In this document: in pieces, positions 1 through 64,000 of the stretch
Position numbering within the stretch: position 1 is the first letter of the stretch
Layout: each line of letters begins with the position of its first letter
Assembly: GCA_026417415.1 (NCBI GenBank)
Contig: JAOADG010000008.1
Span: 449,349-513,348, forward strand
Source: a bacterium
Lineage (GTDB): Bacteria > Electryoneota > JAOADG01
Length of the DNA: 64,000 bases
Direction: 5' to 3'
Program-made: the position numbers and the translations under genes
The notes under the pieces: model-generated
Database searches by the model: none
What the model saw: only the letters and a program-made list of their open reading frames with translations
What the model was told of the DNA's origin: nothing

Positions 1-1508
1 TTGGGAAATCTCGTGCAAAGTTGATTATTGAAAACAAAAACAAAGTAACATTCCGTGATGTTGCTGGAGCAGATGAAGCAAAAGAAGAGCTTAGGGAAAT
101 TATTGAATTTCTTAAAGATCCTAAAAAATTTTCGCGTTTAGGTGGTAGAGTTCCAAAAGGGGTGTTGATGCTAGGACCACCAGGAACAGGAAAAACTTTA
201 CTCGCAAGAGCAGTTGCAGGTGAAGCAGATGTACCATTTTTCTCGATGAGTGGTGCTGATTTTGTGGAAATGTTTGTAGGTGTTGGTGCTTCAAGGGTTC
301 GTGACCTATTTGAACAAGGAAAGAAACATGCGCCCTGTATTATCTTTATAGATGAAATTGATGCAGTCGGTCGTCACCGAGGCGCTGGTCTAGGTGGAGG
401 TCATGATGAAAGAGAACAGACCTTGAATCAACTTTTGGTTGAGATGGACGGTTTTGAATCTAATGATGGGGTCATATTGATGGCGGCGACCAATCGTCCG
501 GATGTGTTAGATCCAGCGTTACTTCGTCCAGGTCGTTTTGATCGCCAGGTAGTCGTTGATAGACCTGATGTGCGGGGACGTGAAGGTATTCTTAATGTTC
601 ATACCAAAAAAGTACCATTAGCAGAAGATGTGGATTTAGAGGTACTAGCGAAAGGGACACCAGGTTTAGCTGGTGCAGAATTAGCAAACTTGGTGAATGA
701 AGCTGCACTTAATGCTGCAAGACGTGGTGCAGATAAAGTGACGATGGCTGATTTTGAAGAAGCAAAAGATAAAGTGATGATGGGAAAAGAAAGAAGAAGT
801 TTATTGATTAGTGATAAAGAAAAACGTTTGACAGCGTATCATGAAGCAGGTCATGTGTTGGTATCTTATTTTACTCCGAACAGTGATCCCGTCCACAAAG
901 TAACAATCATCCCACGTGGACGTGCACTTGGGATCACCCATTATTTACCAGTTGATGAAAAGCATAACTATTCTAAATCTTATATTGAAGGTTTATTGGT
1001 TCATTTAATGGGTGGTCGTGCTGCTGAAAAAATTGTTTTTCAAGATGTGACAACAGGTGCTGGAAATGATATTGTTCGTGCTACCGAGTTTGCAAGAAAA
1101 ATGGTTTGTGATTGGGGTATGTCAGAAGTATTAGGACCATTGGCTTATGGAAATAATGAACAAGAAATTTTTATCGGAAGAGATATGGGGAGGGTACGAA
1201 ATTATAGTGAAGAAACTGCCGTGAAAATTGATGAAGAAGTTCGACGAATTGTTCAAAATGCAGCAGATAAAGCAGAAAGCATTATCCAAGAACACATTGA
1301 TAAACTGCATGCATTAGCGAAAGCATTAATTGAACGTGAGATATTAGATGCAGAAGAAATACAAATGGTCATGTCAGGGAAACCGTTACCGCCTATTCGT
1401 AAGCTCGCGGTGACCGATCAGAATTCTTTATCTATAGAAGAAATTCAAAAGATAAAAGATAAAGTAGCCAATAAAGAACCCAATTGGGTGGAGAAACCAG
1501 CGATATGA
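1..1508 (+). CDS. ftsH: ATP-dependent zinc metalloprotease FtsH, C-terminal portion (AAA+ and M41 peptidase domains). The 5' end runs off the window: the reading frame stays open back to nt 3.
   Basis: Walker A '[18 protein letters not shown]', Walker B '[11 protein letters not shown]' and zinc-binding 'HEAGHVLV' (HEXXH) are all present. The frame is open from nt 3, so the N-terminal TM region is missing. Confidence 0.93.
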
Positions 1509-2236
1509 ACTTGGATAATGAACAATTACCCAATGAAGATCTTCTTCGTGAACAAATACGAAAAAAATTAGAAGAACAAAGCCAAAAAATTCAGGAGGAA
1601 TTGGAACGGTTACGTTCTAAAGATGAAAAAACTGTTGAAGCAGAAAGATATAGAAAGTTATTAGAAGAAGAGCGAGCGAGGTATTATCAATCCAAAGGAT
1701 ATGTCAAAGTTGTTGCTGAAGATGGTACTGTAGAGTGGATTCCAAAAGAACGTGCTAAGGCATTAGAAGATAGAATTGGCGAAGAAATTGATGATTTAGA
1801 AGCCGGACAAAAACGTGTATTGTGGTTTGTTGTGGGTGTGGTAATGTTGATGATTTTATTGGCACTAATTCTTTTCTTTTTATTTTGGCCAAGACCGGGA
1901 GCAATTCGTGTAGTAACCAACGTACCTAAAGCAAGTATAATTTTAAATAATGATACCACTATTTTTGTTACAGATACTGTAATTACTGATTTAGAAGCAG
2001 GAAAGCATATACTCAGCGTGTATAAAAAAGGTTACAAGATTGTTGGTGAACCTTACCGAGCCATTGATTTGAAAAGTGGTAGTGAGATTCTAATTGCTTT
2101 TGAATTAGAACCTGCTCCTGAACCGGTTAAGATCATTGAAACAAAGACCCCCACAGTTGTTGAAGAAGATACTTTTTTAACACGTATTCGGCAAAAGGCT
2201 GCAGAGATAGAAGCAAAATTAAATCAACCACAATGA
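1505..2236 (+). CDS. Membrane protein with an N-terminal E/K-rich coiled coil, one TM helix and a C-terminal PEGA-like beta-sandwich domain.
   Basis: The track ORF runs 1484..2236. The likely start is ATG 1505, overlapping the ftsH stop as ATGA. TM segment '[23 protein letters not shown]'. The segment '[10 protein letters not shown]...[22 protein letters not shown]' fits the PEGA consensus. Confidence 0.6.
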
Positions 2237-2245
2237 TACTTTTCT

Positions 2246-2806
2246 ATGAGCAAAATACAAAAAGATGAGATCGTCATTGCAATTAAAAATTTACTTAAAG
2301 CTTTGCGAATTGATGAGTTACAAGAGTTTGCAAGTACACCTGAATTAGTAAGTGAATTTTATAGTGGCTTTTTAGCCTTTTTACATGAACCTCCATTAGA
2401 TTTGCCGCTTTATCCAGTCACAAATGCTCATTTAGAAAATATTGTTTTAAGAAAAATTCCTTTCTATTCTTTGTGTTCACATCATTTATTACCATTTTTC
2501 GGTACGGTATCAATTGTATATCGACCCGATAAGGATTGTGTATTGGGTTTCTCAGGAATCGTTCGTATCGTTCGATATTTTTCACAAAGGCCTACCATAC
2601 AAGAAGTGTTAGCCAATAAAATTGCGGATGATATCCTTCATCGCATTGGGAATAATACGTTAATCTATATTGAAATTAATGCTCGTCAGCTGTGCGTTGA
2701 AATGAGGGGTGTCCGAGTAGGGGGGATGGATATCTTTTGTTCTACTTCAAGAAATGCTAGTTCTGATTGGATTCAATTGGCTAAAGCGACTTTAGCAACT
2801 GTATAG
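2246..2806 (+). CDS. folE: GTP cyclohydrolase I (FolE type I).
   Basis: 'YSLCSHHLLPFFG' matches the FolE 'CEHHLVPF' zinc site with E replaced by S. The C-terminal segment 'RQLCVEMRGV' matches FolE 'HLCMMMRGV'. The 186-aa length is typical. Folate gene neighbourhood (folP). Confidence 0.78.
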   Translation: MSKIQKDEIVIAIKNLLKALRIDELQEFASTPELVSEFYSGFLAFLHEPPLDLPLYPVTNAHLENIVLRKIPFYSLCSHHLLPFFGTVSIVYRPDKDCVLGFSGIVRIVRYFSQRPTIQEVLANKIADDILHRIGNNTLIYIEINARQLCVEMRGVRVGGMDIFCSTSRNASSDWIQLAKATLATV

Positions 2807-2807
2807 A

Positions 2808-4367
2808 ATGGCTGAATTTTGGTACTATTTCATTGGATCAATACCAGGCGGATGGGTACCGATTTTTTCCATTTTACTCATCTTCATTATTGCTATTGTT
2901 TACACCAAAATACGGGATCCAAACTATCCAAAAGATGCTATTCAAAAGTATCTCTTGTATACTTTTATCGGATGGGTTTTACTTTTTGGGATTTTGCGAG
3001 TTACTTTTCCGCCTCCACCATATCCTATTCGGATAGCAGTTTACCCTCTGGAAAATTCTGATAACCAAACAGAACTTTCCTATCAGTTATCACGTGAATT
3101 GGAAGAAGCATTTGCAACAACCAATTATAGATTTTCAATTGGTGGATTTAGAAGATTAAGTTGGCAACCGAAACCATCAAAAATCGTTCCTGATTCAATT
3201 CTTGAATTACCAAAGTTACTTCAATTACACTGGGTCGTTTGTGGAGAATGGTACTCAATCGATTCGATAAAAAATCATCTTCAATTAAAAATAACTTTGA
3301 ACAAAGTAAACACGAATATTTATTACCAATTTGAACAAGAAGGTAATCCGAAAGAAGTAATTCGGAATAGTGCTAATCAAATTGCGTTTTTAACTAAAAA
3401 ACAGATTCAAGAAACAAACTTTTCTATGCTTACTCCAGAATGGAGATATGCATGTGCAAATACTTTTCAAAAGAATCTGGATACGAGTTATACAGAAAAA
3501 TTATTTAGAAAAGCAATCGCTTCTGATTCAATGAATTTGACAGGATTCGCTTGGTGGGTGGATTATTTATGTAAAACCAATCAGTACCTAAAGTATCAAG
3601 AATATCTTAAACAAAAACTTCCAATATTATTGAAAAATGCAGAAACATATCCACTTTTTTTAATTTCACTTGGTAATTTTTATCGCCTAATGGGTGAATC
3701 TGAAAAAGCCATTTCTGCCTTTTTACTGGCTAACCATTATGCGCCAACCAATCCAGAACCCCATTATTATTTGGCATTACTTAATCGTGAAGAAATTAAA
3801 ACCAGATTCCAAAAAACGGCGTTTGATCATCTAAAAAGAGCAATAGAATTGGATAAAGGATTTGAAATTGCAAGATTAAAACTACTTAGTATGTTACAAC
3901 CTACGGGAATCACTCGGGATATTGAAAATTACATTTTACCGGGTTTAGAAATTGCACCTTATTCAACGGATCTACTATTGAAATTATCTTATTTCCAATT
4001 GGAACGCTTTCCACCTAATCAAGTTATTCAAACTTTAGATCGATTGATTCGGATTGATAGTACATACGGAGATGCTTATTACAATCGTGGCATCGCTAAT
4101 TTAAGAGAGAAAGACACTATTAATGCTAAACTGGATTTTTATTCTACTATACAAAAAAAGGGTTCAGTTGAGGCCTATTATTATTTAGGGTTAATTCATG
4201 AGTATAATCAACAATGGGATTCTGCTATTTATTATTTTAATCAACGATTACGATTTGCCAAACAAGCCAAGGATCAGATCGCAACCTTACGTGCAAGAGA
4301 TAAATTGCTTCTATTATTGAGACAACACCGCTCAACAAAATTAGATGTTCCCTTAGTAGTACCATAA
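2808..4367 (+). CDS. Tetratricopeptide-repeat protein with N-terminal TM helices.
   Basis: Two N-terminal hydrophobic helices, then repeated TPR-like 34-aa units ('AYYNRGIANL...', 'AYYYLGLIHEYNQQWDSAIYYFNQ'). Confidence 0.6.
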   Translation: MAEFWYYFIGSIPGGWVPIFSILLIFIIAIVYTKIRDPNYPKDAIQKYLLYTFIGWVLLFGILRVTFPPPPYPIRIAVYPLENSDNQTELSYQLSRELEEAFATTNYRFSIGGFRRLSWQPKPSKIVPDSILELPKLLQLHWVVCGEWYSIDSIKNHLQLKITLNKVNTNIYYQFEQEGNPKEVIRNSANQIAFLTKKQIQETNFSMLTPEWRYACANTFQKNLDTSYTEKLFRKAIASDSMNLTGFAWWVDYLCKTNQYLKYQEYLKQKLPILLKNAETYPLFLISLGNFYRLMGESEKAISAFLLANHYAPTNPEPHYYLALLNREEIKTRFQKTAFDHLKRAIELDKGFEIARLKLLSMLQPTGITRDIENYILPGLEIAPYSTDLLLKLSYFQLERFPPNQVIQTLDRLIRIDSTYGDAYYNRGIANLREKDTINAKLDFYSTIQKKGSVEAYYYLGLIHEYNQQWDSAIYYFNQRLRFAKQAKDQIATLRARDKLLLLLRQHRSTKLDVPLVVP

Positions 4368-4370
4368 ATT

Positions 4371-5171
4371 ATGAGCAAGCCAAAAGTAATGGGCATTTTA
4401 AACGTAACACCGGATAGTTTTTCAGACGGTGGCAGATATTATTCTTTAGAACTGGCTTGTAAACATGCTGAAAAAATGTTAAAAGAAGGAGCTGACTGGA
4501 TTGATATTGGTGGTGAATCGACCAGGCCTGGTGCAGAAGAGATTTCTTTACAAGAAGAACAAAGAAGAATTCTACCTGTCATTCAAGAGTTAATCCATAG
4601 ATTTCCCAGTATTCAAATATCCGTAGATACAAAAAATTCGGATACAGCCAAAAAAGCGATTCAACTTGGTGCAAAGATGGTAAATGATGTAACTGCGGGT
4701 AGATATGATGAAACAATGTTTCAAGTGATTGCAGAATCAAATGTTTATTACGTAATGATGCATAGCCGTGGTGATTCCAAGACGATGATGAATTTTACTC
4801 ATTACAACAACCTTATCCATGATATTTATACAGAATTGATGAGTAGGGTAAAAAAGGCGATAAGTGCAGGAGTCCATCAAAATCAAATCATAGTAGATCC
4901 GGGAATTGGATTTGCAAAAACCTCACAACAAAATTTAATTATTCTTAAGAACTTAAATGAGTTGAAAAAATGGAATTATCCTATTTTGATTGGGGCTTCT
5001 AGAAAAAGTTTTATTGGTGCTATAGACCAATCATCCCCTCAAGATAGATTAGGTGGTTCTATAGCTGTAGCAAGTATTTGTGCTTACTTTAGAGTTGATT
5101 ATATTCGTGTACATGATGTCAAAGAGACAGTACAAGCAATACAAGTTGTGCATTCCATTTTTTCATCTTAA
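4371..5171 (+). CDS. folP: Dihydropteroate synthase.
   Basis: 'MGILNVTPDSFSDGG' and 'DIGGESTRPGA' are signature FolP motifs. The conserved ftsH...folP linkage is preserved. Confidence 0.93.
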   Translation: MSKPKVMGILNVTPDSFSDGGRYYSLELACKHAEKMLKEGADWIDIGGESTRPGAEEISLQEEQRRILPVIQELIHRFPSIQISVDTKNSDTAKKAIQLGAKMVNDVTAGRYDETMFQVIAESNVYYVMMHSRGDSKTMMNFTHYNNLIHDIYTELMSRVKKAISAGVHQNQIIVDPGIGFAKTSQQNLIILKNLNELKKWNYPILIGASRKSFIGAIDQSSPQDRLGGSIAVASICAYFRVDYIRVHDVKETVQAIQVVHSIFSS

Positions 5172-5209
5172 AAAATTAAGTAGTAGCAATATGAAGAGGG
5201 TGGTACGGT

Positions 5210-5671
5210 TTGTCTGATATCGGTCACAATTTTCATTCTATTATCATCCGCGATGCTGTGGTGCAAGATATTGAAACAATTCTTGCGATTGAACGTGATT
5301 CTTATGTAGATCCTTGGGGTGAAGAATCATTTCGCTATTTAATGTTTCAAAAAAATGGGATTGCTATCGTTGCAGCGCAACAATTTCCTATAGGATATGC
5401 ATTTGGTAGGGTAACCTTAGATGAAGGTGAACTATTAAACCTTGCAGTTTCTAAACCCTATAGAAAAAGAAATTTAGGTAGAGCCATTCTGAATGAATTT
5501 CTAAATCGTTGTTGGAAATTAGGTGCGAATAAAGTTTATTTAGAAGTACGTGTGAAAAATACTGCTGCTATTCAACTATATAGATCAGCAGGATTCATTA
5601 TTGAAGGTCGCAGAAATAAGTATTATCAAGATGGTGAAGACGCATTTATTATGAAATTAATTAAACAATAG
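5210..5671 (+). CDS. rimI: GNAT-family N-acetyltransferase, RimI-like.
   Basis: 153 aa with an acetyl-CoA binding motif 'RKRNLGRAILNEFL'. TTG start with RBS 'AGAGGGTGG'. Confidence 0.6.
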   Translation: MSDIGHNFHSIIIRDAVVQDIETILAIERDSYVDPWGEESFRYLMFQKNGIAIVAAQQFPIGYAFGRVTLDEGELLNLAVSKPYRKRNLGRAILNEFLNRCWKLGANKVYLEVRVKNTAAIQLYRSAGFIIEGRRNKYYQDGEDAFIMKLIKQ

Positions 5672-5683
5672 AAGGAAATAATT

Positions 5684-6526
5684 ATGGCTTGGTTTAAAAG
5701 AGAAGAAAAAGGAATTTCAGAAGAAACACAAAAACGTGATACTCCAGATGGACTTTGGATAAAATGCGAGGGTTGTAATGAAATCCTTTTTAAAAAATCT
5801 ACAGTAGAAAACAATTATGTTTGTCCTAAATGCGATTACCATTTTCGTCCACCTGCAACATTGTATTTTCAATTACTCTCACCTGATGCAGAACCTGAAG
5901 AATTGGATTTTCGTGTTAGACCAATGGATCCATTAGGTTTTGTGGATACAAAAAAGTACTCTGAAAGAATTGAATCTTTGAAGAAAAAACTAAACTTGGA
6001 TGATACCCTGCGAGTAGCCAAAGGAAAATTGGATAAGTATAACATAATGATTGGTGCAATGGATTTTGAGTACATGGGTGGGTCCTTAGGAAGCGTAACA
6101 GGTGAAATTTTTGCTCGTGCTTGTCAGATTTGCCTCGAAGAGAATAGGCCTTTGATTACAATTGCTTGTAGTGGTGGTGCGAGAATGCAAGAAGGTGCAT
6201 TATCCTTGATGCAATTAGCAAAAATGAGTGCTTGGTTAACGAAGTTGGCAGATGCAAAAATTCCATTTATAAGCATTTTAACAAATCCTACTACGGGGGG
6301 AACCAGTGCTAGTTTTGCGATGTTAGGTGATGTCATTCTTGCTGAACCAGGAGCAGTGATTGGATTTGCAGGTGCTCGAGTGATTAAGCAAACCATTGGA
6401 CAGGATTTACCCCCAGGATTTCAAAGAAGTGAATTTCTTTTAGAGCATGGGTTTGTGGATCGTGTTGTTCATAGAAAAGATTTAGCTACAGTAACGAAAA
6501 GAGTTCTTAGAGGATTGATTGGTTAA
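5684..6526 (+). CDS. accD: Acetyl-CoA carboxylase carboxyltransferase beta subunit.
   Basis: N-terminal C4 zinc finger 'CEGCNEILFKK...CPKCDYHF' followed by the carboxyltransferase domain 'GGSLGSV...GGARMQEG'. Confidence 0.93.
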   Translation: MAWFKREEKGISEETQKRDTPDGLWIKCEGCNEILFKKSTVENNYVCPKCDYHFRPPATLYFQLLSPDAEPEELDFRVRPMDPLGFVDTKKYSERIESLKKKLNLDDTLRVAKGKLDKYNIMIGAMDFEYMGGSLGSVTGEIFARACQICLEENRPLITIACSGGARMQEGALSLMQLAKMSAWLTKLADAKIPFISILTNPTTGGTSASFAMLGDVILAEPGAVIGFAGARVIKQTIGQDLPPGFQRSEFLLEHGFVDRVVHRKDLATVTKRVLRGLIG

Positions 6527-6568
6527 TAAAAGCATTCTTTAGATATTCTTTAGGGAATTTTGGAAATA

Positions 6569-6596
6569 AAAAACGGGTATCATAATACCCGTTTTC
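6569..6596. terminator. Bidirectional rho-independent terminator shared by accD (+) and tRNA-Lys (-).
   Basis: Hairpin AACGGGTAT-CATA-ATACCCGTT, flanked by AAAAA on one side and TTTT on the other. Confidence 0.7.
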
Positions 6597-6598
6597 TG

Positions 6599-6672
6599 TG
6601 AGGGAGCCGGGATTCGAACCCGGGACCCACGGCTTAAAAGGCCGGTGCTCTACCTGGCTGAGCTACTCCCCC
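6599..6672 (-). tRNA. tRNA-Lys (anticodon TTT).
   Basis: The reverse complement reads GGGGGAGTAGCTCAGCCAGGTAGAGCACCGGCCTTTTAAGCCGTGGGTCCCGGGTTCGAATCCCGGCTCCCTCA. It has a 7-bp acceptor stem, anticodon loop CTTTTAA and T-loop GGTTCGAATCC. No CCA is encoded. Confidence 0.9.
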
Positions 6673-6748
6673 TTTAGAAAATGCTTATCAATTTTTCAGC
6701 CAAGCAATATATTGAAAACTTCTATCAATTTGCAACTTTGTTTGATTC

Positions 6749-6777
6749 TTGACATTTTCCTATTTCCTTCGTATATT
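6749..6777 (+). promoter_or_regulatory. Candidate sigma70-type promoter, followed by a leader of about 140 nt upstream of the lipoprotein gene.
   Basis: TTGACA at 6749-6754, a 17-nt spacer, then TATATT at 6772-6777. RBS 'AAAGGAAAGGAATAAACT' lies before ATG 6916. Confidence 0.45.
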
Positions 6778-6915
6778 ATTGTGCCAAGTGATGAGAGCCA
6801 AACGCGCTACTTTGGAGCTTGGTCGGAAATGTTCCCCGTTGTGGACAAATTAAAAATATCGTCAAATCTATCCACGGAAGATTGATGTAGGTTCTTAAAA
6901 GGAAAGGAATAAACT

Positions 6916-7467
6916 ATGAAAGTTCTATTCGGTATTTTAGTATTTGCGTTAGCACTTTTAATTGGATGTGCTACTCCTGAACAGAAAGCCCAAAAGCTCT
7001 TTGACCAAGGCAAGTATCAAGAAGTGTTGGATAAATATGGAACGCTTCCAATTGCAGCTGAAGCCAAGGCAAAGATCGCTGAAGGTCTTTTCAATGAAGG
7101 AAAGTATGAAGAAGTTATTGCGAATTATGGTGATACCCAATGGGCAGCACAAGCAAAGAATAAAATTGCAGACAAATTGCTCAGTGAAGGTAAACTTGAT
7201 GAAGTGATTGCGAAGTATCCAGATTCACCAGCTGCTAAGCAAGCCAAGGAAAACAAAGCCAAGACAGAATACGAAGCACTACTGAAAGAAAAAGATAAGA
7301 AGAAAAAAGAAGCTGGAATGTTAGAGATTATGAACAAGTATCCTGGTACCCAAACTGCTGAAATGATTAAAGCAGAAATGGAAAAGAAGAATCAACCAAA
7401 AGCTCCAGCAAAGCAAGCCGCCCCCAAAGCTGCGAAACCAGCTGGTAAGAAAATGGAAAAGAAATAA
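6916..7467 (+). CDS. Repeat-containing lipoprotein.
   Basis: Signal peptide with lipobox 'LLIGC'. Three repeats of about 28 aa of the form 'EGKYEEVIxxYGxxxxAAxAKxKIA'. Lys-rich tail. Confidence 0.7.
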   Translation: MKVLFGILVFALALLIGCATPEQKAQKLFDQGKYQEVLDKYGTLPIAAEAKAKIAEGLFNEGKYEEVIANYGDTQWAAQAKNKIADKLLSEGKLDEVIAKYPDSPAAKQAKENKAKTEYEALLKEKDKKKKEAGMLEIMNKYPGTQTAEMIKAEMEKKNQPKAPAKQAAPKAAKPAGKKMEKK

Positions 7468-7523
7468 AACCATAATGGTTTTTCAACAACCAACCCCTCC
7501 TTATGGAGGGGTTGGCTGTTTTT
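7466..7523 (+). terminator. Tandem rho-independent terminators.
   Basis: AAACCAT-AA-TGGTTTTT, then the GC-rich hairpin CCAACCCCTCC-TTAT-GGAGGGGTTGG followed by CTGTTTTT. Confidence 0.8.
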
Positions 7524-7597
7524 GAACTGTTATTAATTCAATTTGATAATTCCATTTTAAGATAGAATTCGTATTATACTTAATAATACAGTTCATT

Positions 7598-9076
7598 TTG
7601 AGGATGACAATGGTAGATTTTGATAGTAAGTTTAACGTTGACAAGCAAAATGTACCACAAGAAGTAAAAAAGAATAAAAATTTTGTAAGAAAAAATAAAT
7701 ACTACGATAATCCGAAAAATTTTTCAACCACCTACTTTGGTAAACTTATTACTGGCTTAGATGGTGCAAATGCTTATCAGTACTCAAGGACGGGTGCTTT
7801 TGGAGTTGTGATAAAAACCGATTCGTCCGATCCCCCAAGTGATCTTTTGGTTGCTTTTCCCAGCCCTTATTACTTAGAAACAAGTTGGGTCAATAGAAAA
7901 CGTTTTCGTTTTGCAACCAAAGAAGAAATTGAAAAAATCATTCATGCATCTTCAGAAAATCCATCCAATTTTAAAACTGGCGATTTAGTTGAAACGACAG
8001 ATGGTTGGGAAGTAGATACTCGTAGAGGTACTTATTATATCCCAACGGGAATTATCGGTGTTATTGATCATGAAGATGATCCCATTAACCCAAGAGTTGA
8101 GGTTGAGTTTGGAAAGAAAGTAATTTACACGAAACAATATGTAATTTTACCTGATGGTAGAAAAATTTCTAATTTTCAATTGGTCAATGCTGCGACCAGT
8201 CGTAGAATGGTCTCTGTAATCTTACAAGATTATAATTTACGTGTAGATTTACCAGAAGATATTCTAATTCATAGATTACCTAATCCTGAAGCGTTAAAAA
8301 AAGTTGTAGCAAGTCCAAAAATCAAAGAAAAATTACTGGAAGGGACAAAATTATTAGACCCAGAGTTTCGTAAAGAATTAGAAGAAGAATGGAATCTGAA
8401 AAGTTTTTCTTATGGTCGTGGTTTTATTGCTTTAATATACGGAAAGCCGGGAACGGGCAAAACGACCCTGGTTCGTGCCTTAGCAGATCAAATCGGAAGA
8501 CCCATTTTTCGAATTGAAGGTAGTGATTTAGGTACAGATCCAGAAGAGTTTACTTCTTTGCTTGATCGTGCAATGCGCAGAGCACTGCGATTAAATGCAA
8601 TCCTACTAATAGAAGAAGCAGATCAAATTTTACAGCGTAGAACTCTAAATATGTACCCTTCAGTGCTTGCTAAAATAAGTGAAGTTTTACAAAAGATAGA
8701 AAATTTTGAGGGTGTACTATTATTAACTTCTAATCGAGCATTTACGTTGGATGATGCTGCACGTTCTAGGTTGAATCTAATCTATGAAATGCCTCCATTG
8801 ACTGCTGATTTAAGAGAATCAATATTATTGACTTCTTTACCAAAAGAGTTACCAATTGAAGGGGTATTGCCGATTGCACAAATTGCTGCTTTAGATTTAG
8901 ATGGACGTGCGATTAAAATGGCCATTCTAAATGCTGCAAGGCGTGCGAAAGCAAATGGGAAAAGTAAATTACCCGCTCAGTATATTTATGAAGAGGCAAA
9001 GTTGTTGCTTGAAGGATTAGAAGGGTTGCGAGATAGTGTACGAGAAGCAAATTTTTTCTTAGAAGAAGAAGAATAA
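7598..9076 (+). CDS. AAA+ family ATPase with an unrecognised N-terminal domain of about 270 aa.
   Basis: Walker A 'YGKPGTGKTTLVRALA', Walker B 'ILLIEEAD', sensor/arginine segment 'DDAARSRL'. The N-terminal 270 aa have no motif I recognise. Alternative start at ATG 7610, preceded by GAGGATGA. Confidence 0.75.
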   Translation: MRMTMVDFDSKFNVDKQNVPQEVKKNKNFVRKNKYYDNPKNFSTTYFGKLITGLDGANAYQYSRTGAFGVVIKTDSSDPPSDLLVAFPSPYYLETSWVNRKRFRFATKEEIEKIIHASSENPSNFKTGDLVETTDGWEVDTRRGTYYIPTGIIGVIDHEDDPINPRVEVEFGKKVIYTKQYVILPDGRKISNFQLVNAATSRRMVSVILQDYNLRVDLPEDILIHRLPNPEALKKVVASPKIKEKLLEGTKLLDPEFRKELEEEWNLKSFSYGRGFIALIYGKPGTGKTTLVRALADQIGRPIFRIEGSDLGTDPEEFTSLLDRAMRRALRLNAILLIEEADQILQRRTLNMYPSVLAKISEVLQKIENFEGVLLLTSNRAFTLDDAARSRLNLIYEMPPLTADLRESILLTSLPKELPIEGVLPIAQIAALDLDGRAIKMAILNAARRAKANGKSKLPAQYIYEEAKLLLEGLEGLRDSVREANFFLEEEE

Positions 9077-9080
9077 AGGT

Positions 9081-10514
9081 TTACGATAGTACCATTTTTT
9101 TCTCCACTCGATCTGCAAACCAAAACAGCAGTGCTACTATAATTGCTGGATAAATTGGTTCTATATTGAAAAAATAATCACCGTGAAACCATGGCAATCG
9201 TTTGGAAAATGTCCAAATAAAAGCAACTAAACTTGTTGTAATCATTGCCCAAAATGCCCAGAAATTGGATAGTTTGAATTGATTACTCCAACTAGTTAGA
9301 AGCGGTAACAGCAATGCTGGTCCAAAAATGGACCCAAATTCTAACCATATCTGAACAATGCTTTCATTCGTTGATGCGATAATTGCTGATACAATTACAG
9401 TAATGAGTAAACCGATTTGAGTGTATTTGGTGGAATACGATTCATTTTCAATGAAATGATCCGAAAGGTTTTCACGTCGCCATCTCCATAAAACATCCCG
9501 ACCTATGGTTACAGATGCTACGAAAGTGTATGAATTGATGGTTGACATAATGGTAGCGAACATACTAACCCAAAAAAAACCACGCAAAATAGGTGGGAGA
9601 ACTGTACTTGCTAGTGCTCCGTAACTTTGGGCAGGATGCTCAAGTTGTGGGAAAAGAGCTCTTGAATAAAGTCCACTAACCGTAGTTAAAAAATCAAAAG
9701 TGAACCAGAATACGACAGATAAGATCATTCCAGTTTTTGCGACTTTGGGTGATTTAGCAGAAAAGCAGCGTTGATAAAAAGTAGGTTCAACCAAGGTGCT
9801 AGAGGCAATGAAATACCATACTAAAATGGAAGTGAACCATTGTCCACCAGTAGGAGTTAAGAGTTCTTGAGGAATTTTGGATTGAATGAATGAGAAACCA
9901 CCTAACGTAAAATAACTAAATGAAACTAAAACAATAAATCCACAATACATACAACAGAACAAAAACAGATCTGCGTAAATGACTGAACGTAAACCACCAT
10001 TCAATATGTAAATCGTTGAGACAACCAAACCTAAAAGTAAAGCACACCAAAATGGGATTGGGAAAATCATTTGGATGAGTAGTGTTATCATCAATAAGTA
10101 AGCACCGGGTGCTGCAGTAACAAATTGAAAGATACCACCTAAAATCGCAGTGCGTTTATCGTATGATTTTTCTAATTGATCTGGGATGCTAAGAAGACGT
10201 GATTCATTTACTTTCTTTGAAAGAAAAAAAGCAAAAATAAGCGCGTAAAGATAGTAGGGAACACCAAATACAAACCAATTGGATAATCCATATTGATAAG
10301 AATATTCGGCTACACCTAAAATACCCCCGTAAAAAGAGGATACAGTAGAGGCGACAAATGCTGGTAAAGTGATGGTACGAGATGCGACAAAAAAATCTAA
10401 ATTTCCTTTTCGCCAGCTTTTCCTCGCGAGCAAACCGATTCCAATCGAAATTAGGAAAAAAACAGAAATGATCATGAAATCAGAAAAGTTTAGTTTTAAC
10501 ATTTCAACTTCCAA
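9081..10514 (-). CDS. Sodium:solute symporter family (SSF-like) transporter.
   Basis: 477 aa with about 13 predicted TM helices. The N-terminal segment 'FFVASRTITLPAFVASTVSSFYGGILG' resembles the SSF signature. Confidence 0.55.
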   Translation of the reverse strand: MEVEMLKLNFSDFMIISVFFLISIGIGLLARKSWRKGNLDFFVASRTITLPAFVASTVSSFYGGILGVAEYSYQYGLSNWFVFGVPYYLYALIFAFFLSKKVNESRLLSIPDQLEKSYDKRTAILGGIFQFVTAAPGAYLLMITLLIQMIFPIPFWCALLLGLVVSTIYILNGGLRSVIYADLFLFCCMYCGFIVLVSFSYFTLGGFSFIQSKIPQELLTPTGGQWFTSILVWYFIASSTLVEPTFYQRCFSAKSPKVAKTGMILSVVFWFTFDFLTTVSGLYSRALFPQLEHPAQSYGALASTVLPPILRGFFWVSMFATIMSTINSYTFVASVTIGRDVLWRWRRENLSDHFIENESYSTKYTQIGLLITVIVSAIIASTNESIVQIWLEFGSIFGPALLLPLLTSWSNQFKLSNFWAFWAMITTSLVAFIWTFSKRLPWFHGDYFFNIEPIYPAIIVALLFWFADRVEKKMVLS

Positions 10515-10596
10515 AACAACCTTGGGAATTGTAGGTATTAAAAAACATTTGTACTATAGAATTGTACTATAGAATATAAATTTAGACGAGGCAACT

Positions 10597-12909
10597 GTGG
10601 TAAAAAAATCGTTTTCTAACATCAGTACAATCACTTGTATTTCCTTGACCTTCCTTTCTATTTCATTTTCTGTAAAAGCAAGTGAGGTAGAAGCAAGAGA
10701 GGTTTATTCATTAATTCAAGTTCAAAATGATAGAAAGAATGTTTTACGAACCTTGCTGGTTGAGGGCTTTGACCTCGTACGTTCTGATCATCTACAGTAT
10801 TACCAAGTGGTTGCAAATCAAAGTGATTTACAACGATTACAAGAGTTGGGTTTCAATTATATCGTTCAGATTCATGATATGTCAGCATTTTATGAACAAC
10901 GATTGCAAAATGAAAGTTTGGATTTAGTGGGAGGTTATCCTACCTATGCAGAAACGAATGACTCTTTATGGCTTTATAGGTCACTTCGTCCAGACATCGT
11001 ATCCATCCCAGATACTATCGGATTTTCTATTCAAAATAGACCTATTTTAATGATTAAAATCAGTGACAATCCAAATGTAGATGAAAATGAACCGGAAGTA
11101 TTCTACAATTCAATGATCCACTCAAGAGAAATGATTACCCATACCTTGTTGATGTATTTTATCCGCTATTTAATTAACAATTACAATTCTGATGCACGAG
11201 TTCAAAACATTGTGAACAACCGTGAATTGTATTTTGTTCTTACGGTAAATCCAGACGGTATGGTTTACAATGAGACCTCGAATCCAAATGGTGGAGGAAT
11301 GTGGAGAAAAAATAGGAGAGTGAATCCGAACAATTCTCGAGGTGTTGACTTAAACCGAAATTTCGGCTTTATGTGGGGTTATGATAACTTTGGATCCAGT
11401 CCAGTAGGAAACAGTGAAACCTATCGCGGTACTGGACCTTTTAGTGAACCTGAAACACAAGCGATTCGGGATTTTATGAATGGTAGACAATTTCGTATCA
11501 CACTCAATTATCATAGTTATTCAAACTTCTATGTTTATCCAATTAGTTACCGGCGGATTTATGCACCAGATCATTTGCTATTGCACAATCTGGCTCTTAG
11601 AATGAATGTTGTGAATAATTATCAAGTGGGACAACCCTGGTGGCTGTTGTATCCTGTGAATGGAGATGCACCAGATTGGCAGTACAATGTTTCTCCTGAT
11701 TCATTAAAAAACTTTGCATATGTGGTTGAAGTGGGAACACAAGAAGATGGATTTTGGCCGCCTTTATCACGAGTACCTATTTTATGTCAAGAAAATTTAG
11801 AAGCAAATTTAAGAGCAGCTGAATTAGCTGCTGAACCGAGAATTGTTTTACCTCCTTCAAAACCAATCTTACTTTCACCTGATACAATACAGATGGATTT
11901 ACCAATCGAATGGATGGTCCCAAATTCCACAATCAATATCCCCGTTTCTTATGATTTTAGAGCTACCGACTATTTCCCTATTGGAGTGGAAACTTTTGAT
12001 AATAATTTAAACAATATCGGATGGTTACCAATGGATGTGACGATTACGACTACTCAATTTCACTCAGGTTATCGCTCTTTTCAATTTTTAAACCAAAACA
12101 ATGCACGTTCTATGTTAGTATCTGCTCATCCATATCAAGTCCAACATGGTGATACATTAAAATATTGGCTAAAGTATGATATTGAATCAGATTACGATTA
12201 CTTTTTTGCACAAATTTCAACAGATGGAGGTACTACTTGGATGTCTTTACGTGGTGATCGCACCGATACTACTAATCCTAATGGATTAAATTGGGATCAT
12301 GGAATTACGGGAACTTCTAATAATGTGTGGGTCCGATGTAAACATCCTTTACAAAATTTTGTTGGCAATGATGTGTACTTTCGTTTTGTTTATATCTTAG
12401 ATGGTGGAACGGTGGAGGATGGAGTATGGATTGATGATATAGAGCCATCAATTTTAACAAGTAATCCTTGGACATTGAATTTTACAAACATTACACAATC
12501 TTCTCTACAATTGAATCAGAGTGGTGAATGGTATGTACAAGTACGAGCGACTGATGCAGAAAATGACAAATCCTTATGGTCTAATTTGAGAAAATTTGTT
12601 CTTGTTGCAAATAATGCGAAAAATGAAACACAAAGAATACCCTTTCAATTTGCAATCACAAAAATTTATCCGAATCCTTTTAACCATTCAATATCTATTC
12701 ACTACACAATTCCATTCAATACTAATGTGATCATTCAACTGTATGCTTTAGATGGAAGACAAATTGCAACTCTTTCACAAAAGTTCCATCCTACAGGAAC
12801 ATACAATATCAATTGGAAAGCACCGAACGAACTCTCTTCCGGAATGTATTGGTTAGTTCTTTCCAATGAACAACATCGTATCATGAAAAAAGTTCTTTTC
12901 ATCAAGTAA
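10597..12909 (+). CDS. M14-family zinc carboxypeptidase with a C-terminal T9SS sorting domain.
   Basis: Signal peptide. M14 motifs 'IHSREMIT' (HxxE), 'NPDG', 'NRNFG', 'LNYHSYS'. C-terminal 'IYPNPFNHSISIHYTIP...MYWLVL...VLFIK'. Confidence 0.85.
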   Translation: MVKKSFSNISTITCISLTFLSISFSVKASEVEAREVYSLIQVQNDRKNVLRTLLVEGFDLVRSDHLQYYQVVANQSDLQRLQELGFNYIVQIHDMSAFYEQRLQNESLDLVGGYPTYAETNDSLWLYRSLRPDIVSIPDTIGFSIQNRPILMIKISDNPNVDENEPEVFYNSMIHSREMITHTLLMYFIRYLINNYNSDARVQNIVNNRELYFVLTVNPDGMVYNETSNPNGGGMWRKNRRVNPNNSRGVDLNRNFGFMWGYDNFGSSPVGNSETYRGTGPFSEPETQAIRDFMNGRQFRITLNYHSYSNFYVYPISYRRIYAPDHLLLHNLALRMNVVNNYQVGQPWWLLYPVNGDAPDWQYNVSPDSLKNFAYVVEVGTQEDGFWPPLSRVPILCQENLEANLRAAELAAEPRIVLPPSKPILLSPDTIQMDLPIEWMVPNSTINIPVSYDFRATDYFPIGVETFDNNLNNIGWLPMDVTITTTQFHSGYRSFQFLNQNNARSMLVSAHPYQVQHGDTLKYWLKYDIESDYDYFFAQISTDGGTTWMSLRGDRTDTTNPNGLNWDHGITGTSNNVWVRCKHPLQNFVGNDVYFRFVYILDGGTVEDGVWIDDIEPSILTSNPWTLNFTNITQSSLQLNQSGEWYVQVRATDAENDKSLWSNLRKFVLVANNAKNETQRIPFQFAITKIYPNPFNHSISIHYTIPFNTNVIIQLYALDGRQIATLSQKFHPTGTYNINWKAPNELSSGMYWLVLSNEQHRIMKKVLFIK

Positions 12910-12919
12910 AGGTGGAATT

Positions 12920-14737
12920 TTGAGTAAATCGCAAAACCCTTTTATCCGATTGCTGTTTGTAGGAAAAGAGTACTGGAAATTGTTTCCAGTTGCAGCGATT
13001 TGTGCTTTCATCTATGTAGCGTGTTATAGTGCTGTAATGTGGTTAGGTGCAGGTTTTTTGAAATTGATTTTCACTCCTAATTCAGAAACATTACCAGTTC
13101 CCAATGGAATCAATGAAACACTTAAATACTATACTTGGAAGATCATCGGTGAAGGTACACCCTTTGACAAATTGCTTAAAATTAGCATCATTCTGTTAAT
13201 TCTTTACTTTTTTGCTGCATTTTTCAAATTTCTCCAAAATCGTACTCTGTTGTTGGTTGAACAAAAGTTAGCATTCAAAGTCCGTTCCTTGTTGTTTGAA
13301 AAATACTTATCACAATCTATCGGTTTTTTTCATAAAAGAAAAGCTGGTGAGTTAATGACTACCTTGTTAAATGATGCACAATCCTTAAATCACCACTTGA
13401 CAAAAGTATTTGCTATTTTTCTCCGTGAACCTGCAAGCATACTCGTTTCCATCGTGCTTCTTGCTTCAATTTCGCTCCAAATGTTGATCATTACACTGCT
13501 AATTATACCTTTAGCAGGTATTTTAATTAATGCCATAGGAAAGAGTTTGAAGAGAAAATCTACAAGAGTTCTACAAGCATTAGATCAATTTACAGTTTTT
13601 TTAAACGAGAGATTTTCAGGAATTCATTTAATCAAAACCAGTGGTACAGAACAAAGAGAAATACAATTATTTCATCAAGAAAATCAACATCTATTTACTC
13701 AAACGTTTCGGCAAAGACAACTTGACTTAATGGTAGTACCATCTACTGAAGTATTAGGGATGGTCATTATCGTGACCATTTTATTAGTTGGTGGTTACAA
13801 AGTATTGTTCACTGGTATCATCACGGCTGAAGATTTTTTAAGATTTATTTTATTGTTATTTGCCATGTTGGCTCCTGCTCGTGCTTTAGCGGATGGGTGG
13901 TCCTCATTGAACATTACGTCAGCAGCTGGAAAACGTATTTTTGATATGTTAGATACTGATGAATCACTATGGATTAGTCCTAATCCAAAACCATTACCAC
14001 CGCAAATAGCAGAAATTGAATTCCACAATGTTAGTTTTAGATACCAAGATAACTTACCTTTTACATTAAAAAATATCAATTTAAGAATTCTACCCCAAGA
14101 AATGATTGCATTAGTTGGTCTTTCAGGCGCGGGGAAATCTACGCTGTTTCATCTGTTATTGAGATTGTACGATCCAACTGAAGGAAAAATCACATACAAT
14201 ACAATTGATATTAGAGAATATGATCCGATAAACTATCGGAAAATATTTGGTATTGTATCACAAGATACAATTTTGTTTCACGATACTGTTGCAAATAATA
14301 TCGCTTATGGTTTAGATGAACAATCTTCAGAAAAAATTGTTTATGCAGCAAAACTTGCTTATGCCGATCCTTTTATACAAGAATTAGATAATGGGTATCA
14401 TACAATAGTAGGAGATAGAGGGGTACGATTATCTGGTGGTCAAAAACAGAGAATAAGTTTAGCACGTGCATTCATTCGTGAGCCAAAGATATTGTTGTTA
14501 GATGAAGCAACTTCTAACTTAGATAGTGATAGCGAAAAATTAATACAAACTGCATTAGAAAAAATGAAAAATCAAATTACTATTTTAATCATTGCTCACC
14601 GTTTAGCAACCATTAGAAACGCCGATCGTATTATTCTTCTTGATGCGGGCGAGATTTTAGATATTGGTACTTATCAAGAACTAATGCATCGCAGTGAATT
14701 GTTTCAACGTTTAAGTAGACAACAATTTTTAGTTTAA
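12920..14737 (+). CDS. ABC exporter with fused permease and ATPase (MsbA-like).
   Basis: Six-TM N-terminal half. Walker A 'GLSGAGKST', signature 'LSGGQKQRISLARAF', Walker B 'ILLLDEATS'. Confidence 0.9.
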   Translation: MSKSQNPFIRLLFVGKEYWKLFPVAAICAFIYVACYSAVMWLGAGFLKLIFTPNSETLPVPNGINETLKYYTWKIIGEGTPFDKLLKISIILLILYFFAAFFKFLQNRTLLLVEQKLAFKVRSLLFEKYLSQSIGFFHKRKAGELMTTLLNDAQSLNHHLTKVFAIFLREPASILVSIVLLASISLQMLIITLLIIPLAGILINAIGKSLKRKSTRVLQALDQFTVFLNERFSGIHLIKTSGTEQREIQLFHQENQHLFTQTFRQRQLDLMVVPSTEVLGMVIIVTILLVGGYKVLFTGIITAEDFLRFILLLFAMLAPARALADGWSSLNITSAAGKRIFDMLDTDESLWISPNPKPLPPQIAEIEFHNVSFRYQDNLPFTLKNINLRILPQEMIALVGLSGAGKSTLFHLLLRLYDPTEGKITYNTIDIREYDPINYRKIFGIVSQDTILFHDTVANNIAYGLDEQSSEKIVYAAKLAYADPFIQELDNGYHTIVGDRGVRLSGGQKQRISLARAFIREPKILLLDEATSNLDSDSEKLIQTALEKMKNQITILIIAHRLATIRNADRIILLDAGEILDIGTYQELMHRSELFQRLSRQQFLV

Positions 14738-14764
14738 CTTCATTCGGTACATTTATTTTCATTT

Positions 14765-16654
14765 ATGATAACATTTGATCAATTAGAATATGCAAAAAAT
14801 GTTGCAATTTCTGCTGCTCTTGAAGCAGGGAATCTTCTAAGAAGTGAGTTTCATCGAATAGATGGCCCTAGAAGCGAAAATTCACGATCAGCTATTATTG
14901 ATAGAATAGCTGAAAGTATTATTCAAGAAAAATTAAGTTTTCATTTTCCTCAATGGGAATATCAAGGTGAAGAATTAAAACAAGAAGTCCATGCAATTGG
15001 AATTCCTTACTGGACGGTAGATCCAAACGATGGAACAGCAGAATTTTTAAAAGGTCAAAGAGGTTTTTCAGTTTCTATCGCATTGATAGACGAATATGGT
15101 GAACCTGTACTTGGAGTTGTTTATTCTCCTTGTGCACCTGATGATGATGGCGATTTAATTGTTTATTATCGGGGTGGAAAAGTAACGAGGAATCATCAAA
15201 CAATACGCAGAGTACCAATTTCAACAAATAGAGAAAATCATATTCTAATTGCATCATTAGGTGCTGACAAAAAACCGTCTTGCAATTTAGAATTAATTCA
15301 ACCGTCGCGTTTTCGATGTTTACCGAGTATTGCTTATCGGCTTGCACTGGTAGCGGTCAATGAAGCGGATATTGCTATTTCTATCAATAGTCCAAATACA
15401 TGGGATATTGCAGCAGGACATGCGATACTACTCGGTGTGGGCTACGAGATTACCAATGAATATTGTCAGAAAATTCGTTATACTCCACAAGGGACATTAT
15501 CCAGTCGTGGAAAATTTCTATTAGGTGGCAATCCTTCCTTGATTTTTAATTATGCAAAAAAAGAGTGGCAAAAAATTCCTTTAGCAAAATCAGAAGCATC
15601 TAACGATCCCATTTATCCAGTTCGTACACTTGTAGGAAGTTCCTGTTCGAATTCAAAAGTGTTGACCCGTGCACAAGGGTGTTTTTTAGGAGCAATCATT
15701 GCTGATTCGATTGAGTTAGAAAATCATTTGCGAGCGCTTGGTTCAATCATTAATGAAAAATTCAGTACTAATTTTCAAGAGCAAATTCCGCTTGCCGGAC
15801 AAGGTTCAACTGCAACAGAATTAGCAATTTTACTATCACGTGCATTGATTAAAGAAAACTCAATCAATCTAAAAATCATTGCCCAATATATCCAATGGTG
15901 GCTTACTACCTATACGAATACTTTATTTCAAGCATTACAATCTGCAAATCTGAAAACAAATATTTCCCCTCAATTCAATACATTCAATTTACAAGATAGT
16001 ACAAGTTTATTTTCAGTTTTGCATAATATCGCTCAAATTAAATGGATATACCCAATGGCAATGTTTGGTCTCTTGAATCAACATCAGACAAACGATTTCA
16101 ATATTCCAATAGAGAAAATAATCGCTTCTTATCCTATCAATGCATGTTTACTTAGTCTTTACAAAGCGATACTCCATACCTTACGAACTGTAATTTTGAC
16201 AGGAGATAGAGAACGTGCATTTTCAGTAGCGTTACAGCATATCCTTTTGACAAAGGATGAACCATTGATTCAGCTGGTGAGAAACGCACAAAAAAGAATC
16301 TTTTTGCAATCTGCTGATATGGATGAAACTCTAGTATCTTTTCAAAATGCACTGTACCATTTACTTCACACTACTTCGTTTGAAGATTTTCTTAATCATC
16401 GTAGTGATATGTTACAAAAGAGCTCGAGTTCAGCGATATTAAGTGGGGCTATAGTTGGTGCTATTGTCGGCTATAGAAATATTCCAAAATTTTGGAGTAA
16501 AATGATTTTAAGTGCTCATCCTACTAAGAACTTTTCGCATATTCAAATTCCGAGACCATCAGTATTATGGAGTGTAGATGCACTACAAATCGCTGAAAGA
16601 TTATTGACCATTAAACAAAATAATTTAACGAAGGGCAAGCACTTTACGTACTGA
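14765..16654 (+). CDS. Fusion protein: inositol monophosphatase-family domain (aa 1 to about 270) plus an ADP-ribosylglycohydrolase-like domain (aa about 290 to 629).
   Basis: IMPase motifs 'WTVDPNDGTAEF' and 'WDIAAGHAIL'. ARH-like N-terminal motif 'RAQGCFLGAIIADSIE' and C-terminal motif 'SSSAILSGAIVGAIVGYRNIPKFW'. The usual GDTDT acidic motif is replaced by SSSA. Confidence 0.65.
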   Translation: MITFDQLEYAKNVAISAALEAGNLLRSEFHRIDGPRSENSRSAIIDRIAESIIQEKLSFHFPQWEYQGEELKQEVHAIGIPYWTVDPNDGTAEFLKGQRGFSVSIALIDEYGEPVLGVVYSPCAPDDDGDLIVYYRGGKVTRNHQTIRRVPISTNRENHILIASLGADKKPSCNLELIQPSRFRCLPSIAYRLALVAVNEADIAISINSPNTWDIAAGHAILLGVGYEITNEYCQKIRYTPQGTLSSRGKFLLGGNPSLIFNYAKKEWQKIPLAKSEASNDPIYPVRTLVGSSCSNSKVLTRAQGCFLGAIIADSIELENHLRALGSIINEKFSTNFQEQIPLAGQGSTATELAILLSRALIKENSINLKIIAQYIQWWLTTYTNTLFQALQSANLKTNISPQFNTFNLQDSTSLFSVLHNIAQIKWIYPMAMFGLLNQHQTNDFNIPIEKIIASYPINACLLSLYKAILHTLRTVILTGDRERAFSVALQHILLTKDEPLIQLVRNAQKRIFLQSADMDETLVSFQNALYHLLHTTSFEDFLNHRSDMLQKSSSSAILSGAIVGAIVGYRNIPKFWSKMILSAHPTKNFSHIQIPRPSVLWSVDALQIAERLLTIKQNNLTKGKHFTY

Positions 16655-17134
16655 ATGGATCTTATCCATCTTTAATAGAATGAAATAAACTCCACTGCTT
16701 AGTAGTTCTTCCTGGTATTGTAAAATGTGTTTCGTATTAATCCAACCACGATAAATCATTTCTATTTCATTCCCTTCTACATCGTACAAAGAAAGTTCAA
16801 CTTTCATTGGTTTTGGAGTTTGAATTGGAATTGTCATTGTATGATTAAATGGATTTGGATATGTTAGAATGGAAATGTTCGGAAGTGTATTTTCTGAAAA
16901 ATGTATTTCATTTGAATTGGACACTTCAAAGATAAATATACGGACCGTATTTGGTTGTGAATGGTATTGATAATAGGGTTGTCCAATAACAAGATCCTTT
17001 CTATTTTGTCCTGTTATGTTTCCACCACCAGAAATTGAGAAACCGAATCGAGTATTATGTATTAATTCAGGTGGCGAAATCGTATAAAGTAAATTTCTAT
17101 AAATGGAAAACAAATTAACTTTTCCAACAAACAA
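16625..17134 (-). pseudogene. Orphan T9SS C-terminal-domain ORF without a signal peptide; probable remnant of a larger cargo gene.
   Basis: The C-terminal 80 aa are a clean sorting domain ('LTYPNPFNHTMTIPI...SGVYFILL...'). There is no N-terminal signal peptide. The 3' end overlaps the convergent 14765..16654 gene by 30 nt. Confidence 0.45.
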
Positions 17135-17455
17135 TGTATCGCGAATTGTTTCTTAATAACACTTATTCCAACTTCTACTATACCATCTAAATTGAAAACA
17201 GATACATTTGAAAAGAAAATTCAAACTAACCATCTATCGTAGGGTTTGGTTGTTGGAAAGAGCGAACTGTACTACCATTAGATACCTTTTTAACTAGAAT
17301 GAGGATTTCATACCTTTTATCATTGGGCAATTTCTTAGTAACTTAAATTGAAAGTTATCATTCAGTTTGAAGAGATTGAATCAACTATAAGATATCAACC
17401 AATCATTGATCTACACTGTTGTACGTTGTAATATTTTTAGAAATTAAGAAACGAA

Positions 17456-19549
17456 ATGAAATCTTATCATCGTATATTACTGACTGGTGGTGGCACAGGG
17501 GGACATGTACATCCAGCAATAGCAGTTGGTGAAGCGCTTTTACAAATTGATCCCAATACATCCATTTTATATGCAGGTTCTGGTTTACCAGAAAGAGACC
17601 TAATTCCACCAAGTATGAAATATGTAGAATTTAAATCAATAGGTCTTCCGAAAATTTATAGTTTACGTTTTGTAAGGTTTCTTTTGACTTTAGGGGTTGG
17701 TACTTTACATGCAATTATACATCTCTTGAAATTTAAACCTACTGCAGTATTCTCTACAGGTGGCTATGTAAGTGCACCCTCTATATTTGCTACTACGATT
17801 ATCTCTAAATTGAAACTCTTGGGTAGATCTATTCCAATAATCGTTTTTGAACCCAATGCAGAGCCCGGTCGTATGAATCAATTGATTCAAAGATTCGCAA
17901 CCAGAATAAGTGTAACATCTGAAATAGCAAAAAATGTATTTCATTCTGAAAATGTATTTGTAGATGGCTATCCAATACGATGGAACATAGAACACATCTC
18001 AAAAACAGAAGCTCGGAATAAATTGTCTATACCTGAAAATGCTATTGTTATTCTTGCATTTGGTGGCAGTATGGGAGCTCGTACTCTCAATCATGCACTA
18101 TTAAAGGTTTGGAATGAACTCAGAAAAAATGAGAATGTTTATTTAATGCTGGCTGCTGGAAGAAAAAAATCAGACGACTTTGATCCAATACGAGAAGTGA
18201 ATATTCAACGTCGAAAATTGGGTTTGGAAAATGACCATCGTCTGATTGTAGTCGAGAGTTTTGATGATATGTCTATCCCTTATTCTGCTGCAGATATTGT
18301 TGTTTCAAGGGCTGGCGCTGGAACGATTGCAGAAATCTGTCATTTTGGAAAAGCTGCAATACTCATCCCAAAATCTAATCTACCACTAGATCATCAAGCA
18401 GTCAATGCTTTTTCAATGCAATCCCAACAAAAAGCATTAGTTGTCTATGAAAAAATTGTTCTATGCAATAACAAAATAGAAACAATTGTACCTTGGCAAA
18501 CGTTGTATCGTGAGTTGAACAAACTGATTGAACAACCATATCTTCGACATCGTTTGGGACAACAAGCAAAATCCAACGTATCTACCAATGCAAAAATTGA
18601 AATAGCTGAAAAATTACTTTTTTACAGTGCTGGTACTAAAGATCTTCATCATAAAGATAGCACAAAACATACAATAGAAAAAAATCAACTTCCAATAGGA
18701 TTAAACGCAATTGCATTGAGAAACCATTTTGAAAAAGAATTACTCAATCATTCTATTTCTTGGAAATGGACGTATTTGTATTCTGACCAAATATTACAAA
18801 AGGAATTTCCTAAAATTCCATCCATTGAAGTCATTCAATCAGTTCCTTTTTATGATTATTATTGCTATCGTGGGAATGCAATGTTAGGTAATGAAAGTTG
18901 GGAAGTTCAAAATGAAGGAATTAAATTATCTGCACTTTGTTTAAATCATGAAGTATTACCAATTTTATTGAATTGGATTCGAGATCGCAGGCCGACCACT
19001 TGGTTAAAAAGAAAAATGGGAGGTGATTTTCAAACAGTTGGATTTCTTCGTCGGAATGCAACGGCAGCGATTCCAGCATTTCATGATTGGTCTGAAGAAG
19101 TTTTACTTACTTTAGTTTTCGCACTATCGGACCCCTATTGGGAGGTAAGAACTGCTGCTGCAAGAACGTTAGCACGTTTACCCAAAGGAATCAATACAAT
19201 GGATTACGACCGAATGGTAGATGCTATAGAGAAAACCCTTACTTATGAAAGACATTATGAAGTGCTTGCTGCTACTTGGATTGCCTATGGGTATATTCTA
19301 CAAAGAAAACCACTAAAAGAATTCTTAGATAGATACCTTGTTCATCCTAATGATTTAGTTCGCACTTCACTAATGTTCGCAATTGAACTGCTCATTCAAA
19401 AAGGAGTACAATTTGAAGAAGAGGAATTGAATTTCATTTTGAATAAAATTCTTATGACTACATCTCAATTTACTCCAAGTTTTGGATTAAGAAGTGCGAT
19501 TGCTAATTTTCAAAAAACAATTGCGGAGTCAAAGTGCTCTATTGGTTAA
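17456..19549 (+). CDS. murG: MurG glycosyltransferase (lipid II synthesis) with a C-terminal HEAT-repeat extension of about 320 aa.
   Basis: N-terminal 'LLTGGGTGGHVHPAIAVGEAL' and 'SRAGAGTIAEICHFGKAAILIP' match MurG. The C-terminus carries HEAT-like units 'DPYWEVRTAAARTLARL' and 'HPNDLVRTSLMFAIELL'. Confidence 0.85.
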   Translation: MKSYHRILLTGGGTGGHVHPAIAVGEALLQIDPNTSILYAGSGLPERDLIPPSMKYVEFKSIGLPKIYSLRFVRFLLTLGVGTLHAIIHLLKFKPTAVFSTGGYVSAPSIFATTIISKLKLLGRSIPIIVFEPNAEPGRMNQLIQRFATRISVTSEIAKNVFHSENVFVDGYPIRWNIEHISKTEARNKLSIPENAIVILAFGGSMGARTLNHALLKVWNELRKNENVYLMLAAGRKKSDDFDPIREVNIQRRKLGLENDHRLIVVESFDDMSIPYSAADIVVSRAGAGTIAEICHFGKAAILIPKSNLPLDHQAVNAFSMQSQQKALVVYEKIVLCNNKIETIVPWQTLYRELNKLIEQPYLRHRLGQQAKSNVSTNAKIEIAEKLLFYSAGTKDLHHKDSTKHTIEKNQLPIGLNAIALRNHFEKELLNHSISWKWTYLYSDQILQKEFPKIPSIEVIQSVPFYDYYCYRGNAMLGNESWEVQNEGIKLSALCLNHEVLPILLNWIRDRRPTTWLKRKMGGDFQTVGFLRRNATAAIPAFHDWSEEVLLTLVFALSDPYWEVRTAAARTLARLPKGINTMDYDRMVDAIEKTLTYERHYEVLAATWIAYGYILQRKPLKEFLDRYLVHPNDLVRTSLMFAIELLIQKGVQFEEEELNFILNKILMTTSQFTPSFGLRSAIANFQKTIAESKCSIG

Positions 19550-20658
19550 GTAAGTATATATCTAATGCTTTTCCTACCTTTGATTTTTTCAGATTAGTCC
19601 AATATGTATCCTTTAGAACGATTGCAGCTTCATTAACTGCTTTATTCTTAGCATTACATTTAGGCCCGAAAGTGATTCTGTTTTTACATAATAGAGGATG
19701 GCGAGATGTTCCTAAAGGTTTTGTAATTGGCGACAGTGAATCGAAAAAAGGAACACCAACCATGGGTGGGTTGTTGTTTCTATTGGGAACGTTGGTTTCA
19801 GCCATCCTCTGGTGTGATTTATCAAATCGTTTCGTCCAAATTCTACTAATTGCTACTCTGTATTTTGCATGTTTAGGGTTTTGGGATGACTATGGTAAAG
19901 TTAAAATAGGAAAAGGTGAAGGGGGGCTTTCTGAAGTAAAGAAATTATTTTTACAATTCGTCTTTGGAATAGGATTAGCACTCTTTATCGGTTATACAGA
20001 TTATTCTCCTTATCCTGATGTTTTTCGTACAGAAATTTTTCTACCATTTGTAAAACCATCTATTTACAAAGGAATTGATATCAACATAGGCATTTTTTAT
20101 ATCGCTTATGTTACCATTTTTACGATTTTCATTTCTAATTCTGTGAATATCAGTGATGGTTTTGATGGTCTGGCAATTGTACCTGCAGTAATTACTACTG
20201 CTGTATTTGCAATTTTTGCCTATATCTACGGTACCATAAATTTAGCAACTGGATTATTGTTTCGATACTTCCCGGGAACAACTGAAATCACTATTTTCTT
20301 AGCTGGTTTTATTGGCGCAGGAATAGGATTTTTATGGTTTAATTGTTATCCTGCGCAAATGTTTATGGGAGATACCGGTTCGTTAACCATAGGTGGAATG
20401 TTAGCAACTACGGCAGTATTATTAAAACAGGAAATGTTGTTTTTGTTCGCTGGTGCGTTTTTTGTAGCAGAAGGGTTGTCTTCACAAATCAGCGATAAGA
20501 TTGGACAAAAATTTTTAGGGAAAAGGTTGTTTACCAGAGCACCTTTGCACTACGCACTACAACATTCAGGACTATCTGAACCAAAAGTAGTTGTTCGTGC
20601 ATGGATTCTGTCTTTCATAATAGGTCTTTTTGCACTTGCTACTGTGAAACTTCGTTGA
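19534..20658 (+). CDS. mraY: Phospho-N-acetylmuramoyl-pentapeptide transferase.
   Basis: 'GTPTMGG', 'LGFWDDYGKV', 'NSVNISDGFDGLA' and 'CYPAQMFMGDTGS' are MraY motifs. About 10 TM helices. Confidence 0.9.
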   Translation: MLYWLSKYISNAFPTFDFFRLVQYVSFRTIAASLTALFLALHLGPKVILFLHNRGWRDVPKGFVIGDSESKKGTPTMGGLLFLLGTLVSAILWCDLSNRFVQILLIATLYFACLGFWDDYGKVKIGKGEGGLSEVKKLFLQFVFGIGLALFIGYTDYSPYPDVFRTEIFLPFVKPSIYKGIDINIGIFYIAYVTIFTIFISNSVNISDGFDGLAIVPAVITTAVFAIFAYIYGTINLATGLLFRYFPGTTEITIFLAGFIGAGIGFLWFNCYPAQMFMGDTGSLTIGGMLATTAVLLKQEMLFLFAGAFFVAEGLSSQISDKIGQKFLGKRLFTRAPLHYALQHSGLSEPKVVVRAWILSFIIGLFALATVKLR

Positions 20659-21437
20659 TGGCTATTTCTATCCAAAATCTTGTAAAAGTTTATCCTAAAA
20701 AAAATGGAAATCCACCTGTTAGAGCATTAGATGGATTCTCCTGTCGTGTGAAAAAAGGCGAAATTTATGGCCTGCTAGGATTAAACGGATCAGGAAAATC
20801 AACAGTAATTAAAATTTGTACAACATTATTAAAACCTACCGGTGGTGAAATCAAAGTTTTAGGTTTATCGCCTACAACAGAAGGTAAGGAGTTACGGCCC
20901 AAGATTGGATTAGTAGCACAATCTGTATCTCTAAATGAATACGCATCTGTCCTTGAAAATTTTTTATTTTTTGGGAAAAGATATCCTAAAACAAAAGAAT
21001 TTCTTGAAAAAGAAATACGTGATTTATCTGACATCTTTGAGTTGCACCCCTTTTTAAACAGAATGGTCAAAGATTTATCCGGTGGAATGAAAAGAAAAGT
21101 AGATGTAGCGACGTCATTACTGCATCGTCCAGAGTTGTTGTTTTTAGATGAACCCACACTTGGTTTGGATGTTCCATTTCGAAGAACTATGTGGAAACAT
21201 TTATTACAACTTGTGCGAGAAAGAGAAATGACCATCATGCTAACTACGCACTATTTGGAGGAGGCGGACCAATTGTGCGATACAGTAGGGATCATCCATC
21301 ATGGCAAACTGTTGATTGAAGGTAAATCAAATGATTTGAAGAAAAGTATAATTCAAAAAACACCTAGTACTACTTTAGACGATGTATTTCTTTACTATAC
21401 AGGATTATCAATTCAAGAAGAAACTGAACAGTTATGA
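20658..21437 (+). CDS. ABC transporter ATP-binding protein (ABC-2 type).
   Basis: Start ATG 20658 overlaps the mraY stop as TGATG. Walker A 'GLNGSGKST', signature 'LSGGMKRKVDVA', Walker B 'LLFLDEPT'. Confidence 0.88.
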   Translation: MAISIQNLVKVYPKKNGNPPVRALDGFSCRVKKGEIYGLLGLNGSGKSTVIKICTTLLKPTGGEIKVLGLSPTTEGKELRPKIGLVAQSVSLNEYASVLENFLFFGKRYPKTKEFLEKEIRDLSDIFELHPFLNRMVKDLSGGMKRKVDVATSLLHRPELLFLDEPTLGLDVPFRRTMWKHLLQLVREREMTIMLTTHYLEEADQLCDTVGIIHHGKLLIEGKSNDLKKSIIQKTPSTTLDDVFLYYTGLSIQEETEQL

Positions 21438-22195
21438 ATTTATTTCGAAATCAGTTTATTGAAGATGTACTATCAATCGCTATCGATCGATTAAGGACGC
21501 AGATACGTGTTCCAGTTTGGGTTGCAATGGAATTTATAGAACCGATTATGTGGTTGATCATGTATAGTCAGTTATATACAAAAGAGATTACAACTTCGTT
21601 CCTTGGGAATAGATCTTATTTAGATTATTTCGTTCCCGGATTACTTTTAATGACTTGTTTTTTTGCTGCTTCTTGGAGTGGGATGGGATTGTTGGATCGG
21701 TTACGTTCGGGTTTCATCAATCGTGTATTAGTAACCCCTATTTCACGTTGGGCAATAATATTGGGGTATGCTTTAGCATTGACCATTACTTTATGGATTC
21801 AAATGGTAATCGTTTTATTGACAGCGTTTCTGTTGGGTTGGAGACCTGAACTAACTTTTCATTTACTATTTTTTTTATTTATAGCAGTAACCATGGTAGG
21901 TATTGCGTTTAGTGCATTATCATTTGCTTTAACCTTTGTAGGACAGCGTGAAGAAGCAATAATCCCCGTATTAAATTTTCTAATACTCCCTTTAATTTTT
22001 TTATCAGGAATTTTTATTCCACTTTCCTATTCTCCTAAATGGATACAGATTGCAGCCAAATTTAACCCTTTAGCTTGGACCCACAAGTTTGCAACTCTTC
22101 CGTTACCTCAGGCATACGGATATTTATTCCCAATTGTCCTTTTTACTTTGTTTGCTTTATGGATCAGTAGAAGAACAGTAAAACCTTATCTTTAA
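21434..22195 (+). CDS. ABC-2 family transporter permease.
   Basis: Six TM helices. ATGA overlap with the upstream ATPase gene. Confidence 0.75.
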   Translation: MNLFRNQFIEDVLSIAIDRLRTQIRVPVWVAMEFIEPIMWLIMYSQLYTKEITTSFLGNRSYLDYFVPGLLLMTCFFAASWSGMGLLDRLRSGFINRVLVTPISRWAIILGYALALTITLWIQMVIVLLTAFLLGWRPELTFHLLFFLFIAVTMVGIAFSALSFALTFVGQREEAIIPVLNFLILPLIFLSGIFIPLSYSPKWIQIAAKFNPLAWTHKFATLPLPQAYGYLFPIVLFTLFALWISRRTVKPYL

Positions 22196-22390
22196 TGATC
22201 TTTTTTCACTTCAATCTGACAAGAGTTTGGTTCCCCCGAAACCGAATCTGATAGTCACGTTTTAACTCCCAATTTAGGTAGTACCCATTTCTGCAAGCCA
22301 AACCATACTAAAAAAATTGCAACGAACAACAAAATATCTGATAGCACTGATTTTCTCCAATTGATCAACTTGTTTATCTCCTTTAGTTAC

Positions 22391-22423
22391 AAAAAACGGA
22401 CTACTGAAAAGTAGTCCGTTTGT
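22391..22423. terminator. Bidirectional rho-independent terminator between convergent genes.
   Basis: AAAAAA-CGGACTACT-GAAA-AGTAGTCCG-TTTGT. Confidence 0.7.
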
Positions 22424-22439
22424 ATATTAAAGACACTAC

Positions 22440-23621
22440 TTATTTATTAGAACGAAGTTCATTTTCTAATCTTTTGAGTTCAGCTTCTGCTCTTTCTCTT
22501 TCTTGCTGAGCACGCATTAAATCAGAATTTAGGAATAGTAGATCAACCTCACTATCTACGGTCCAATCAAATAAAGACAGTTTTGTCTGCCGAGATAATC
22601 TTTCCCGAATTGCAGCACCTGCCGTACTTCTTCTACCTTCTCCTGTTTTTGCAAAAGGATCAATTTTATAAAACGGAGTCGGTGGAATAAATTTAAACAT
22701 ACCGTTTAAACGCCAAGGTTCATAATTCTTTTCTTTCTTAGTATCGTACTTATGTTTGGTTGAATTTTTGGCGTTGGTAATTAAAAATTCTGGTGAAACA
22801 AGAAAACTCAATCCTTCCATAATTCTGAATTCACCTAATACTGATAGATAAGCATAAGGTTCTCTTGAAAAAACATTTGGTTTTGGCATTCTAGCAAAGA
22901 ACAATCCAGCCACCTGACCACCTAATGAAATAGTATTTCTCACTGGATAAGTATAAGCCATTGAATAAGTAATGGATTGAGCAGATTTTGTTATTGAACT
23001 TACAACATCATTGTGATTTTTATACGTGATGGACACTCCGAAAAACTGACTTTCTTCTGGAGTTAATGGACGTGAATACCAAGATGTTGAGAAGGTCATG
23101 GATGGTTCCATCGCTGCGGAGTAATAAGTGTGATAAGGCAAATTATTAACTTTAGATGCAGGATAGCTCATTCCACCTGTAAAAGAATGAACTAACAACA
23201 ATTGACCCCAAGTCGTATAAATGTTTCCAAACTTTAGTCGCATTTCCAGATTGAATGGTATGAGATCACTAATCCCAAGTTTACCATAAGGATCTGCCCA
23301 TAAAGGATCTTGATAAAGAATTTGAGAAAGTCCTAATTCAATATTTCGCATAAAACCAAAATGTACACCAACTACACCAGACATGTTCCGTGTTTTAACG
23401 TTGGAAAAATTTTTAGTCCACACACGTCCATGTGAAGTTACCATCATTGAACCTGCTGGTATGGTCATACCTGATTGTACCCAATTGGTTCCATATCCCC
23501 CCGCAAATTCTTCACCAGAGGAAGGAATCACCAAAGAAAACAGTAAAACAAAAGACACAAGTAAACTAATAACCAGTTGCATACTTCCTCCGAAATTAAT
23601 TAACTGTAACGAACATACCAA
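22440..23621 (-). CDS. Putative outer-membrane beta-barrel protein with a C-terminal charged coiled-coil tail.
   Basis: Signal peptide (the likely start is M14, 'MQLVISLLVSFVLLFSLVIPSSG', around nt 23582). Alternating hydrophobic beta-strand pattern. The C-terminus reads 'RAQQERERAEAELKRLENELRSNK'. Confidence 0.5.
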   Translation of the reverse strand: MVCSLQLINFGGSMQLVISLLVSFVLLFSLVIPSSGEEFAGGYGTNWVQSGMTIPAGSMMVTSHGRVWTKNFSNVKTRNMSGVVGVHFGFMRNIELGLSQILYQDPLWADPYGKLGISDLIPFNLEMRLKFGNIYTTWGQLLLVHSFTGGMSYPASKVNNLPYHTYYSAAMEPSMTFSTSWYSRPLTPEESQFFGVSITYKNHNDVVSSITKSAQSITYSMAYTYPVRNTISLGGQVAGLFFARMPKPNVFSREPYAYLSVLGEFRIMEGLSFLVSPEFLITNAKNSTKHKYDTKKEKNYEPWRLNGMFKFIPPTPFYKIDPFAKTGEGRRSTAGAAIRERLSRQTKLSLFDWTVDSEVDLLFLNSDLMRAQQERERAEAELKRLENELRSNK

Positions 23622-23659
23622 AATACTCCACAGTAGTCAAGTAAAGCAAGAATTTCCGA

Positions 23660-24157
23660 TTATTTTCTAATGAAAAAGTAATAGTAAACATTTGCCACGA
23701 TAGCCATCTGGGATAATACTGCAACAATTTGTGATGCTAACTCTCCGAGTGAACCAGCAATGATAATAGTATCTCCCGGTTCCAATTTTGGAATTAAACG
23801 CTCGTCTCCTGTAGAAAGATATTTTTTAATATTTACAATGATCACTTCCGATCCTGCAGAAGAACTACGAATAATACGTACGTTGTCTAATCTTGCTTTT
23901 GGAGCAGGTCCACCTGCTACAGAAACCAATGTGATTAAATCAGTGGTTGATGGGACTAAATATTGACCAGGTTTTAATACTAACCCCCAAATGTTCACTG
24001 CCATAAGTAATTCATTTTGCGAGCCAATGTAATATTGTGCGCCTCGCTCAGTTCCTGTGCCTAATAAGGTACCTGTTGCACCCATACTTTGACTATAAAT
24101 TGAAGTTTGTATAGACAAAGTAATAAATAATAAAAATAGGATAAGTTTCGTGTTCAA
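23660..24157 (-). CDS. Short Wza/polysaccharide-export-like periplasmic protein (Poly_export plus one SLBB domain).
   Basis: Signal peptide. 'QYYIGSQNELLMAVNIWG' then an SLBB-like segment 'VLKPGQYLVP...LVSVAGGPAPKARLDNVRIIR...EPGDTIII'. At 165 aa it lacks the Wza C-terminal outer-membrane helix. Confidence 0.55.
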   Translation of the reverse strand: MNTKLILFLLFITLSIQTSIYSQSMGATGTLLGTGTERGAQYYIGSQNELLMAVNIWGLVLKPGQYLVPSTTDLITLVSVAGGPAPKARLDNVRIIRSSSAGSEVIIVNIKKYLSTGDERLIPKLEPGDTIIIAGSLGELASQIVAVLSQMAIVANVYYYFFIRK

Positions 24158-24167
24158 GAATCACCCC

Positions 24168-25013
24168 TTAATTGTTGTTACCAATTGTAAAATCCTTTTC
24201 TGAAAAAGAACTTGCTTGAAATGCAATCCAATATTCTAAACGCACGCGGTAGTTGCCAGCACGTAATCTACCTTGGATTAAAAATGTCGTATCTGCCGAT
24301 AAATCTTCATTAAAGCGTACATTTTGATCACTGTCATATCGTACTTGATACCACATCCAAACAATTTCATTAGATTGCGAAAATACTTTAACTACAAAAC
24401 GATCAGGTGCATTTTCTGAAGTAGAATATGGATTTTGCCATTGAAAATAAGGTATTCCAGAGGTTGTGTCGGAAACAGTTAAACCACTGGCTTTTTCTAA
24501 TAGTGCAAAAGTAATTGTATCCGATGCAGCACTACGATTTCCTGCTTCATCTATTGCATGCATCCAAATTTTAAAAGGACGAACATTTCCGCTAACTGGA
24601 TCTGGTAGCAACCGTCCATCTTGAATGATGTAAAACAATTGATTTCGGTTAAAAGGATGACGACCAATAAATACTACCTGTTCAACTGTGTCAAATGGGA
24701 TCATATAGATTTCCCATTCTCGGACATCCGTGTCAATGGGTGGTCTCCAGCGAAGTAGAAAAGAATTTGCACTACTCCCTAAATCAATCGGTCTTGACAG
24801 TGTATCTACGATTGTAGTGGGATGAACGACAGGAATAATTTGTGGTGGTGAAGGCGGAATAGCATCTATAGGTGTCGAATCTTCTCCACAACCGATGATA
24901 TAAAGAAAACTGAATGCGAGTAGAAACAAACTGATAAAACGTAAATTAGATACCAACACTAACTCCAATCCAATGATTAGTTCCAAGTTCAGGCTTTTGA
25001 TAAGTATAGTCAA
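24168..25013 (-). CDS. Lipoprotein of unknown function.
   Basis: Lipobox 'YIIGC' after a hydrophobic segment. The true start is probably downstream of the track start: the track ORF overlaps the upstream gene by 68 nt. Confidence 0.5.
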   Translation of the reverse strand: MTILIKSLNLELIIGLELVLVSNLRFISLFLLAFSFLYIIGCGEDSTPIDAIPPSPPQIIPVVHPTTIVDTLSRPIDLGSSANSFLLRWRPPIDTDVREWEIYMIPFDTVEQVVFIGRHPFNRNQLFYIIQDGRLLPDPVSGNVRPFKIWMHAIDEAGNRSAASDTITFALLEKASGLTVSDTTSGIPYFQWQNPYSTSENAPDRFVVKVFSQSNEIVWMWYQVRYDSDQNVRFNEDLSADTTFLIQGRLRAGNYRVRLEYWIAFQASSFSEKDFTIGNNN

Positions 25014-25929
25014 GTTGCATTTTCCAATACTTTACTCCAACCCCGTAAACAAATTCATTTTTACGTAAACCCATTCGAAAAGATACCGTTCTTAAATAAG
25101 TTAATTCTGCACCCCAATTTACATAATACTCATATTTCTTTTCGGTATTTAACTCTACGATAAGATCACTATTGAGTGGACGTATAGGTTGTTCATAACC
25201 TAATCCATACCTCAACTTTAATGGAATTGCATCTTCTACACCACTCCCCCAATTGATACCAGTTTTCGTAAAGTCATTTGCAACTACTGATAGGTTAATC
25301 TCTCCGAGATGTTTTTGTGCAAACAAATCATTTAGGGATAATCGTAAACCCACAGCTCCATCAACACCTATACCATTAGCATTTTTATCAAATAACGCCA
25401 TTCGTATTAATTTTACATTCAGTCCAATAGGTACTTCAATAGGCAGTGAAAAATAACTCCATCCAAACTCAGCAGTAAAACGGTTCAATTTAGCAAAAGT
25501 AAAAAAGAGAGCATCTTCACGGTCTGTAGTTACACCAATAGGTAGACCATTACGATCACGTATAACGCGTTGACGTTCATCAATTGAAAGTTTAGTGTAA
25601 TCTGGCCAAATGGGTATATCATCTATTCCAACGCGTAACCAATGGATTCCAACTGCTGCACCAGTAATTGGCATGGCTGCACCGGCTACGTGATAGCTTC
25701 CTAAACCTTCAAACAAAGGTACGTACATTGCATGAATTTCAATATTTTTTATTCTAGATAGTAAGGAAGGATTCCAGTAAAATGATCCTGCTTGGTTGCC
25801 TGTAGCAACAGCACCACCCATAGCCAGCTGTCGTGGTCCAACACCCAATTCTAAAAATTCACCTGCATAGCGAGCTGCAAATGAAAAACAATGAAGGCAA
25901 AGAATAAGAAATACAATATATTTACTCAA
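24946..25929 (-). CDS. FadL/PorV/PorQ-type outer-membrane beta-barrel protein, candidate T9SS shuttle or anchor.
   Basis: Signal peptide. The N-terminal motif 'AARYAGEFLELGVGPRQLAMGGAVATGNQAGSFYWNPSLLS' is typical of this barrel family. It ends in a C-terminal aromatic residue. It sits 7 nt downstream of the C25-family gene. Confidence 0.6.
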   Translation of the reverse strand: MSKYIVFLILCLHCFSFAARYAGEFLELGVGPRQLAMGGAVATGNQAGSFYWNPSLLSRIKNIEIHAMYVPLFEGLGSYHVAGAAMPITGAAVGIHWLRVGIDDIPIWPDYTKLSIDERQRVIRDRNGLPIGVTTDREDALFFTFAKLNRFTAEFGWSYFSLPIEVPIGLNVKLIRMALFDKNANGIGVDGAVGLRLSLNDLFAQKHLGEINLSVVANDFTKTGINWGSGVEDAIPLKLRYGLGYEQPIRPLNSDLIVELNTEKKYEYYVNWGAELTYLRTVSFRMGLRKNEFVYGVGVKYWKMQLDYTYQKPELGTNHWIGVSVGI

Positions 25930-25935
25930 TGATGT

Positions 25936-28900
25936 TTACCTCAATTTGGCTAATTTCCCTTTTTTCTCGATGACTTGATTGTTGCTTTTTGCGGTTAATC
26001 GGTAAAAATAAACCCCGTTAGCTACCACTTCACCATTTTCGTCTCGGCCATCCCAGGTGATTTCTCGATAATTAATCACTTGTGGATCAGTTTCACGCAA
26101 TGTTCTTATTTTTTTACCAGATACCGTATAGATTTTGATTTCAACGGGTTCTGTAGTTTGATCGGTTAAACTGTAGAAAAATGTAGTAGTTTTTTGAAAA
26201 GGATTTGGAAAGTTTCCAAACCATTCTAATCGAAACTGATTAGCGACTAAAAAGTTTATGGAATCAGTTGCAGTATTACTTGCTAAATCTGTAACAATCA
26301 ATTTAGCCCAATGACGACCTGTTGAAAATCTTTTAGTGACGACAATGGAAGAGTTCTGAGAAACTTGATTGGATATCGGTAGTAGTAGTTCGTTTGAAGG
26401 AAGAGTATCACCATCAACTACAACATACACACTACCTTGCTGACTAAGATCCAATCCACCATTATCATATACACTTGCAGACAAACGTGCACCACTACGA
26501 ATATAGCCACCATCTGAGAAAATTTGTCCTTCTACAGTAAAATCAAATTTTGGTGCTGTTCTATCTTGATTATCCATTAAAGAAAACTGCTGATAAGGTG
26601 GTCCGTCATACAAGTGTATTCCTTGATTGTCCACAGTAGAATTTAGCATTTTCCAAAGATTGGTAAAATGTCGGGAATGAATTTTCGTACGATTGCCAAG
26701 AATAGTATCTGCTTGCATGTGTATAATTACGCGATTTAAATAGGCAGTAGTATCAATTTGTAAAAATACAATCCCACCCCCATTGAAGACGTTGCTTGGA
26801 TTTCTACCGAATATTGCAAATTTATTTAAAGTTTGTAATCGTGAATGCAAAGTATCACTGTAAGTTACAGACAATACTGTACTTGGTTTCTGTATTGAAT
26901 TCGGAGGAATAGAAACGCTTACTCGTGATGTTGGGTTATAACTAAACCCTCGATCTCCTTCAGTCGCAGTAATCCACCAATAGACGTTATTTGATGTTGC
27001 CAAATTGTAATTATCATTTTCACTCACTTCATTGACCACATTTTCATAATCAGCATAGTAAGAGAATTTGTATTGTCCCGGTGGATATTGAAATGGATAA
27101 TAAACACTTTGTGCTGTATAGGGTGGAATAGAGGGTACAGATAGGAACTCTACTGTAATGGTATCAGATATTTGTTTAATGATTGCTACTCGTAAAAGGG
27201 TAGGTGGAACTTGCAAGGGACTATTGTTGGTGACTGTGAATCGAACGAATAGCGAATCAGTTGCTCGCCAGTGTACTTGGTTAGGAACAACTAGATTAGG
27301 TCTTCCCGGATAAGCATAAAAATCATAATCTTGATTAGGTTGTCTTACATTCCCAAGTGAATCGATCCACCTCCAATTTGTTCTTAAACGCATAGAAGGT
27401 AAAAGAGCAGGTTGAAGGGAACTTTCATACCAGAATGGACCACGAATAAAGGAACGACTGAGTTGGATGGTATCAATAGATAAAATAGAATCGTCTAAGA
27501 AAAATTTTCTAATGATTCCTTGTAAAGTCCGTATCCCATCAGAATCTATAAGTTTTACATAAAACTTAAATGTCGTATCAGAAAGGAGGGGATTGGGATC
27601 AGTTGTTACACTATCAATAAAACCACTGCTTGCGGCGGATTGAATATAAAACGATGTAGCACCACGCACTGCGGTTTGATGGTTACTTTGATAAAACCCA
27701 CGTAAAGTTAAACCATTGGTAGAAATTCCACTAGGAACACGAATTCTAGTAGAAAATGAATTGGAAACAATCGGGCGAATCGAAACAATCGGTTCCCAAA
27801 CAGGATTATCAATAGAAAAATGATTTTGATTATACCATATAAAACTAACATTTCCACTATTGAAAGGAAGTGACGCTTGAATATCTATTGAGTCGCCTAC
27901 TTGAACAAACAATTGTGAACTATTTTGTTGAATATTTTCAAAAGCTTTGAAACGAAATGCAGGATCACCTAACAATGATGTAGCATAAAACGTATTACCA
28001 ACTGGGCCAAACATCGCACGATTGCCGTATCTACTGAGATAAATGGATTTAGTAAGAGTCATCAATTCACCATAAGAGATGTTCGGATATCTTCGGATTT
28101 GTTCAAACATAAATTGTTGAAACAAAATCATTTGTTCACGATAGCCTAAACCTGCTGTACCAAACACTCCGACTGCGCCTTTATTAGGATGAAGAACAAA
28201 GTCCTCACCCATAGAGCTGCGTTGTACATCACCATTAAACGCTACAATAAAGCAAGAGAAATTACAGATTAAAGGATACTTTCCTGCATTTCTCATATTT
28301 GCTATATCACGTGTGCGAAAGAGACCACCGTCAGACCAAATTTCACCTGCACCATGGCCATTGTATATCACCAAAGCTGAACCTTTCTCGAACAAATTTT
28401 GGAGTAAAGAGGTACCACCATAATAGGGAAGAGAAGGATTCTCTACTTGCATTTCCCAAAAGTCATAATATGGCGATAAACGATCACGATTAATACGGTT
28501 GTATATTGTATAAAGGTTTTGACCACCAGAACCTGTAACAAAAGTAATGTAATTTTGCCAACGATCAGGTGTTGGGTTGTTTTCTAATTCAAGAACTTTG
28601 TTAAAATAAAAACCGGCTTCCTCTTGAGTTCTTGCCGGAACACGACTAATATGAATATCTGGTAAATCATTTTCATCGTCTAAAATTGAATACCAAGTAT
28701 CAGAACCTACTACACCAATTTGTGAAACTGGAACCATAGGATGTGGAATAAGTGCACCATTTTTTCTTGGACTCCGATGCTGACGTTGAAGCCCGTCACC
28801 AAGTAGTAAGATGTACCGTGGAGGAATTTGCCAATTTCTTACAGCATAACGTAGAAATTCTAGAACTCCTTTGGGATGAAACATACCTTGTGTGAATCTT

Positions 28901-30984
28901 CTCAAGATTGCTTCAATATTAACTTTAAGAACACCATTCATTTGTTGTGAACGAAGCGCAAGAAGTTGTTCCAGTTGAGGAGTAGCAAGTAAATCGGTAG
29001 TTCCAATGACAAGGTATTCGGCACCACCATTGGGAGGGGACAAAATGGTATCTGGTGGTATTAACGCCATTTGGTCAGATAAAAAACTCTTCTTGCGACT
29101 ACTTGTAACTGCATAATATTCAGTAGGTTGAGATGGGTTATCTTGAAAATGAATTTTATATCGGATTTGGTTATCGCGCGATAGATAACGTTCGACCGTA
29201 CCATTGATTACTTTTGCTGAACCCCATCGGTAAACATGGATATCAGGAGATGTAAAATTTTCTAAAACAAAATCAAAATACCGATGAATGATGTTTTGAG
29301 TTAAGGGAGTCCCGATTCGTATTTCATCATTATCGGCAATAGGGAAGCGAAGATATTCAATTTGAAACCAATTCAGTGCGATACGATTGGTTGGTGTAGC
29401 ACCTGGCGCATCTCCAGGGCAAAAAACAGACAGTACATTGATACCATGATGAAAATTTCGGTTAAACATTTGTGAGGATGCAGTGGATTCTCCAATTCGT
29501 GCGGTTTGTCCAATCCAATCAAATGCTCCTTGTGGGGTGCGACCAATGTCAAGTGAATAATCTGTTGCATTGTTTAAAATGACAAAGGCATGATGTCGTG
29601 TAAGACCGCCAGTTAGTCCATGTAATGCTACTTTCACTCTAACTGGGGTAAACGATGAAGTATCGGGATAAGGTAAATAAAAATTATAGTCGCGTATTTC
29701 AAAATTATAAATACCAGCATCCCAAAAATAACGATCGGCAATGGGTCTCTCAACTTCTGCTAAACCACCAAAAAAAGGACTTTGTTCATAATGAATTCTC
29801 AAAGGACCAGAAGACACAATCACTAAATTTGTATCCAAAGGATTAGTAATCCGTATTTCACCACTTACCTGAGGAATACGTTGACCATTTCGAGTATTCC
29901 ATGTTAACAAATATGCCTTTTCTATTGTATAACTATTTCCGGATAAATCCGGTGCTTGGATTGTATCTTCTGGTAGTGGCGGTCTTCCAAAGAATTCAAA
30001 TGCATCCCAAGGATCGAAACGTCCATCTTCATCACCTTCAAAAAGAATGGGAATATATTCACCTTCTGAACGTAAAATTAGAGTTGAAGGTTGTATGTTT
30101 GAAATGGGAACACCTAAATTGATCAAATCTTGACCAGTAACACGGTAAACACCAAATTCTTTTACATCGAAACGAACCGCGTAGCCATTATCATCAATGG
30201 TGTGAATTGCAGGGGTTGAAGATAATCCCGTGACAAGATGATGGGGAATCGTAGCGGACAAGGGGCCTACCAGTTGTTCCAACTCGATTCGTTCGGATGG
30301 AGATGCCATTCGACCACTGAGTGCGACGGATTGTGATTTACTATAAATTTCTACTACGAGTTCTTTGATTTGCTGTATCTTGTTCTCTTGGACATTGTAC
30401 CGAATGGGGTGAACTACTATACTAGCAATGGGTATTCCTCGGTACTTTCCGATCAGATGGGTTTGAATAAATGGTGTAGGGATAAATCCAGTTGATGAAA
30501 TTGGATTCGTTTCAATAATACTATCACCAAAAACACTAGGGATATAAGTTAACCTTGGAACTTCAAGTTGTTCTGTTTCAATGGAAACTACGCGGTAATA
30601 AATATCATCGTGGTACCAAACAAACCTTTGGAGGTCAATCGGCAAAAGGTATCCTTCTTCAATTCGTTCATTTTCTAATCCATTTATTCGTAGAAACGGA
30701 GAACCAGAAAAAGTGTCAATTTGCACAGATGGATAATGAAATTGCAAACGTAGAGAACGTTCACTTTGCTGTAAAATACGAACATTTGCTTTTTCTGAAA
30801 TTGGTTTAGAAGTAGATGGTATTTGTGTAAGTTGTTGATTAACTGAAGAGGTTAAAATAATTTTTTGAGCAAAGTCAATTGTCTCAACCCTTTTGTTATT
30901 TGTGTTTGCAAGAGCAATAAGTCCTACAGAAATGGTGATGAAAACGAACCAAACAATTAAACCCTTCTTACGGGAAGAAAACAC
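25936..30984 (-). CDS. 1682-aa secreted peptidase-C25-family (gingipain/PorU-like) protein with a T9SS C-terminal sorting domain.
   Basis: N-terminal signal anchor. C25-like block 'YLVIGTTDLL...YILLLGDG...IVIYNGHGAGEIWSDGG...YPLICNFSCFIVAFNGD' carries both the His and the Cys. C-terminal 'FGNFPNPFQKTTTFFYSLT...NGVYFYRLTAKS'. Confidence 0.75.
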   Translation of the reverse strand: MFSSRKKGLIVWFVFITISVGLIALANTNNKRVETIDFAQKIILTSSVNQQLTQIPSTSKPISEKANVRILQQSERSLRLQFHYPSVQIDTFSGSPFLRINGLENERIEEGYLLPIDLQRFVWYHDDIYYRVVSIETEQLEVPRLTYIPSVFGDSIIETNPISSTGFIPTPFIQTHLIGKYRGIPIASIVVHPIRYNVQENKIQQIKELVVEIYSKSQSVALSGRMASPSERIELEQLVGPLSATIPHHLVTGLSSTPAIHTIDDNGYAVRFDVKEFGVYRVTGQDLINLGVPISNIQPSTLILRSEGEYIPILFEGDEDGRFDPWDAFEFFGRPPLPEDTIQAPDLSGNSYTIEKAYLLTWNTRNGQRIPQVSGEIRITNPLDTNLVIVSSGPLRIHYEQSPFFGGLAEVERPIADRYFWDAGIYNFEIRDYNFYLPYPDTSSFTPVRVKVALHGLTGGLTRHHAFVILNNATDYSLDIGRTPQGAFDWIGQTARIGESTASSQMFNRNFHHGINVLSVFCPGDAPGATPTNRIALNWFQIEYLRFPIADNDEIRIGTPLTQNIIHRYFDFVLENFTSPDIHVYRWGSAKVINGTVERYLSRDNQIRYKIHFQDNPSQPTEYYAVTSSRKKSFLSDQMALIPPDTILSPPNGGAEYLVIGTTDLLATPQLEQLLALRSQQMNGVLKVNIEAILRRFTQGMFHPKGVLEFLRYAVRNWQIPPRYILLLGDGLQRQHRSPRKNGALIPHPMVPVSQIGVVGSDTWYSILDDENDLPDIHISRVPARTQEEAGFYFNKVLELENNPTPDRWQNYITFVTGSGGQNLYTIYNRINRDRLSPYYDFWEMQVENPSLPYYGGTSLLQNLFEKGSALVIYNGHGAGEIWSDGGLFRTRDIANMRNAGKYPLICNFSCFIVAFNGDVQRSSMGEDFVLHPNKGAVGVFGTAGLGYREQMILFQQFMFEQIRRYPNISYGELMTLTKSIYLSRYGNRAMFGPVGNTFYATSLLGDPAFRFKAFENIQQNSSQLFVQVGDSIDIQASLPFNSGNVSFIWYNQNHFSIDNPVWEPIVSIRPIVSNSFSTRIRVPSGISTNGLTLRGFYQSNHQTAVRGATSFYIQSAASSGFIDSVTTDPNPLLSDTTFKFYVKLIDSDGIRTLQGIIRKFFLDDSILSIDTIQLSRSFIRGPFWYESSLQPALLPSMRLRTNWRWIDSLGNVRQPNQDYDFYAYPGRPNLVVPNQVHWRATDSLFVRFTVTNNSPLQVPPTLLRVAIIKQISDTITVEFLSVPSIPPYTAQSVYYPFQYPPGQYKFSYYADYENVVNEVSENDNYNLATSNNVYWWITATEGDRGFSYNPTSRVSVSIPPNSIQKPSTVLSVTYSDTLHSRLQTLNKFAIFGRNPSNVFNGGGIVFLQIDTTAYLNRVIIHMQADTILGNRTKIHSRHFTNLWKMLNSTVDNQGIHLYDGPPYQQFSLMDNQDRTAPKFDFTVEGQIFSDGGYIRSGARLSASVYDNGGLDLSQQGSVYVVVDGDTLPSNELLLPISNQVSQNSSIVVTKRFSTGRHWAKLIVTDLASNTATDSINFLVANQFRLEWFGNFPNPFQKTTTFFYSLTDQTTEPVEIKIYTVSGKKIRTLRETDPQVINYREITWDGRDENGEVVANGVYFYRLTAKSNNQVIEKKGKLAKLR

Positions 30985-31068
30985 GTACTGCCTCCCAAAC
31001 GTTATTTATAAAACACAATTCCCTTTGATAATGGAAATTGGAATAGAAAAAATTGATAAGTAAATTCC

Positions 31069-32127
31069 GTGCAAAATACTTGTAAGATTACAATTTGTCA
31101 AGTTAACAGAATTTCTTTGCTACTTCAACATTCTATTGTGATGGATAACACATTCTTTACTCTTAGAAAGTTTCTTTCTTTCGCTTTTGCAATTTTCGCA
31201 AGTATCCTTGCATTATGGCTAACATTCTATGGAGTAGATTGGAATGAGTTAATTTACAACATTGCGAAAATTCAGATTCCTACACTTATCTATCTCAGTT
31301 TACTGAATGGATTTTTTATAGTACTACGTGCTTTTCGATGGCAAATCCTTCTACGAAGGATTAAGAATATTCCACTCTTTACAGTTTTACAAATTTCACA
31401 AGTTGGTGCATTTCTAAATAATGTTTTACCTCTAAGAATAGGGGAAGTAATTCGTGCAATTGTGCTAAAAAAAAGGTATCAATTGTCCGGAGCTGAAGTA
31501 ATTGGAAACATCATCTTAGAAAGGATGCTTGATTTAATTGCCATCGTATTTTTAATCTACTTCGTTCTGATTACCAATACTATTCCGATTAAGTTCAATG
31601 CAACCATTCAGTATGCAATGAAAATTGTAGGATTCGGTATAGGCGGAATTTTAGTAATTGCGATGTTTATGAAAGTGAAATTGAAAAAAAATACAGAATT
31701 AGCCGTTGGTTGGAAAGGGCTTTTATTTAGGGTATCCAATGGTATTAATGGTTTGTATGATTGGAAAACTTCGTTACCTGCTTTTGGGTTTTCTTTAGCC
31801 ATGTGGATAACCAGTGCAACCACGATACTACTTTTTTCACCACTTAGTCACGGAAGTATTAATCTGTTAAATGCATTGGTTGTTACCATTTTAATCGCTA
31901 TAGGAGTTACTATACCTGCTGCTCCTGGTTTTGTAGGTACCTACCATTTGTTTTGCAAGATTGGATTGGTTGCATTCGGTGTAGATCCAGAATATGCTGT
32001 TGCAATTGCTGTAGTGACACATTTTATGAGTTTCTTTTGGAACAATGTGATTGGATTTATTTCAATGTTTTTATTAAAAATCAGTTGGCAGGATATCAAC
32101 ATTTTTCGAAAAGAGAGTGATCTATAA
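31069..32127 (+). CDS. UPF0104 / flippase-like (MprF-TM-like) integral membrane protein.
   Basis: Eight TM helices. 'LPLRIGEVIRAIVLKKRY' is the family motif. The likely start is ATG 31141 ('MDNTFF'). Confidence 0.55.
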   Translation: MQNTCKITICQVNRISLLLQHSIVMDNTFFTLRKFLSFAFAIFASILALWLTFYGVDWNELIYNIAKIQIPTLIYLSLLNGFFIVLRAFRWQILLRRIKNIPLFTVLQISQVGAFLNNVLPLRIGEVIRAIVLKKRYQLSGAEVIGNIILERMLDLIAIVFLIYFVLITNTIPIKFNATIQYAMKIVGFGIGGILVIAMFMKVKLKKNTELAVGWKGLLFRVSNGINGLYDWKTSLPAFGFSLAMWITSATTILLFSPLSHGSINLLNALVVTILIAIGVTIPAAPGFVGTYHLFCKIGLVAFGVDPEYAVAIAVVTHFMSFFWNNVIGFISMFLLKISWQDINIFRKESDL

Positions 32128-32139
32128 TCAAATTCCTGT

Positions 32140-33747
32140 TTAATTTTGTATTAAAGAATCTAATCGCATAATCACTGATCTGAGAATATGTCGTGTCCAA
32201 GTTGGGTTGTGTATTCCTAATGAGCCATCCTTGCTGAAAAACCAATACATCCATCTACCTTGTCTAAATTCAAAACTTAAAGTGTCCCCTTCATTTTTTA
32301 AGAATTCAAGTTGGTGATTTAGGATAGATAAAGAATCTTGAAACGGTTGTTGTCGCTCAACAATAAACTCTGTTGTGGCTTGTGGATGGCAAGATTTACA
32401 AGTTAGATAATTTGGTCGAAATTGGTGGTTGGTGAATGCTATAGATCCATAACTCCAAGGTGTTGAATATAAATGACAAACTGAACATTGATTAGACCAT
32501 TCAGAATGTTCGGTATTGCTGGGTAAATTGAAAAACTCATGACCAAAAATTGCTTGTATATTGTTGGATAAAAGATCATTTTGTGGATGATAGGGAATTT
32601 GATAAGCAGTGGGTGTTCCATCAATATTGGATTGATGACATTGATTACAAAGCACATCTGGAGAATGACGTAAATCTTTCCATTGGTGAAGAGAATGATT
32701 ATGAGGAGTATGACAAGTAGCACATCCTATACCATCAAAACGTGTGGAATCAGTTGGATACTCAAGATTCAAATTGTATTTAAGTTTTTTAATACTCTCC
32801 GTATAAATATGACATCCCACACATTGATTTCTTTCTACGATAGGTAATGTATGGAGAATGTGTGAAACCGAAGCAGAACGCGCGTGCCCACTTCCTAACC
32901 ATTCAGTATAAATTGATAAATGACTCTGTGAATGACAATTTCCACAAGATTGAATTGCTAATTTTGAATCAATAAAACCTTGATGAACTTGGTGGGTAAT
33001 AAAAGATACTCCATAAAATTCGGATGGTCCATGGCAACTTTCGCATTGAACATGGTCAAAACGTTCAATAGGTCGCTCATCATAACCACCATTTGAATAG
33101 TTTAATTCGTAACCTGTTGTATGACACGAATTGCAATGGGTCAGCCAATTCGAATTGAAAATTCGTCTATTCCCTGTAGTCGCATGTGCCGTTTGTTGCC
33201 ACGATTGTACAAATATACTATGACAACGATTGCAGGAAGCATCTGTACCTAAATAAGCGGGATGATGATCGATCGTGTATTGAGCAATTCGTACTATTTT
33301 TATTATGGAATCCGTTTGATTTCTGGTAGTAGCACGACAAACAATTTTCCAATAGGAATCTATACAATCAGGTACAATCGTTTGTATTGTGTCTATTGAA
33401 ATTTGTATTCGCCTATTCAGATTATAAAAAATGCTATCTGTAGGTCGTTTTATGAAAAATTCGTATTCATAATACACTGTATCGGATACAATTGATTGTA
33501 CGATTGTAGTAACGGTGATAGGTGTTCCTGCAGCAACTGTGGGTGAAGAAAACCGAATATCAATAAGTTTAAATGAATGTATCGTATTTTTATCATCATG
33601 ATTTATACAACCAATAAAATTGAGTAACATCAAGAATATGAACACAAAGAAAAATAAAAAACAAACAAAATGTATTATGAGGGAATTATGAAATCTGAAA
33701 CGACTTTGTTCCGATTGAACGATGAACTTCAAGTGATAACGCGCCAT
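32140..33747 (-). CDS. Nine-haem c-type cytochrome, probably a lipoprotein.
   Basis: Nine CxxCH motifs: CNRCH, CNSCH, CESCH, CGNCH, CVGCH, CATCH, CNQCH, CSVCH, CKSCH. N-terminal hydrophobic segment ending in '...LLNFIGC'. Confidence 0.8.
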   Translation of the reverse strand: MARYHLKFIVQSEQSRFRFHNSLIIHFVCFLFFFVFIFLMLLNFIGCINHDDKNTIHSFKLIDIRFSSPTVAAGTPITVTTIVQSIVSDTVYYEYEFFIKRPTDSIFYNLNRRIQISIDTIQTIVPDCIDSYWKIVCRATTRNQTDSIIKIVRIAQYTIDHHPAYLGTDASCNRCHSIFVQSWQQTAHATTGNRRIFNSNWLTHCNSCHTTGYELNYSNGGYDERPIERFDHVQCESCHGPSEFYGVSFITHQVHQGFIDSKLAIQSCGNCHSQSHLSIYTEWLGSGHARSASVSHILHTLPIVERNQCVGCHIYTESIKKLKYNLNLEYPTDSTRFDGIGCATCHTPHNHSLHQWKDLRHSPDVLCNQCHQSNIDGTPTAYQIPYHPQNDLLSNNIQAIFGHEFFNLPSNTEHSEWSNQCSVCHLYSTPWSYGSIAFTNHQFRPNYLTCKSCHPQATTEFIVERQQPFQDSLSILNHQLEFLKNEGDTLSFEFRQGRWMYWFFSKDGSLGIHNPTWTRHILRSVIMRLDSLIQN

Positions 33748-34101
33748 ATTTGCCTGACAAAAGATATTGGGGTGGATGATAATCTTTTTGGTGGTGTGAT
33801 GTTAAGTTGGATTGATGAAGCCGCTGTCATTTATGCGATGTTGGTTACAAAATCGAATCGTTTGGTTACTCGTGTATTCAACAATGCAGAGTTCCAACAA
33901 CCTGTAAAAGTTGGTGATGTGGTTGAGTTTTTAGCTAATGGATATAAAATCGGTAAAACTAGTATCACAGTTAGTTTGCGGGTGGTGATTTTGGATGTAC
34001 AAAGTGAACAAAGATATGAAGCACATTCCGTAGATGTGACTTTGGTTCAAATTGATCGAAATCGGAAACCATTAGAAATAAAAATTCATTCAAAACCATG
34101 A
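33688..34101 (+). CDS. Acyl-CoA thioesterase (hotdog fold, YciA-like).
   Basis: 'DNLFGGVMLSWIDEAAVIYAM' is the YciA/hotdog signature. The track ORF starts at 33670; the first Met giving a standard N-terminus is at 33688. Confidence 0.7.
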   Translation: MKSETTLFRLNDELQVITRHICLTKDIGVDDNLFGGVMLSWIDEAAVIYAMLVTKSNRLVTRVFNNAEFQQPVKVGDVVEFLANGYKIGKTSITVSLRVVILDVQSEQRYEAHSVDVTLVQIDRNRKPLEIKIHSKP

Positions 34102-34102
34102 C

Positions 34103-35323
34103 TTACAATGGATAAGTATGATTATTGGTGACAACCACAATGCCATTGTGGGAAACGAAATACTTTTTTCTATCTTCCTCTTCGTTATATCCAATTTCGG
34201 TATTTGGTGGGATTTCTACACCTTCTTCAATGATGGTTCTTCTAATGCGAGAATATCTTCCCACATCAACCCCCTTTAGTAAAATAGAATTCGTCACTTC
34301 AGACCAGGAATGAATAAAACAATTGGGGGATAAAATACTTTTTTTAACACTACCACCACTAATGATACAACCTGGTGAAATTAAAGAATCAACTGCACTT
34401 CCTCTTCTATCATCATCATCAAACACTGTCTTTGCTGGTGGTAACGAGCTGATCGGTTCTGTGTAAATTGGCCAGCTTGTATCATAAAGGTTAAACAAGG
34501 GATCGACATCCACCAAATCCATATTTGCTGAAAAATACTGATCAATTGAACTTATATCACGCCAATACAGTATCTCTTTTTTATTCTCATCTTGAAATGG
34601 ATAAGCAAATACTCGTAGCCCTTTTGAAAGCATTTGTGGAATGATATCACGACAAAAATCATGGGTTGAAGATGAATCTTGATGATCTTCGTTGACTAAA
34701 TTGATCAATTCATTGGTACGAAAGCAATAGATTTCTGTTGAAATCATGGTTTGTTTAGAATAGTCAATTGGAAAAAGATCATATGAAGTTTTATCGCATA
34801 CACCAACTACACGAAGATTGTGATCAACTGTTAAATAGTGATATTCACCTTCAACGGAAAAAGGTAATGGGATGACCGTAACAGTTAGATCAGCACCATT
34901 TTGTTCATGGTAATCAATTAATTTCCGATAATCCATTTTGTAAATATGATCACCTGAAAGAATTAAAACACGCTCAGGATTCTCTTGTTCAATTAAAAAT
35001 AAATTTTGATAGATAGCATCTGCTGTACCAACGTACCAATGATCATCAAGCAAACCTTGTGGCGGAACCAATTCAACAAATAAACCACTGTTCATTAAAG
35101 TTGTTGGCCAAATTTTCCGAATATGTCGTTCTAATGGCAAAGAAGCATATTGGGTTAAAACATGTACATTTTGTAATCCACTATGAAGGCAATTAGAGAT
35201 AGTAAAATCAATTATTGAATAAATTCCACCAAAAGGTACAGAAGGTTTTGCACGGTTTCTTGTCAGAGGGAAAAGCCGTTCTCCTCTGCCACCTGCTAAT
35301 AATAATGTACAAGTATCGATCAT
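34103..35323 (-). CDS. glgC: Glucose-1-phosphate adenylyltransferase.
   Basis: 'LLAGGRGERLFPLTRNRAKPSVPFGGIYSIIDFTISNCLHSG' is the GlgC signature. C-terminal left-handed beta-helix. Confidence 0.9.
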   Translation of the reverse strand: MIDTCTLLLAGGRGERLFPLTRNRAKPSVPFGGIYSIIDFTISNCLHSGLQNVHVLTQYASLPLERHIRKIWPTTLMNSGLFVELVPPQGLLDDHWYVGTADAIYQNLFLIEQENPERVLILSGDHIYKMDYRKLIDYHEQNGADLTVTVIPLPFSVEGEYHYLTVDHNLRVVGVCDKTSYDLFPIDYSKQTMISTEIYCFRTNELINLVNEDHQDSSSTHDFCRDIIPQMLSKGLRVFAYPFQDENKKEILYWRDISSIDQYFSANMDLVDVDPLFNLYDTSWPIYTEPISSLPPAKTVFDDDDRRGSAVDSLISPGCIISGGSVKKSILSPNCFIHSWSEVTNSILLKGVDVGRYSRIRRTIIEEGVEIPPNTEIGYNEEEDRKKYFVSHNGIVVVTNNHTYPL

Positions 35324-35446
35324 AATGATGAGATGAATAGAGACAACAGTGGACTATTTCATAATAAAGAAAATTTTATTTTTTTACAATCGTTTTACTG
35401 TTCCTTTATGCTTTTGTATTTTACTTCATCCATTAATGGAGGAAAA

Positions 35447-36943
35447 ATGAAAAAGGTTTTCATTGTTTTAGTTCTTAATGTTTTCACAGCGTCAGCTGTT
35501 TTCGCTTTAGTGGTTCAAAGTACTATTCCACAAAATGGTACTGCTAATGTTCCGTTGACCACTGTACTTTCAGCAACTTTTTCTACTCCAATTGACCCAA
35601 ATGCGATGTTTCCAAATGGGTACCCTATAAATATAGAGATATTTCATCCAGATTCGATCACGATAATATCCTCTTCGCTGTCTTCAAACAATCAATCAGC
35701 CTACATGAATGTACAACTTAGACCGAACAATGATTATGTCGCTATCATTTTAGGTGCAGTTACTCCGACTGGTGATTCATTGGATATTCCGTATGTATTG
35801 AATTTTTCTACTGCTCCTTCCATGGGGAATCTTCAAGTTTCAGGTACGGTTACAATCAATAATTCTGGTGCATACCGTGCAATTGTGGGTTTATCAAGAA
35901 ATCGTCCTTTTACAGAAGAAGACATGTACATTGCACAAGCTACAGTGGTTCAAAATCAACAAGGGAATTATTCCTTGCCTTATACTAGGCCTGGGATTTA
36001 CTTTCCAGTCGCTGTCATTGATTTAGATGGTGATGGAGTCATCGATCTTGAATCAGGAAATGATTACTTTGGGTTTTATGATAGCAACAATGATGAGATT
36101 CCTGATAGCATTCAAGTGTCTAATACCAATATATCCAATATCAACTTTACTCTTCGTTCAATTTACATGCCGATAACCGCAAGACAAAGATTACAGGTTG
36201 CGAATGCTATAGCACAAACAATGATGCCCAATCCTCAATTGTATTTCTTATATGGATTTGAGGTAGATTCGATAGGTAGAGCAGATGCTTGGGCTTATTA
36301 TTATCAATCTAATTCGGTTAATTACATCGCTGGAGTGTATGTAGCTTATCTCTTTACCAGTGCAGATACCACCTCCGAAAATCCTTTACCGCCGAATATG
36401 TTATCATTACCACAAAATTGGATTGATAGTGACCAAGCCATGTTGATAGCTGAACAGAATGGAGGTGCTTCCTATCGCGTTCAGTATCCAAATACGGAAA
36501 TGTACATGTATGGTGGAAACTTTTATTGGTTGGATTCTGCTTGGCAAAACCGTTTCATTTGGTTAGTTGAATATTATGTACCCGAGATTGATTTATCACT
36601 TGAGATTTACATTGATATGCTAAACGGGCAATTGTTAAGAGTCACAAATACCAATGAGCCACTTCGTACCTCTTTACCCCAAAGCATTGAATTGTCACAA
36701 AATTATCCCAATCCATTCAATCCAGAAACAAACATTTCCTTTACATTACCGAAAGATCATTTCGTAACTTTACAAGTGTACAACATTCAAGGAGAATTGG
36801 TTACAACATTATTGAACCGTAGATTGAATGTAGGAACCCACACAGTCAAATGGAACGCAAGTGGATATCCAAGTGGTACTTATTTCTATCGTTTACAGGT
36901 GGGTAAGCAAGTGATGATGAGAAAAATGACTCTAATGAAATAA
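35447..36943 (+). CDS. Secreted protein (Ig-like and CarbPepD_reg-like domains plus a Ca-binding-like 'DLDGDGVID' motif) with a T9SS C-terminal sorting domain.
   Basis: Start ATG 35447 with RBS GGAGGAAAAATG and signal peptide 'MKKVFIVLVLNVFTASAVFA'. C-terminal 'LSQNYPNPFNPETNISFTL...SGTYFYRLQVG'. Confidence 0.7.
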   Translation: MKKVFIVLVLNVFTASAVFALVVQSTIPQNGTANVPLTTVLSATFSTPIDPNAMFPNGYPINIEIFHPDSITIISSSLSSNNQSAYMNVQLRPNNDYVAIILGAVTPTGDSLDIPYVLNFSTAPSMGNLQVSGTVTINNSGAYRAIVGLSRNRPFTEEDMYIAQATVVQNQQGNYSLPYTRPGIYFPVAVIDLDGDGVIDLESGNDYFGFYDSNNDEIPDSIQVSNTNISNINFTLRSIYMPITARQRLQVANAIAQTMMPNPQLYFLYGFEVDSIGRADAWAYYYQSNSVNYIAGVYVAYLFTSADTTSENPLPPNMLSLPQNWIDSDQAMLIAEQNGGASYRVQYPNTEMYMYGGNFYWLDSAWQNRFIWLVEYYVPEIDLSLEIYIDMLNGQLLRVTNTNEPLRTSLPQSIELSQNYPNPFNPETNISFTLPKDHFVTLQVYNIQGELVTTLLNRRLNVGTHTVKWNASGYPSGTYFYRLQVGKQVMMRKMTLMK

Positions 36944-36954
36944 ACACGCAAACG

Positions 36955-36985
36955 ACACGGGGTAATGAATACCCCGTGTTACCTT
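36955..36985 (+). terminator. Candidate terminator hairpin.
   Basis: ACACGGGGTA-ATGAA-TACCCCGTGT. The U-tract is weak. Confidence 0.45.
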
Positions 36986-37021
36986 AAAGAATATTTGGTT
37001 GAGTTCTAACTTCTTAATCCT

Positions 37022-38965
37022 GTGTATTTATTGCAAGTTTCTCAGAAATTCACTAAATCCATTCCCATATTTATTCCGTTTTTTCTAGCGTTAGTGCTTA
37101 GAATTGGGTATTCTATTGAATACATACAATCACCTTTTTTTCATTCTCCATCCATTGATGGGATCTACCATATTGAATGGGCAAAAAAGATTGTAGAAAC
37201 TGGTGAATGGAATTTTGAATCAAACAAACCCTTTTTTCGAACCCCGTTCTATCCAACGTTTTTAGCACTGTGTTTTTCTGCAGGTTTAACTAAAGAAGGT
37301 ATAGTGATAGTACAGTCACTATTAGGTCTATTGTCTCTCTTTTTAGTATTTCGAATTGCGGATGCTTTGTTTCATCGCAAAATAGCAATTATTGCAGCCA
37401 CGATATTTGCCCTTGGAACGCCATTTTTGTCTTACGAAATGGAATTTCAATTACCTGCTCTCATGGTTCCAATAGGATTAACAGTTTTTTACAATTTTAT
37501 TCTTTTTTACAAACAGAAATCTTTAAGAAACGGACTGTTAACTTCTTTTTTCATAGGGCTATTTACAATAACTCAACCTAACGGTTTCATTCTAATTTTT
37601 CCGTTATTCTACTTGATTAAGAAATTTAAAGTATACTTTAAGTTGAAACAGAAACTACTACTTTCCACACTTTGGATTTTACCTGTACTTCCTGTAACGG
37701 TTTACAATTATTTACAATCTGGAGAATTTGTATTCTTATCAACGCAAGGAGGAGTGAACGCTTATCTTGGAAATAATCCCCAAGCTGATGGTGCCTACGC
37801 CATTCATCCTATGTTAGGTGAAGATTGGGAATGGGAAGAGGCAAAACGTTGGGTGGGTGAAAATCTTACTGACGCACAAGCTGATCAAATGTATTATCTA
37901 AAAGTGTTTGCATTCTGGTATCACAATCCTTTTGAAGCAATTCTTCTCTTTTTACGAAAAATACTTTACTGTATCCATTGGTACGATATAGGTAACAACA
38001 GAAATCTACAACTGTTTTGGAATGAATTCGTTGTTACAAAATATTTTTTTGCAAAATTCTACTTTGGAGTAATCCTTCCATTTGCTCTCTTTGGATTTTT
38101 TTTACTGTGGAAAAATAAAGAAGTACGTTTTTTGATTGGAATTGTTTCTTTATTCATGTTTTCTTACGTGCCATTTTTTATAACTACTCGTTATCGTCTT
38201 CCTTTTCTTAGTGTGATGCCGATATTGGTTGCTTATACGATCAATACCCTAATTGAAAAAAAAATAGAATTGACCAACCTAAAACAAATGGGTTTATTTC
38301 TCTTTTGCATAGCTCTTGTTTGGCATCCATTGGGCGCACCTAAAGCAGACGCAGCACAATTTTATTACTCAAAAGGGAATGCATACCAAAACTTGAAAGA
38401 TCCTATTAATGCAATTCAATTCTATTACAAAGCCATTCAAATTAGTCCAAATAAACCCATGTATTTGAACAACATGGGTACAGCATATTTACAATTGGAC
38501 GAAATTGATTCTGCAAAATTCTGGATAGAAAAAGCATATCAATTAACTGTGGGAAAAAATAAAAACATTGTAAACAATTTGGGTGTGATTCAAGAACGTT
38601 TAGGATATTACTTTTCTGCAATGAATTCTTACCAAGCGGCAGATCAATTGAAGGATAAAAATGCTGCTATAAATTTAAAGAACTTATTTTATCGCGTAAT
38701 TTATTCTCCTCCTTCAGAAAAAATTGAAATTAAACACTTAAAGGGATTTTCAGATTCACTAACTCGTTTCAATCCTAATCTAGCCGAAAGATTGTTACTG
38801 CAAGCAAAGCTTGCAATTTTGGATTCTGACTTGTTGCAATTCGAACATACATTAAAAGAGTATCAAGAGTTAAGAAATGAAGATAAACTTTATTATTATG
38901 ACTCAACCATGTTTCAACAAATTATAGATGAATTAATTAAAATTAAACAACCTGAAAATGAATAA
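37022..38965 (+). CDS. GT39/ArnT/PMT-like polytopic glycosyltransferase with a C-terminal TPR domain.
   Basis: N-terminal half has 11 or more TM helices, beginning 'FHSPSIDGIYHIEWAKKIVETGEW'. The C-terminus has TPR units ('AAQFYYSKGNAYQNL...AIQFYYKAIQISP...NNMGTAYLQL'). Confidence 0.55.
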   Translation: MYLLQVSQKFTKSIPIFIPFFLALVLRIGYSIEYIQSPFFHSPSIDGIYHIEWAKKIVETGEWNFESNKPFFRTPFYPTFLALCFSAGLTKEGIVIVQSLLGLLSLFLVFRIADALFHRKIAIIAATIFALGTPFLSYEMEFQLPALMVPIGLTVFYNFILFYKQKSLRNGLLTSFFIGLFTITQPNGFILIFPLFYLIKKFKVYFKLKQKLLLSTLWILPVLPVTVYNYLQSGEFVFLSTQGGVNAYLGNNPQADGAYAIHPMLGEDWEWEEAKRWVGENLTDAQADQMYYLKVFAFWYHNPFEAILLFLRKILYCIHWYDIGNNRNLQLFWNEFVVTKYFFAKFYFGVILPFALFGFFLLWKNKEVRFLIGIVSLFMFSYVPFFITTRYRLPFLSVMPILVAYTINTLIEKKIELTNLKQMGLFLFCIALVWHPLGAPKADAAQFYYSKGNAYQNLKDPINAIQFYYKAIQISPNKPMYLNNMGTAYLQLDEIDSAKFWIEKAYQLTVGKNKNIVNNLGVIQERLGYYFSAMNSYQAADQLKDKNAAINLKNLFYRVIYSPPSEKIEIKHLKGFSDSLTRFNPNLAERLLLQAKLAILDSDLLQFEHTLKEYQELRNEDKLYYYDSTMFQQIIDELIKIKQPENE

Positions 38966-38995
38966 ATTATTACACTATCATGGGTTTGACTTTAA

Positions 38996-40141
38996 TTATT
39001 TTTGAATTAATTGATTTAGAAGTTTATTCCAATCCAATGCACTTTTATCCCAAGTAAAGTTTTGATGAATAAGTTCTTTACCGCGTATCCCAAATTTTTT
39101 CATTGTATCCGGTTGATGTAAACATTCTACAATTGTTTTTACAATCTCTTCTGGGTGATTTGGATCAAACAATCTACCAGTTTCATTATCTTTTACAAAC
39201 TCAGTATGGCCACCGACTTTTGATGCAGTCACAGGACAACCGCAAGCAAGGGCTTCTGCAGCGACTAGTCCGAATCCCTCAAAATGTTGTGGAACTTGTA
39301 AAGTTGGTAAAACCAGTAAATAAGCTTCTTGATAAAATTTAACTAATTCTGTTTGCGGTAATTGGCCATGAAATTTAACATAAGCATCAAGTCCTAAGGT
39401 TTGAACTAGTTTTTTTAATTCATTTTCAGATGGACCTGTGCCAATAATATCTACCGAAAGATTTGGATAATGTCTCAAAATGGCAGGTAATGCTTGTATT
39501 AGTAAACGATGTCCTTTCGTTGGTTTCAACTGTCCTACAAGGAGTAATTTTCTTTTTTCATTTTGATAAACAACATCACGATTAACCATCTTAAACAAAT
39601 TGATATTTACACCACAATAAATCACTTGAATTTTTTCTGGATTAATAGAAAGAGGTCCAAATAAAGAAGCTGTGAATTGGCTATTGGCAACTATTACACT
39701 GGCTTTTTGATACCCATAAAGACAATATCTTCTAAAAGTACGAGTCATTCCTTGATCTGGATAAATTCTGGACACTTCATTTCCATGTGCGATGATTGCA
39801 TGAGGCAATTGAAAGAAATGATTTATAAATGCGCTAGCGCCAGCGTATGGAGCAACTGATAAATCAACAATAACATCATGTTTTTTAATGAGAAGTTCTT
39901 TGAATAGAATGGGAAAGATAGTGGTACGTCCAAATGCGTGGATTTTCGGTGATAAGAAAAAATTGAATTCTAAATTACTTTGTTTCGTTATCCAACGTGG
40001 ATATCTGGTTTTTGGACACAATACTCGAATCTGCCATCCTAAACTTGCTAATCTTGTAAATACTTCATAAGCATAGATCGCCATTCCACCTTCATCTGGA
40101 GGCCAGTACTCTGTAATTAACAATAAACTTTTTTGTTTCAT
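38996..40141 (-). CDS. GT4-family glycosyltransferase (glycosyl transferase group 1).
   Basis: EX7E region 'EGFGLVAAEALACGCPVTASKVGGHTEFV'. Confidence 0.85.
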   Translation of the reverse strand: MKQKSLLLITEYWPPDEGGMAIYAYEVFTRLASLGWQIRVLCPKTRYPRWITKQSNLEFNFFLSPKIHAFGRTTIFPILFKELLIKKHDVIVDLSVAPYAGASAFINHFFQLPHAIIAHGNEVSRIYPDQGMTRTFRRYCLYGYQKASVIVANSQFTASLFGPLSINPEKIQVIYCGVNINLFKMVNRDVVYQNEKRKLLLVGQLKPTKGHRLLIQALPAILRHYPNLSVDIIGTGPSENELKKLVQTLGLDAYVKFHGQLPQTELVKFYQEAYLLVLPTLQVPQHFEGFGLVAAEALACGCPVTASKVGGHTEFVKDNETGRLFDPNHPEEIVKTIVECLHQPDTMKKFGIRGKELIHQNFTWDKSALDWNKLLNQLIQK

Positions 40142-40207
40142 ACTTTTCTTAATTACGTATATAGATTCTAATGTAGTTTATCTTTTATTCAAATTAAAGG
40201 AGTAAAT

Positions 40208-40663
40208 ATGTTACAAGTAGGGGATATTGCACCTGATTTTTCTTTACCATCAACAAGTGGTGAAATCGTGAAACTTAGTGATTATCGTGGTAAAACGGTT
40301 GTTTTATACTTTTATCCAAAGGATAATACGCCTGGTTGTACGAAACAAGCATGTAACATTAGAGACCATTGGGAGGAATTTCGGAAAAGAGGATGGATCG
40401 TCTTAGGAATTAGTAGTGATACAATTCAAAGTCATAAAAAATTTACAGAAAAATACAATTTACCCTTTTTGTTATTAAGTGATACAGATAAAACAGTGAT
40501 GAAAATGTATGGTGCGTATGGAAAAAAGAAAATGATGGGCATTGAGTTTGAGGGGACATTAAGATATACTTACGTGATTGGGCCAGATGGAAAAATTTTG
40601 CACATTGATACAAAAGTAAAGGTATCCAATCATTCTGAAGATTTATTCAAAAATGTTAAATAG
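40208..40663 (+). CDS. bcp: Thiol peroxidase, peroxiredoxin Bcp type.
   Basis: '[45 protein letters not shown]'. Confidence 0.9.
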
Positions 40664-40667
40664 TCCT

Positions 40668-40973
40668 ATGCCAAAAATAATTTTAGTTCAATTAAAAAAA
40701 GTAATAGAAGTGAATTTTTATGAATCTTTTTTTCAAATACTTCGTAAAAATGATATTCCTATTGCAAGCTCATGTCAAGGCAGACAGATATGTGGTAGAT
40801 GTTCAATAGAAATCATTCATGGTTCCGAATTTCTGAACTCTCCTGATGAAAATGAAATGCAAGTTTCAAAAAAGTATGGTTGGCAACAACAAAATTGTGG
40901 CCATTTGAGAGCTGCTTGTTCTACTTATTTTGTAAAAAACGGTACAGTAGAAGTGAAGACAACGTATTGGTAA
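40668..40973 (+). CDS. Small Cys-rich protein, possibly a 2Fe-2S ferredoxin-like protein.
   Basis: 'SSCQGRQICGRCSIEI' (C-x5-C-x2-C) plus distal Cys 'QQNCGHLRAAC'. Start is the first Met after the bcp stop. Confidence 0.4.
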   Translation: MPKIILVQLKKVIEVNFYESFFQILRKNDIPIASSCQGRQICGRCSIEIIHGSEFLNSPDENEMQVSKKYGWQQQNCGHLRAACSTYFVKNGTVEVKTTYW

Positions 40974-40980
40974 TAAAGTA

Positions 40981-41727
40981 TTAATGATCTTGTATTTTGA
41001 TTGAAAAGGGTGTGTAATCAGAATGGTAGTCAATCACATCTATTCCTTCAAGTTGTTTCAGATAATTGCAAACAATGTAGGTAATAGGGGTTATAAAAAT
41101 CTCAACTCCAACCTTAAAAACATAATTGGATAAAACAATATTCAACAAAAGCGAAGAACTAATCGTTCCACCAAATGCGATAACACAAAAAAGAGTTGTA
41201 TCAACAACTTGTCCTACAATCGTTGATCCGATGGTTCTCATCCAAAGATACTTTCCATGACTCCAACGTTTCATCAAAGATAACAATAAATCGTTAGACC
41301 ATGATCCAAAAAGAAAAGCGATAATCGAAGCTAAGACAATCCGAGTTGTAGTAAGAAGAATGGTAGAATACGCTTGTTGATGTTGCCACTCTTCTGAAGC
41401 AGGTAATAGGCCTACTATTGCAAATAGTAATATTGCTAATAATTGAACTAAAATGCCTATCCAGATCGTTCTACGAGCAAGTCTAAATCCAAAAACTTCT
41501 GTAAAAATATCACTGAAAATATAACTTAAAGGGAATAATAAAGTACCTCCATCAAAAGTAAATGAACCGATTTGCACTATCTTAACGGAGGCGATATTTG
41601 AAATAAGCAAGATCGCCGAAAACAAAGCAGTTAAAAATGGTAGAGATTTACTTTGCATCAAGTTGACCAAGATAGAAATATTTTGAAATGACCAAAAGGG
41701 ACAAAGTTGCCCCTTTTGGTCAAACAA
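40981..41727 (-). CDS. yhhQ: Queuosine-precursor transporter (YhhQ/DUF165, VUT family).
   Basis: 'LLFPLSYIFSDIFTEVFGFRLARRTIWIG' matches the YhhQ core. Six TM helices. Confidence 0.75.
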   Translation of the reverse strand: MFDQKGQLCPFWSFQNISILVNLMQSKSLPFLTALFSAILLISNIASVKIVQIGSFTFDGGTLLFPLSYIFSDIFTEVFGFRLARRTIWIGILVQLLAILLFAIVGLLPASEEWQHQQAYSTILLTTTRIVLASIIAFLFGSWSNDLLLSLMKRWSHGKYLWMRTIGSTIVGQVVDTTLFCVIAFGGTISSSLLLNIVLSNYVFKVGVEIFITPITYIVCNYLKQLEGIDVIDYHSDYTPFSIKIQDH

Positions 41728-41735
41728 TGATTAAC

Positions 41736-44700
41736 TTATTTCAAATAGACCATTTTGTAATGTTTCATTTGATTTTTAGTTGACACAACCAGATAGTAAA
41801 TCCCTGATGTGTGTTGAATCGGATTCCACTCAAGAACATAATTACCTTGACTGTAGAAACCATCAAGTAAAGTAGTTACCATTCTTCCTTGAGTGTCAAA
41901 TACTTGAATTTTGATATTTTCATCTTGTAATAAATTCAGTCGGATGTTAGCTGTGTTATTAAAAGGATTGGGATAAGGACCTTTAAGTACAAATTGATTG
42001 GGTTGTAGATTCAAGTTTTCATTTCGTTCGTTACCGATTTCTAAAAAGTTATCGGGTGGTACTGTAGTAAATCGAATTGCGCGATTTGAACGAAGTGTAT
42101 CAGATCCTGGTGTTGGAGTTCTGGCATAAGTAATTTCAAGACCATCAAGATGACTCCAATCCATAATCCCAACTGTTGTAAAATTGTTATTGACATCTAC
42201 ATCAGATGCAATTTGATATTGCATGGTAAATTCATTATCACCCGTAGGACCAAAACGGTTTCCGTGGAGAATTAGTTGAAAGCGTTGGGGGATAGGAGTC
42301 GTTTCAATGCCATATCTTGAATACATTCTTCCCCATTGAATAATAAAATCTTGAGTAGCTGGATTATAGTAGTACCATATTGAAACTCGTCCAGTATCAG
42401 CTGCTAATCCCTTCAAGTCGTCCCACATAACAGCAATCATTGCATTGGGTCCTTGCGCATTCGGCATAGGCCAATTGTAAAAATCAGTTTGCCAAGTATT
42501 CTGAAAGCTTACCCAACCATTAGAACAAATGGAAATTCCATCAGATTGATAATTTGTGCCGTAATAACGAAATGTAAACGGTAATGGTAGATTAATGGTC
42601 TGATCATCATTGAGTCGAATGTGTGTACCCAATCCGCCCGAATCAGGATCCAGTTCTATCCAATTGTACGTTGGTGCTGCAGCATACTGAATATCTAAAT
42701 TTTCATAGGCATAATATCCATAGCGATCAGGACCAGTGGGTTGATGAGTAGGCCTACTTCCAGCAGTCAAATTGAAATTGATTAGTGCATAATTGGGTGC
42801 TAATGAATGTGAAAGAATTATCCTCATTGGGATAACATGACCCACAATTTGATTAGACGGGATGGTCACAGTAAACGTAAGATTGGTTATTTGGTGTTGT
42901 TCCACCTGATTAAAGTTTGCATTTCCGTTGATGATCACCGCACCGTTTGAAAAAGTATTAAGTTGTGCTGTTCCTTGTGGTATCCGTCCAACACCTTCGT
43001 TTTTTACATAAACCTCAATTGTAGCAGTATTCCCTGGTGTTAGAGAACCGTTCATCACTGAATAACCCGTAACGATAGGGAAAATCCAACCAATTGGTAA
43101 ACAAAACTCTCGATTTCCTGATGGAAAAGCAAGCGACATTCTGATATCATTAAACGTGTGAGTAGAAGGAATGGCAGTAACTGTGTAACTTAAAGTTCCT
43201 GTTCCATTAGCACCAATAGTACCTGCGTTGGAACTGTTTTGTTGGATAGAGATTCGATTAGGCATCAACGTTGAAAGAACAGCAGATGCATTCGCTGAAG
43301 AAGTAGAGACATTTTTAATAAAAACTTGTAAAGTAGCAGTTTCACCAAATTCTAAAAGTCCATTCCCTCCATCTACAATTCGAACAGAATCTACACGAAA
43401 TGGTACATTATCATTTCCACTTGCGGTGGTATTGAAAAATTGTGGCCGATAATTGCGTCCTCTCACAGCAATGCGAATCGAATCACCTACATTTGCTCGA
43501 AAGGTTAACGTTGCATATCCCTGATTATCCGTGACAGCGACACTATGTACATTGTTCGGTGCGATCAAAGCTGCTACCAAATTAGATTGTGGAATTCCTG
43601 TAAGACCATCTATAGCACGTACAGTAACTTGTCCTGCATTGGCTAATATTGTAGTTGGAAATATTACATTTAAACTATCTGGTAGCAATTGCCAAAGAGT
43701 GATTGATGGATCACCAAGAATATTGTAGTAATGAAAATAAGCTTCCGATGAAGTTGGTTCTAATGGAAAACCTCGGTACACTTCTAATTTTGAACGAAGT
43801 GCGATCATTCCAAATTTTTCCAGTCCTTCTGTGAGCCATCCTTCCATAAAACCGGCTAACATTGGGTTGTTGTATCGTGTGTTGGTGTGAAGGTGTGAAG
43901 CACCAAAAAATACCGGTCCACCCTTCATATCATTTACAGATCCAAGTTCAACCCAAACTTCACCAAAACATCTTTGATTGGGTACAGGTGAAGATCCCGG
44001 TCCAAATGCTCCAGTTTGGCAAACGATAGAGACGAATGGACTCAATGAATTGGAGGTTACACTATTTAAATCATCTACACGTAATCTTGGGTAAAGTGGT
44101 CCTTGACTATCACCCCAGCCGCGATAAGTAATTAAAGAAAGACCTTGATTGATTTGAGCAAGTATTTCCGAAGTACCTGGAAAAGTGGGTGGATAGTAGA
44201 TTTCGGATACTGAATATCCTTTTGTACGAAGCATATCAGCTGCCCATCTGGAATTTAGCGTAGGTGTTACAGGTGGTGTGCCTGAATCTGAATAATTTCC
44301 AGCAAAGCAAAGTGCACGGGTCATCTGTTGGTTAATCATGTTTCTCCCCGGAAAGTTTTGATAACGTAGATTTTTATTGATTACAACAGCCATCTGTGTC
44401 GCATTTCCGCCAGTAACACGTCCAATAATGATTTCTGGCCAAAAATCATTTCCAGAGAGCATGGTATAAGGATGATCAGAAGAAACAGTTTCAGTAAAAG
44501 GGGGAAGAGAAGTGAATGAATTTGTCGCAATGGAATAGGCACCGCGATCTGCATCACCCACTAAAAGAACATATTCTAAAGGAATAGATAATGTATTGTA
44601 TTGATTAAGTATCAAATTTCGAATTGACGTTGGTGTAGAATTGGAAGCGATTTGTTGAAGGATTACATGGTACCCTTCAAGTCGTTTAGAGTTGGCGAAA

Positions 44701-45464
44701 GTGTTTAATAAATTCGATAAAACAGGATCAGCATAAAGAACTAAGAAACTGCCGGGACGCCATAATTTGGAACGGCCTACTACAAAATCATCATAACCAA
44801 GAAACATTGTTCTATACAACCCCTCCCAAGATGCTAAAATCGGGGATGTAATTGCAGGACCAGTGGGTTGTGCATCAATTTCAAATGAAAGTATCTGTGC
44901 AACTTGGATTTGATCGAATGAAATTTTTCGGATCGGATGAATGATTACTGGAAGAACCCCAAAGTCCCGAAAAACCCCAGGTTCACCCAATTCAATCCAA
45001 TCCGATTGAAATTCTTGTGGAACAAAATTAAAAACCGAGTTGCTTGCTACATTATTATCACTGATTTTACGTATTCTACCACCCAAGTCAGTTTCAGAAT
45101 ACTGTGTATATTGGACTTGGACATTTTGTACTTGAGCTTGAATGGGATAATGAAAAGGAATAAAACAAGTTAGTGAGGCAAGATCATCACTTCCAGTTGG
45201 AGGTAAACTTTCGTATCTACTGTTTAATCTAAGTGCGATTCCATCATCGTAATGTTCAACAGTAAATCCATTCAATTGAAGTTCAATAGAGAGATGATTA
45301 TCTGTACGTGATAGGACTTGGATGGATGGTTCGTGAATGTTAGTACCGGTTACAGAACTTCCAACTGCAAAAACTTCTGTACGATTGGGTAAAGCATAAC
45401 TTGTGATAGTGAAGATAACCATTAATCCAATTGTAAACAATTGTGAAAATAATTGCTTATTCAT
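41736..45464 (-). CDS. 1242-aa secreted peptidase-C25-like protein with a NIDO-like domain and a T9SS C-terminal sorting domain.
   Basis: Signal peptide. C25-like block 'YVLLVGDADRG...IIIGRV...LITYRGWGDSQGP...FVSIVCQTGAFG': the Cys is present but no His sits at the canonical GHG position. 'YYGTNYQSDGISICSNGWVSF...VMWDDL' domain. C-terminal 'LKGPYPNPFNNTANIRLNL...SGIYYLVV'. Confidence 0.7.
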   Translation of the reverse strand: MNKQLFSQLFTIGLMVIFTITSYALPNRTEVFAVGSSVTGTNIHEPSIQVLSRTDNHLSIELQLNGFTVEHYDDGIALRLNSRYESLPPTGSDDLASLTCFIPFHYPIQAQVQNVQVQYTQYSETDLGGRIRKISDNNVASNSVFNFVPQEFQSDWIELGEPGVFRDFGVLPVIIHPIRKISFDQIQVAQILSFEIDAQPTGPAITSPILASWEGLYRTMFLGYDDFVVGRSKLWRPGSFLVLYADPVLSNLLNTFANSKRLEGYHVILQQIASNSTPTSIRNLILNQYNTLSIPLEYVLLVGDADRGAYSIATNSFTSLPPFTETVSSDHPYTMLSGNDFWPEIIIGRVTGGNATQMAVVINKNLRYQNFPGRNMINQQMTRALCFAGNYSDSGTPPVTPTLNSRWAADMLRTKGYSVSEIYYPPTFPGTSEILAQINQGLSLITYRGWGDSQGPLYPRLRVDDLNSVTSNSLSPFVSIVCQTGAFGPGSSPVPNQRCFGEVWVELGSVNDMKGGPVFFGASHLHTNTRYNNPMLAGFMEGWLTEGLEKFGMIALRSKLEVYRGFPLEPTSSEAYFHYYNILGDPSITLWQLLPDSLNVIFPTTILANAGQVTVRAIDGLTGIPQSNLVAALIAPNNVHSVAVTDNQGYATLTFRANVGDSIRIAVRGRNYRPQFFNTTASGNDNVPFRVDSVRIVDGGNGLLEFGETATLQVFIKNVSTSSANASAVLSTLMPNRISIQQNSSNAGTIGANGTGTLSYTVTAIPSTHTFNDIRMSLAFPSGNREFCLPIGWIFPIVTGYSVMNGSLTPGNTATIEVYVKNEGVGRIPQGTAQLNTFSNGAVIINGNANFNQVEQHQITNLTFTVTIPSNQIVGHVIPMRIILSHSLAPNYALINFNLTAGSRPTHQPTGPDRYGYYAYENLDIQYAAAPTYNWIELDPDSGGLGTHIRLNDDQTINLPLPFTFRYYGTNYQSDGISICSNGWVSFQNTWQTDFYNWPMPNAQGPNAMIAVMWDDLKGLAADTGRVSIWYYYNPATQDFIIQWGRMYSRYGIETTPIPQRFQLILHGNRFGPTGDNEFTMQYQIASDVDVNNNFTTVGIMDWSHLDGLEITYARTPTPGSDTLRSNRAIRFTTVPPDNFLEIGNERNENLNLQPNQFVLKGPYPNPFNNTANIRLNLLQDENIKIQVFDTQGRMVTTLLDGFYSQGNYVLEWNPIQHTSGIYYLVVSTKNQMKHYKMVYLK

Positions 45465-45669
45465 TATTACTCCTTCGTAAACCGTGCAATGGTTTAACCT
45501 ACTCTATTTCCGAAAAAGTTTAACATTTATTAGATGCATGCTCTACTCTTCATAGACATTTGAAACAGAAAATAGTGAGTTTACGCACGAAAAAAAAATC
45601 ATCTAATTTAGAGTGGCTTGCTATAGATTAAAAAATTGATTAAATAAGTTTTTGTGTTTTGGAGGAAAT

Positions 45670-48543
45670 ATGATTTTTATACGAATTATCTTATTTATAG
45701 GGGTCTTGTTATTTCCATTTCCTTTAATTTCCAATCAACTTATTTATCCGATTACAAAAGGTGATAATTTTTCCTCTTTACTTAGTATTTACACACGTTC
45801 AATTGAAAACAATATAAATTCTTTTTCCACATTAATTAATGAAAATGAGATGAATGAAAGTACTGAAGTTAATGTTATACTTCATGGAAATATAAATAGA
45901 AAAGATTTAGAGGAATTGGGGGTAAAGATTGGTACATCTACGTCGAATTGGGTTACAGCAAGAGTGAATTATTTGCAATTACAACAGATAAAACAGATTC
46001 CGAATATAACCTGGATTGAGATGGGCGTAAAAAATGATCCTTTATGTGCTATTGCAAATTCAGATTCAACAACTGCAGGTGGATGGAAATTAGGAAATGG
46101 TGCATCTTTGGTACACCAAGTATATGATGGCACCAACGTGCTTTTTGGTATCATTGATACTGGAGTAGATTGGGCACATTTAGATTTTCGGAATGATGCG
46201 AATCCGACCCAATCCAGAATACTTTTCATCTGGGATATGGTAACACCACCAGGAAATGGAAGATTTTCTCCAATTGGTTTCAACTATGGTGTGGAATTTA
46301 ATCAATCACATATTAACAATGAATTAGATGGTACACCTGAGGGTTATGTAGTATCCATGTCCAATTCATCACATGGTACAACCGTTGCAGGAATTTCAGT
46401 AGGAGATGGTTCAGCATTCCCAAATAACGGTTTGGCAAAAGGAGTAGCACCTAAAGCAAATTTATTGGTTGTTCGTGTGAATCAAAGTACAACTGCAGAA
46501 ATCATTGATGGTGTAAATTGGCTAATGCAAAAAGCCAATCAATTAGGAAGGCCGATAGTGGTTAATATCTCATTAGGTGGCCATTTTGGTGCTCATGATG
46601 GTTCCAGAACTGATGAACAATACATTTCTTCACAATCGGGACCAGGTAAAATTTTTGTGATTGCAGCAGGTAATAGTGGGAATTCAAATATCCATGCACA
46701 AGGAACTGTCAATACCACTCAATCTACTACCTTTAATGTACCATCATCTACTACTGCAGTTTTAATTGATGTGTGGTACAAAGGAGGAGATGCTTACATT
46801 TTCCAATTAACGAATCCTACAGGAACCACTCTATCGTTCAATCCAATGTCTGACAATGTTGGAAATTATCCAAACAATGATTATGCAGAAGTTTACAATG
46901 GTACAGAAACAATTGCACCAATTACCAATGGGGATGGTAGAATTGTTCTATACATTGCAGATGGAAACTCAAGTACAATTACCGGTGGTACTTGGACGAT
47001 GACTTTACAAAGAGTACAGTTTTCCGGAAATGGAACTTGGGATGCTTGGGTCGCGGGTACAGCGGGGGGAAGTGTAGTTTTTACATCAAACCAAAATACT
47101 TTAAAAACACTAACTATGCCAGCAACTGCAACAAATGCAATTAGTGTAGCAAATTATAGTGGAGGTGGTATTTACATAGATATAAACGGAGTTCAGCGGG
47201 GCACTTCAACTTTGGATGGGCGGCGGGTAGCTACTTCAAGCAGAGGTCCAACACGAACAGGTGGACAAAAACCAGAGATATCTGCAGTTGGAAATGTGGC
47301 AAGGACAACACGTGCATCTTCTTACAACCCTGGAAATTCACAATTACTACCCGGTGGCTTTCATTATGTTTCTGGATCAGGTACTTCTTTTGCAGCTCCT
47401 CACGTTGCTGGTGCTGTTGTATTGATGTTACAAAAGTGGAATTTGCTTAATCAAAACGATGTAAAAAGTAAGCTAATTAATTCTGCGACTTTAGATACAC
47501 AAACAGGTCCTGTATGGAATGATTCGTGGGGATTTGGAAAATTGTACATTCCAAATGCATTGCAGACGATCACAAAAACAGTACAACCTAATGTTCCTAT
47601 TACATTTGGTAACACATCCACCACTTTAACGTTTACAACTTTGCCGAGTGGACAATGGAATGTAACTGTGGATAGGATTTCTCAGACACCACAAAACATT
47701 GGATCGCATTCTGCATTACCATTTTATTATTCAATCACTTCTTCATTACCAAATTTTAACTTTTCTACTACAATTGAAATCCAATATACAAATCAAGAAG
47801 TAGGTTCATTAGATGAAAATGTTTTAACGATTTGTTATTTTGACGGTTTAAATTGGATCCCACTCCCTAATCAAATGCGTTTTCCAAATGAAAATAAAGT
47901 ACGTGCAACTACGGATCATTTTACCGATTTTGGTGTTTTAGATAGCGAAGAAGGAACCTTACCGGTTCAGTTAACTTCATTTCAAGCTGTCGGTGAAGTA
48001 GGAAGAATTCGCATCACTTGGAAAGCGGAATCTGAGATTGATTTGAATTATTGGATTCTTGAAAAAAGAGAAAGAGGTTACCAATCATTTACTATTCATA
48101 GCATTACTCCTGGTATAGGTCAAAACGTTCCGCATCTGTACAATGTCTTTGATTATCAAGTAATTCCAGCAAAAGTGTATGAATACCGATTGACTGAAGT
48201 TACAGCGGATGGTGAACAAATTATCTATCCAAGTATCGTATCTGCAGCATCTCTTGAAAGGCAAGATCTTTCTATACCTTCAGTATTTGAAATTTCAAAG
48301 GTTTATCCAAATCCATTTAATCTGAATGCTACATTTCGAATTCGAGTCCCTTATCAATCTGAATTAGAAGTGTACGTTGTGGATATTTTAGGAAACCGTG
48401 TAGCAAACATTTCTAAAGAGCATTTTCAGTCGGGCGAATATCAATTTGAATGGAATGCGAAACATCATAGTTCTGGGATTTACTTTTTAGTTGCAAAAAT
48501 GAATGATCAACAAGTAACCAAGAAAATAGTGTTAATGAAATGA
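45670..48543 (+). CDS. Subtilisin-like serine protease (peptidase S8) with a T9SS C-terminal sorting domain.
   Basis: Catalytic triad 'GIIDTGVDWAH' (Asp), 'SHGTTVAGISVG' (His), 'GSGTSFAAPHVAGAVVLM' (Ser). RBS GGAGGAAATATG. C-terminal 'ISKVYPNPFNLNATFRI...SGIYFLVAK'. Confidence 0.9.
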   Translation: MIFIRIILFIGVLLFPFPLISNQLIYPITKGDNFSSLLSIYTRSIENNINSFSTLINENEMNESTEVNVILHGNINRKDLEELGVKIGTSTSNWVTARVNYLQLQQIKQIPNITWIEMGVKNDPLCAIANSDSTTAGGWKLGNGASLVHQVYDGTNVLFGIIDTGVDWAHLDFRNDANPTQSRILFIWDMVTPPGNGRFSPIGFNYGVEFNQSHINNELDGTPEGYVVSMSNSSHGTTVAGISVGDGSAFPNNGLAKGVAPKANLLVVRVNQSTTAEIIDGVNWLMQKANQLGRPIVVNISLGGHFGAHDGSRTDEQYISSQSGPGKIFVIAAGNSGNSNIHAQGTVNTTQSTTFNVPSSTTAVLIDVWYKGGDAYIFQLTNPTGTTLSFNPMSDNVGNYPNNDYAEVYNGTETIAPITNGDGRIVLYIADGNSSTITGGTWTMTLQRVQFSGNGTWDAWVAGTAGGSVVFTSNQNTLKTLTMPATATNAISVANYSGGGIYIDINGVQRGTSTLDGRRVATSSRGPTRTGGQKPEISAVGNVARTTRASSYNPGNSQLLPGGFHYVSGSGTSFAAPHVAGAVVLMLQKWNLLNQNDVKSKLINSATLDTQTGPVWNDSWGFGKLYIPNALQTITKTVQPNVPITFGNTSTTLTFTTLPSGQWNVTVDRISQTPQNIGSHSALPFYYSITSSLPNFNFSTTIEIQYTNQEVGSLDENVLTICYFDGLNWIPLPNQMRFPNENKVRATTDHFTDFGVLDSEEGTLPVQLTSFQAVGEVGRIRITWKAESEIDLNYWILEKRERGYQSFTIHSITPGIGQNVPHLYNVFDYQVIPAKVYEYRLTEVTADGEQIIYPSIVSAASLERQDLSIPSVFEISKVYPNPFNLNATFRIRVPYQSELEVYVVDILGNRVANISKEHFQSGEYQFEWNAKHHSSGIYFLVAKMNDQQVTKKIVLMK

Positions 48544-49022
48544 AATGGATTATTGACGGGAATAACGTATTAGGTGTTCATAAAGATAAAAATTGGATTC
48601 CGAGAATATCTCAAATACAGAATCTAATCAGTTCATCTAATGCTTTAGGTGAAGTCATTATTGTGTTTGATGGAAGTTCTATCCCTTATCTTCCTAAAAA
48701 GAATGTAAGAGTCGTGTTTACGAATTCACAACAAGCATACGATAGCGCTGACGATTACATTATACAAATCTTACAAGACAATGAGAATGCTACTGTAGTA
48801 ACTGATGACGTCCAGTTGAAAAATCGTGTTCAAGCAAAAGGTGTAAAAACCATGTCAAATGCTGAATTTAAACAATTGATCAAACGAAAAACTACACCTA
48901 AACCAAGATCTATTACTGATCAGATAATAACAGACGGAAAAGAAAAGTTAAACGTTAAAATCAATTCTAAGCAAATTTTGGAGGAACTCATCAAACCACG
49001 TCCTCGCTTAGATGATGATTAA
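48540..49022 (+). CDS. NYN-domain (YacP/Rae1-like) putative ribonuclease.
   Basis: 'MKWIIDGNNVLG' and acidic 'VVTDD' fit YacP-like NYN/PIN proteins. Overlaps the upstream gene by 4 nt. Confidence 0.55.
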   Translation: MKWIIDGNNVLGVHKDKNWIPRISQIQNLISSSNALGEVIIVFDGSSIPYLPKKNVRVVFTNSQQAYDSADDYIIQILQDNENATVVTDDVQLKNRVQAKGVKTMSNAEFKQLIKRKTTPKPRSITDQIITDGKEKLNVKINSKQILEELIKPRPRLDDD

Positions 49023-50041
49023 TGCACTAAATATTTTTTAAACATATGAATAGCTTTTTCTATTCCATCATCGTTTACATCCAAATGGGTAACTAAGCGA
49101 ATCTTGTTTTTTCCAAAAGCAGTGAATAGAACTCCTTCTTTTTTACCGAATTCAACTAATTCATTATTATTCTTTTTTTCTGGAACTTCAAAAATTACAA
49201 TATTGGTTTGTACATCTTTTGAACGAATAGTGTAGCCCAAAGTTTCTAATGCTTCTGCTAATCTTTTGGCTCGGATGTGATCTTCTATCAATCGTTCACG
49301 ATGATGATCCAATGCATAAATGGCACAAGCAGCAAGATATCCCACTTGTCGCATACCACCACCTAAACGCTTTCTAATCCGTCGTGCATCTTGGATTTTT
49401 TCTTTTGTACTAACAATGGCAGAACCTATGGGTGCACCCAATCCTTTTGAAAAACAGACAGTAACAGTGTCTGCATATTGTGTCCATTCTTTTACTTTTA
49501 CATTTGCAGCAACGGCAGCATTCCAAATCCGAGCTCCATCTAGATGCAATAAAAGGTTAAAATTCTTACAAAAGTTAGAGATATCTTCAACTTCTTTCAC
49601 ACTCCATACAGTGCCGCCTGCACGATTGTGCGTATTTTCAATAGTAACCAATTTAGAAGGTGGAAAATGAATGTTGTTAGGACGGATCAGTTCATCTAAT
49701 TGAGAGGGATTAAAAATACCTCTTTCAGTAGAGATAGCGCGTAATTGGACTCCAGATAAGAAAGATGGCGCACCAGATTCATAATTCATTAAATGACATC
49801 CAGCATCACAATAAACTTCATCTCCGGGATTTGTTAGAATCTTAATTGCAATTTGGTTTGCCATGGTTCCAGATGGTACAAACAATGCATCTTCTTTCCC
49901 GAGAATATCTGCAACTTTTTCTTGTAGTTGGATAACAGTGGGATCGTCACCGAACACATCATCTCCAACTGTAGCATGAACCATCGCTTCAAGCATTCCT
50001 TTGGTGGGACGTGTTACTGTATCCGAACGTAAATCTACCAT
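49019..50041 (-). CDS. ltaE: Low-specificity L-threonine aldolase (PLP-dependent).
   Basis: 'MVDLRSDTVTRPTKGMLEAM...GDDVFGDDPTV...SGTMANQ' is the threonine-aldolase N-terminus. The likely start is the Met of 'MVDLRSD' (nt 50041), not the track start at 50089. Confidence 0.85.
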   Translation of the reverse strand: MVDLRSDTVTRPTKGMLEAMVHATVGDDVFGDDPTVIQLQEKVADILGKEDALFVPSGTMANQIAIKILTNPGDEVYCDAGCHLMNYESGAPSFLSGVQLRAISTERGIFNPSQLDELIRPNNIHFPPSKLVTIENTHNRAGGTVWSVKEVEDISNFCKNFNLLLHLDGARIWNAAVAANVKVKEWTQYADTVTVCFSKGLGAPIGSAIVSTKEKIQDARRIRKRLGGGMRQVGYLAACAIYALDHHRERLIEDHIRAKRLAEALETLGYTIRSKDVQTNIVIFEVPEKKNNNELVEFGKKEGVLFTAFGKNKIRLVTHLDVNDDGIEKAIHMFKKYLVH

Positions 50042-50079
50042 ACCAATTTCTCCGTTGTTTGAGATAAATTTACAAAAAA

Positions 50080-50110
50080 TGCGCCGCAATGATGCGGCGC
50101 ATCTCTTGAA
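50080..50110 (-). terminator. Rho-independent terminator after the 1899-aa gene.
   Basis: On the minus strand: GCGCCGCA-TCAT-TGCGGCGC followed by ATTTTTTGT. Confidence 0.7.
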
Positions 50111-50121
50111 AAAAAATCATT

Positions 50122-53100
50122 TTACTTCACTAAGACCATTTTTTTCAGTGCTTGAAATTTACCGCTTTCTATTCTATAGAAATAAACCCCTGCAGCGAAT
50201 TTAGTGCCGTCAAACCGAACTGAATGATATCCTGCAGGTAATTCTTCATTGACCAGCGTTGCCACAGTTCGACCTAAAAGATCAAACACTGTAAGTTTAG
50301 TTAACCCTTTTTCTTTTAGATCAAATCGAATCTCAGTAACGGGATTAAATGGATTCGGGTAGTTTTGGTGCAATTTATATTCTACTGGCAAACCATTTTG
50401 ATCACTAACTTCGCTTGGAATTCCAACAGTGATTTGAACAGGAATAACATGGGGTGAAGGGCAACCATTGAAAATGATGCGAATGTTTGCGTTTAAGATT
50501 TGCCCTATGGTATGAGTTGAGTCAACAGTAACTTGGACAAATAGATCATTGGTTTGACCCGGTAAAATCGTTCCGCTGGTAGGATTGGCAATAATCCAAG
50601 TGGACCAACCATTTTGTGCAAATGCAATCTTATAGCCGTCCATATTGGTCGGGATATTCTGACCAGAAGTTGCAGTATAATAGCATTGGATATAATTGTT
50701 GTTTGCACCTGATCCACCTTGAATACCAATGGTGGGATTCAGTGCGCTTTCCGTCATACTATTGTATGCGAAGATGATACCGTTATTCGAGCCGTGTAGT
50801 TGAACTTGAAAACTCACAGTGTTTGATGGTGTACTGTACCGATAGCCATTCCATTGAACATAAAAAATATTTGAAGCAATATCATGATAAGTAATCGCAG
50901 TAGTCACTAAATCATCCCAACAAGGCATAATCATATTCGTTGCAACTGTTGTAGGTAAAGTAGTATTACCTAAAGAGTTACTTCCTGTAGTGGTGCCTAA
51001 TTGAATGAAACCATTGGAACAGATCCAAAAACCACCTGAATAAGTAGTTCCGTAATATTCAAAAGTAAAGTTGCCAAAGTTTGCTGCTAAGCCATAATCA
51101 TCTTGACCAGTGAAAATTGTAGTACCAATTGAAGTAATATCAAAGAAATCAAAACTGGGGAAATCATTTTCTACATTGTCAATTGCTTCATATCCTGAAC
51201 CGTCTGGTCCCCATCTAGTATCTGTACTAGTTTGAAGTGTTTGTAAACGTACACGCCAATTAAGTGGAGAGTTGCCTGTATTTTGTAAGGTTACTGTAGT
51301 TGAAGAAATTAATCCCGGCGGTACCAACATTTCTACAGAACTTGGATTTACTGCTAAAATTGGACGTGTCATATAAAAGTTCAATGTATCAGTTTGAGCA
51401 GAATCTACAACCACTCCAGTGATAGTAACAGTATCATAGCAAGCAACTCTGGCTTGAACATCATAGACGCCAGTACGTATATCGGGAATTACAAAATTTC
51501 CGTTGATGTCAGTGATCGCACTATAAATTCCTGCTCTTACTTCTACATTTGGCATGGGTGGTGTGCCCGGGATTGAATCCCGTACAGTACCTACTAACGA
51601 ACCAAATCCAGGACCCATAAAATTTCCTTCATCAGCACCAATATCACAAGTAGTCCCAGATCTCGTATCTCCATCAAAATCAAAATTAAGAGTTGGATAT
51701 CGTAAAGCCCCATTTTCTATTACAGTACTCAAGAGTGGATTAATATGCAGATTTGTATCAGCTACAAACGGAGCCAATTCCGAAAATGAGAGTTGATCAC
51801 GCGGAGACCAAGTGGGGTTATTGACGAGTTCTTCCAAAGTATTGATGTTGGTAGTTCCAATTCGTGCAGGATAATTGTTATCCGTTAAATTTCCTGGAAT
51901 AGGAGCAAGTAGATTGTAATTGCTAAAAAGAATTGTGGTTGGCGTATTGATATAAATTCCAACGTGATAGTTTGAAGTTGTGCCACCACTTCGTGTATTT
52001 TGGAAAATATTTCCCCATAAGGTATCACCAGTAGCAGATGTACTTCCAAAATAAAACCCAAAACTGTTACCTGAAGATGTGGTTCCTTGTATCCAAACAG
52101 AATTGTTCACGTAAGATGTGCGCGCATATGTTCCTGAACCAGCTTCATAGATACCATATACACTACCTGTAGTGCCAGCACCAACATTGACCATATTGTT
52201 CGCAACCAAATTGTTGGCATCATAGATACGAATACCATACACTGTACTTGAAGCAGTTCCACGGATATTATTGACATGGTTGGAGGTTATCTGTCCAAAT
52301 TGAAAACCAGTAGTTGTAAAAATTCCATAAACGGTTGAACTAGAACTTGGTGTTACATGGAACAACCGATTTTTATGGAATTTAAAGTATGTATTATACC
52401 CAGTATACAAACCATAATAATAAAAGTCACGGATATCACAATTTTCAACGGAACTTTCAGTGATTAATTCTGCTGTACTTCCATAAGCATATATTGAATA
52501 ATATCCTCCGATAAGTTCACAATTGATGACTCGATTAGCAGGAAGAGGAATATTTGGACTAGTTCCAGTATTTGCAAACTGAACTACGCGATAAGTACTC
52601 GAAGTAGTAATACCAATGTTCAATACACAATTTTTTACCGTATTGTAACCAGAACTATCGGAGAATAATATAACCGATGTAATACTACCACTAGTGTTGA
52701 TTCGGACGTGTCTTCCATTTGGATCGTTGGGCCAACTACCATCCAAAGTAATGTAACGTGCGTTTCGGAATACAAATGCACCTGTGCTTGAAGTAGATGT
52801 TTTATTGATAATCACTTCGGCACCTTGTTCGGGACGAAATACCACAGGTCTTGTTGAATCTGATGTGAAACTGATTGTATCTGCTTGTTCGTTGTAAGTC
52901 CCACTACGAATTAGAAAAGTTACACCTCCTGTACCCACACCAATGTCTCGTAATGCGGCTAATGCAGCAGATATTGAAACAAAATCTGGATTTTCACCAC
53001 CAATGGTCAAATTCCCGCTTAATGAAGCGCGGACAAAGTAACCAAATGTATTATTTGGTGGTGTCGTGCCAGGAGGATTGGCTCCTGAACCACCAAATGG

Positions 53101-55821
53101 TAAAGTGGTAACATTTCCAGCATCATCTTGTGCCGCTAAATAATAAAGGACATTAGTATTTAGAGGAAAACCGGGAATAGTAAAGTAGTAATTACTCCCT
53201 ACAATTGAATCTGCATTTACAAATGACCAACTTGGATTCGTTGCATTACGATAATACAATCTTGGTGCATTGACGCCCGTAGAGACGCCAACATTATCGG
53301 TAATATTTGCTACTGCTACTCGTGGTGTAGTGATTGCTTCGGAAACAAGTGGGGTATGTTGAATGATCGGCCGAATTAAATCATTGCCTGTTGCAAAATT
53401 GCCTTCATCAGCTCCAATATCGGGAGTTGTACTTCGTACTTGGTTATCAAAATCGTTAGTGACACTTACAGGTCTTCCCGCTGATTCAACCAGTGTTGGT
53501 GCTGTTGGATTGATGTGTAAATTTGGAATTCCAATAAAGGTAGGGCTAAATGTATAAGATTCATTATCAAAAGAATATCCAGCATTTCGTGCATCACTTA
53601 AAGTATTATAATTCACTGAATTGTAACGAATGTTAAAGCGATTATCAGTTGCTGATTCATTTCCATTGCTAAAGATATTGTTATTGGAATATAGAACAGG
53701 TGTTGTACCTGTTCCGAAACTGAGTGCATTGTGATAATATGTGGATGTACCACCAAGTCGTTCATTGATTAAAATATTGTTTACAAGTGAATCACTGGTC
53801 GCTGCACCTGAGTAAAATATTGCGTGAGAACTATAATTTCCTGCACTACCACCAATTCTAACTGTATTGTAAAAAACTTTTTTCTGACTTGTGCCCAAAT
53901 ACATTCCGTAAATTGTTCCACCACCATTAGGGTCAATATTGATCATATTGTTAGCAACTAACGCATTAGGACCATTGCTTAAATAAATGCCATAAACAGT
54001 ACCTGTGGAGGAAGGAATTAAGTCGTGAATCCAGTTTCTTGTAATTTGATTGTTGTTATTATTCGAAGCGATATGGTAGATCCCATACAAGGCACCAGTG
54101 GTTGCTCCTGTATTGTAAATTTCATTGCCATCAAAAATCGAATTGCCCACATAGTATAAGTACAATCCATAATACGCAAAATTCACGATTTTATTGTTTG
54201 CAATGAATAAATTGGTATGATTTGATGAGGAACTACCATAGATATAAAAAGAATAATATCCTCCTGTTATTTGGCAATTCATCACTGTATCGCCTACGCA
54301 TGGGGCTGAAGGATTAGTTCCGGAAGTGAAATAGATATAAATCGGACGAAAGGTAGAAGTATTGCCTCCAACCGTTACATTTACGTTTTTTACAGTATTG
54401 TAATCAGCACCATTGCTAAACCAAAAACCATAATATCCATTTGTTCCTTGCGCATTCACAGAAATTAAATTTCTTCCCGGAGCATCTGGATGGCTTCCAT
54501 CAAAAGTGATGTAATCTGCATCTAAAAATCTAAACGCGAAGGGTTCTGCAGATGTACATGTTACATTGATGGTAACTTGGTTTGTATCTGCAGGTTTGAA
54601 GTAAACTCGTGAGTTTGGCCCAGAGAAAATCATATTTGTGAAAGTATTAGGAACTTCATTGTAAATACCACCTCGTATCAAGAAGGTAACACCTTGGTTA
54701 GTTCCTGCTGCATTCAAGGCAGTGATTGCTGCACTTATAGTTGGATAATCGGGGTTGACTCCACCGATTGTCCGTATTCCATCCATTGCTGGTGCAAAGG
54801 TTCTAAATCGCCAAATCGCACTATTTGCAATTTCGTTAGTAGAATCATTTCTTGCAGCAATCTTCCAATAGTACCAAGTTCCTTGAGTTAAGTTGGAATA
54901 GATGTAAACAGTATCTGTTGTTCCAGTAGCAACGCGTGCAGCAGGGCTACTACTCTGAACCGCTGTCTGGTTAGTAGATAGATAGACATCAAATGAATGT
55001 GTATTTACAGTTTGATTACGCCAAATTAAACTACCTGTTAAATTATTTACACCAGTAGAATTGTTGGCGGGTGAAACTAAAATCGGTAAGGGTGGATATG
55101 TAGGTGAAGTAATGATTTCCAATTGTATATTAGGACGATTAGAATTTACAGTACCATTTCCGGTTTCTATTCCACCGGAATCTGCATAGCGATACCAATG
55201 ATTGTTGGTTGAAGTATGGTAATACCAATTGGTTGTACTCGTTGAATAAGCAGGGCGATAACTGTACATCATTACGTATAAATTGCTTGTTCCATCATAC
55301 ATAAAATCGTTTATATCCCATTCATTCCAACCAATGGTAGTTGGGCCAGTATAATTTTCTGCACCAGAATCATACACTAATGTTGCGTTGTTTCGATAAG
55401 TAGGCCAATCAACTGCTGTGCATTGCGTATCGGTAGTGTGTTTTAAATAAATGTAAACTCGTCTTGCACCCCAACCTGAAGCAACATTGCCGCAATACCA
55501 TCGTAAGTGAGTAATGAGGCCTTGACCTGTTCCAATTTCTGCAGCTGTATAAAGTGAAACGCTCGCTACATTCCACCAATAATCGTAAATAGGATATGAA
55601 CCCAATGTCGTCCCTGTACCAATCGTAACAGTAATATCGGTTTCATCTAAATTGTTTGAACGTGTAACGACTACTGGTTCAGGATTGATGGGAGCAGGTT
55701 CAAATAAAATTTGTTGTTCATCGGGTTTAGAAATTAAAAAACTTTCTATTTCCTGTGCGTCAATAGAAAAGGACATTCCAAACAGAAGAACGAATAAAAA
55801 GAGTAAAGAACTCAATCTCAT
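50122..55821 (-). CDS. 1899-aa secreted protein: FN3-like domain, two tandem right-handed parallel beta-helix modules, a CarbPepD_reg-like domain, a NIDO-like domain and a T9SS C-terminal sorting domain.
   Basis: Signal peptide 'MRLSSLLFLFVLLFGMSFSIDAQE'. Duplicated blocks ('TIGGVNPDYPTISAAITALNAAG...FLIRGGIYNE' versus 'TIGGENPDFVSISAALAALRDIG...FLIRSGTYNEQ'). PbH1-like repeats 'NNKIVNFAYYGLYLYY'. C-terminal 'LHQNYPNPFNPVTEIRFDL...AGVYFYRIESG'. Confidence 0.75.
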   Translation of the reverse strand: MRLSSLLFLFVLLFGMSFSIDAQEIESFLISKPDEQQILFEPAPINPEPVVVTRSNNLDETDITVTIGTGTTLGSYPIYDYWWNVASVSLYTAAEIGTGQGLITHLRWYCGNVASGWGARRVYIYLKHTTDTQCTAVDWPTYRNNATLVYDSGAENYTGPTTIGWNEWDINDFMYDGTSNLYVMMYSYRPAYSTSTTNWYYHTSTNNHWYRYADSGGIETGNGTVNSNRPNIQLEIITSPTYPPLPILVSPANNSTGVNNLTGSLIWRNQTVNTHSFDVYLSTNQTAVQSSSPAARVATGTTDTVYIYSNLTQGTWYYWKIAARNDSTNEIANSAIWRFRTFAPAMDGIRTIGGVNPDYPTISAAITALNAAGTNQGVTFLIRGGIYNEVPNTFTNMIFSGPNSRVYFKPADTNQVTINVTCTSAEPFAFRFLDADYITFDGSHPDAPGRNLISVNAQGTNGYYGFWFSNGADYNTVKNVNVTVGGNTSTFRPIYIYFTSGTNPSAPCVGDTVMNCQITGGYYSFYIYGSSSSNHTNLFIANNKIVNFAYYGLYLYYVGNSIFDGNEIYNTGATTGALYGIYHIASNNNNNQITRNWIHDLIPSSTGTVYGIYLSNGPNALVANNMINIDPNGGGTIYGMYLGTSQKKVFYNTVRIGGSAGNYSSHAIFYSGAATSDSLVNNILINERLGGTSTYYHNALSFGTGTTPVLYSNNNIFSNGNESATDNRFNIRYNSVNYNTLSDARNAGYSFDNESYTFSPTFIGIPNLHINPTAPTLVESAGRPVSVTNDFDNQVRSTTPDIGADEGNFATGNDLIRPIIQHTPLVSEAITTPRVAVANITDNVGVSTGVNAPRLYYRNATNPSWSFVNADSIVGSNYYFTIPGFPLNTNVLYYLAAQDDAGNVTTLPFGGSGANPPGTTPPNNTFGYFVRASLSGNLTIGGENPDFVSISAALAALRDIGVGTGGVTFLIRSGTYNEQADTISFTSDSTRPVVFRPEQGAEVIINKTSTSSTGAFVFRNARYITLDGSWPNDPNGRHVRINTSGSITSVILFSDSSGYNTVKNCVLNIGITTSSTYRVVQFANTGTSPNIPLPANRVINCELIGGYYSIYAYGSTAELITESSVENCDIRDFYYYGLYTGYNTYFKFHKNRLFHVTPSSSSTVYGIFTTTGFQFGQITSNHVNNIRGTASSTVYGIRIYDANNLVANNMVNVGAGTTGSVYGIYEAGSGTYARTSYVNNSVWIQGTTSSGNSFGFYFGSTSATGDTLWGNIFQNTRSGGTTSNYHVGIYINTPTTILFSNYNLLAPIPGNLTDNNYPARIGTTNINTLEELVNNPTWSPRDQLSFSELAPFVADTNLHINPLLSTVIENGALRYPTLNFDFDGDTRSGTTCDIGADEGNFMGPGFGSLVGTVRDSIPGTPPMPNVEVRAGIYSAITDINGNFVIPDIRTGVYDVQARVACYDTVTITGVVVDSAQTDTLNFYMTRPILAVNPSSVEMLVPPGLISSTTVTLQNTGNSPLNWRVRLQTLQTSTDTRWGPDGSGYEAIDNVENDFPSFDFFDITSIGTTIFTGQDDYGLAANFGNFTFEYYGTTYSGGFWICSNGFIQLGTTTGSNSLGNTTLPTTVATNMIMPCWDDLVTTAITYHDIASNIFYVQWNGYRYSTPSNTVSFQVQLHGSNNGIIFAYNSMTESALNPTIGIQGGSGANNNYIQCYYTATSGQNIPTNMDGYKIAFAQNGWSTWIIANPTSGTILPGQTNDLFVQVTVDSTHTIGQILNANIRIIFNGCPSPHVIPVQITVGIPSEVSDQNGLPVEYKLHQNYPNPFNPVTEIRFDLKEKGLTKLTVFDLLGRTVATLVNEELPAGYHSVRFDGTKFAAGVYFYRIESGKFQALKKMVLVK

Positions 55822-55976
55822 TTTACGACTCCTTAATGTCTATAAAGGTTTCCAAGGCGAGCAAAACATAGTTCCCAAACTTGTTTAAGAACGTAGAGAA
55901 ACAAGAATTACAAGGCAAGTGTATTTAGATTATCAACGATTATTTAATTGAGCAATTTTCTCACATTTACAATGGA

Positions 55977-56972
55977 TCAAGAGACACGAAAACTTTGTAG
56001 TACTTTCATGTAATTTGCTCTTTCAAAAGCAGAAGGATCAGCCACATTCTGATGACTCATAGATCCTTTTAATTGTTTAATAGAACTATACTCATGTTCT
56101 CCTAACCATATGGATAATTGATTGATAGTATTTTGAATATGATTTACTCCATGCAATAAAATTGCACTTACCATTTGAATTGCGTCTGCCCCTGCCATTA
56201 ATAATTTTATTGCATCTAAATGCGTGTGGCAACCACCCGTTGCTGAAAGATCTGCACTGATTTTACCAAATAAGATCGCAATCCAACGCAAAGAGAGACG
56301 AAGTTCATCACTGTTTGATAAATGCAAATTGGGAATGACTTCCAATTTCTCTAAATCAAAATCCGGCTGATAAAACCGATTAAATAAGACCAACCCATCA
56401 ATACCATTTTGAGATAATGTTTTTGCAATCGCAGCAGGACTACTTAAAAAAGGTGAAAGTTTCACTGCCACGGGAATTTTCACTGATTTTTTTACAGATG
56501 AAGAAATATCTAAATAGTGTTTTTCAACATCAATTCCTTGAATATTTGGATCAGTTGCTAAGTAGTATACATTTAACTCGATTGCATCTGCACCTGCTTT
56601 TTCCATTTCTTTTGCAATTTTGATCCAACCACTATCTGTAAATCCATTTAAACTTGCAATGATGGGAATTTCCACTGAAGTTTTTGCTTTCTGAATTAAA
56701 GTAAGATATTCATCGGGTCCTACTTTGAAATCTGAAGGTTGTGGAAAATAACTTAATGCTTCTGCATAAGAATCTGCTTGAATAGTTGTATAATAATGTA
56801 TTGCCAATGCTTCATGGGTTAACTGTTCTTCAAATAAGCTTGGTAATACAACTGCTGATGCACCACCATCCTCTAAGGATCGAATACCATCAACTGTGGC
56901 TGCAATGGGGTTAGCACCTGCAATCAAAGGGTGTTTTAATTTCAAACCGAGATAAGTGGTTGATAAATCCAT
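55977..56972 (-). CDS. Dihydroorotate-dehydrogenase-like (class 1 PyrD-like) TIM-barrel flavoprotein, encoded next to PFOR.
   Basis: 'GLKLKHPLIAGANPIAATVDGIRSLEDGGASAVVL' and a downstream Gly-rich FMN-binding region 'LSATGGCHTHLDAIKLLMAGADAIQM'. Confidence 0.55.
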   Translation of the reverse strand: MDLSTTYLGLKLKHPLIAGANPIAATVDGIRSLEDGGASAVVLPSLFEEQLTHEALAIHYYTTIQADSYAEALSYFPQPSDFKVGPDEYLTLIQKAKTSVEIPIIASLNGFTDSGWIKIAKEMEKAGADAIELNVYYLATDPNIQGIDVEKHYLDISSSVKKSVKIPVAVKLSPFLSSPAAIAKTLSQNGIDGLVLFNRFYQPDFDLEKLEVIPNLHLSNSDELRLSLRWIAILFGKISADLSATGGCHTHLDAIKLLMAGADAIQMVSAILLHGVNHIQNTINQLSIWLGEHEYSSIKQLKGSMSHQNVADPSAFERANYMKVLQSFRVS

Positions 56973-56990
56973 TGATATTCCTTTCTCTCT

Positions 56991-59900
56991 CTAATTCGCT
57001 TGAGTTCGTTTGTAAGGCATATTGGCTAAATATTCTAAATAGTACCATTTAGCTTCAACGCTTTCTTGTGCCAACTCAATCAATTTTTTAGCATTTTGTG
57101 GATTACTTTTCATCAACATATTGAAACGTGTTTGTGCATAAGCGTATTCCGAAATTTTTAGTTTTGGAGGCTTAGAATCCAACTTCAAAGGATTTTCACC
57201 TTTCAAAACAAGTTGGGGATTGAACCGATACAAAGGCCAAGCACCAGAAAGTACAGCACGTTCTTGATGTTCCATTCCTTTTGCCATGTCTATTCCGTGT
57301 GCAATACAATGCGAATAAGCAATGATTAGGGATGGTCCATCGTAAGCATCGGCTTCTAAAAATGCACGAATGGTTTGACCATCGTTTGCACCCATTGCAA
57401 CTTGTGCAACATACACATGACCATACGTCATTGCAATCAACCCCAAATCCTTCTTAGCAATTGGTTTTCCACCAGCAGCAAATTTTGCAACTGCACCTAT
57501 AGGCGTAGCTTTTGAACATTGGCCACCAGTATTTGAATAAACCTCTGTATCTAAAACCAAAATGTTGACATTTTTATTGCTAGCAATTACATGATCTAAA
57601 CCACCATATCCAATGTCATATGCCCAACCATCACCTCCAACAATCCAAACGGAGCGTTTAACCAAATGATCACAAATTGTTTCTAAGTCACGTGCGATAG
57701 GGCTTTCAATCATTTTAAGTTTATTTTTCAATGCGGATATACGTTCGCGTTGTGCATAAATGCCTGCTTCGTCAGATTGATCTGCATTCAATAGTTCCTC
57801 AATAAAATCATCACCCAATTCTGAAGCCAATGCTTTTAATTGGTGCGTAGCAATTTCTCGATATTTATCAAAAGTCAACCGAAATCCAAAACCAAATTCT
57901 GCCGTATCTTCAAACAAACTGTTTGACCAAGCTGGACCACGACCATGTTCATCTTTGGTAAAGGGAGTGGTAGGTAAATTCCCACAGTAGATTGAAGAGC
58001 AGCCGGTAGCATTTGCTATGACCGCACGATCACCGTACAATTGTGTCATTAATTTATAGTAAGGAGTTTCACCACATCCTGCACAGGCACCACTGAATTC
58101 GAATAGCGGTCTTAAAAATTGACTTCCTTTGACTGTATTGATTTTTACATTACGACGATCCAGATCGGGTAATGACATAAAGAAATTCCAATTTTCTCGC
58201 TCTGTCTCGCGTAAAGGAAATTGTGGTGCCATATTGATGGCTTTGAGTGCAGTATTGGATTTATTTTTAACAGGACAGTATGCAACGCATAATGCACAGC
58301 CCGTACAATCTTCAACTGCAACCTGCAAAGTATATTTCATTCCTTTGTATTCAGCACCACGATAATCAGCAGATTTAAATGTTTTTGGGGCTCGTTCAAG
58401 ATATTTTGGGTCATACACTTTTTGTCGAATAGTGGCATGTGGGCAAGCCAACACACATTTGCCACATTGACTACACAATTCCGCATCCCAAACAGGAACT
58501 TCTAATGCGATATTGCGTTTTTCCCATTGAGCAGTACCTGTATCAAAGGTCCCATCTACTGGCATTTGGCTGACTTTTATTTCATCGCCACGATTTAAAA
58601 TCATTAAAGCAGTAACTTCACGAACGTACTCAGGTGCACCGGGAGCAACTGCAGGACGACGTTCAATTTTCGAGGTCACTTGAGAAGGAATGGGAACTTC
58701 AAATAGATTTTCTAAAGTTTTATCCACTGCAGCGAAGTTTTGTTGAACTACTGCATCACCTCTTGCTGCCCATGTTTTTTTAATAGAATCTTTGATTTTT
58801 TGAATGGCTTCTTCTTTGGGTAAAATTCCAGAAATCGCAAAGAAACAGGTCTGCATAATGGTATTGATGCGAACTCCCATTTTTGTCAATTTTGCAACGT
58901 TATAAGCATCAATAATGTAAAATTTACATTGCTTTTCTATGAGTTGTTCCTGAACGACCCGAGGTAATGTATCCCAAACTTCATTTGGTTTTGCTTGAGT
59001 ATTAAGTAAGAAAACTGCACCTGGTTTAGCATATTTCAGAATATCGTGGGTCTCTAAAAAGACGGTCTGGTGACATCCCACGAAATCTGCTTGGCTGATT
59101 AAGTATGCACTTCGGATCTTGCGTGGACCAAAACGTAAATGGCTGGTTGTAATAGAACCACTTTTCTTTGAATCGTAAACAAAATATCCCTGTGCGAAGT
59201 TTTCTGTCTCTTCACCAATAATTTTGATGCTATTTTTATTAGCACTTACTGTTCCATCTGATCCGAGACCAAAAAAGACACCACGAAATACATCACTTGA
59301 TTCGGTATTAAAATTAGGATCATATGTTAAACTTGTGAAAGATACATCATCGTGGATGCCGACGGTAAAATGATTCTTAGGTTTTGATTGTTTTAAGTTG
59401 TCAAAAATAGCTTTCACCATAGCTGGAGTGAATTCTTTACTAGACAAACCATACCGTCCACCAACAACTTTTGGTGATTGTTGAAATTGTTTCCAACCTT
59501 CATAACTATTTTCAGTTAAAGCGGTCAAGACATCTTGGTACATCGGTTCACCTGCACTACCGGGTTCTTTTGTACGATCCATAACTGCGATCGCTTTGAT
59601 GGTAGCAGGTAAAGATTGAACAAAAAATTCCGATGCGAATGGACGGTAAAGTCGAACTTTGATTACACCAACTTTTTCACCCCTATCAATTAAATAGTCA
59701 ACAGTTTCATGTACTGTTTCCGCACCACTTGCCATAATCACGATTACGTATTCTGCTTCAGGATGGCCCACATATTCATAAAGATGGTACTGACGACCTG
59801 TGTATCCAGCAAATTCATTCATGACTTCTTGTACAATAACAGGACATTTTTGATAAAATGGATTAACAGTTTCACGTCCCTGAAAATACACATCTGGATT

Positions 59901-60560
59901 TTGTGCAGATCCGCGTAATACAGGTTTTTCTGGGTTTAGTGCACGTTCACGATGTGCTTGAATGAGTTTTGGATCCAACATTTGAAGCATTACTTCATCT
60001 GGAATCACTTCAATTTTATTAACTTCGTGGCTTGTTCTAAATCCATCAAAAAAGTGTAAAAATGGAACACGAGAACGTAAGGTGGCTTTTTGTGCAATGA
60101 GTGCAAAATCCATTACTTCTTGAACAGAACCAGATGCCATCATTGCCCATCCAGTCGTTCTACATGTGTTGATGTCGCTGTGATCCCCAAAGATTGAAAG
60201 AGCTTGACAAGCGACTGCTCTTGCACTTACATGGAAAACAGTTGAAGTTAATTCTCCTGCAATTTTGAACATATTCGGGATCATTAGTAATAGGCCTTGA
60301 CTGGCAGTGAAAGTAGTCGCTAGTGATCCTGTTTGTAAGGCCCCGTGAATCGTACCAGCAGCTCCTGCCTCTGATTGCATTTCTACAACTGTTGGGGTAA
60401 TACCCCAAATATTTTTTTTGCCTTCTGCTGCCCATTGGTCAGCCCATTCGCCCATATTTGAGGAGGGTGTTATCGGATAAATTGAACAAACTTCATTGGT
60501 ACGAAATGCAACGTATGCTGCGGCTTCGTTTCCATCAATAGTGATAAATTGTTTTGACAT
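56991..60560 (-). CDS. nifJ: Pyruvate:ferredoxin (flavodoxin) oxidoreductase, single-polypeptide form.
   Basis: 'MSKQFITIDGNEAAAYVAFRTNEVCSIYPITPSS'. Two 4Fe-4S motifs 'CSQCGKCVLACP' and 'CTGCALCVAYCP'. TPP-binding segment 'GGDGWAYDIGYGGLDH'. Start at 'MSKQF' with SD GGAGAA; the track ORF extends 9 codons further upstream. Confidence 0.92.
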   Translation of the reverse strand: MSKQFITIDGNEAAAYVAFRTNEVCSIYPITPSSNMGEWADQWAAEGKKNIWGITPTVVEMQSEAGAAGTIHGALQTGSLATTFTASQGLLLMIPNMFKIAGELTSTVFHVSARAVACQALSIFGDHSDINTCRTTGWAMMASGSVQEVMDFALIAQKATLRSRVPFLHFFDGFRTSHEVNKIEVIPDEVMLQMLDPKLIQAHRERALNPEKPVLRGSAQNPDVYFQGRETVNPFYQKCPVIVQEVMNEFAGYTGRQYHLYEYVGHPEAEYVIVIMASGAETVHETVDYLIDRGEKVGVIKVRLYRPFASEFFVQSLPATIKAIAVMDRTKEPGSAGEPMYQDVLTALTENSYEGWKQFQQSPKVVGGRYGLSSKEFTPAMVKAIFDNLKQSKPKNHFTVGIHDDVSFTSLTYDPNFNTESSDVFRGVFFGLGSDGTVSANKNSIKIIGEETENFAQGYFVYDSKKSGSITTSHLRFGPRKIRSAYLISQADFVGCHQTVFLETHDILKYAKPGAVFLLNTQAKPNEVWDTLPRVVQEQLIEKQCKFYIIDAYNVAKLTKMGVRINTIMQTCFFAISGILPKEEAIQKIKDSIKKTWAARGDAVVQQNFAAVDKTLENLFEVPIPSQVTSKIERRPAVAPGAPEYVREVTALMILNRGDEIKVSQMPVDGTFDTGTAQWEKRNIALEVPVWDAELCSQCGKCVLACPHATIRQKVYDPKYLERAPKTFKSADYRGAEYKGMKYTLQVAVEDCTGCALCVAYCPVKNKSNTALKAINMAPQFPLRETERENWNFFMSLPDLDRRNVKINTVKGSQFLRPLFEFSGACAGCGETPYYKLMTQLYGDRAVIANATGCSSIYCGNLPTTPFTKDEHGRGPAWSNSLFEDTAEFGFGFRLTFDKYREIATHQLKALASELGDDFIEELLNADQSDEAGIYAQRERISALKNKLKMIESPIARDLETICDHLVKRSVWIVGGDGWAYDIGYGGLDHVIASNKNVNILVLDTEVYSNTGGQCSKATPIGAVAKFAAGGKPIAKKDLGLIAMTYGHVYVAQVAMGANDGQTIRAFLEADAYDGPSLIIAYSHCIAHGIDMAKGMEHQERAVLSGAWPLYRFNPQLVLKGENPLKLDSKPPKLKISEYAYAQTRFNMLMKSNPQNAKKLIELAQESVEAKWYYLEYLANMPYKRTQAN

Positions 60561-60664
60561 TGTATTCTCCATATTGTTCGGATGCAATCGTTAAATTAGT
60601 GATTTATTCCATTCATGATTAGCGATTGAACCTAAAGAGGTTAATGAAGTAAAAAGATTGAACA

Positions 60665-61270
60665 TTACGATGAACGCATATCTTTACGTCCTAAAAGAGA
60701 TTGTGATAAAGATTCCTCATCAGCAAGACGTACATCAGATCCGATTGGAATTCCAAATCCTATACGTGTGACCCGAACCTGCAATGTTTCAAGTACTTTG
60801 TACAGATAAATTGCAGTTGTTTCGCCTTCGGTTGTTGGATTCATTGCTAGAATAACTTCTTGAATGGTTTCGCGTTGTAAGCGATGCAATAGTTCTTTAA
60901 TTCTCAATTGATCGGGTCCAATATCGTCCAAAGGGGATAAACATCCACCCAAAACGTGATAAAGTCCTTTGAAACCGCTATTTTCAAAAGCAAGAACATC
61001 TGCCGGTGTTTCAACTACGCAGATAACCGAACGATCTCGTGTGGACGATTGACAAATAGTGCACGGGTCAATCTCACTCCAACTTCCACAAACACTACAC
61101 AGCGATACTTTCTTTTTGATTTGGAGAATTGCTTCTGCAAGGGCTTGAATTTCTGAATCGGGTTGCTCAAGTAAATGTACAGCTAAGCGCATGGCTGCTT
61201 TTTTACCGATACCCGGTAACTTTGATAAACGTTTCACAACTTCGTCTATTGTTGGTGAAAAAGTTTTTCC
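60665..61270 (-). CDS. recR: Recombination protein RecR.
   Basis: Helix-hairpin-helix 'LSKLPGIGKKAAMRLA', C4 zinc finger 'CSVCGSWSEIDPCTIC', Toprim domain. The start is probably the Met of 'MGKTFSP'. Confidence 0.9.
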   Translation of the reverse strand, partial: GKTFSPTIDEVVKRLSKLPGIGKKAAMRLAVHLLEQPDSEIQALAEAILQIKKKVSLCSVCGSWSEIDPCTICQSSTRDRSVICVVETPADVLAFENSGFKGLYHVLGGCLSPLDDIGPDQLRIKELLHRLQRETIQEVILAMNPTTEGETTAIYLYKVLETLQVRVTRIGFGIPIGSDVRLADEESLSQSLLGRKDMRSS

Positions 61271-61559
61271 CATTCTAAGTAAGCCCAAATATTAGTAGGT
61301 AAATGGAATATTGTGATTTGGGATGGTGTTGTAGGAAGAGGTTTGTCTCCGCTGCAATTTATACAAGTGAAAGTTTACTTAATTTTTTAAATGGTTGCAA
61401 ACTCGTTTGATAGTAAAATCATTATTAATTTAGTATAAGAAATAGATTTAATAATAAGAACATAACAAAATTTGTAATCCAAAAGACCATAATTTTGTTA
61501 ATTATTCTAATTAGGAACGAAATTAAATTATCTAATATCAGAATTTATCATAAATTGAA

Positions 61560-62234
61560 TTACTTATTTTCAGAAACGTTACTAAATTTATTTTTTAATT
61601 CTTGATTTAGAACGTCTAAGAAAGTGTTAAAAGAAAAATATTTCTTAGAGTATTTTTCTAACATTTTTTCTAAATTGCTTCCCTTCAAGGCATATACTTG
61701 TTCACAACGTTTTGCAATACAGTAATCTGTGATGCCATCACCAATAAAAGTAACGTAGTACCCCTTTTCATAATATTCTAAGAATGGAACACATTTGCAT
61801 AAACTATGTTCACAATCTGGCAAAGGTGTAATTGAATTGTAAAAGGACCAACCTTCATCGCTATCATTTTCTATTAATTCGTTTGCAAATAATTTTACTT
61901 GAAAATTGTATTGATTTAAAAAGGGGATAATAATTTGACGAAAACCTGCTGAAACAACTACAATCTGATAGTTGAATCGTTGACAATATTCATAAAATTC
62001 AAAAAAACCATTGCGGAGTTGTACTTCTTTAAGAATTTCTGAAATGGCTTCACTTATAGGTATTTTTAACGATTTCATCTCTATCGTATAGACATCTTTT
62101 TCTTTCAGTAAACCTTTTTCTACTTCTTGTTCAATTTCTCGCCAATTTTTCATTCCATACCGATCTAAAAGCCACTGAAGCGTATCTTGTACGGTGATTG
62201 TGCCATCAAAATCAATAAGATAAACTTTTTTCAA
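61560..62234 (-). CDS. HAD-superfamily phosphatase (MtnX/PSPase-like).
   Basis: 'VYLIDFDGTIT' is HAD motif I. Cys-rich C-terminus ('CEHSLCKC', 'DYCIAKRCE'). Confidence 0.55.
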   Translation of the reverse strand: MKKVYLIDFDGTITVQDTLQWLLDRYGMKNWREIEQEVEKGLLKEKDVYTIEMKSLKIPISEAISEILKEVQLRNGFFEFYEYCQRFNYQIVVVSAGFRQIIIPFLNQYNFQVKLFANELIENDSDEGWSFYNSITPLPDCEHSLCKCVPFLEYYEKGYYVTFIGDGITDYCIAKRCEQVYALKGSNLEKMLEKYSKKYFSFNTFLDVLNQELKNKFSNVSENK

Positions 62235-62337
62235 TTTTACCCTTTTCCAATTTGAATTCCTCTTTTCATTTGAAAGTTACGATCTCGTATATTACATTGA
62301 AAATGTTCAATAGTGTGAATAAATTGGAATTTGCGAA

Positions 62338-62410
62338 GGGCCTGTAGCTCAGGTGGGAGAGCATCACGTTCGCAACGTGGGGGTCAGCGGTTCGAACCCG
62401 CTCAGGTCCA
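62338..62410 (+). tRNA. tRNA-Ala (anticodon CGC).
   Basis: GGGCCTGTAGCTCAGGTGGGAGAGCATCACGTTCGCAACGTGGGGGTCAGCGGTTCGAACCCGCTCAGGTCCA. G3:U70 alanine identity pair, anticodon loop TTCGCAA. Confidence 0.9.
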
Positions 62411-62415
62411 CAAAA

Positions 62416-62535
62416 GCCGACCCAATGGGTTCGGTCTCGCGCAAGGTGTAAGGGCTTAACCCCGCTAGGCCCGGAAGGGAGCAACGGTCCGCTCAAGAAC
62501 CTGTGCCGTGAGGTGCCGAACCTACTGGGTCGGTC
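62416..62535 (+). ncRNA. ffs: Small SRP RNA (4.5S/ffs).
   Basis: Conserved domain-IV motif 'GGCCCGGAAGGGAGCAACGG'. The closing helix pairs CCGACCCAATGGGTTCGG (62417-62434) with CCGAACCTACTGGGTCGG (62516-62533). It lies directly upstream of dnaX, as in Bacillus. Confidence 0.8.
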
Positions 62536-62551
62536 AATTTGAGGTGCAAGC

Positions 62552-63721
62552 GTGTCCTATATTGTATTAGCAAGAAGATACCGTCCACAAAAATTTTCTG
62601 AAGTCATTGGTCAAGAACACGTTACAGGTACGCTTTCTCGAGCCATTCAACTTAACCGAATTGGACATGCTTACTTGTTTGGTGGTCCAAGAGGAGTTGG
62701 AAAAACGACTGTAGCACGAATTTTAGCCAAAGCGTTAAATTGTACAGAAAGAAAAACTTCAGAACCTTGTAATGAATGTGATAGCTGCATTCAAATTACT
62801 GAAGGGAGAAGTGTAAATGTATTGGAAATTGATGCAGCATCCAATCGTGGAGTAGATGACGTTCGGAGTATTCGTGAAAATGTACGATTGTCAAGTTCTG
62901 CCGGTGCTTATCGAATTGTTATTGTGGACGAAGTCCACATGTTTACTAGAGAAGCGTTTAATGCCTTCTTAAAGACCCTTGAAGAACCTCCAGAGCACGT
63001 TGTCTTTATTTTAGCAACAACAGACGTTCATCAAGTTCCTCCCACAGTTTTATCACGTTGTCAACGTTTTGAATTTCGACGATTGGATGGTATTGAGGTT
63101 GCTAACCATTTGATGAAAATGGCCCGTGAAGAAGGAATTTTATTAGAAACGGGTGCTGCAGCCATCCTTGCTAGAAGAAGTGATGGTTCCCTTAGAGATG
63201 GGATATCTCTTTTAGATCAAATGATTGCCTTTTGTGGACATCAAATTACTGAATTAGATGTAATTACAGCGTTAGGTTTAATTAAATCGGATCGTTTTTT
63301 CGAAATCACTAAAATGATTTTGGATAAAAACGTTGAAGGTACATTTGCTTTCGTAGCTAACTTAATGAACACAGGTGCGGATCTTTCTGATTTTATCCGA
63401 GGATTGATGGAGCACTTTTTAATGTTATTAAGAGTTAATGTGACACATTCAGCAGAACAACTGCCATTGACTCCTGAAGAAAAAAATTGGTTTGAACAAA
63501 CAGCACCGTTATTTCAATCAGAAGATCTGTTACGAATGCTTAAATTGACTTCTGAAACTGAGCTCATTTTACGAGGGAGTTACAATCCAAGATTGCGCAT
63601 TGAATTGCTTTTGCAACGACTGGTTAGAATGGAACAAACCATTGATATCCAAATATTGTTAAAACAGATTGAAGCTCTTGAAACAAAACCTTCAAATGTT
63701 GAGGTAAAAAAAAACCGATAA
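62552..63721 (+). CDS. dnaX: DNA polymerase III subunit gamma/tau, domains I-III. The in-frame product stops after an A9 run; the -1 frame continues to the window end as the tau C-terminal region.
   Basis: GTG start with RBS GAGGTG. 'YRPQKFSEVIGQEHV', Walker A 'GPRGVGKTT', zinc module 'CNECDSC', 'VHQVPPTVLSRCQRF'. The continuation frame 63703..64000 has no stop and reads like DnaX domain IV. Confidence 0.9.
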   Translation: MSYIVLARRYRPQKFSEVIGQEHVTGTLSRAIQLNRIGHAYLFGGPRGVGKTTVARILAKALNCTERKTSEPCNECDSCIQITEGRSVNVLEIDAASNRGVDDVRSIRENVRLSSSAGAYRIVIVDEVHMFTREAFNAFLKTLEEPPEHVVFILATTDVHQVPPTVLSRCQRFEFRRLDGIEVANHLMKMAREEGILLETGAAAILARRSDGSLRDGISLLDQMIAFCGHQITELDVITALGLIKSDRFFEITKMILDKNVEGTFAFVANLMNTGADLSDFIRGLMEHFLMLLRVNVTHSAEQLPLTPEEKNWFEQTAPLFQSEDLLRMLKLTSETELILRGSYNPRLRIELLLQRLVRMEQTIDIQILLKQIEALETKPSNVEVKKNR

Positions 63722-64000
63722 ATTCTGAAACTGAAATCCAACATCCAATCTCACGTACGAAGGAACTCAAACCTCAATTAGAAACAGATAACATTGGTGA
63801 AAAAGGATCTATAGTAAAAGAGCAATCATTACTTGAATTCACACCAGAAAATCTTAACTTAGTAACCCTTAAAAACAATTGGAATTCAATTTGTAATGCA
63901 ATTCGCAAATCTAATGCAGTAATTGGATCTTCTTTGAGTTCAACGACCATTTATGATTGCCAAGACAATACATTAACATTAGAAGTTCTCAATAGTGTCC

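Follow-up and report, generated by a model that had tools for sequence, protein, structure and literature searches.

Why would a bacterial gene keep, joined to what looks like a working phosphatase, a domain of the ADP-ribosylglycohydrolase (ARH) family that has lost its metal-binding cluster? The question is raised by a gene in a window of 64,000 nucleotides, by which we mean the whole stretch of DNA that was analyzed (positions 449,349 to 513,348 of contig JAOADG010000008.1, from a bacterium of the Electryoneota). The original prediction, made from the letters alone, held that the gene encodes a fusion of an inositol-monophosphatase (IMPase)-family domain with a degenerate ARH-like domain, that the second domain is non-catalytic and possibly binds ADP-ribose, and that the architecture was not one recognized as described. 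Here we follow up these proposals by asking what the gene encodes, how it differs from its relatives, and what might account for the retention of the degenerate half.

A Single Open Reading Frame Encodes the Fusion

The gene occupies the following interval:

14765..16654, plus strand: whole coding sequence of the IMPase–ARH fusion protein, 629 aa plus stop codon, with an ATG start

The open reading frame begins 27 nt past the stop codon of an ABC-transporter gene, has a GC content of 35%, and runs through 629 codons without a stop or a frameshift. Its product (P0001 in our numbering) is 100% identical to the NCBI entry 'MAG: hypothetical protein N2450_02940 [bacterium]'. A Pfam scan finds both PF00459 and PF03747 in this one frame. 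The fusion is genuine, and the motif strings on which the original prediction was based were located in the translation at the places given for them.

We assign a negligible probability to the view that the two-domain frame is an artifact that joins two genes, and nothing was found in its favor. Homology to the window detected by tblastn forms one HSP, all of it in the gene's own frame, and ARH motifs hidden in another frame were looked for at the gene and none was found. Moreover, the syntenic ortholog described below is also fused, the same architecture at a similar length recurs in all 120 of the homologs listed, and the same two-domain gene is present in hundreds of independent genomes (at least 551 species genomes). 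An assembly or frameshift artifact was rejected on these grounds.

The Phosphatase Half Is Intact

The features of the N-terminal half are as follows:

14765..15574, plus strand: N-terminal IMPase-superfamily (CysQ-like) phosphatase domain, aa 1-270, with its Pfam match at aa 8-237
14966..14974, plus strand: GEE (aa 68-70), with the first glutamates of the IMPase metal site, both intact in the alignment columns
15011..15046, plus strand: IMPase motif A, WTVDPNDGTAEF (aa 83-94), with D86, D89, G90, and T91 intact in the alignment
15401..15430, plus strand: IMPase motif B, WDIAAGHAIL (aa 213-222), with D214 intact in the alignment

The metal-site residues E69, E70, D86, D89, G90, T91, W213, and D214 are all present in the alignments, as expected from the proposal that both IMPase signatures are intact, and they are near-invariant across the family (among the 120 homologs listed, E69 is kept in 119 and E70 in all 120). 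Over the IMPase half as a whole, the window protein agrees with the family at 72 of the 80 columns whose conservation is 90% or higher. The Pfam profile PF00459 (Inositol_P) matches aa 8-237 with a score of 109.7 bits (E = 2.3e-31), where the cutoff is 27. The top NCBIfam match is CysQ (TIGR01331), at 88.4 bits, which is below the equivalog cutoff of 228.8; fusion members with an intact ARH half score 81–83 bits and are likewise below the cutoff.

Structural comparisons pointed in the same direction. The top match among PDB sequences is CysQ of Bacteroides (3b8b, E = 8e-14), and the best 50 Foldseek matches to the predicted structure of this half are all IMPase/SuhB (E of about 1e-12, TMt 0.71–0.82). 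The AF2 model, with a pLDDT of 88–99 over aa 1-270, displays the alpha-beta-alpha-beta-alpha sandwich of the fold. The likeness to CysQ, or 3'(2'),5'-bisphosphate nucleotidase, lies in the metal-binding motifs common to both, whereas the fusion family differs in having DPNDGT for DPLDGT, a conserved FHRxGGPRG loop, and an attached ARH domain. From its conserved residues we infer that the IMPase half has Mg2+-dependent phosphomonoesterase activity.

The Fusion Is Widespread and Normally Has a Complete ARH Site

A search of 5.8 billion proteins yielded 1039 matches to the window protein. Both Pfam domains are present in all 120 of the matches listed, most of which are about 590–660 aa long. A survey in which each species was represented by one genome revealed that at least 551 species genomes encode a relative. 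The phyla with the fusion include Acidobacteriota, Chloroflexota, Planctomycetota, Myxococcota, Gemmatimonadota, Verrucomicrobiota, and Hydrogenedentota. Automatic annotation by JGI/NCBI has produced the name 'ADP-ribosylglycohydrolase/...inositol monophosphatase family enzyme', and other members are automatically named 'ADP-ribosylglycohydrolase family protein' or 'inositol monophosphatase family protein'. The architecture is neither rare nor unusual, with more than 1000 proteins in the databases, and to that extent the proposal that it is not a described one is not supported. However, no published account of an IMPase–ARH fusion was found in the full-text literature, nor is the fusion mentioned in two reviews of ADP-ribosylation. 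It is catalogued in databases, yet it seems never to have been the subject of a study.

The ARH half of an intact member aligns to DraG with an E value of 1e-28, and intact members score 120–139 bits on the DraG profile TIGR02662, below the equivalog cutoffs for both DraG and Tri1. In the alignment to DraG, in which the numbering is corrected for the 5-residue tag offset of the R. rubrum chain, the Glu of GDALGSLVEF corresponds to E28, the TDD motif to D60/D61, and the Asp of PFDxG to D97. The residues E28, D60, and D97 are catalytic in DraG (PMC8120803 Table 2), and the crystal variant D97N (2woe) has Asn in the column of the PFDxG Asp. The motifs NGxxMR, THxHP, and GGDxDT are common to DraG and the fusion family. 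A tail, PRPxxxWxVDAxxLAERLL, follows the ARH domain across the family, whereas DraG has no such tail. As counted from alignment columns, the acidic ligands of the ARH site are complete (six of six) in 162 of 177 full-length family proteins. The family is best pictured as joining, at the N terminus, an IMPase-superfamily phosphomonoesterase that depends on Mg2+ to a C-terminal ADP-ribosylhydrolase of the DraG/Tri1 type and a conserved tail of about 20 residues.

The ARH Half of the Window Protein Has Lost Its Active Site

The window protein resembles other members of the IMPase–ARH family (PF00459 plus PF03747) in domain order, linker, tail, length (~600–650 aa), and IMPase ligands, but departs from them in having none of the six ARH acidic ligands, in carrying a 9-aa insertion that no other homolog listed has, and in having lost a loop. 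The corresponding features of the C-terminal half are:

15653..16519, plus strand: degenerate DraG-type ARH domain, predicted to be all-helical, aa 297-585 (Pfam PF03747, Foldseek)
aa 302-314, plus strand: RAQGCFLGAIIAD, the ARH-like motif that opens the C-terminal half, located in the translation
15707..15733, plus strand: SIELENHLR, a 9-aa insertion within the GDALG...VEF motif, unique among the 120 homologs listed
15737-15757, plus strand: LGSIINE, following the insertion, with Asn at the position of DraG E28 (alignment)
15797..15820, plus strand: GQGSTATE for the family's GQPTDDSE, with Thr/Ala in place of D60/D61 (DraG numbering; alignment)
15896..15925, plus strand: WWLTTYTNTL, site of the deleted PFDxG loop, with no equivalent of DraG D97 (alignment)
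16019..16141, plus strand: region of the degenerate NGxxMR and THxHP elements, of low model confidence (alignment, AF2)
16019-16045, plus strand: LHNIAQIKW, with the degenerate NGxxMR element (IAQIKW; alignment)
16124-16141, plus strand: ASYPIN, with the degenerate THxHP element (SYPIN; alignment)
16412..16495, plus strand: LQKSSSSAILSGAIVGAIVGYRNIPKFW for the family's GGDTDTNAAIAGALLGA..G...IP..W, with D243/D245/T246 (DraG numbering) replaced by Lys/Ser/Ser (alignment)
aa 550-577, plus strand: ...SSSSAILSGAIVGAIVGYRNIPKFW, the ARH-like closing string that was quoted in the original prediction, located in the translation

In alignments with 120–177 homologs, GGDTDT of the family has become QKSSSS and TDD has become STA. 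At the positions of the six acidic ligands the window protein has N, T, A, a gap, K, and S, and T246 is replaced by Ser. The loss of the GDTDT cluster, from which the ARH half was originally judged to be degenerate, is thereby confirmed, and it extends to all six of the elements defined by DraG (E28, D60/D61, D97, NGxxMR, THxHP, and GGDxDT). The binuclear metal site that had been suggested as something to look for in the C-terminal domain is missing from these columns. Despite the loss of ligands, the glycine-rich helix at 16412..16495 is preserved. The ARH half is, judging from its alignment, almost certainly non-catalytic.

The extent of the degeneration is also evident from profile scores. 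PF03747 (ADP_ribosyl_GH) matches the window protein with 33.7 bits, where the cutoff is 26.2, its best stretch being confined to profile positions 231–286, about the last 55 of the profile; the closest member of the family, P0002, scores 166 bits and typical members score about 215 bits over the full profile. Similarly, the window protein matches 46 of 97 family-conserved ARH columns, as compared to 68 for P0002 and 92 for P0003. On DraG TIGR02662 and Tri1 NF041672, for which the cutoffs are 337 and 490, the window protein scores 21 and 25 bits. When 1.84 billion representatives were searched exhaustively by phmmer with the degenerate domain alone, no relative closer than P0002, at 31%, came to light. 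Among the sequences now available, the degenerate form is a singleton, and no relative of the whole protein exceeds 44% identity.

Nevertheless, the predicted fold is that of an ARH domain, as had been anticipated. When the C-terminal domain was modeled alone (pLDDT 81, pTM 0.85), all 44 of the significant Foldseek matches in the PDB were ARH-family structures. The modeled domain is like DraG (PDB 2woc and 3g9d) and Tri1 (PDB 6dre) in its all-helical fold, with TMt values of 0.55–0.68, but differs from DraG in having no equivalents of E28, D60, D61, D97, D243, D245, and T246 and in being fused to a phosphatase. The AF2 model of the full-length protein (pLDDT 89, pTM 0.92, with a confident linker) is consistent with two domains in a fixed arrangement, with the reservation that the AF2 input alignments consist mostly of intact homologs, from which the modeled fold and the domain packing may be borrowed. 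The weak regions of the model, aa ~321-350 and ~381-460, coincide with the former catalytic loops. Two further features lie outside the two domains:

15575..15652, plus strand: interdomain linker, aa 271-296, pLDDT 92–96
16550..16606, plus strand: family-specific C-terminal tail PRPSVLWSVDALQIAERLL (aa 596-614), past the best-matched stretch of the Pfam ARH profile

The tail is fully conserved in the window protein and in every other member with a dead ARH half.

The Degenerate Half Is Maintained in Frame

Among the matches listed, the closest member, P0002 (44% identity), is a syntenic ortholog and is itself fused. The order shared by the two loci is AAA ATPase, SSF symporter, M14 peptidase, ABC transporter, fusion gene, MurG, and MraY. 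The neighbors are 80% (MraY), 75% (AAA), 73% (ABC), 65% (M14), 65% (SSF), and 54% (MurG) identical to their counterparts at the orthologous locus (L001), and the IMPase halves of the two fusion proteins are 59% identical, whereas the ARH halves are only 33% identical. Thus, the acceleration is specific to the ARH half. P0002 itself retains five of the six ARH acidic ligands. Since the only ortholog is 44% identical, synonymous sites are saturated.

Could the rapid divergence mean that the whole gene is turning into a pseudogene in an eroding genome, with no maintained function in either half? The low identity of the ARH half (33%, against 54–80% for the neighbors) fits such a view, and so does the state of the adjacent DNA: relative to the syntenic locus, the FG-GAP gene directly downstream is reduced to a remnant of 169 aa and a Sortilin-like gene is missing. 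This truncation and loss of nearby genes shows that erosion is tolerated in this lineage. Against this, the gene has no stop or frameshift in its 629 codons. In particular, the 340 codons of the ARH half contain no stop in their own frame and 17–31 stops in each of the other five, and 2000 shuffles of this half yielded a mean of 24.4 stops and a minimum of 11, so that about 24 stops per 340 codons would be expected by chance. Moreover, all of the IMPase ligands and 72 of the 80 conserved IMPase columns are kept, the tail motif is fully conserved, and the same pattern is stable in several other lineages. We consider decay of the whole gene improbable. Indeed, the ARH half keeps scaffold glycines and residues of the helices, and none of the tail motif has been lost; these retained residues, together with the open frame, suggest that the dead half has been under purifying selection.

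Catalytic Sites Have Been Lost in Either Half

The window protein is not the sole member of the family with a dead ARH half and a live IMPase half; the others are P0011, P0130, P0158, P0169, P0195, and P0197. Because the nearest relatives of these proteins, as judged by the IMPase half, have intact ARH sites, at least four losses of the ARH site were independent. In the window protein's own clade, P0121 is missing three of the six ligands and P0002 is missing one. The degeneracy of the ARH half is peculiar to the window lineage and does not characterize the family as a whole. The reverse case also occurs, in P0125 and others, whose IMPase ligands are gone and whose ARH site is intact. These reciprocal losses indicate that the two activities are separable and that the architecture is not given up when one of them is lost. 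The window copy can be described as a lineage-specific pseudoenzyme variant, and as such it is new, the fusion architecture itself being already in the databases.

What, then, might the dead domain do? One view, in keeping with the ADP-ribose-binding module of the original prediction, is that it is a sensor that binds ADP-ribose or a related nucleotide without hydrolyzing it and that regulates or targets the phosphatase half. ARH members without catalytic activity do exist. An example is ADPRHL1 (ARH2) of vertebrates, a pseudoenzyme with an ARH fold that has lost its catalytic residues and is retained and functional (PMC10601310, PMC7390403). However, ADPRHL1 is a stand-alone eukaryotic protein, its role in the heart is a structural or regulatory one, and it is not specifically related in sequence to the window domain. 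That the ARH domain is kept in frame with its scaffold residues would also be expected of a sensor. On the other hand, DraG and ARH3 hold the terminal ribose through two metal ions, and all of the metal ligands are gone here. Also, the domain no longer has the PFDxGxTT loop, other residues stand in place of the NGxxMR and THxHP elements, and the regions of the lost loops are the low-pLDDT parts of both models. Finally, the independent dead forms share no common replacement motif on which they might have converged. Binding of ADP-ribose by the ARH half is, from these substitutions, unlikely, and we regard a role as a sensor as unlikely too, if somewhat less so than decay of the whole gene.

Alternatively, the ARH scaffold might have been re-purposed for a new kind of catalysis or binding, using new residues such as the serine-rich KSSSS and the 9-aa insertion. 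The uniqueness of the insertion, the serine-rich replacement of the metal motif, and the in-frame state of the domain are what would be expected. The degenerate form, however, is a singleton sequence with no similarity to any other family, and relaxation accounts for its rapid, unpatterned divergence better than directional change does. Of the functional roles considered for the dead domain, we find this one the least credible, and it is less probable than decay of the gene as well.

The interpretation that we favor, with a probability of roughly 0.6, is that the window protein acts as a phosphatase only and that its ARH relic serves as a scaffold integrated into the structure of the protein and may also have a part in regulation. 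According to this interpretation, the hydrolase half would have become a pseudoenzyme in the window lineage, the metal ligands and substrate loops disappearing while the helical scaffold and the tail were kept. The dead domain would have been retained through its structural integration with the phosphatase half, in whose stability or positioning, and possibly regulation, it would participate, rather than as a reader of ADP-ribose.

Possible Coupling of the Two Halves

The loss of catalytic residues in either half, with preservation of the architecture, would imply a structural or regulatory coupling of phosphatase and ADP-ribosylhydrolase. The pairing of a DraG/Tri1-like domain with a CysQ-like domain suggests, in turn, that a phosphorylated adenine-nucleotide or ADP-ribosyl compound may be the substrate of the family. 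A tentative proposal, which we hold to be distinctly more doubtful than not, is that the IMPase–ARH family represents an undescribed bifunctional enzyme whose halves are coupled, either in the two-step processing of a phosphorylated ADP-ribosyl conjugate or by mutual allostery. In the two-step version, substrates might be, for example, NADP-derived 2'-phospho-ADP-ribosyl-arginine or an ADP-ribose-capped phosphorylated nucleic-acid end. If the halves are coupled, then either may decay to a regulatory pseudoenzyme (ARH here, IMPase in P0125) with neither being deleted, and the window protein would represent a naturally occurring "separation-of-function" variant, with the phosphatase activity on its own.

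By itself the window gene is a modest curiosity, and the family is the more valuable lead; its characterization could bring to light a new step in the metabolism of ADP-ribose or NAD(P) in bacteria. Variants that are dead by nature, the window protein among them, would be ready controls for separating the two activities.

The neighbors of the window gene are genes for an M14 peptidase, an ABC transporter, a remnant with a T9SS tail, MurG, and MraY. No DraT- or Tre1-type transferase and no GlnB-type partner is nearby, and when the neighbors of the fusion gene at 85 loci were clustered no neighbor was conserved, no cluster being present in more than four of the 85. Individual loci differ, and operon context was rejected as a clue to function. 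PADLOC defense models assigned neither the window protein nor the intact member P0006 to any family (0 families).

Finally, we note that some variants of the fusion are about 1000 aa long and are arranged in the order ARH–IMPase–ARH.

Degeneration of Either Half in the Fusion Family

The window protein, a fusion of an inositol-monophosphatase-type phosphatase (IMPase) half with a DraG-type ADP-ribosylhydrolase (ARH) half, has lost all six acidic ARH metal ligands. Degeneration runs in the reverse direction in three homologous proteins, P0125, P0138, and P0142, in which it is the IMPase ligands that are gone (in P0125, for example, DPNDGT has become DALDGK and GEE is missing), whereas six of six ARH ligands are intact. 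In the longer homologues P0092, P0097, and P0102 (approximately 1000 aa), a second ARH domain lies N-terminal to the IMPase domain, creating an ARH-IMPase-ARH layout. Third-position GC in the window gene is 0.174 in the IMPase half (14765-15574) and 0.259 in the ARH half (15647-16609), a gap that may be a sign of weaker codon-level constraint on the degenerate ARH half.

Neighboring Genes

Stand-alone ARH genes were, level with one other cluster, the commonest neighbors of fusion genes among the 85 family loci compared. Intact genes of this kind, with a GGDADT motif, lie within 4 kb of the fusion gene at four loci, including L085:
L085 11208-12023, intact stand-alone ARH gene
At four of 85 loci, such a gene is too infrequent to qualify as an operon partner of the fusion.

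On the 3' side of the window gene are two fragments matching a 523-aa FG-GAP protein encoded at L001, the syntenic locus of its closest relative:
16625-17134, minus strand, 169-aa ORF matching only aa 349-523 (type IX secretion tail end)
17211-17282, minus strand, fragment matching aa 305-328
The ORF is convergent with the fusion gene and overlaps its 3' end by 30 nt. The 849-aa Sortilin-Vps10 gene that follows the FG-GAP gene in L001 has no counterpart in the window. The remnants and this absence represent local gene truncation and loss in the window lineage.

Farther downstream is a MurG gene:
17456-19549, plus strand, MurG, 697 aa
Its GT28 N- and C-terminal domains are normal (aa 7-333) and are followed by a C-terminal extension of about 330 aa with weak HEAT-repeat matches at aa 532-606. 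MurG at L001, its syntenic orthologue, is equally long (700 aa), and the extension is therefore conserved in this lineage.

Type IX Secretion Signals

Many C-terminal sorting domains for type IX secretion (Por_Secre_tail) occur in the window, carried by large secreted proteins:
12616-12906, Por_Secre_tail
26098-26310, Por_Secre_tail
36671-36940, Por_Secre_tail
41739-42077, Por_Secre_tail
48250-48540, Por_Secre_tail
50125-50433, Por_Secre_tail
Their abundance suggests that the host is an FCB-group bacterium.

Follow-up and report, generated by a model that had tools for sequence, protein, structure and literature searches.

A conserved operon pairing a PorU-like C25 peptidase and a PorV/PorQ-family barrel with an SLBB-plus-helix protein: a candidate variant of the T9SS attachment module outside Bacteroidota

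The closest described counterpart of the locus studied here belongs to the T9SS (type IX secretion system) of Bacteroidota such as Porphyromonas gingivalis and Flavobacterium johnsoniae, in which PorU, a C25 peptidase with a C-terminal sorting domain (CTD), is paired with the barrel PorV in company with PorQ and PorZ; the mechanism of PorU/V/Q/Z used for comparison is that given in PMC12365241. Beneath the attachment complexes of this system lies the PorK-PorN-PorG sub-complex, which comprises a lipoprotein, a ring-forming protein of the periplasm and a barrel in the outer membrane (PMC12365241). NCBIfam also holds models for PorU2 and PorV2, labelled as a 'putative type IX sorting system', and a literature search found no publication describing these families. 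Gingipains, like PorU, combine a C25 domain with a T9SS CTD, and lack the PorU-type stretch ahead of the catalytic domain. The OPX proteins, among them Wza and the Myxococcus WzaB and WzaX classes, are defined by a Poly_export domain together with a lipid anchor. Our search of the literature found no account of the five-gene module described below.

The module lies in a 64-kb window (the whole stretch of DNA analyzed) from an uncultured relative of Calditrichota, a host outside Bacteroidota. Inspection of the open reading frames located five co-directional genes on the minus strand (g1 to g5, Table 1), as given in the preliminary description of this DNA; in the NCBI annotation they are consecutive hypothetical proteins (seen for N2450_02970, N2450_02975 and N2450_02985). 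The tight packing reported for these genes was maintained in that they are close or overlapping, and the spacings were corrected, through new starts for g3 and g5, to 6 nt, an 11-nt overlap, 10 nt and 77 nt, in order. The g3 reading frame is open to position 25013, its likely start being a TTG at 24956 with the Shine-Dalgarno (SD) sequence GGAG, and g5 starts at an ATG at 23582 behind GGAGG, NCBI likewise giving 380 aa for its product. Translation of g1 starts at a GTG with GGGAGG upstream. The operon genes carry SD sites; a PorU/PorV-like module in an organism with such sites had been regarded as notable, and SD use is ordinary outside Bacteroidota. A strong hairpin closes the operon, with a perfect 10-bp stem, a UUUC loop, a U6 tail and a free energy of -19.7 kcal/mol (z = -4.5; 0 of 200 shuffled sequences folded equally well); it had been called bidirectional, a description that is supported in part, the T-tail being weaker on the plus strand. 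A promoter-like TTGACA-17-TATTTT is present at 31101-31073, but sigma-70-like matches occur in the region at chance frequency (33 found vs 33 expected).

Table 1. Features of the operon and its surroundings in the window.
Feature	Position	Strand	Description
g1	25936..30984	-	1682-aa PorU-like C25 peptidase, putative T9SS sortase
g2	24946..25929	-	327-aa PorV/PorQ-family outer-membrane beta-barrel; begins 6 nt past g1
g3	24168..24956	-	~262-aa lipoprotein, FN3/Ig-like beta-sandwich domain(s)
g4	23660..24157	-	165-aa secreted protein: signal peptide, one OPX-type SLBB domain, C-terminal helix
g5	22440..23582	-	380-aa outer-membrane protein, modelled 12-stranded beta-barrel plus a conserved C-terminal segment in the periplasm with a coiled coil at its end
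Intrinsic terminator hairpin	22398..22425	-	just past g5, ends the operon
Divergent intergenic region	30985..31068	.	84 nt; contains g1 leader and SD (GGGAGG)
Flippase-like membrane protein	31069..32127	+	LPG_synthase_TM family; divergent from operon; PF03706 E 1.3e-43
T9SS cargo gene	10597-12909		CTD-bearing
T9SS cargo gene	16625-17134		CTD-bearing
T9SS cargo gene	35333-36943		CTD-bearing
T9SS cargo gene	41736-45464		CTD-bearing
T9SS cargo gene	45652-48543		CTD-bearing
T9SS cargo gene	50122-55821		CTD-bearing

In the protein encoded by g1, a signal peptide is combined with an N-terminal region of PorU type and the catalytic domain (residues ~266-1014), an insertion of ~450 aa containing CARDB, and a C-terminal T9SS type-A CTD; the Pfam matches were Peptidase_C25 (PF01364, E 1.5e-56), CARDB and FlgD_ig. 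Comparison with the PorU model NF033707 (T9SS_sortase) gave 244 bits (E 2.5e-72), under the curated cut-off of 420 bits, over profile positions 4-734 of 1095. This match begins at profile position 4, equivalent to residue 266 of g1, and takes in the part that precedes the catalytic domain. The sole PDB match was PorU (6za2), aligned in the catalytic and C-terminal parts: the His motif YNGHGAG of g1 aligns with YAGHGGP, the Cys motif ICNFSCF with ITATCDF, and the C-terminal 200 aa with PorU 933-1139. The stretches quoted in the preliminary description (NGHGAGE, ICNFSCF and ARYAGEFLELGVGPRQLAMGGA) are all present, and a GHGG..W(S/A)D ... TC(F/Y) motif is kept in all nine orthologues aligned. On sequence grounds, these data support the identification of g1 as PorU-like rather than gingipain-like. 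The terminal T9SS sorting domain ascribed to it was also found (TIGR04183, 32.1 bits, above the cut-off of 23). This CTD is of a subtype distinct from those of the six cargo proteins of the window, and conservation of g1 between phyla is highest in its C-terminal ~210 aa (38-45% identity vs about 25-30% elsewhere in the protein), a combination that fits a retained docking domain.

With regard to g2, the PorV_fam model NF033709 was matched almost end to end (residues 23-323 against profile positions 4-322 of 326), with 68.1 bits and E 9.4e-19, under the cut-off of 90 bits. The best score was obtained with the PorV2 model NF052325 (PorVQ2; 70 bits, E 1.7e-19, cut-off 325), of which only the N-terminal half of the profile was covered. 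At the equivalog level, scores were under the cut-offs for both PorV (NF033710, 11.9 bits, cut-off 250) and PorQ (NF033711, 27.8 bits, cut-off 220). The best PDB match of the family profile was PorV (6h3i_F, E 6e-12), Toluene_X was reached at E 0.056 only, and two orthologues with 34-36% identity (P0055 and P0060) carry the NCBI name PorV/PorQ family. The proposed placement of the barrel with PorV/PorQ rather than with generic FadL proteins is thus supported by profile comparison, PorV and PorQ being indistinguishable for g2. Altogether, the locus repeats the Bacteroidota arrangement of an adjacent C25-CTD peptidase and PorV/PorQ barrel with many CTD cargo genes nearby, and g1 shares with PorU the type of N-terminal region, the aligned catalytic His and Cys and the aligned C-terminal region; it differs in that g1 is ~500 aa longer and in that both proteins fall under the curated cut-offs (244 of 420 and 68 of 90 bits), so that they are best regarded as divergent family members whose orthology to PorU and PorV proper is not certified.

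The three downstream genes had been described as matching no recognised T9SS component, and we likewise found no counterpart of the FN3 lipoprotein, the SLBB-plus-helix protein or the 12-stranded barrel among the described ones. From the TTG start, g3 has a signal sequence and lipobox, MVSNLRFISLFLLAFSFLYIIG followed by Cys (lipobox IIG/C), whose Cys is invariant in 10 aligned orthologues; fn3 was matched in 5 of the 10 family members. In g4, the Pfam search matched SLBB alone (26.4 bits, just under the cut-off of 27), with no Poly_export (PES, PF02563) match at E <= 0.1. In Foldseek, the AF2 model of g4 (pLDDT 73, helix 137-163) matched Myxococcus xanthus WzaB (9n9a, E 4e-7) best, then Wza (2j58, E 9e-6), with ComEA and GfcC next, and its SLBB domain superposes on those of WzaB and Wza (E 4e-7 to 1e-5). 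A helix ends g4, as it does Wza and GfcC. Unlike OPX proteins, it has neither Poly_export domain nor lipid anchor, and only one SLBB domain in its 165 aa; no Wzc, Wzx or Wzy neighbours it, and it is always linked to a sortase pair and not to capsule genes. The protein had been thought to lack a terminal helix; on the contrary, a conserved 26-residue C-terminal hydrophobic/amphipathic helix of membrane type is present, with a polar stripe (Q143, invariant Q150 and N156) and an invariant YY. In class 1 OPX proteins the C-terminal amphipathic helix spans the outer membrane; the basic C-terminus of g4 is equally compatible with an inner-membrane stop-transfer anchor. The 48 homologues of g4 are all 131-211 aa long with at least 45% identity, and g4 is the most conserved of the five proteins (44-73% identity across loci in which g2 shows 32-41%).

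The structure predicted for g5 is a 12-stranded barrel of low confidence (pLDDT 58). We tentatively consider g5, on the basis of this model, as a COG4313/FapF-type barrel (PDB 4rl8, 5o65) whose tail is a periplasmic coiled coil; in those channels the coiled coil is N-terminal, not C-terminal as in g5, no amyloid (fap) genes occur near g5, and g5 has no significant match to PF13557 (Phenol_MetA_deg), which is matched weakly by 5 of 38 family members (best E 0.0011). The set formed by a lipoprotein, a putative ring-former and an outer-membrane barrel is analogous in make-up to PorK-PorN-PorG, an analogy alone, as no sequence or fold relationship with these proteins was found for g3-g5.

Twenty independent loci, from Calditrichota (among them MAGs labelled Caldithrix), LCP-89, Zixibacteria and unclassified MAGs, share the collinear order g1-g2-g3-g4; a search with g4 as the sole query turned up three of them (LCP-89, Zixibacteria and one other). 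Since the proteins of these loci are only 25-70% identical, such an arrangement is far beyond chance. In the collinear loci surveyed, g1 always adjoins a PorV/PorQ-family gene and the g3 homologue always lies between those of g2 and g4; contig cuts apart, no surveyed locus had g3 or g4 without g1-g2. The fifth gene is present in 11 of the 20 loci and absent from 7 complete ones, in three of which other envelope proteins take its place. A grouping of g1 with gingipains, a grouping of g2 with generic FadL transporters or an absence of the gene order from relatives had been named in the preliminary description as what would speak against its proposal; none of the three was observed.

We favour, with moderate confidence, the interpretation that g1-g5 are a lineage-specific version of the attachment module of the T9SS, in which g3-g5 form an accessory sub-complex with the sortase pair. 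That g1 might instead be a large secreted gingipain-like protease, a T9SS cargo beside unrelated outer-membrane proteins g2-g5, is suggested by its C25 domain and CTD and by adhesin-like extra domains such as CARDB, but this is very improbable: its PDB match is PorU and not gingipains, the sortase model also matches the PorU-specific part ahead of the catalytic domain, and a PorV/PorQ-family gene always lies beside it. Moreover, the second C25 protein of the window (41736-45464) does match gingipain R, and not NF033707, and its catalytic domain begins at residue ~245, as opposed to ~657 in g1.

A paralogous, specialised sorting system of the PorU2/PorV2 type, serving a subset of the cargo or a particular surface structure while the canonical PorU/PorV/PorQ/PorZ complex is encoded elsewhere in the genome, is unlikely but deserves some weight. 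The separate NCBIfam models of this second, divergent pair are both matched, PorU2 (NF052324) with 168 bits and PorV2 with the best score of g2, and the extra length and domains of g1 and a CTD unlike those of the local cargo would agree with it; however, the PorU model gives g1 a better score than the PorU2 model does (244 vs 168 bits), both far under their cut-offs (450 bits for PorU2), and the best 120 relatives of g2 in a word-filtered search included no second family member on the source contig or on its close relatives' large contigs. We consider it improbable that a porU-porV pair lies by chance beside an unrelated small unit for polysaccharide or polymer export, with g4 as a minimal OPX/GfcC-like part and g5 as the outer-membrane channel. 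The analogues invoked for such a unit are gfcB-C-D and class-2 OPX plus Wzp porins, and its attraction lies in the nearness of the g4 fold to WzaB, Wza and also GfcC, in the sugar-nucleotide and glycosyltransferase genes nearby, and in a gene order, lipoprotein then beta-grasp protein then barrel, that mirrors gfcB-gfcC-gfcD.

In the attachment-module interpretation, g1 would be a C25 cysteine peptidase of the PorU type that is a T9SS substrate itself and is probably retained at the surface with its own CTD docked to the g2 barrel, in the fashion of PorU. The pair would take T9SS cargo, remove the cargo CTD and couple the cargo by transpeptidation to a glycolipid or glycan at the surface. The products of g3, g4 and g5 may make up an accessory sub-complex of the periplasm and outer membrane whose genes are locked to those of the sortase pair, and in which g4 most likely oligomerises to a ring, like the SLBB domains of Wza-type exporters. 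With g3 and g5, this ring could either bring the glycan acceptor to the sortase, as PorZ/PorQ do in Porphyromonas, or anchor the complex at the surface to the periplasmic machinery, as PorK/N/G do. The recurrence of the module in several little-studied phyla suggests that secreted proteins are attached to the surface there with helpers other than those of Bacteroidota.

All six further T9SS cargo genes previously counted in the window were located (Table 1), no T9SS core genes (porK/L/M/N, sprA) occur within the 64 kb, and neither PorZ nor PorQ was seen near the operon. The flanks of the operon encode a MurG-like GT28, an MraY/WecA-like transferase, an ABC-2 exporter, a flippase-like protein, a GlmU-like nucleotidyltransferase, and PMT_2 and GT1 transferases; in 5 loci, a glucose-1-phosphate thymidylyltransferase-like gene lies within the operon. 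This neighbourhood hints at a glycan link of the module. The flippase-like protein, also above the TIGR00374 cut-off, may be associated with the operon: its gene does not adjoin the module in the more distant loci examined, and in the close relative L081 it occupies the same divergent position, with 46% identity.

The operon comprises five minus-strand reading frames of 1682, 327, 281, 165 and 393 codons (g1 to g5); their NCBI annotation is "hypothetical protein", as read in the records N2450_02970, _02975 and _02985. By sequence inspection, g1 begins with a GTG codon preceded by GGGAGG, and g5 begins at ATG 23582, preceded by GGAGG and in agreement with NCBI. The g3 start is most probably TTG 24956, with GGAG ahead, giving a predicted lipoprotein signal that ends IIG|C. 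After this refinement the spacings from g1 to g5 were 6 nt, an 11-nt overlap, 10 nt and 77 nt. A hairpin with a perfect 10-bp stem followed by U6 lies directly 3′ of g5 (−19.7 kcal/mol, z = −4.5). Promoter-like matches occurred at chance level; an Rfam scan of positions 21500-32000 retrieved no family in or around the operon. Just past the terminator, a 37-aa ORF encodes one hydrophobic helix and has the SD sequence AAGGAG 9 nt upstream; no conservation of this ORF was found in the fetched loci of relatives.

Positions of the five-gene module, of other features of the window, and of related features in homologous loci of other genomes (L numbers)
Feature	Sequence	Position	Strand	Remarks
Five-gene operon	window	22440-30984	-	g1 to g5
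g1, PorU-like C25 peptidase	window	25936-30984	-	1682 aa
g1 C-terminal sorting domain	window	25936-26190	-	
g2, PorV/PorQ-family barrel	window	24946-25929	-	327 aa
g3, FN3-type lipoprotein	window	24168-24956	-	
g4, SLBB protein	window	23660-24157	-	165 aa
g5, barrel protein	window	22440-23582	-	380 aa
ORF past the terminator	window	22255-22368	-	37 aa
Second C25 protein	window	41736-45464	-	1242 aa
Short ORF with sorting domain	window	16625-17134	-	169 aa
Convergent set directly downstream of operon	window	17456-22195	+	MurG-like GT28-HEAT (697 aa), MraY/WecA-like GT4, ABC ATPase, ABC-2 permease
Flippase-like LPG_synthase_TM protein	window	31069-32127	+	divergent from g1
Same position in close relative	L081	3277-4284		46% identity
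Multihaem cytochrome c	window	32140-33747	-	535 aa
Alternative envelope set	L001	12519-16660		three conserved genes
Alternative envelope set	L082	10688-14953		three conserved genes
Alternative envelope set	L083	10730-15385		three conserved genes
Tandem g5-type barrels with coiled-coil tail	L006	12328-14794		Calditrichia and Caldithrix-labelled MAGs (L006, L085, L086)
Tandem g5-type barrels with coiled-coil tail	L085	12316-14628		
Tandem g5-type barrels with coiled-coil tail	L086	12143-14455		
Thymidylyltransferase-like gene	L011	12306-13058		
TPR protein after operon	L011	14349-18002		

Pfam searches with g1 gave Peptidase_C25 (E 1.5e-56, residues 657-1011) and CARDB, together with weak matches to C-terminal sorting domains. 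The nearest NCBIfam model was the T9SS sortase PorU (244 bits, E 2.5e-72); its profile positions 4-734 were matched by g1 residues 266-1014, so that the match extends to the part of g1 ahead of the catalytic domain. With PorU2 the score was 168 bits, and g1 stays well under both curated cut-offs (420 bits for PorU, 450 bits for PorU2). The score for the type-A sorting domain TIGR04183 was above cut-off. Among all PDB sequences, the only match of g1 was PorU of P. gingivalis (6za2), with the His and Cys motifs aligned and a second aligned stretch formed by the 200 C-terminal residues. The motif GHGG..W(S/A)D...TC(F/Y) is kept in nine g1 orthologues. The second C25 protein of the window has its catalytic domain between residues 245 and 590, carries a T9SS C-terminal sorting domain (CTD) and served as an internal control: its PDB matches were gingipain R structures (1cvr, 4ief), it did not match the PorU sortase model, and it is probably a gingipain-like secreted protease. 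This contrast in PDB and NCBIfam matches led us to reject the assignment of g1 to gingipain-like cargo, and the PorU-like identity proposed in the preliminary description is upheld.

Domain searches also bore out the six further CTD genes that had been recognized in the window. The six cargo CTDs have YPNPFN in common and a K as the last residue; the g1 CTD is of a distinct subtype that ends in ...VANGVYFYRL...KLAKLR and contains an insertion. This form is conserved across all g1 orthologues and may mark a retained docking CTD. One ORF of 169 aa, unusually short as T9SS cargo, is almost entirely signal region and T9SS CTD (Por_Secre_tail, 34.5 bits).

The adjacent g2 was matched over its full length by PorV_fam (E 9.4e-19, 68 bits for a cut-off of 90), with further matches to PorVQ2 (E 1.7e-19) and PorQ (E 1.2e-6). 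The FadL family (Toluene_X) reached only E 0.056, and a generic FadL identity was rejected in favor of the PorV/PorQ type suggested earlier. A profile of 35 relatives had PorV of F. johnsoniae as its best solved relative (6h3i_F, E 6e-12), and NCBI names more distant g2 orthologues as PorV/PorQ family. By these matches g2 is classed as a PorV/PorQ-family barrel, at the level of the family rather than as PorV versus PorQ.

The conservation of the arrangement was analyzed in 86 loci, 80 from a g2-anchored scan of a genome collection and six from individual protein look-ups, whose ORFs were searched with HMMs of g2-g5 and by phmmer with g1. All five genes were present in 11 loci and g1-g2-g3-g4 only in seven; two more had g3 and/or g4 and were cut by the contig end. 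The g1-g2 pair stood alone in 17 loci (including Poribacteria, Coatesbacteria and Gemmatimonadota), and the remaining 49, mostly from Ignavibacteria and Bacteroidota, had the g2-family gene only. Every one of the 20 loci with g3 and/or g4 presented a one-strand collinear g1-g2-g3-g4 block (contig-cut in two), so the arrangement first noticed in this genome is kept in relatives. Three of these loci were found via g4 alone (candidate division LCP-89, Zixibacteria and one other), and all three had C25, PorV-like and lipoprotein genes upstream. In genetic terms, neither g3 nor g4 is separable from the g1-g2 pair.

The fifth position is more variable. Duplicated g5 genes were found in three of the 11 g5-bearing loci, two of them MAG contigs with a g2 homologue that NCBI labels Caldithrix abyssi. 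Three of the seven loci without g5 have another envelope set after the module, which may be a substitute fifth component; it encodes a FlgT_N-domain protein (LipL46-like match in L001), a protein of 553-593 aa with a weak outer-membrane beta-barrel match in one locus, and a protein of 423-428 aa, which matches DUF6175 in L082 and L083 and for which L001 gave no family match. Five loci (L007, L011, L012, L013 and L058) carry a glucose-1-phosphate thymidylyltransferase-like gene between the g4 and g5 homologues, with an rmlA model score of 254 bits (cut-off 360). In L011, L012, L013 and L058 the gene after the operon encodes a protein of about 1200 aa that is built from many YbgF/CpoB-type TPR units; its match to PorW/SprE stays below threshold (144 bits, cut-off 250).

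Searched alone, g3 had no family match; in the alignment of ten positional orthologues the lipobox Cys is invariant and signatures of FN3 type are visible, and five of the ten match fn3. The g4 protein is unusually conserved, with 44-73% identity across loci where g2 shows 32-41% and g1 about 25-30%, and its 48 homologues are all of 131-211 aa with at least 45% identity. In g4 a signal peptide and a linker lead to a single SLBB domain, after which comes a conserved helix at the C-terminus, placed at residues 137-163 in the AF2 model (pLDDT 73). The helix, evident in both model and alignment, contradicts the earlier statement that g4 lacks one; along it runs a heptad-spaced polar stripe (Q143, the invariant Q150, and N156), its YY pair is invariant and its end is basic. 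Its predicted location is either the outer membrane, as in Wza, or the inner membrane, as a stop-transfer anchor. The SLBB domain superposed best on those of the outer-membrane polysaccharide export (OPX) proteins WzaB and Wza, followed by ComEA and GfcC. Membership of g4 in the OPX proteins was rejected because the protein has neither a Poly_export domain nor a lipid anchor (lipobox).

The g5 family, for which there is no Pfam model, is small: 68 representatives in 1.84 billion proteins, almost all of 375-405 aa, with a weak Phenol_MetA_deg match in five of 38 members. The low-confidence AF2 model (pLDDT 58) contains 12 strands and then two helices, the last a coiled-coil-like helix of 35 residues. 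The tail after the barrel is the best-conserved part and, since the strand number is even, would be periplasmic in this model. A search of PDB sequences with the g5 profile gave nothing but spurious coiled-coil matches. The identification of g3-g4-g5 as GfcB/C/D homologues was also rejected, as it had no Pfam support and the GfcC fold match was weak (E 2e-3).

In Bacteroidota, surface PorU is bound to the barrel PorV and surface PorZ to the barrel PorQ; PorU takes off the cargo CTD and puts in its place A-LPS supplied by PorZ, and the attachment complexes are located above the PorK/N rings and PorG (PMC12365241). In sequence, in domain order and in catalytic residues the g1-g2 pair resembles PorU-PorV, as it does in the adjacency of the two genes, and its assignment to this part of the scheme is well supported and, in our estimation, quite probable. 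The partners g3, g4 and g5 have no counterpart among described T9SS components. From domain types, conservation and neighborhood only, we prefer to read them as an accessory sub-complex of periplasm and outer membrane, which would serve either to present the acceptor glycan or to tether the surface complex; in it, g4 would form a ring, and the part in the outer membrane would be g5 or the proteins that take its place.

Other explanations have to be weighed against this accessory sub-complex. If g1 were mere cargo, its PorU matches would have to be reconciled with the gingipain R matches of the control C25 protein, and this difference argues against it. A polysaccharide-export unit that neighbors the sortase pair by chance is likewise disfavored by the strict linkage of g3 and g4 to the pair and by the absence of OPX hallmarks. 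The module might also be a specialised paralogous sorting system, with the canonical one elsewhere in the genome; no T9SS core genes were found within the 64-kb window.

A more comprehensive proposal, which we consider unlikely as a whole, goes beyond the accessory sub-complex: Calditrichota, Zixibacteria, LCP-89 and related uncultured FCB lineages would attach T9SS cargo by means of a new four-protein core with interchangeable channels, in which polymer export is coupled to sorting. The core would comprise the PorU-like sortase, the PorV/Q-like barrel, the FN3 lipoprotein and, as a minimal ring of Wza type, the SLBB protein with its helix spanning the membrane; the channel would be either a FapF/COG4313-like barrel with a coiled coil or the FlgT_N protein with a barrel protein and DUF6175. 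Ring and channel would export or present a glycan acceptor straight to the sortase, a coupling that would replace PorZ/PorQ (or PorK/N/G).

Knowledge of the T9SS mechanism comes almost wholly from Bacteroidota, and to our knowledge cargo attachment is unexplored in other FCB phyla, which are likewise rich in CTD proteins. A T9SS sortase with a PorV-type barrel is already known as a kind of system. In the literature searched we found nothing relevant on PorU2/PorV2, no work linking PorU with an SLBB protein and, among the papers listed, none joining T9SS with Calditrichota, Zixibacteria, KSB1 or Marinimicrobia, and the T9SS and PorU terms searched do not occur in the Caldithrix genome paper. 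The conserved FN3 lipoprotein, the SLBB-plus-helix protein and the interchangeable outer-membrane proteins outside Bacteroidota thus appear undescribed in that literature. Tied to a sortase/barrel pair, these three envelope proteins, among them g4, are concrete candidates for the acceptor delivery or tethering step, a clear and testable lead for T9SS specialists that would also provide better annotation for five hypothetical proteins. Cultured isolates of Caldithrix abyssi exist, and if these strains carry the module found in MAGs labelled with that name, it would be accessible to experiment.

Around the operon lie envelope-glycan genes. Their products are a MurG-like GT28 with fused HEAT repeats, a MraY/WecA-like transferase, an ABC-2 exporter, a flippase-like protein, a GlmU-like nucleotidyltransferase, and PMT_2 and GT1 transferases. 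The convergent set directly downstream looks like a unit that synthesizes and exports lipid-linked glycans. All five genes, together with the divergent flippase-like gene, are retained in the close relative L081 (4.34-Mb contig); in more distant loci this flippase-like gene was not found beside the module. A multihaem cytochrome c is also encoded in the window, and its MtrC/MtrF-like domains hint at extracellular electron transfer.

Follow-up and report, generated by a model that had tools for sequence, protein, structure and literature searches.

A conserved poly-A run at the domain III boundary of dnaX is a putative slippage site for gamma and tau in an uncultured bacterial lineage

The window analysed here is a 64,000-nt stretch of bacterial DNA, and its last part carries a dnaX gene. 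Upstream of dnaX and on the same strand lie genes for tRNA-Ala(CGC) and for a small bacterial SRP RNA (ffs), and the GTG start of dnaX is found 27 nt past the SRP RNA (Table 1). The opposite strand carries recR and a HAD-like ORF at this end of the window, and in relatives ybaB comes after dnaX. The zero-frame dnaX product matches the Pfam families DNA_pol3_delta2 (7.8e-45), AAA (1e-13), DNAX_ATPase_lid (9e-13) and DNA_pol3_gamma3 (1e-13). The P-loop GPRGVGKTT and an SRC motif are seen in its translation, and the AAA+ module, the lid and the domain III collar are all present. These matches to domains I-III bear out the identification of the gene as dnaX in the preliminary description of this DNA.

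The product is a 100% match to NCBI entry MCX7835044.1, 'MAG: DNA polymerase III subunit gamma/tau [bacterium]'. This entry is on record from one contig (897,919 nt) of one MAG and its protein cluster has a single member; an exact-sequence look-up returned no further contigs encoding the 389-aa product. The best matches among named DnaX proteins come from Ignavibacteria, Kryptonia and Calditrichota, with 40-50% identity. From these matches, and from the Por_Secre_tail domains encoded by neighbour genes in relatives, the host lineage probably belongs to the FCB group.

Table 1. Features of the dnaX locus and further sites of the window (positions are those of the window).
Feature	Position	Strand	Remarks
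A9 run, internal control	38256..38264	+	GAA AAA AAA ATT, ..IEKKIE..
Membrane/TPR-like ORF	37022..38965	+	647 aa, intact, contains the A9 control run
Third A9 run	45590..45598		apparently non-coding; longest open frame across it 108 nt
Adjacent ORF ends	50109..50145	-	end of 5.7-kb ORF and start of 1.1-kb ORF within about 30 nt, flanked by A8 and T7
recR	60665..61288	-	
HAD-like ORF	61560..62234	-	
tRNA-Ala(CGC)	62338..62411	+	
SRP RNA (ffs)	62428..62525	+	small bacterial type
dnaX zero-frame ORF	62552..63721	+	GTG start, 389 aa, domains I-III only, gamma-like, end ...EVKKNR-stop
-1-frame TGA	63700..63702	+	upstream limit of the frame-joining region
-1 open frame	63703..64000	+	tau linker and start of C-terminal domain, ...KKKPINSETEIQ...LKNNWNSICNAIRKSNAVIGSSLSSTTIYDCQDNTLTLEVLNSV
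A9 homopolymer, putative slippery run	63706..63714	+	A_AAA_AAA heptamer 63706-63712 in zero frame
Zero-frame TAA	63719..63721	+	ends gamma in A9 or A12 transcripts, two codons past the run
+1-frame TGA	63726..63728	+	stop for A8 or A11 transcripts, ...KKTDKF-stop

The 3' end of the zero-frame ORF reads ...AAT GTT GAG GTA AAA AAA AAC CGA TAA. While this frame is closed two codons past the A-run, the -1 frame is open up to the last base of the window, which amounts to 99 codons and places the tau stop beyond the window. Since the -1 frame is limited upstream by its TGA and the zero frame downstream by its TAA, the two frames can be joined only within positions 63703-63718, in practice inside the A-run. 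The positions previously reported for the run, for both of these stop codons and for the open -1 frame were all found to be correct when the sequence was re-read. In a run-length model, A9 leads to ...EVKKNR-stop, whereas with A10 or A7 the frame reads on as ...EVKK(K)PINSETEIQ..., and A8 or A11 leads to ...KKTDKF-stop. The whole window contains three A/T runs of at least nine nucleotides, and the one in dnaX is located exactly at the boundary between domain III and the linker.

The translation of the -1 frame was compared with P0002, a contiguous tau of 572 aa and the closest relative of this kind. It aligns with residues 448-496 of P0002 (BLASTP, E=7e-11), and the junction is collinear in the two proteins: with A10, the window would read EVKKKPI where P0002 has ESKKKPK. 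This homology supports the earlier assignment of the -1 frame to the C-terminal region of DnaX tau. No Pfam model matched the tau-type C-terminal extension. A word-index-limited protein search with the 98-aa C-terminal query returned neither a separately called downstream ORF nor a near-identical tau.

For the close relatives (69-71% protein identity, 38-51% GC) the DNA was fetched in all cases. Every one of them (5/5) carries A9 or A10 at the homologous position with tau in frame, and the non-tau frames stop within 1-19 codons. In P0002 (locus L001) the run is an A10 in the context TCA AAA AAA AAA CCT; A11 or A8 would give T-stop and A9 would give 19 aa before a stop. P0003 is represented by two independent assemblies of 4.2-4.3 Mb (L002 and L003) and has an A9 in the context GAA AAA AAA ACT, where A8 leads to L-stop and A10 to NSNR-stop. 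The same context and the same two outcomes are found for P0004/5 (L083-85 and L087), which were seen on at least ten contigs. P0007 (L086) also has A9, with R-stop for A8 and NANESNTTN-stop for A10. A search of the GTDB representatives, which do not include the genome of the window, retrieved only one close relative, of the same species as P0003, and a scan of JGI metagenomes with a clade-specific alignment of domain III gave 5 loci and no new close species.

In the relatives with 47-51% GC, the dnaX run is the sole A/T run of at least eight nucleotides in 5-13 kb, or one of two. Elsewhere in the dnaX genes of the relatives, lysine is encoded by a mixture of AAA and AAG. The first A of the run falls on codon position 2 in some lineages and on position 3 in others, and among close and distant relatives the flanks vary and the GC content ranges from 36 to 51%. 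That the run is kept despite these differences in GC content, flanking sequence and codon phase, and despite AAA/AAG mixing elsewhere, argues for selection on the homopolymer itself and not on a KKK peptide.

The tau proteins of the P0003/P0004/P0007 group are short, with 452-475 aa (L002 6001-7428, L083 3001-4410, L086 3001-4359). Past the A9, their sequence is limited to a linker rich in proline (about 90 aa) and a C-terminal helix that is conserved (..LQKLVEKYKLMPIPD), and these proteins lack the domain of about 100 aa (NW..LC..R....IG.SL.S..) that is seen in the -1 frame of the window and in P0002.

The survey was extended to distant lineages with 80 dnaX loci from GTDB species representatives and with metagenome loci. 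Where domain III ends, 11 distant loci carry an A9 or A10, and in each of them both non-tau frames stop within 1-9 codons. These loci belong to Calditrichota (L004), KSB1 (L005), Saprospiraceae (L015), Cryomorphaceae (L022), Francisella (L077), Kuenenia and other Planctomycetota (L041, L043, L080, L082) and two metagenome contigs (L089, L090). The run is absent from this position in all sampled Acidobacteriota, Chloroflexota and Patescibacteria. At the level of sequence, the combination of a conserved run and quick stops in both non-tau frames is the signature of Thermus-type dnaX slippage. Thus, the earlier proposal that the A-run is the sole joining point and a slippage site agrees with the conservation of A9/A10 and with the closed alternative frames in the relatives.

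Two further observations concern distant lineages. The dnaX genes of Patescibacteria/Saccharibacteria (L011, L014, L028, L034, L045) end at 365-372 aa, have neither an A-run nor a continuing frame, and appear to be of gamma length only. Furthermore, GCC comes directly after the A9-10 in KSB1 and Calditrichota and also, as GCC or GCCCC with a subsequent TGA, in Thermus, Chlorobi and Planctomycetota (L041 1407, L043 5178, L005 5128, L004 1391; Antonov 2013 Fig. S3). The clade of the window has C-N-CTAA or CCGATAA after the run instead. The similar bases across phyla could result from ancient common descent of the site or from a convergent constraint.

We propose that the A9 is a programmed slippage site, conserved at the border between domain III and the linker, by which one gene would provide both forms of the clamp-loader subunit. 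Faithful decoding of the assembled A9 would result in the 389-aa gamma-like protein. Addition of one A by an RNA polymerase slipping on the T9 template (A10, or likewise A13 or A7) would place the tau linker and the C-terminal domain in frame (...EVKKKPINSE...), with ...NVEVKKKPINSETE... as the predicted junction peptide. From an A9 template, transcripts with +1 or +4 nucleotides would thus encode tau, those with +0 or +3 gamma, and those with +2 or -1 a gamma-like protein ending in ...TDKF-stop. A -1 slip of the ribosome on A_AAA_AAA would lead to the same tau protein and may contribute. We infer that slippage takes place at this run and that its route is mainly transcriptional. The complete reading, i.e. 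a real A9, a dnaX gene split into two ORFs and tau produced mainly by transcriptional slippage, is the one we adopt, at about even confidence.

The RNA around the run was searched for stimulatory elements. An Rfam scan of positions 62000-64000 (E up to 5) returned only the tRNA and the SRP RNA and no match at the slip site. No downstream stem-loop was found, the 65 nt past the run folding at -2.7 kcal/mol (z=+1.0), and the whole region of 141 nt around the run does not fold better than shuffled sequences (z=-0.34). In the 50 nt upstream, no hairpin better than shuffles was present in the window or in 14 relatives. Across the window and up to 14 relatives, the folds gave z values from -1.7 to +1.6 without a conserved hairpin. 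Since the folds resemble shuffles and no hairpin is conserved, we discarded an E. coli-type stem-loop as well as an upstream hairpin of the Penno type. The lack of an RNA stimulator, together with a variable codon phase at a constant length of 9-10 nucleotides, points to slippage of RNA polymerase and not to a ribosomal cassette of the E. coli type. The sequence evidence hence favours transcriptional slippage as the mechanism.

Slippage of this kind is known from comparable runs, and mRNAs from 9-A/T runs were described to carry up to 6 extra nucleotides (PMC5009743). For the A9 in dnaX of Thermus thermophilus, experimentally proven transcriptional slippage (Larsen et al. 2000) yields about 50% of each product according to passages in PMC1088944 and PMC5009743. 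The window shares with T. thermophilus the A9 at the same boundary, the near stops in both alternative frames, the independence from RNA stimulators and a single gene as the source of both products. In T. thermophilus, however, tau is encoded by the template and gamma results from slippage, whereas the window as assembled shows the reverse. Similarly, dnaX of E. coli with its -1 programmed ribosomal frameshift resembles the window in the gene, the position in the protein, a slippery heptamer of lysine codons and two DnaX forms as the outcome, but the E. coli shift leads to gamma and the shift in the window would lead to tau. The three elements of the E. coli cassette (A_AAA_AAG, a Shine-Dalgarno sequence some 10 nt before it and a stable stem-loop some 6 nt after it) are all missing from the window. 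In mxiE of Shigella flexneri and in the poly(A) rescue of endosymbionts (Buchnera, Blochmannia), the longer functional product needs a non-templated nucleotide, as would tau in the window. These cases concern other genes, and the rescue in endosymbionts is adventitious in decaying genes, whereas the dnaX run is ancient and conserved across phyla.

The closest counterparts are the two-ORF dnaX genes described by Antonov et al. 2013 (NAR 41:6514, PMC3711429), who reported, in 12 genera, 17 dnaX genes that change to the -1 frame at the DNA level and produce tau via recoding. In 12 of the 17 the transition is at a poly-A run: nine genes have A10, Chloroherpeton has A9, and Chlorobium species have A8 and A7. 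The genes were found in Chlorobi, Bacteroidetes and Verrucomicrobia whose genomes are finished, and the genera include Chlorobium, Prosthecochloris, Pelodictyon, Chloroherpeton, Flavobacterium, Cytophaga, Capnocytophaga and Coraliomargarita. In the review of Atkins et al. 2016, dnaX serves as the example in which one nucleotide reverses the roles of the products (PMC5009743). With these 17 genes and this review on record, the inverted polarity is not something new; the preliminary description had called it unusual if genuine. The window and the two-ORF genes have in common a -1 transition where domain III ends, a junction with a poly-A run of 7-10 A, a zero-frame stop 1-3 codons past the run and a second ORF that encodes the tau C-terminus. 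Unlike those genes, dnaX of the window belongs to an uncultured bacterium of a different lineage and has A9 followed by CCGATAA, not A10 followed by GCC..TGA. To tell recoding from errors and pseudogenes, Antonov et al. also required the transition to be conserved in related genomes, whereas the 5 close and 11 distant relatives of the window keep tau in frame. Judged by its sequence, the window dnaX therefore matches the two-ORF type in every feature except for this split conservation among relatives.

In all 16 A-run relatives sampled, tau lies in the template frame, and only the window has gamma there. A second genome with a split dnaX was not found by exact look-ups, among GTDB representatives, in JGI metagenomes or with the C-terminal query. 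The genome may contain A10, the assembly being one base short. The gene would then be a contiguous Thermus-type tau ORF of ordinary polarity, with tau made by faithful decoding and gamma from A9 or A11 transcripts stopping at the TAA at 63719 or the TGA at 63726. L001, the nearest relative of the same architecture, has its A10 in the same phase (TCA AAA AAA AAA CCT versus GTA AAA AAA AA- CCG), and tau is in frame in all other A-run dnaX genes sampled. Moreover, an A10 would be the longest homopolymer of the window and hence the most error-prone, and the sequence stems from a single MAG contig (898 kb), possibly assembled from long reads.

The accuracy of the assembly can be judged from the remainder of the window. 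Both strands were scanned over 64 kb for frameshift-like junctions, defined as the end of a long ORF where another frame is already open and continues without a nearby start codon; the dnaX site was the only one. None of the 48 other long homopolymers checked (A/T of at least 7, G/C of at least 6) breaks a frame. Around each of those in coding sequence, about ten A8/T8 runs among them, the ORF stays open in both directions, and the window has uninterrupted ORFs of 5.7, 5.1 and 3.6 kb. The A9 within the membrane/TPR-like ORF served as an internal control; this ORF is intact. Should the RNA polymerase of this organism slip on A9, truncated products would be expected from the same ORF as well. 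The two ORFs that abut on the minus strand at 50109-50145 were considered as another frameshift candidate; this site was unflagged by the signature scan and probably represents ordinary adjacent genes.

An assembly error had initially been regarded as the simpler explanation. The A10 of L001 in the same phase supports this suggestion, but with the homopolymers of the window otherwise clean and genuine two-ORF dnaX genes in finished genomes of related phyla, we do not favour it. An undercalled A10 is a serious possibility that we rate at about one chance in three, and we consider it somewhat probable that the genomic A9 is real. With either length, programmed slippage is predicted at this site; the two differ solely in its direction.

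A related view is that, within this uncultured lineage, the run switches from A9 to A10 and back from one close relative to another, so that the template product flips between gamma and tau and slippage supplies the other form. The hypermutable run would then act as a heritable rheostat of the tau:gamma ratio, possibly polymorphic in populations, instead of being a fixed recoding signal. Taken jointly, these two ideas appear unlikely to us.

Alternatively, with a real A9, -1 programmed ribosomal frameshifting at the A_AAA_AAA heptamer might be the main source of tau, a route like that of E. coli dnaX. On this heptamer two tRNA-Lys could re-pair perfectly in the -1 frame, the window contains a gene for tRNA-Lys(UUU), and an SD-like GAGGT immediately precedes the run. 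A Chlorobium candidate with E. coli-like stimulators is also mentioned in the Atkins review (PMC5009743). The GAGGT, however, is only 1-2 nt from the site instead of about 10 nt and is not conserved in L001 or L086, and the window is devoid of both a downstream stem-loop and an Rfam frameshift-element match. In E. coli, A_AAA_AAA is reportedly far less shift-prone than A_AAA_AAG (PMC5009743). The varying codon phase at a retained length of 9-10 also indicates selection on the homopolymer and not on an in-frame heptamer. We therefore regard a mainly ribosomal origin of tau as improbable.

Tau might instead be truncated by a recent non-programmed frameshift, be it a pseudogenising allele, a deleterious one at strain level or heterogeneity of the population caught in the MAG consensus, but this is very improbable. 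Homopolymers are hypermutable by replication slippage (PMC1088944) and the relatives carry the in-frame version, which both speak for such a mutation. Yet the -1 frame is wholly open with conserved residues, and slippage on A9 would restore tau regardless. Moreover, tau is described as the essential DnaX form in a passage of bioRxiv 10.1101/2022.11.10.516041, and no second dnaX was seen. The suggestion of a separate downstream gene with its own start, which has nothing but the open frame itself in its favour, can practically be dismissed, since the first ATG, GTG or TTG of the -1 frame occurs 215 nt beyond the gamma stop, within the conserved domain, and the region matches the one-ORF tau of P0002 in a collinear manner, with the KKKP junction included.

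We return to the reading with a real A9 and mainly transcriptional slippage. The window and its relatives present three arrangements, A9 in frame, A10 in frame and A9 out of frame, in which one base swaps which product needs slippage. This role swap by one base is a point already made in the literature and opens no new question, and the sole unusual aspect of the window, its polarity, is confounded by a possible one-base miscall. For annotation, MCX7835044.1 and similar MAG entries under-describe dnaX by omitting its tau part, and a filter for frameshifts would mistake the dnaX of the window for a broken gene. The locus would extend the set of bacteria with tau and gamma from one gene via poly-A slippage to an uncultured, FCB-like lineage.
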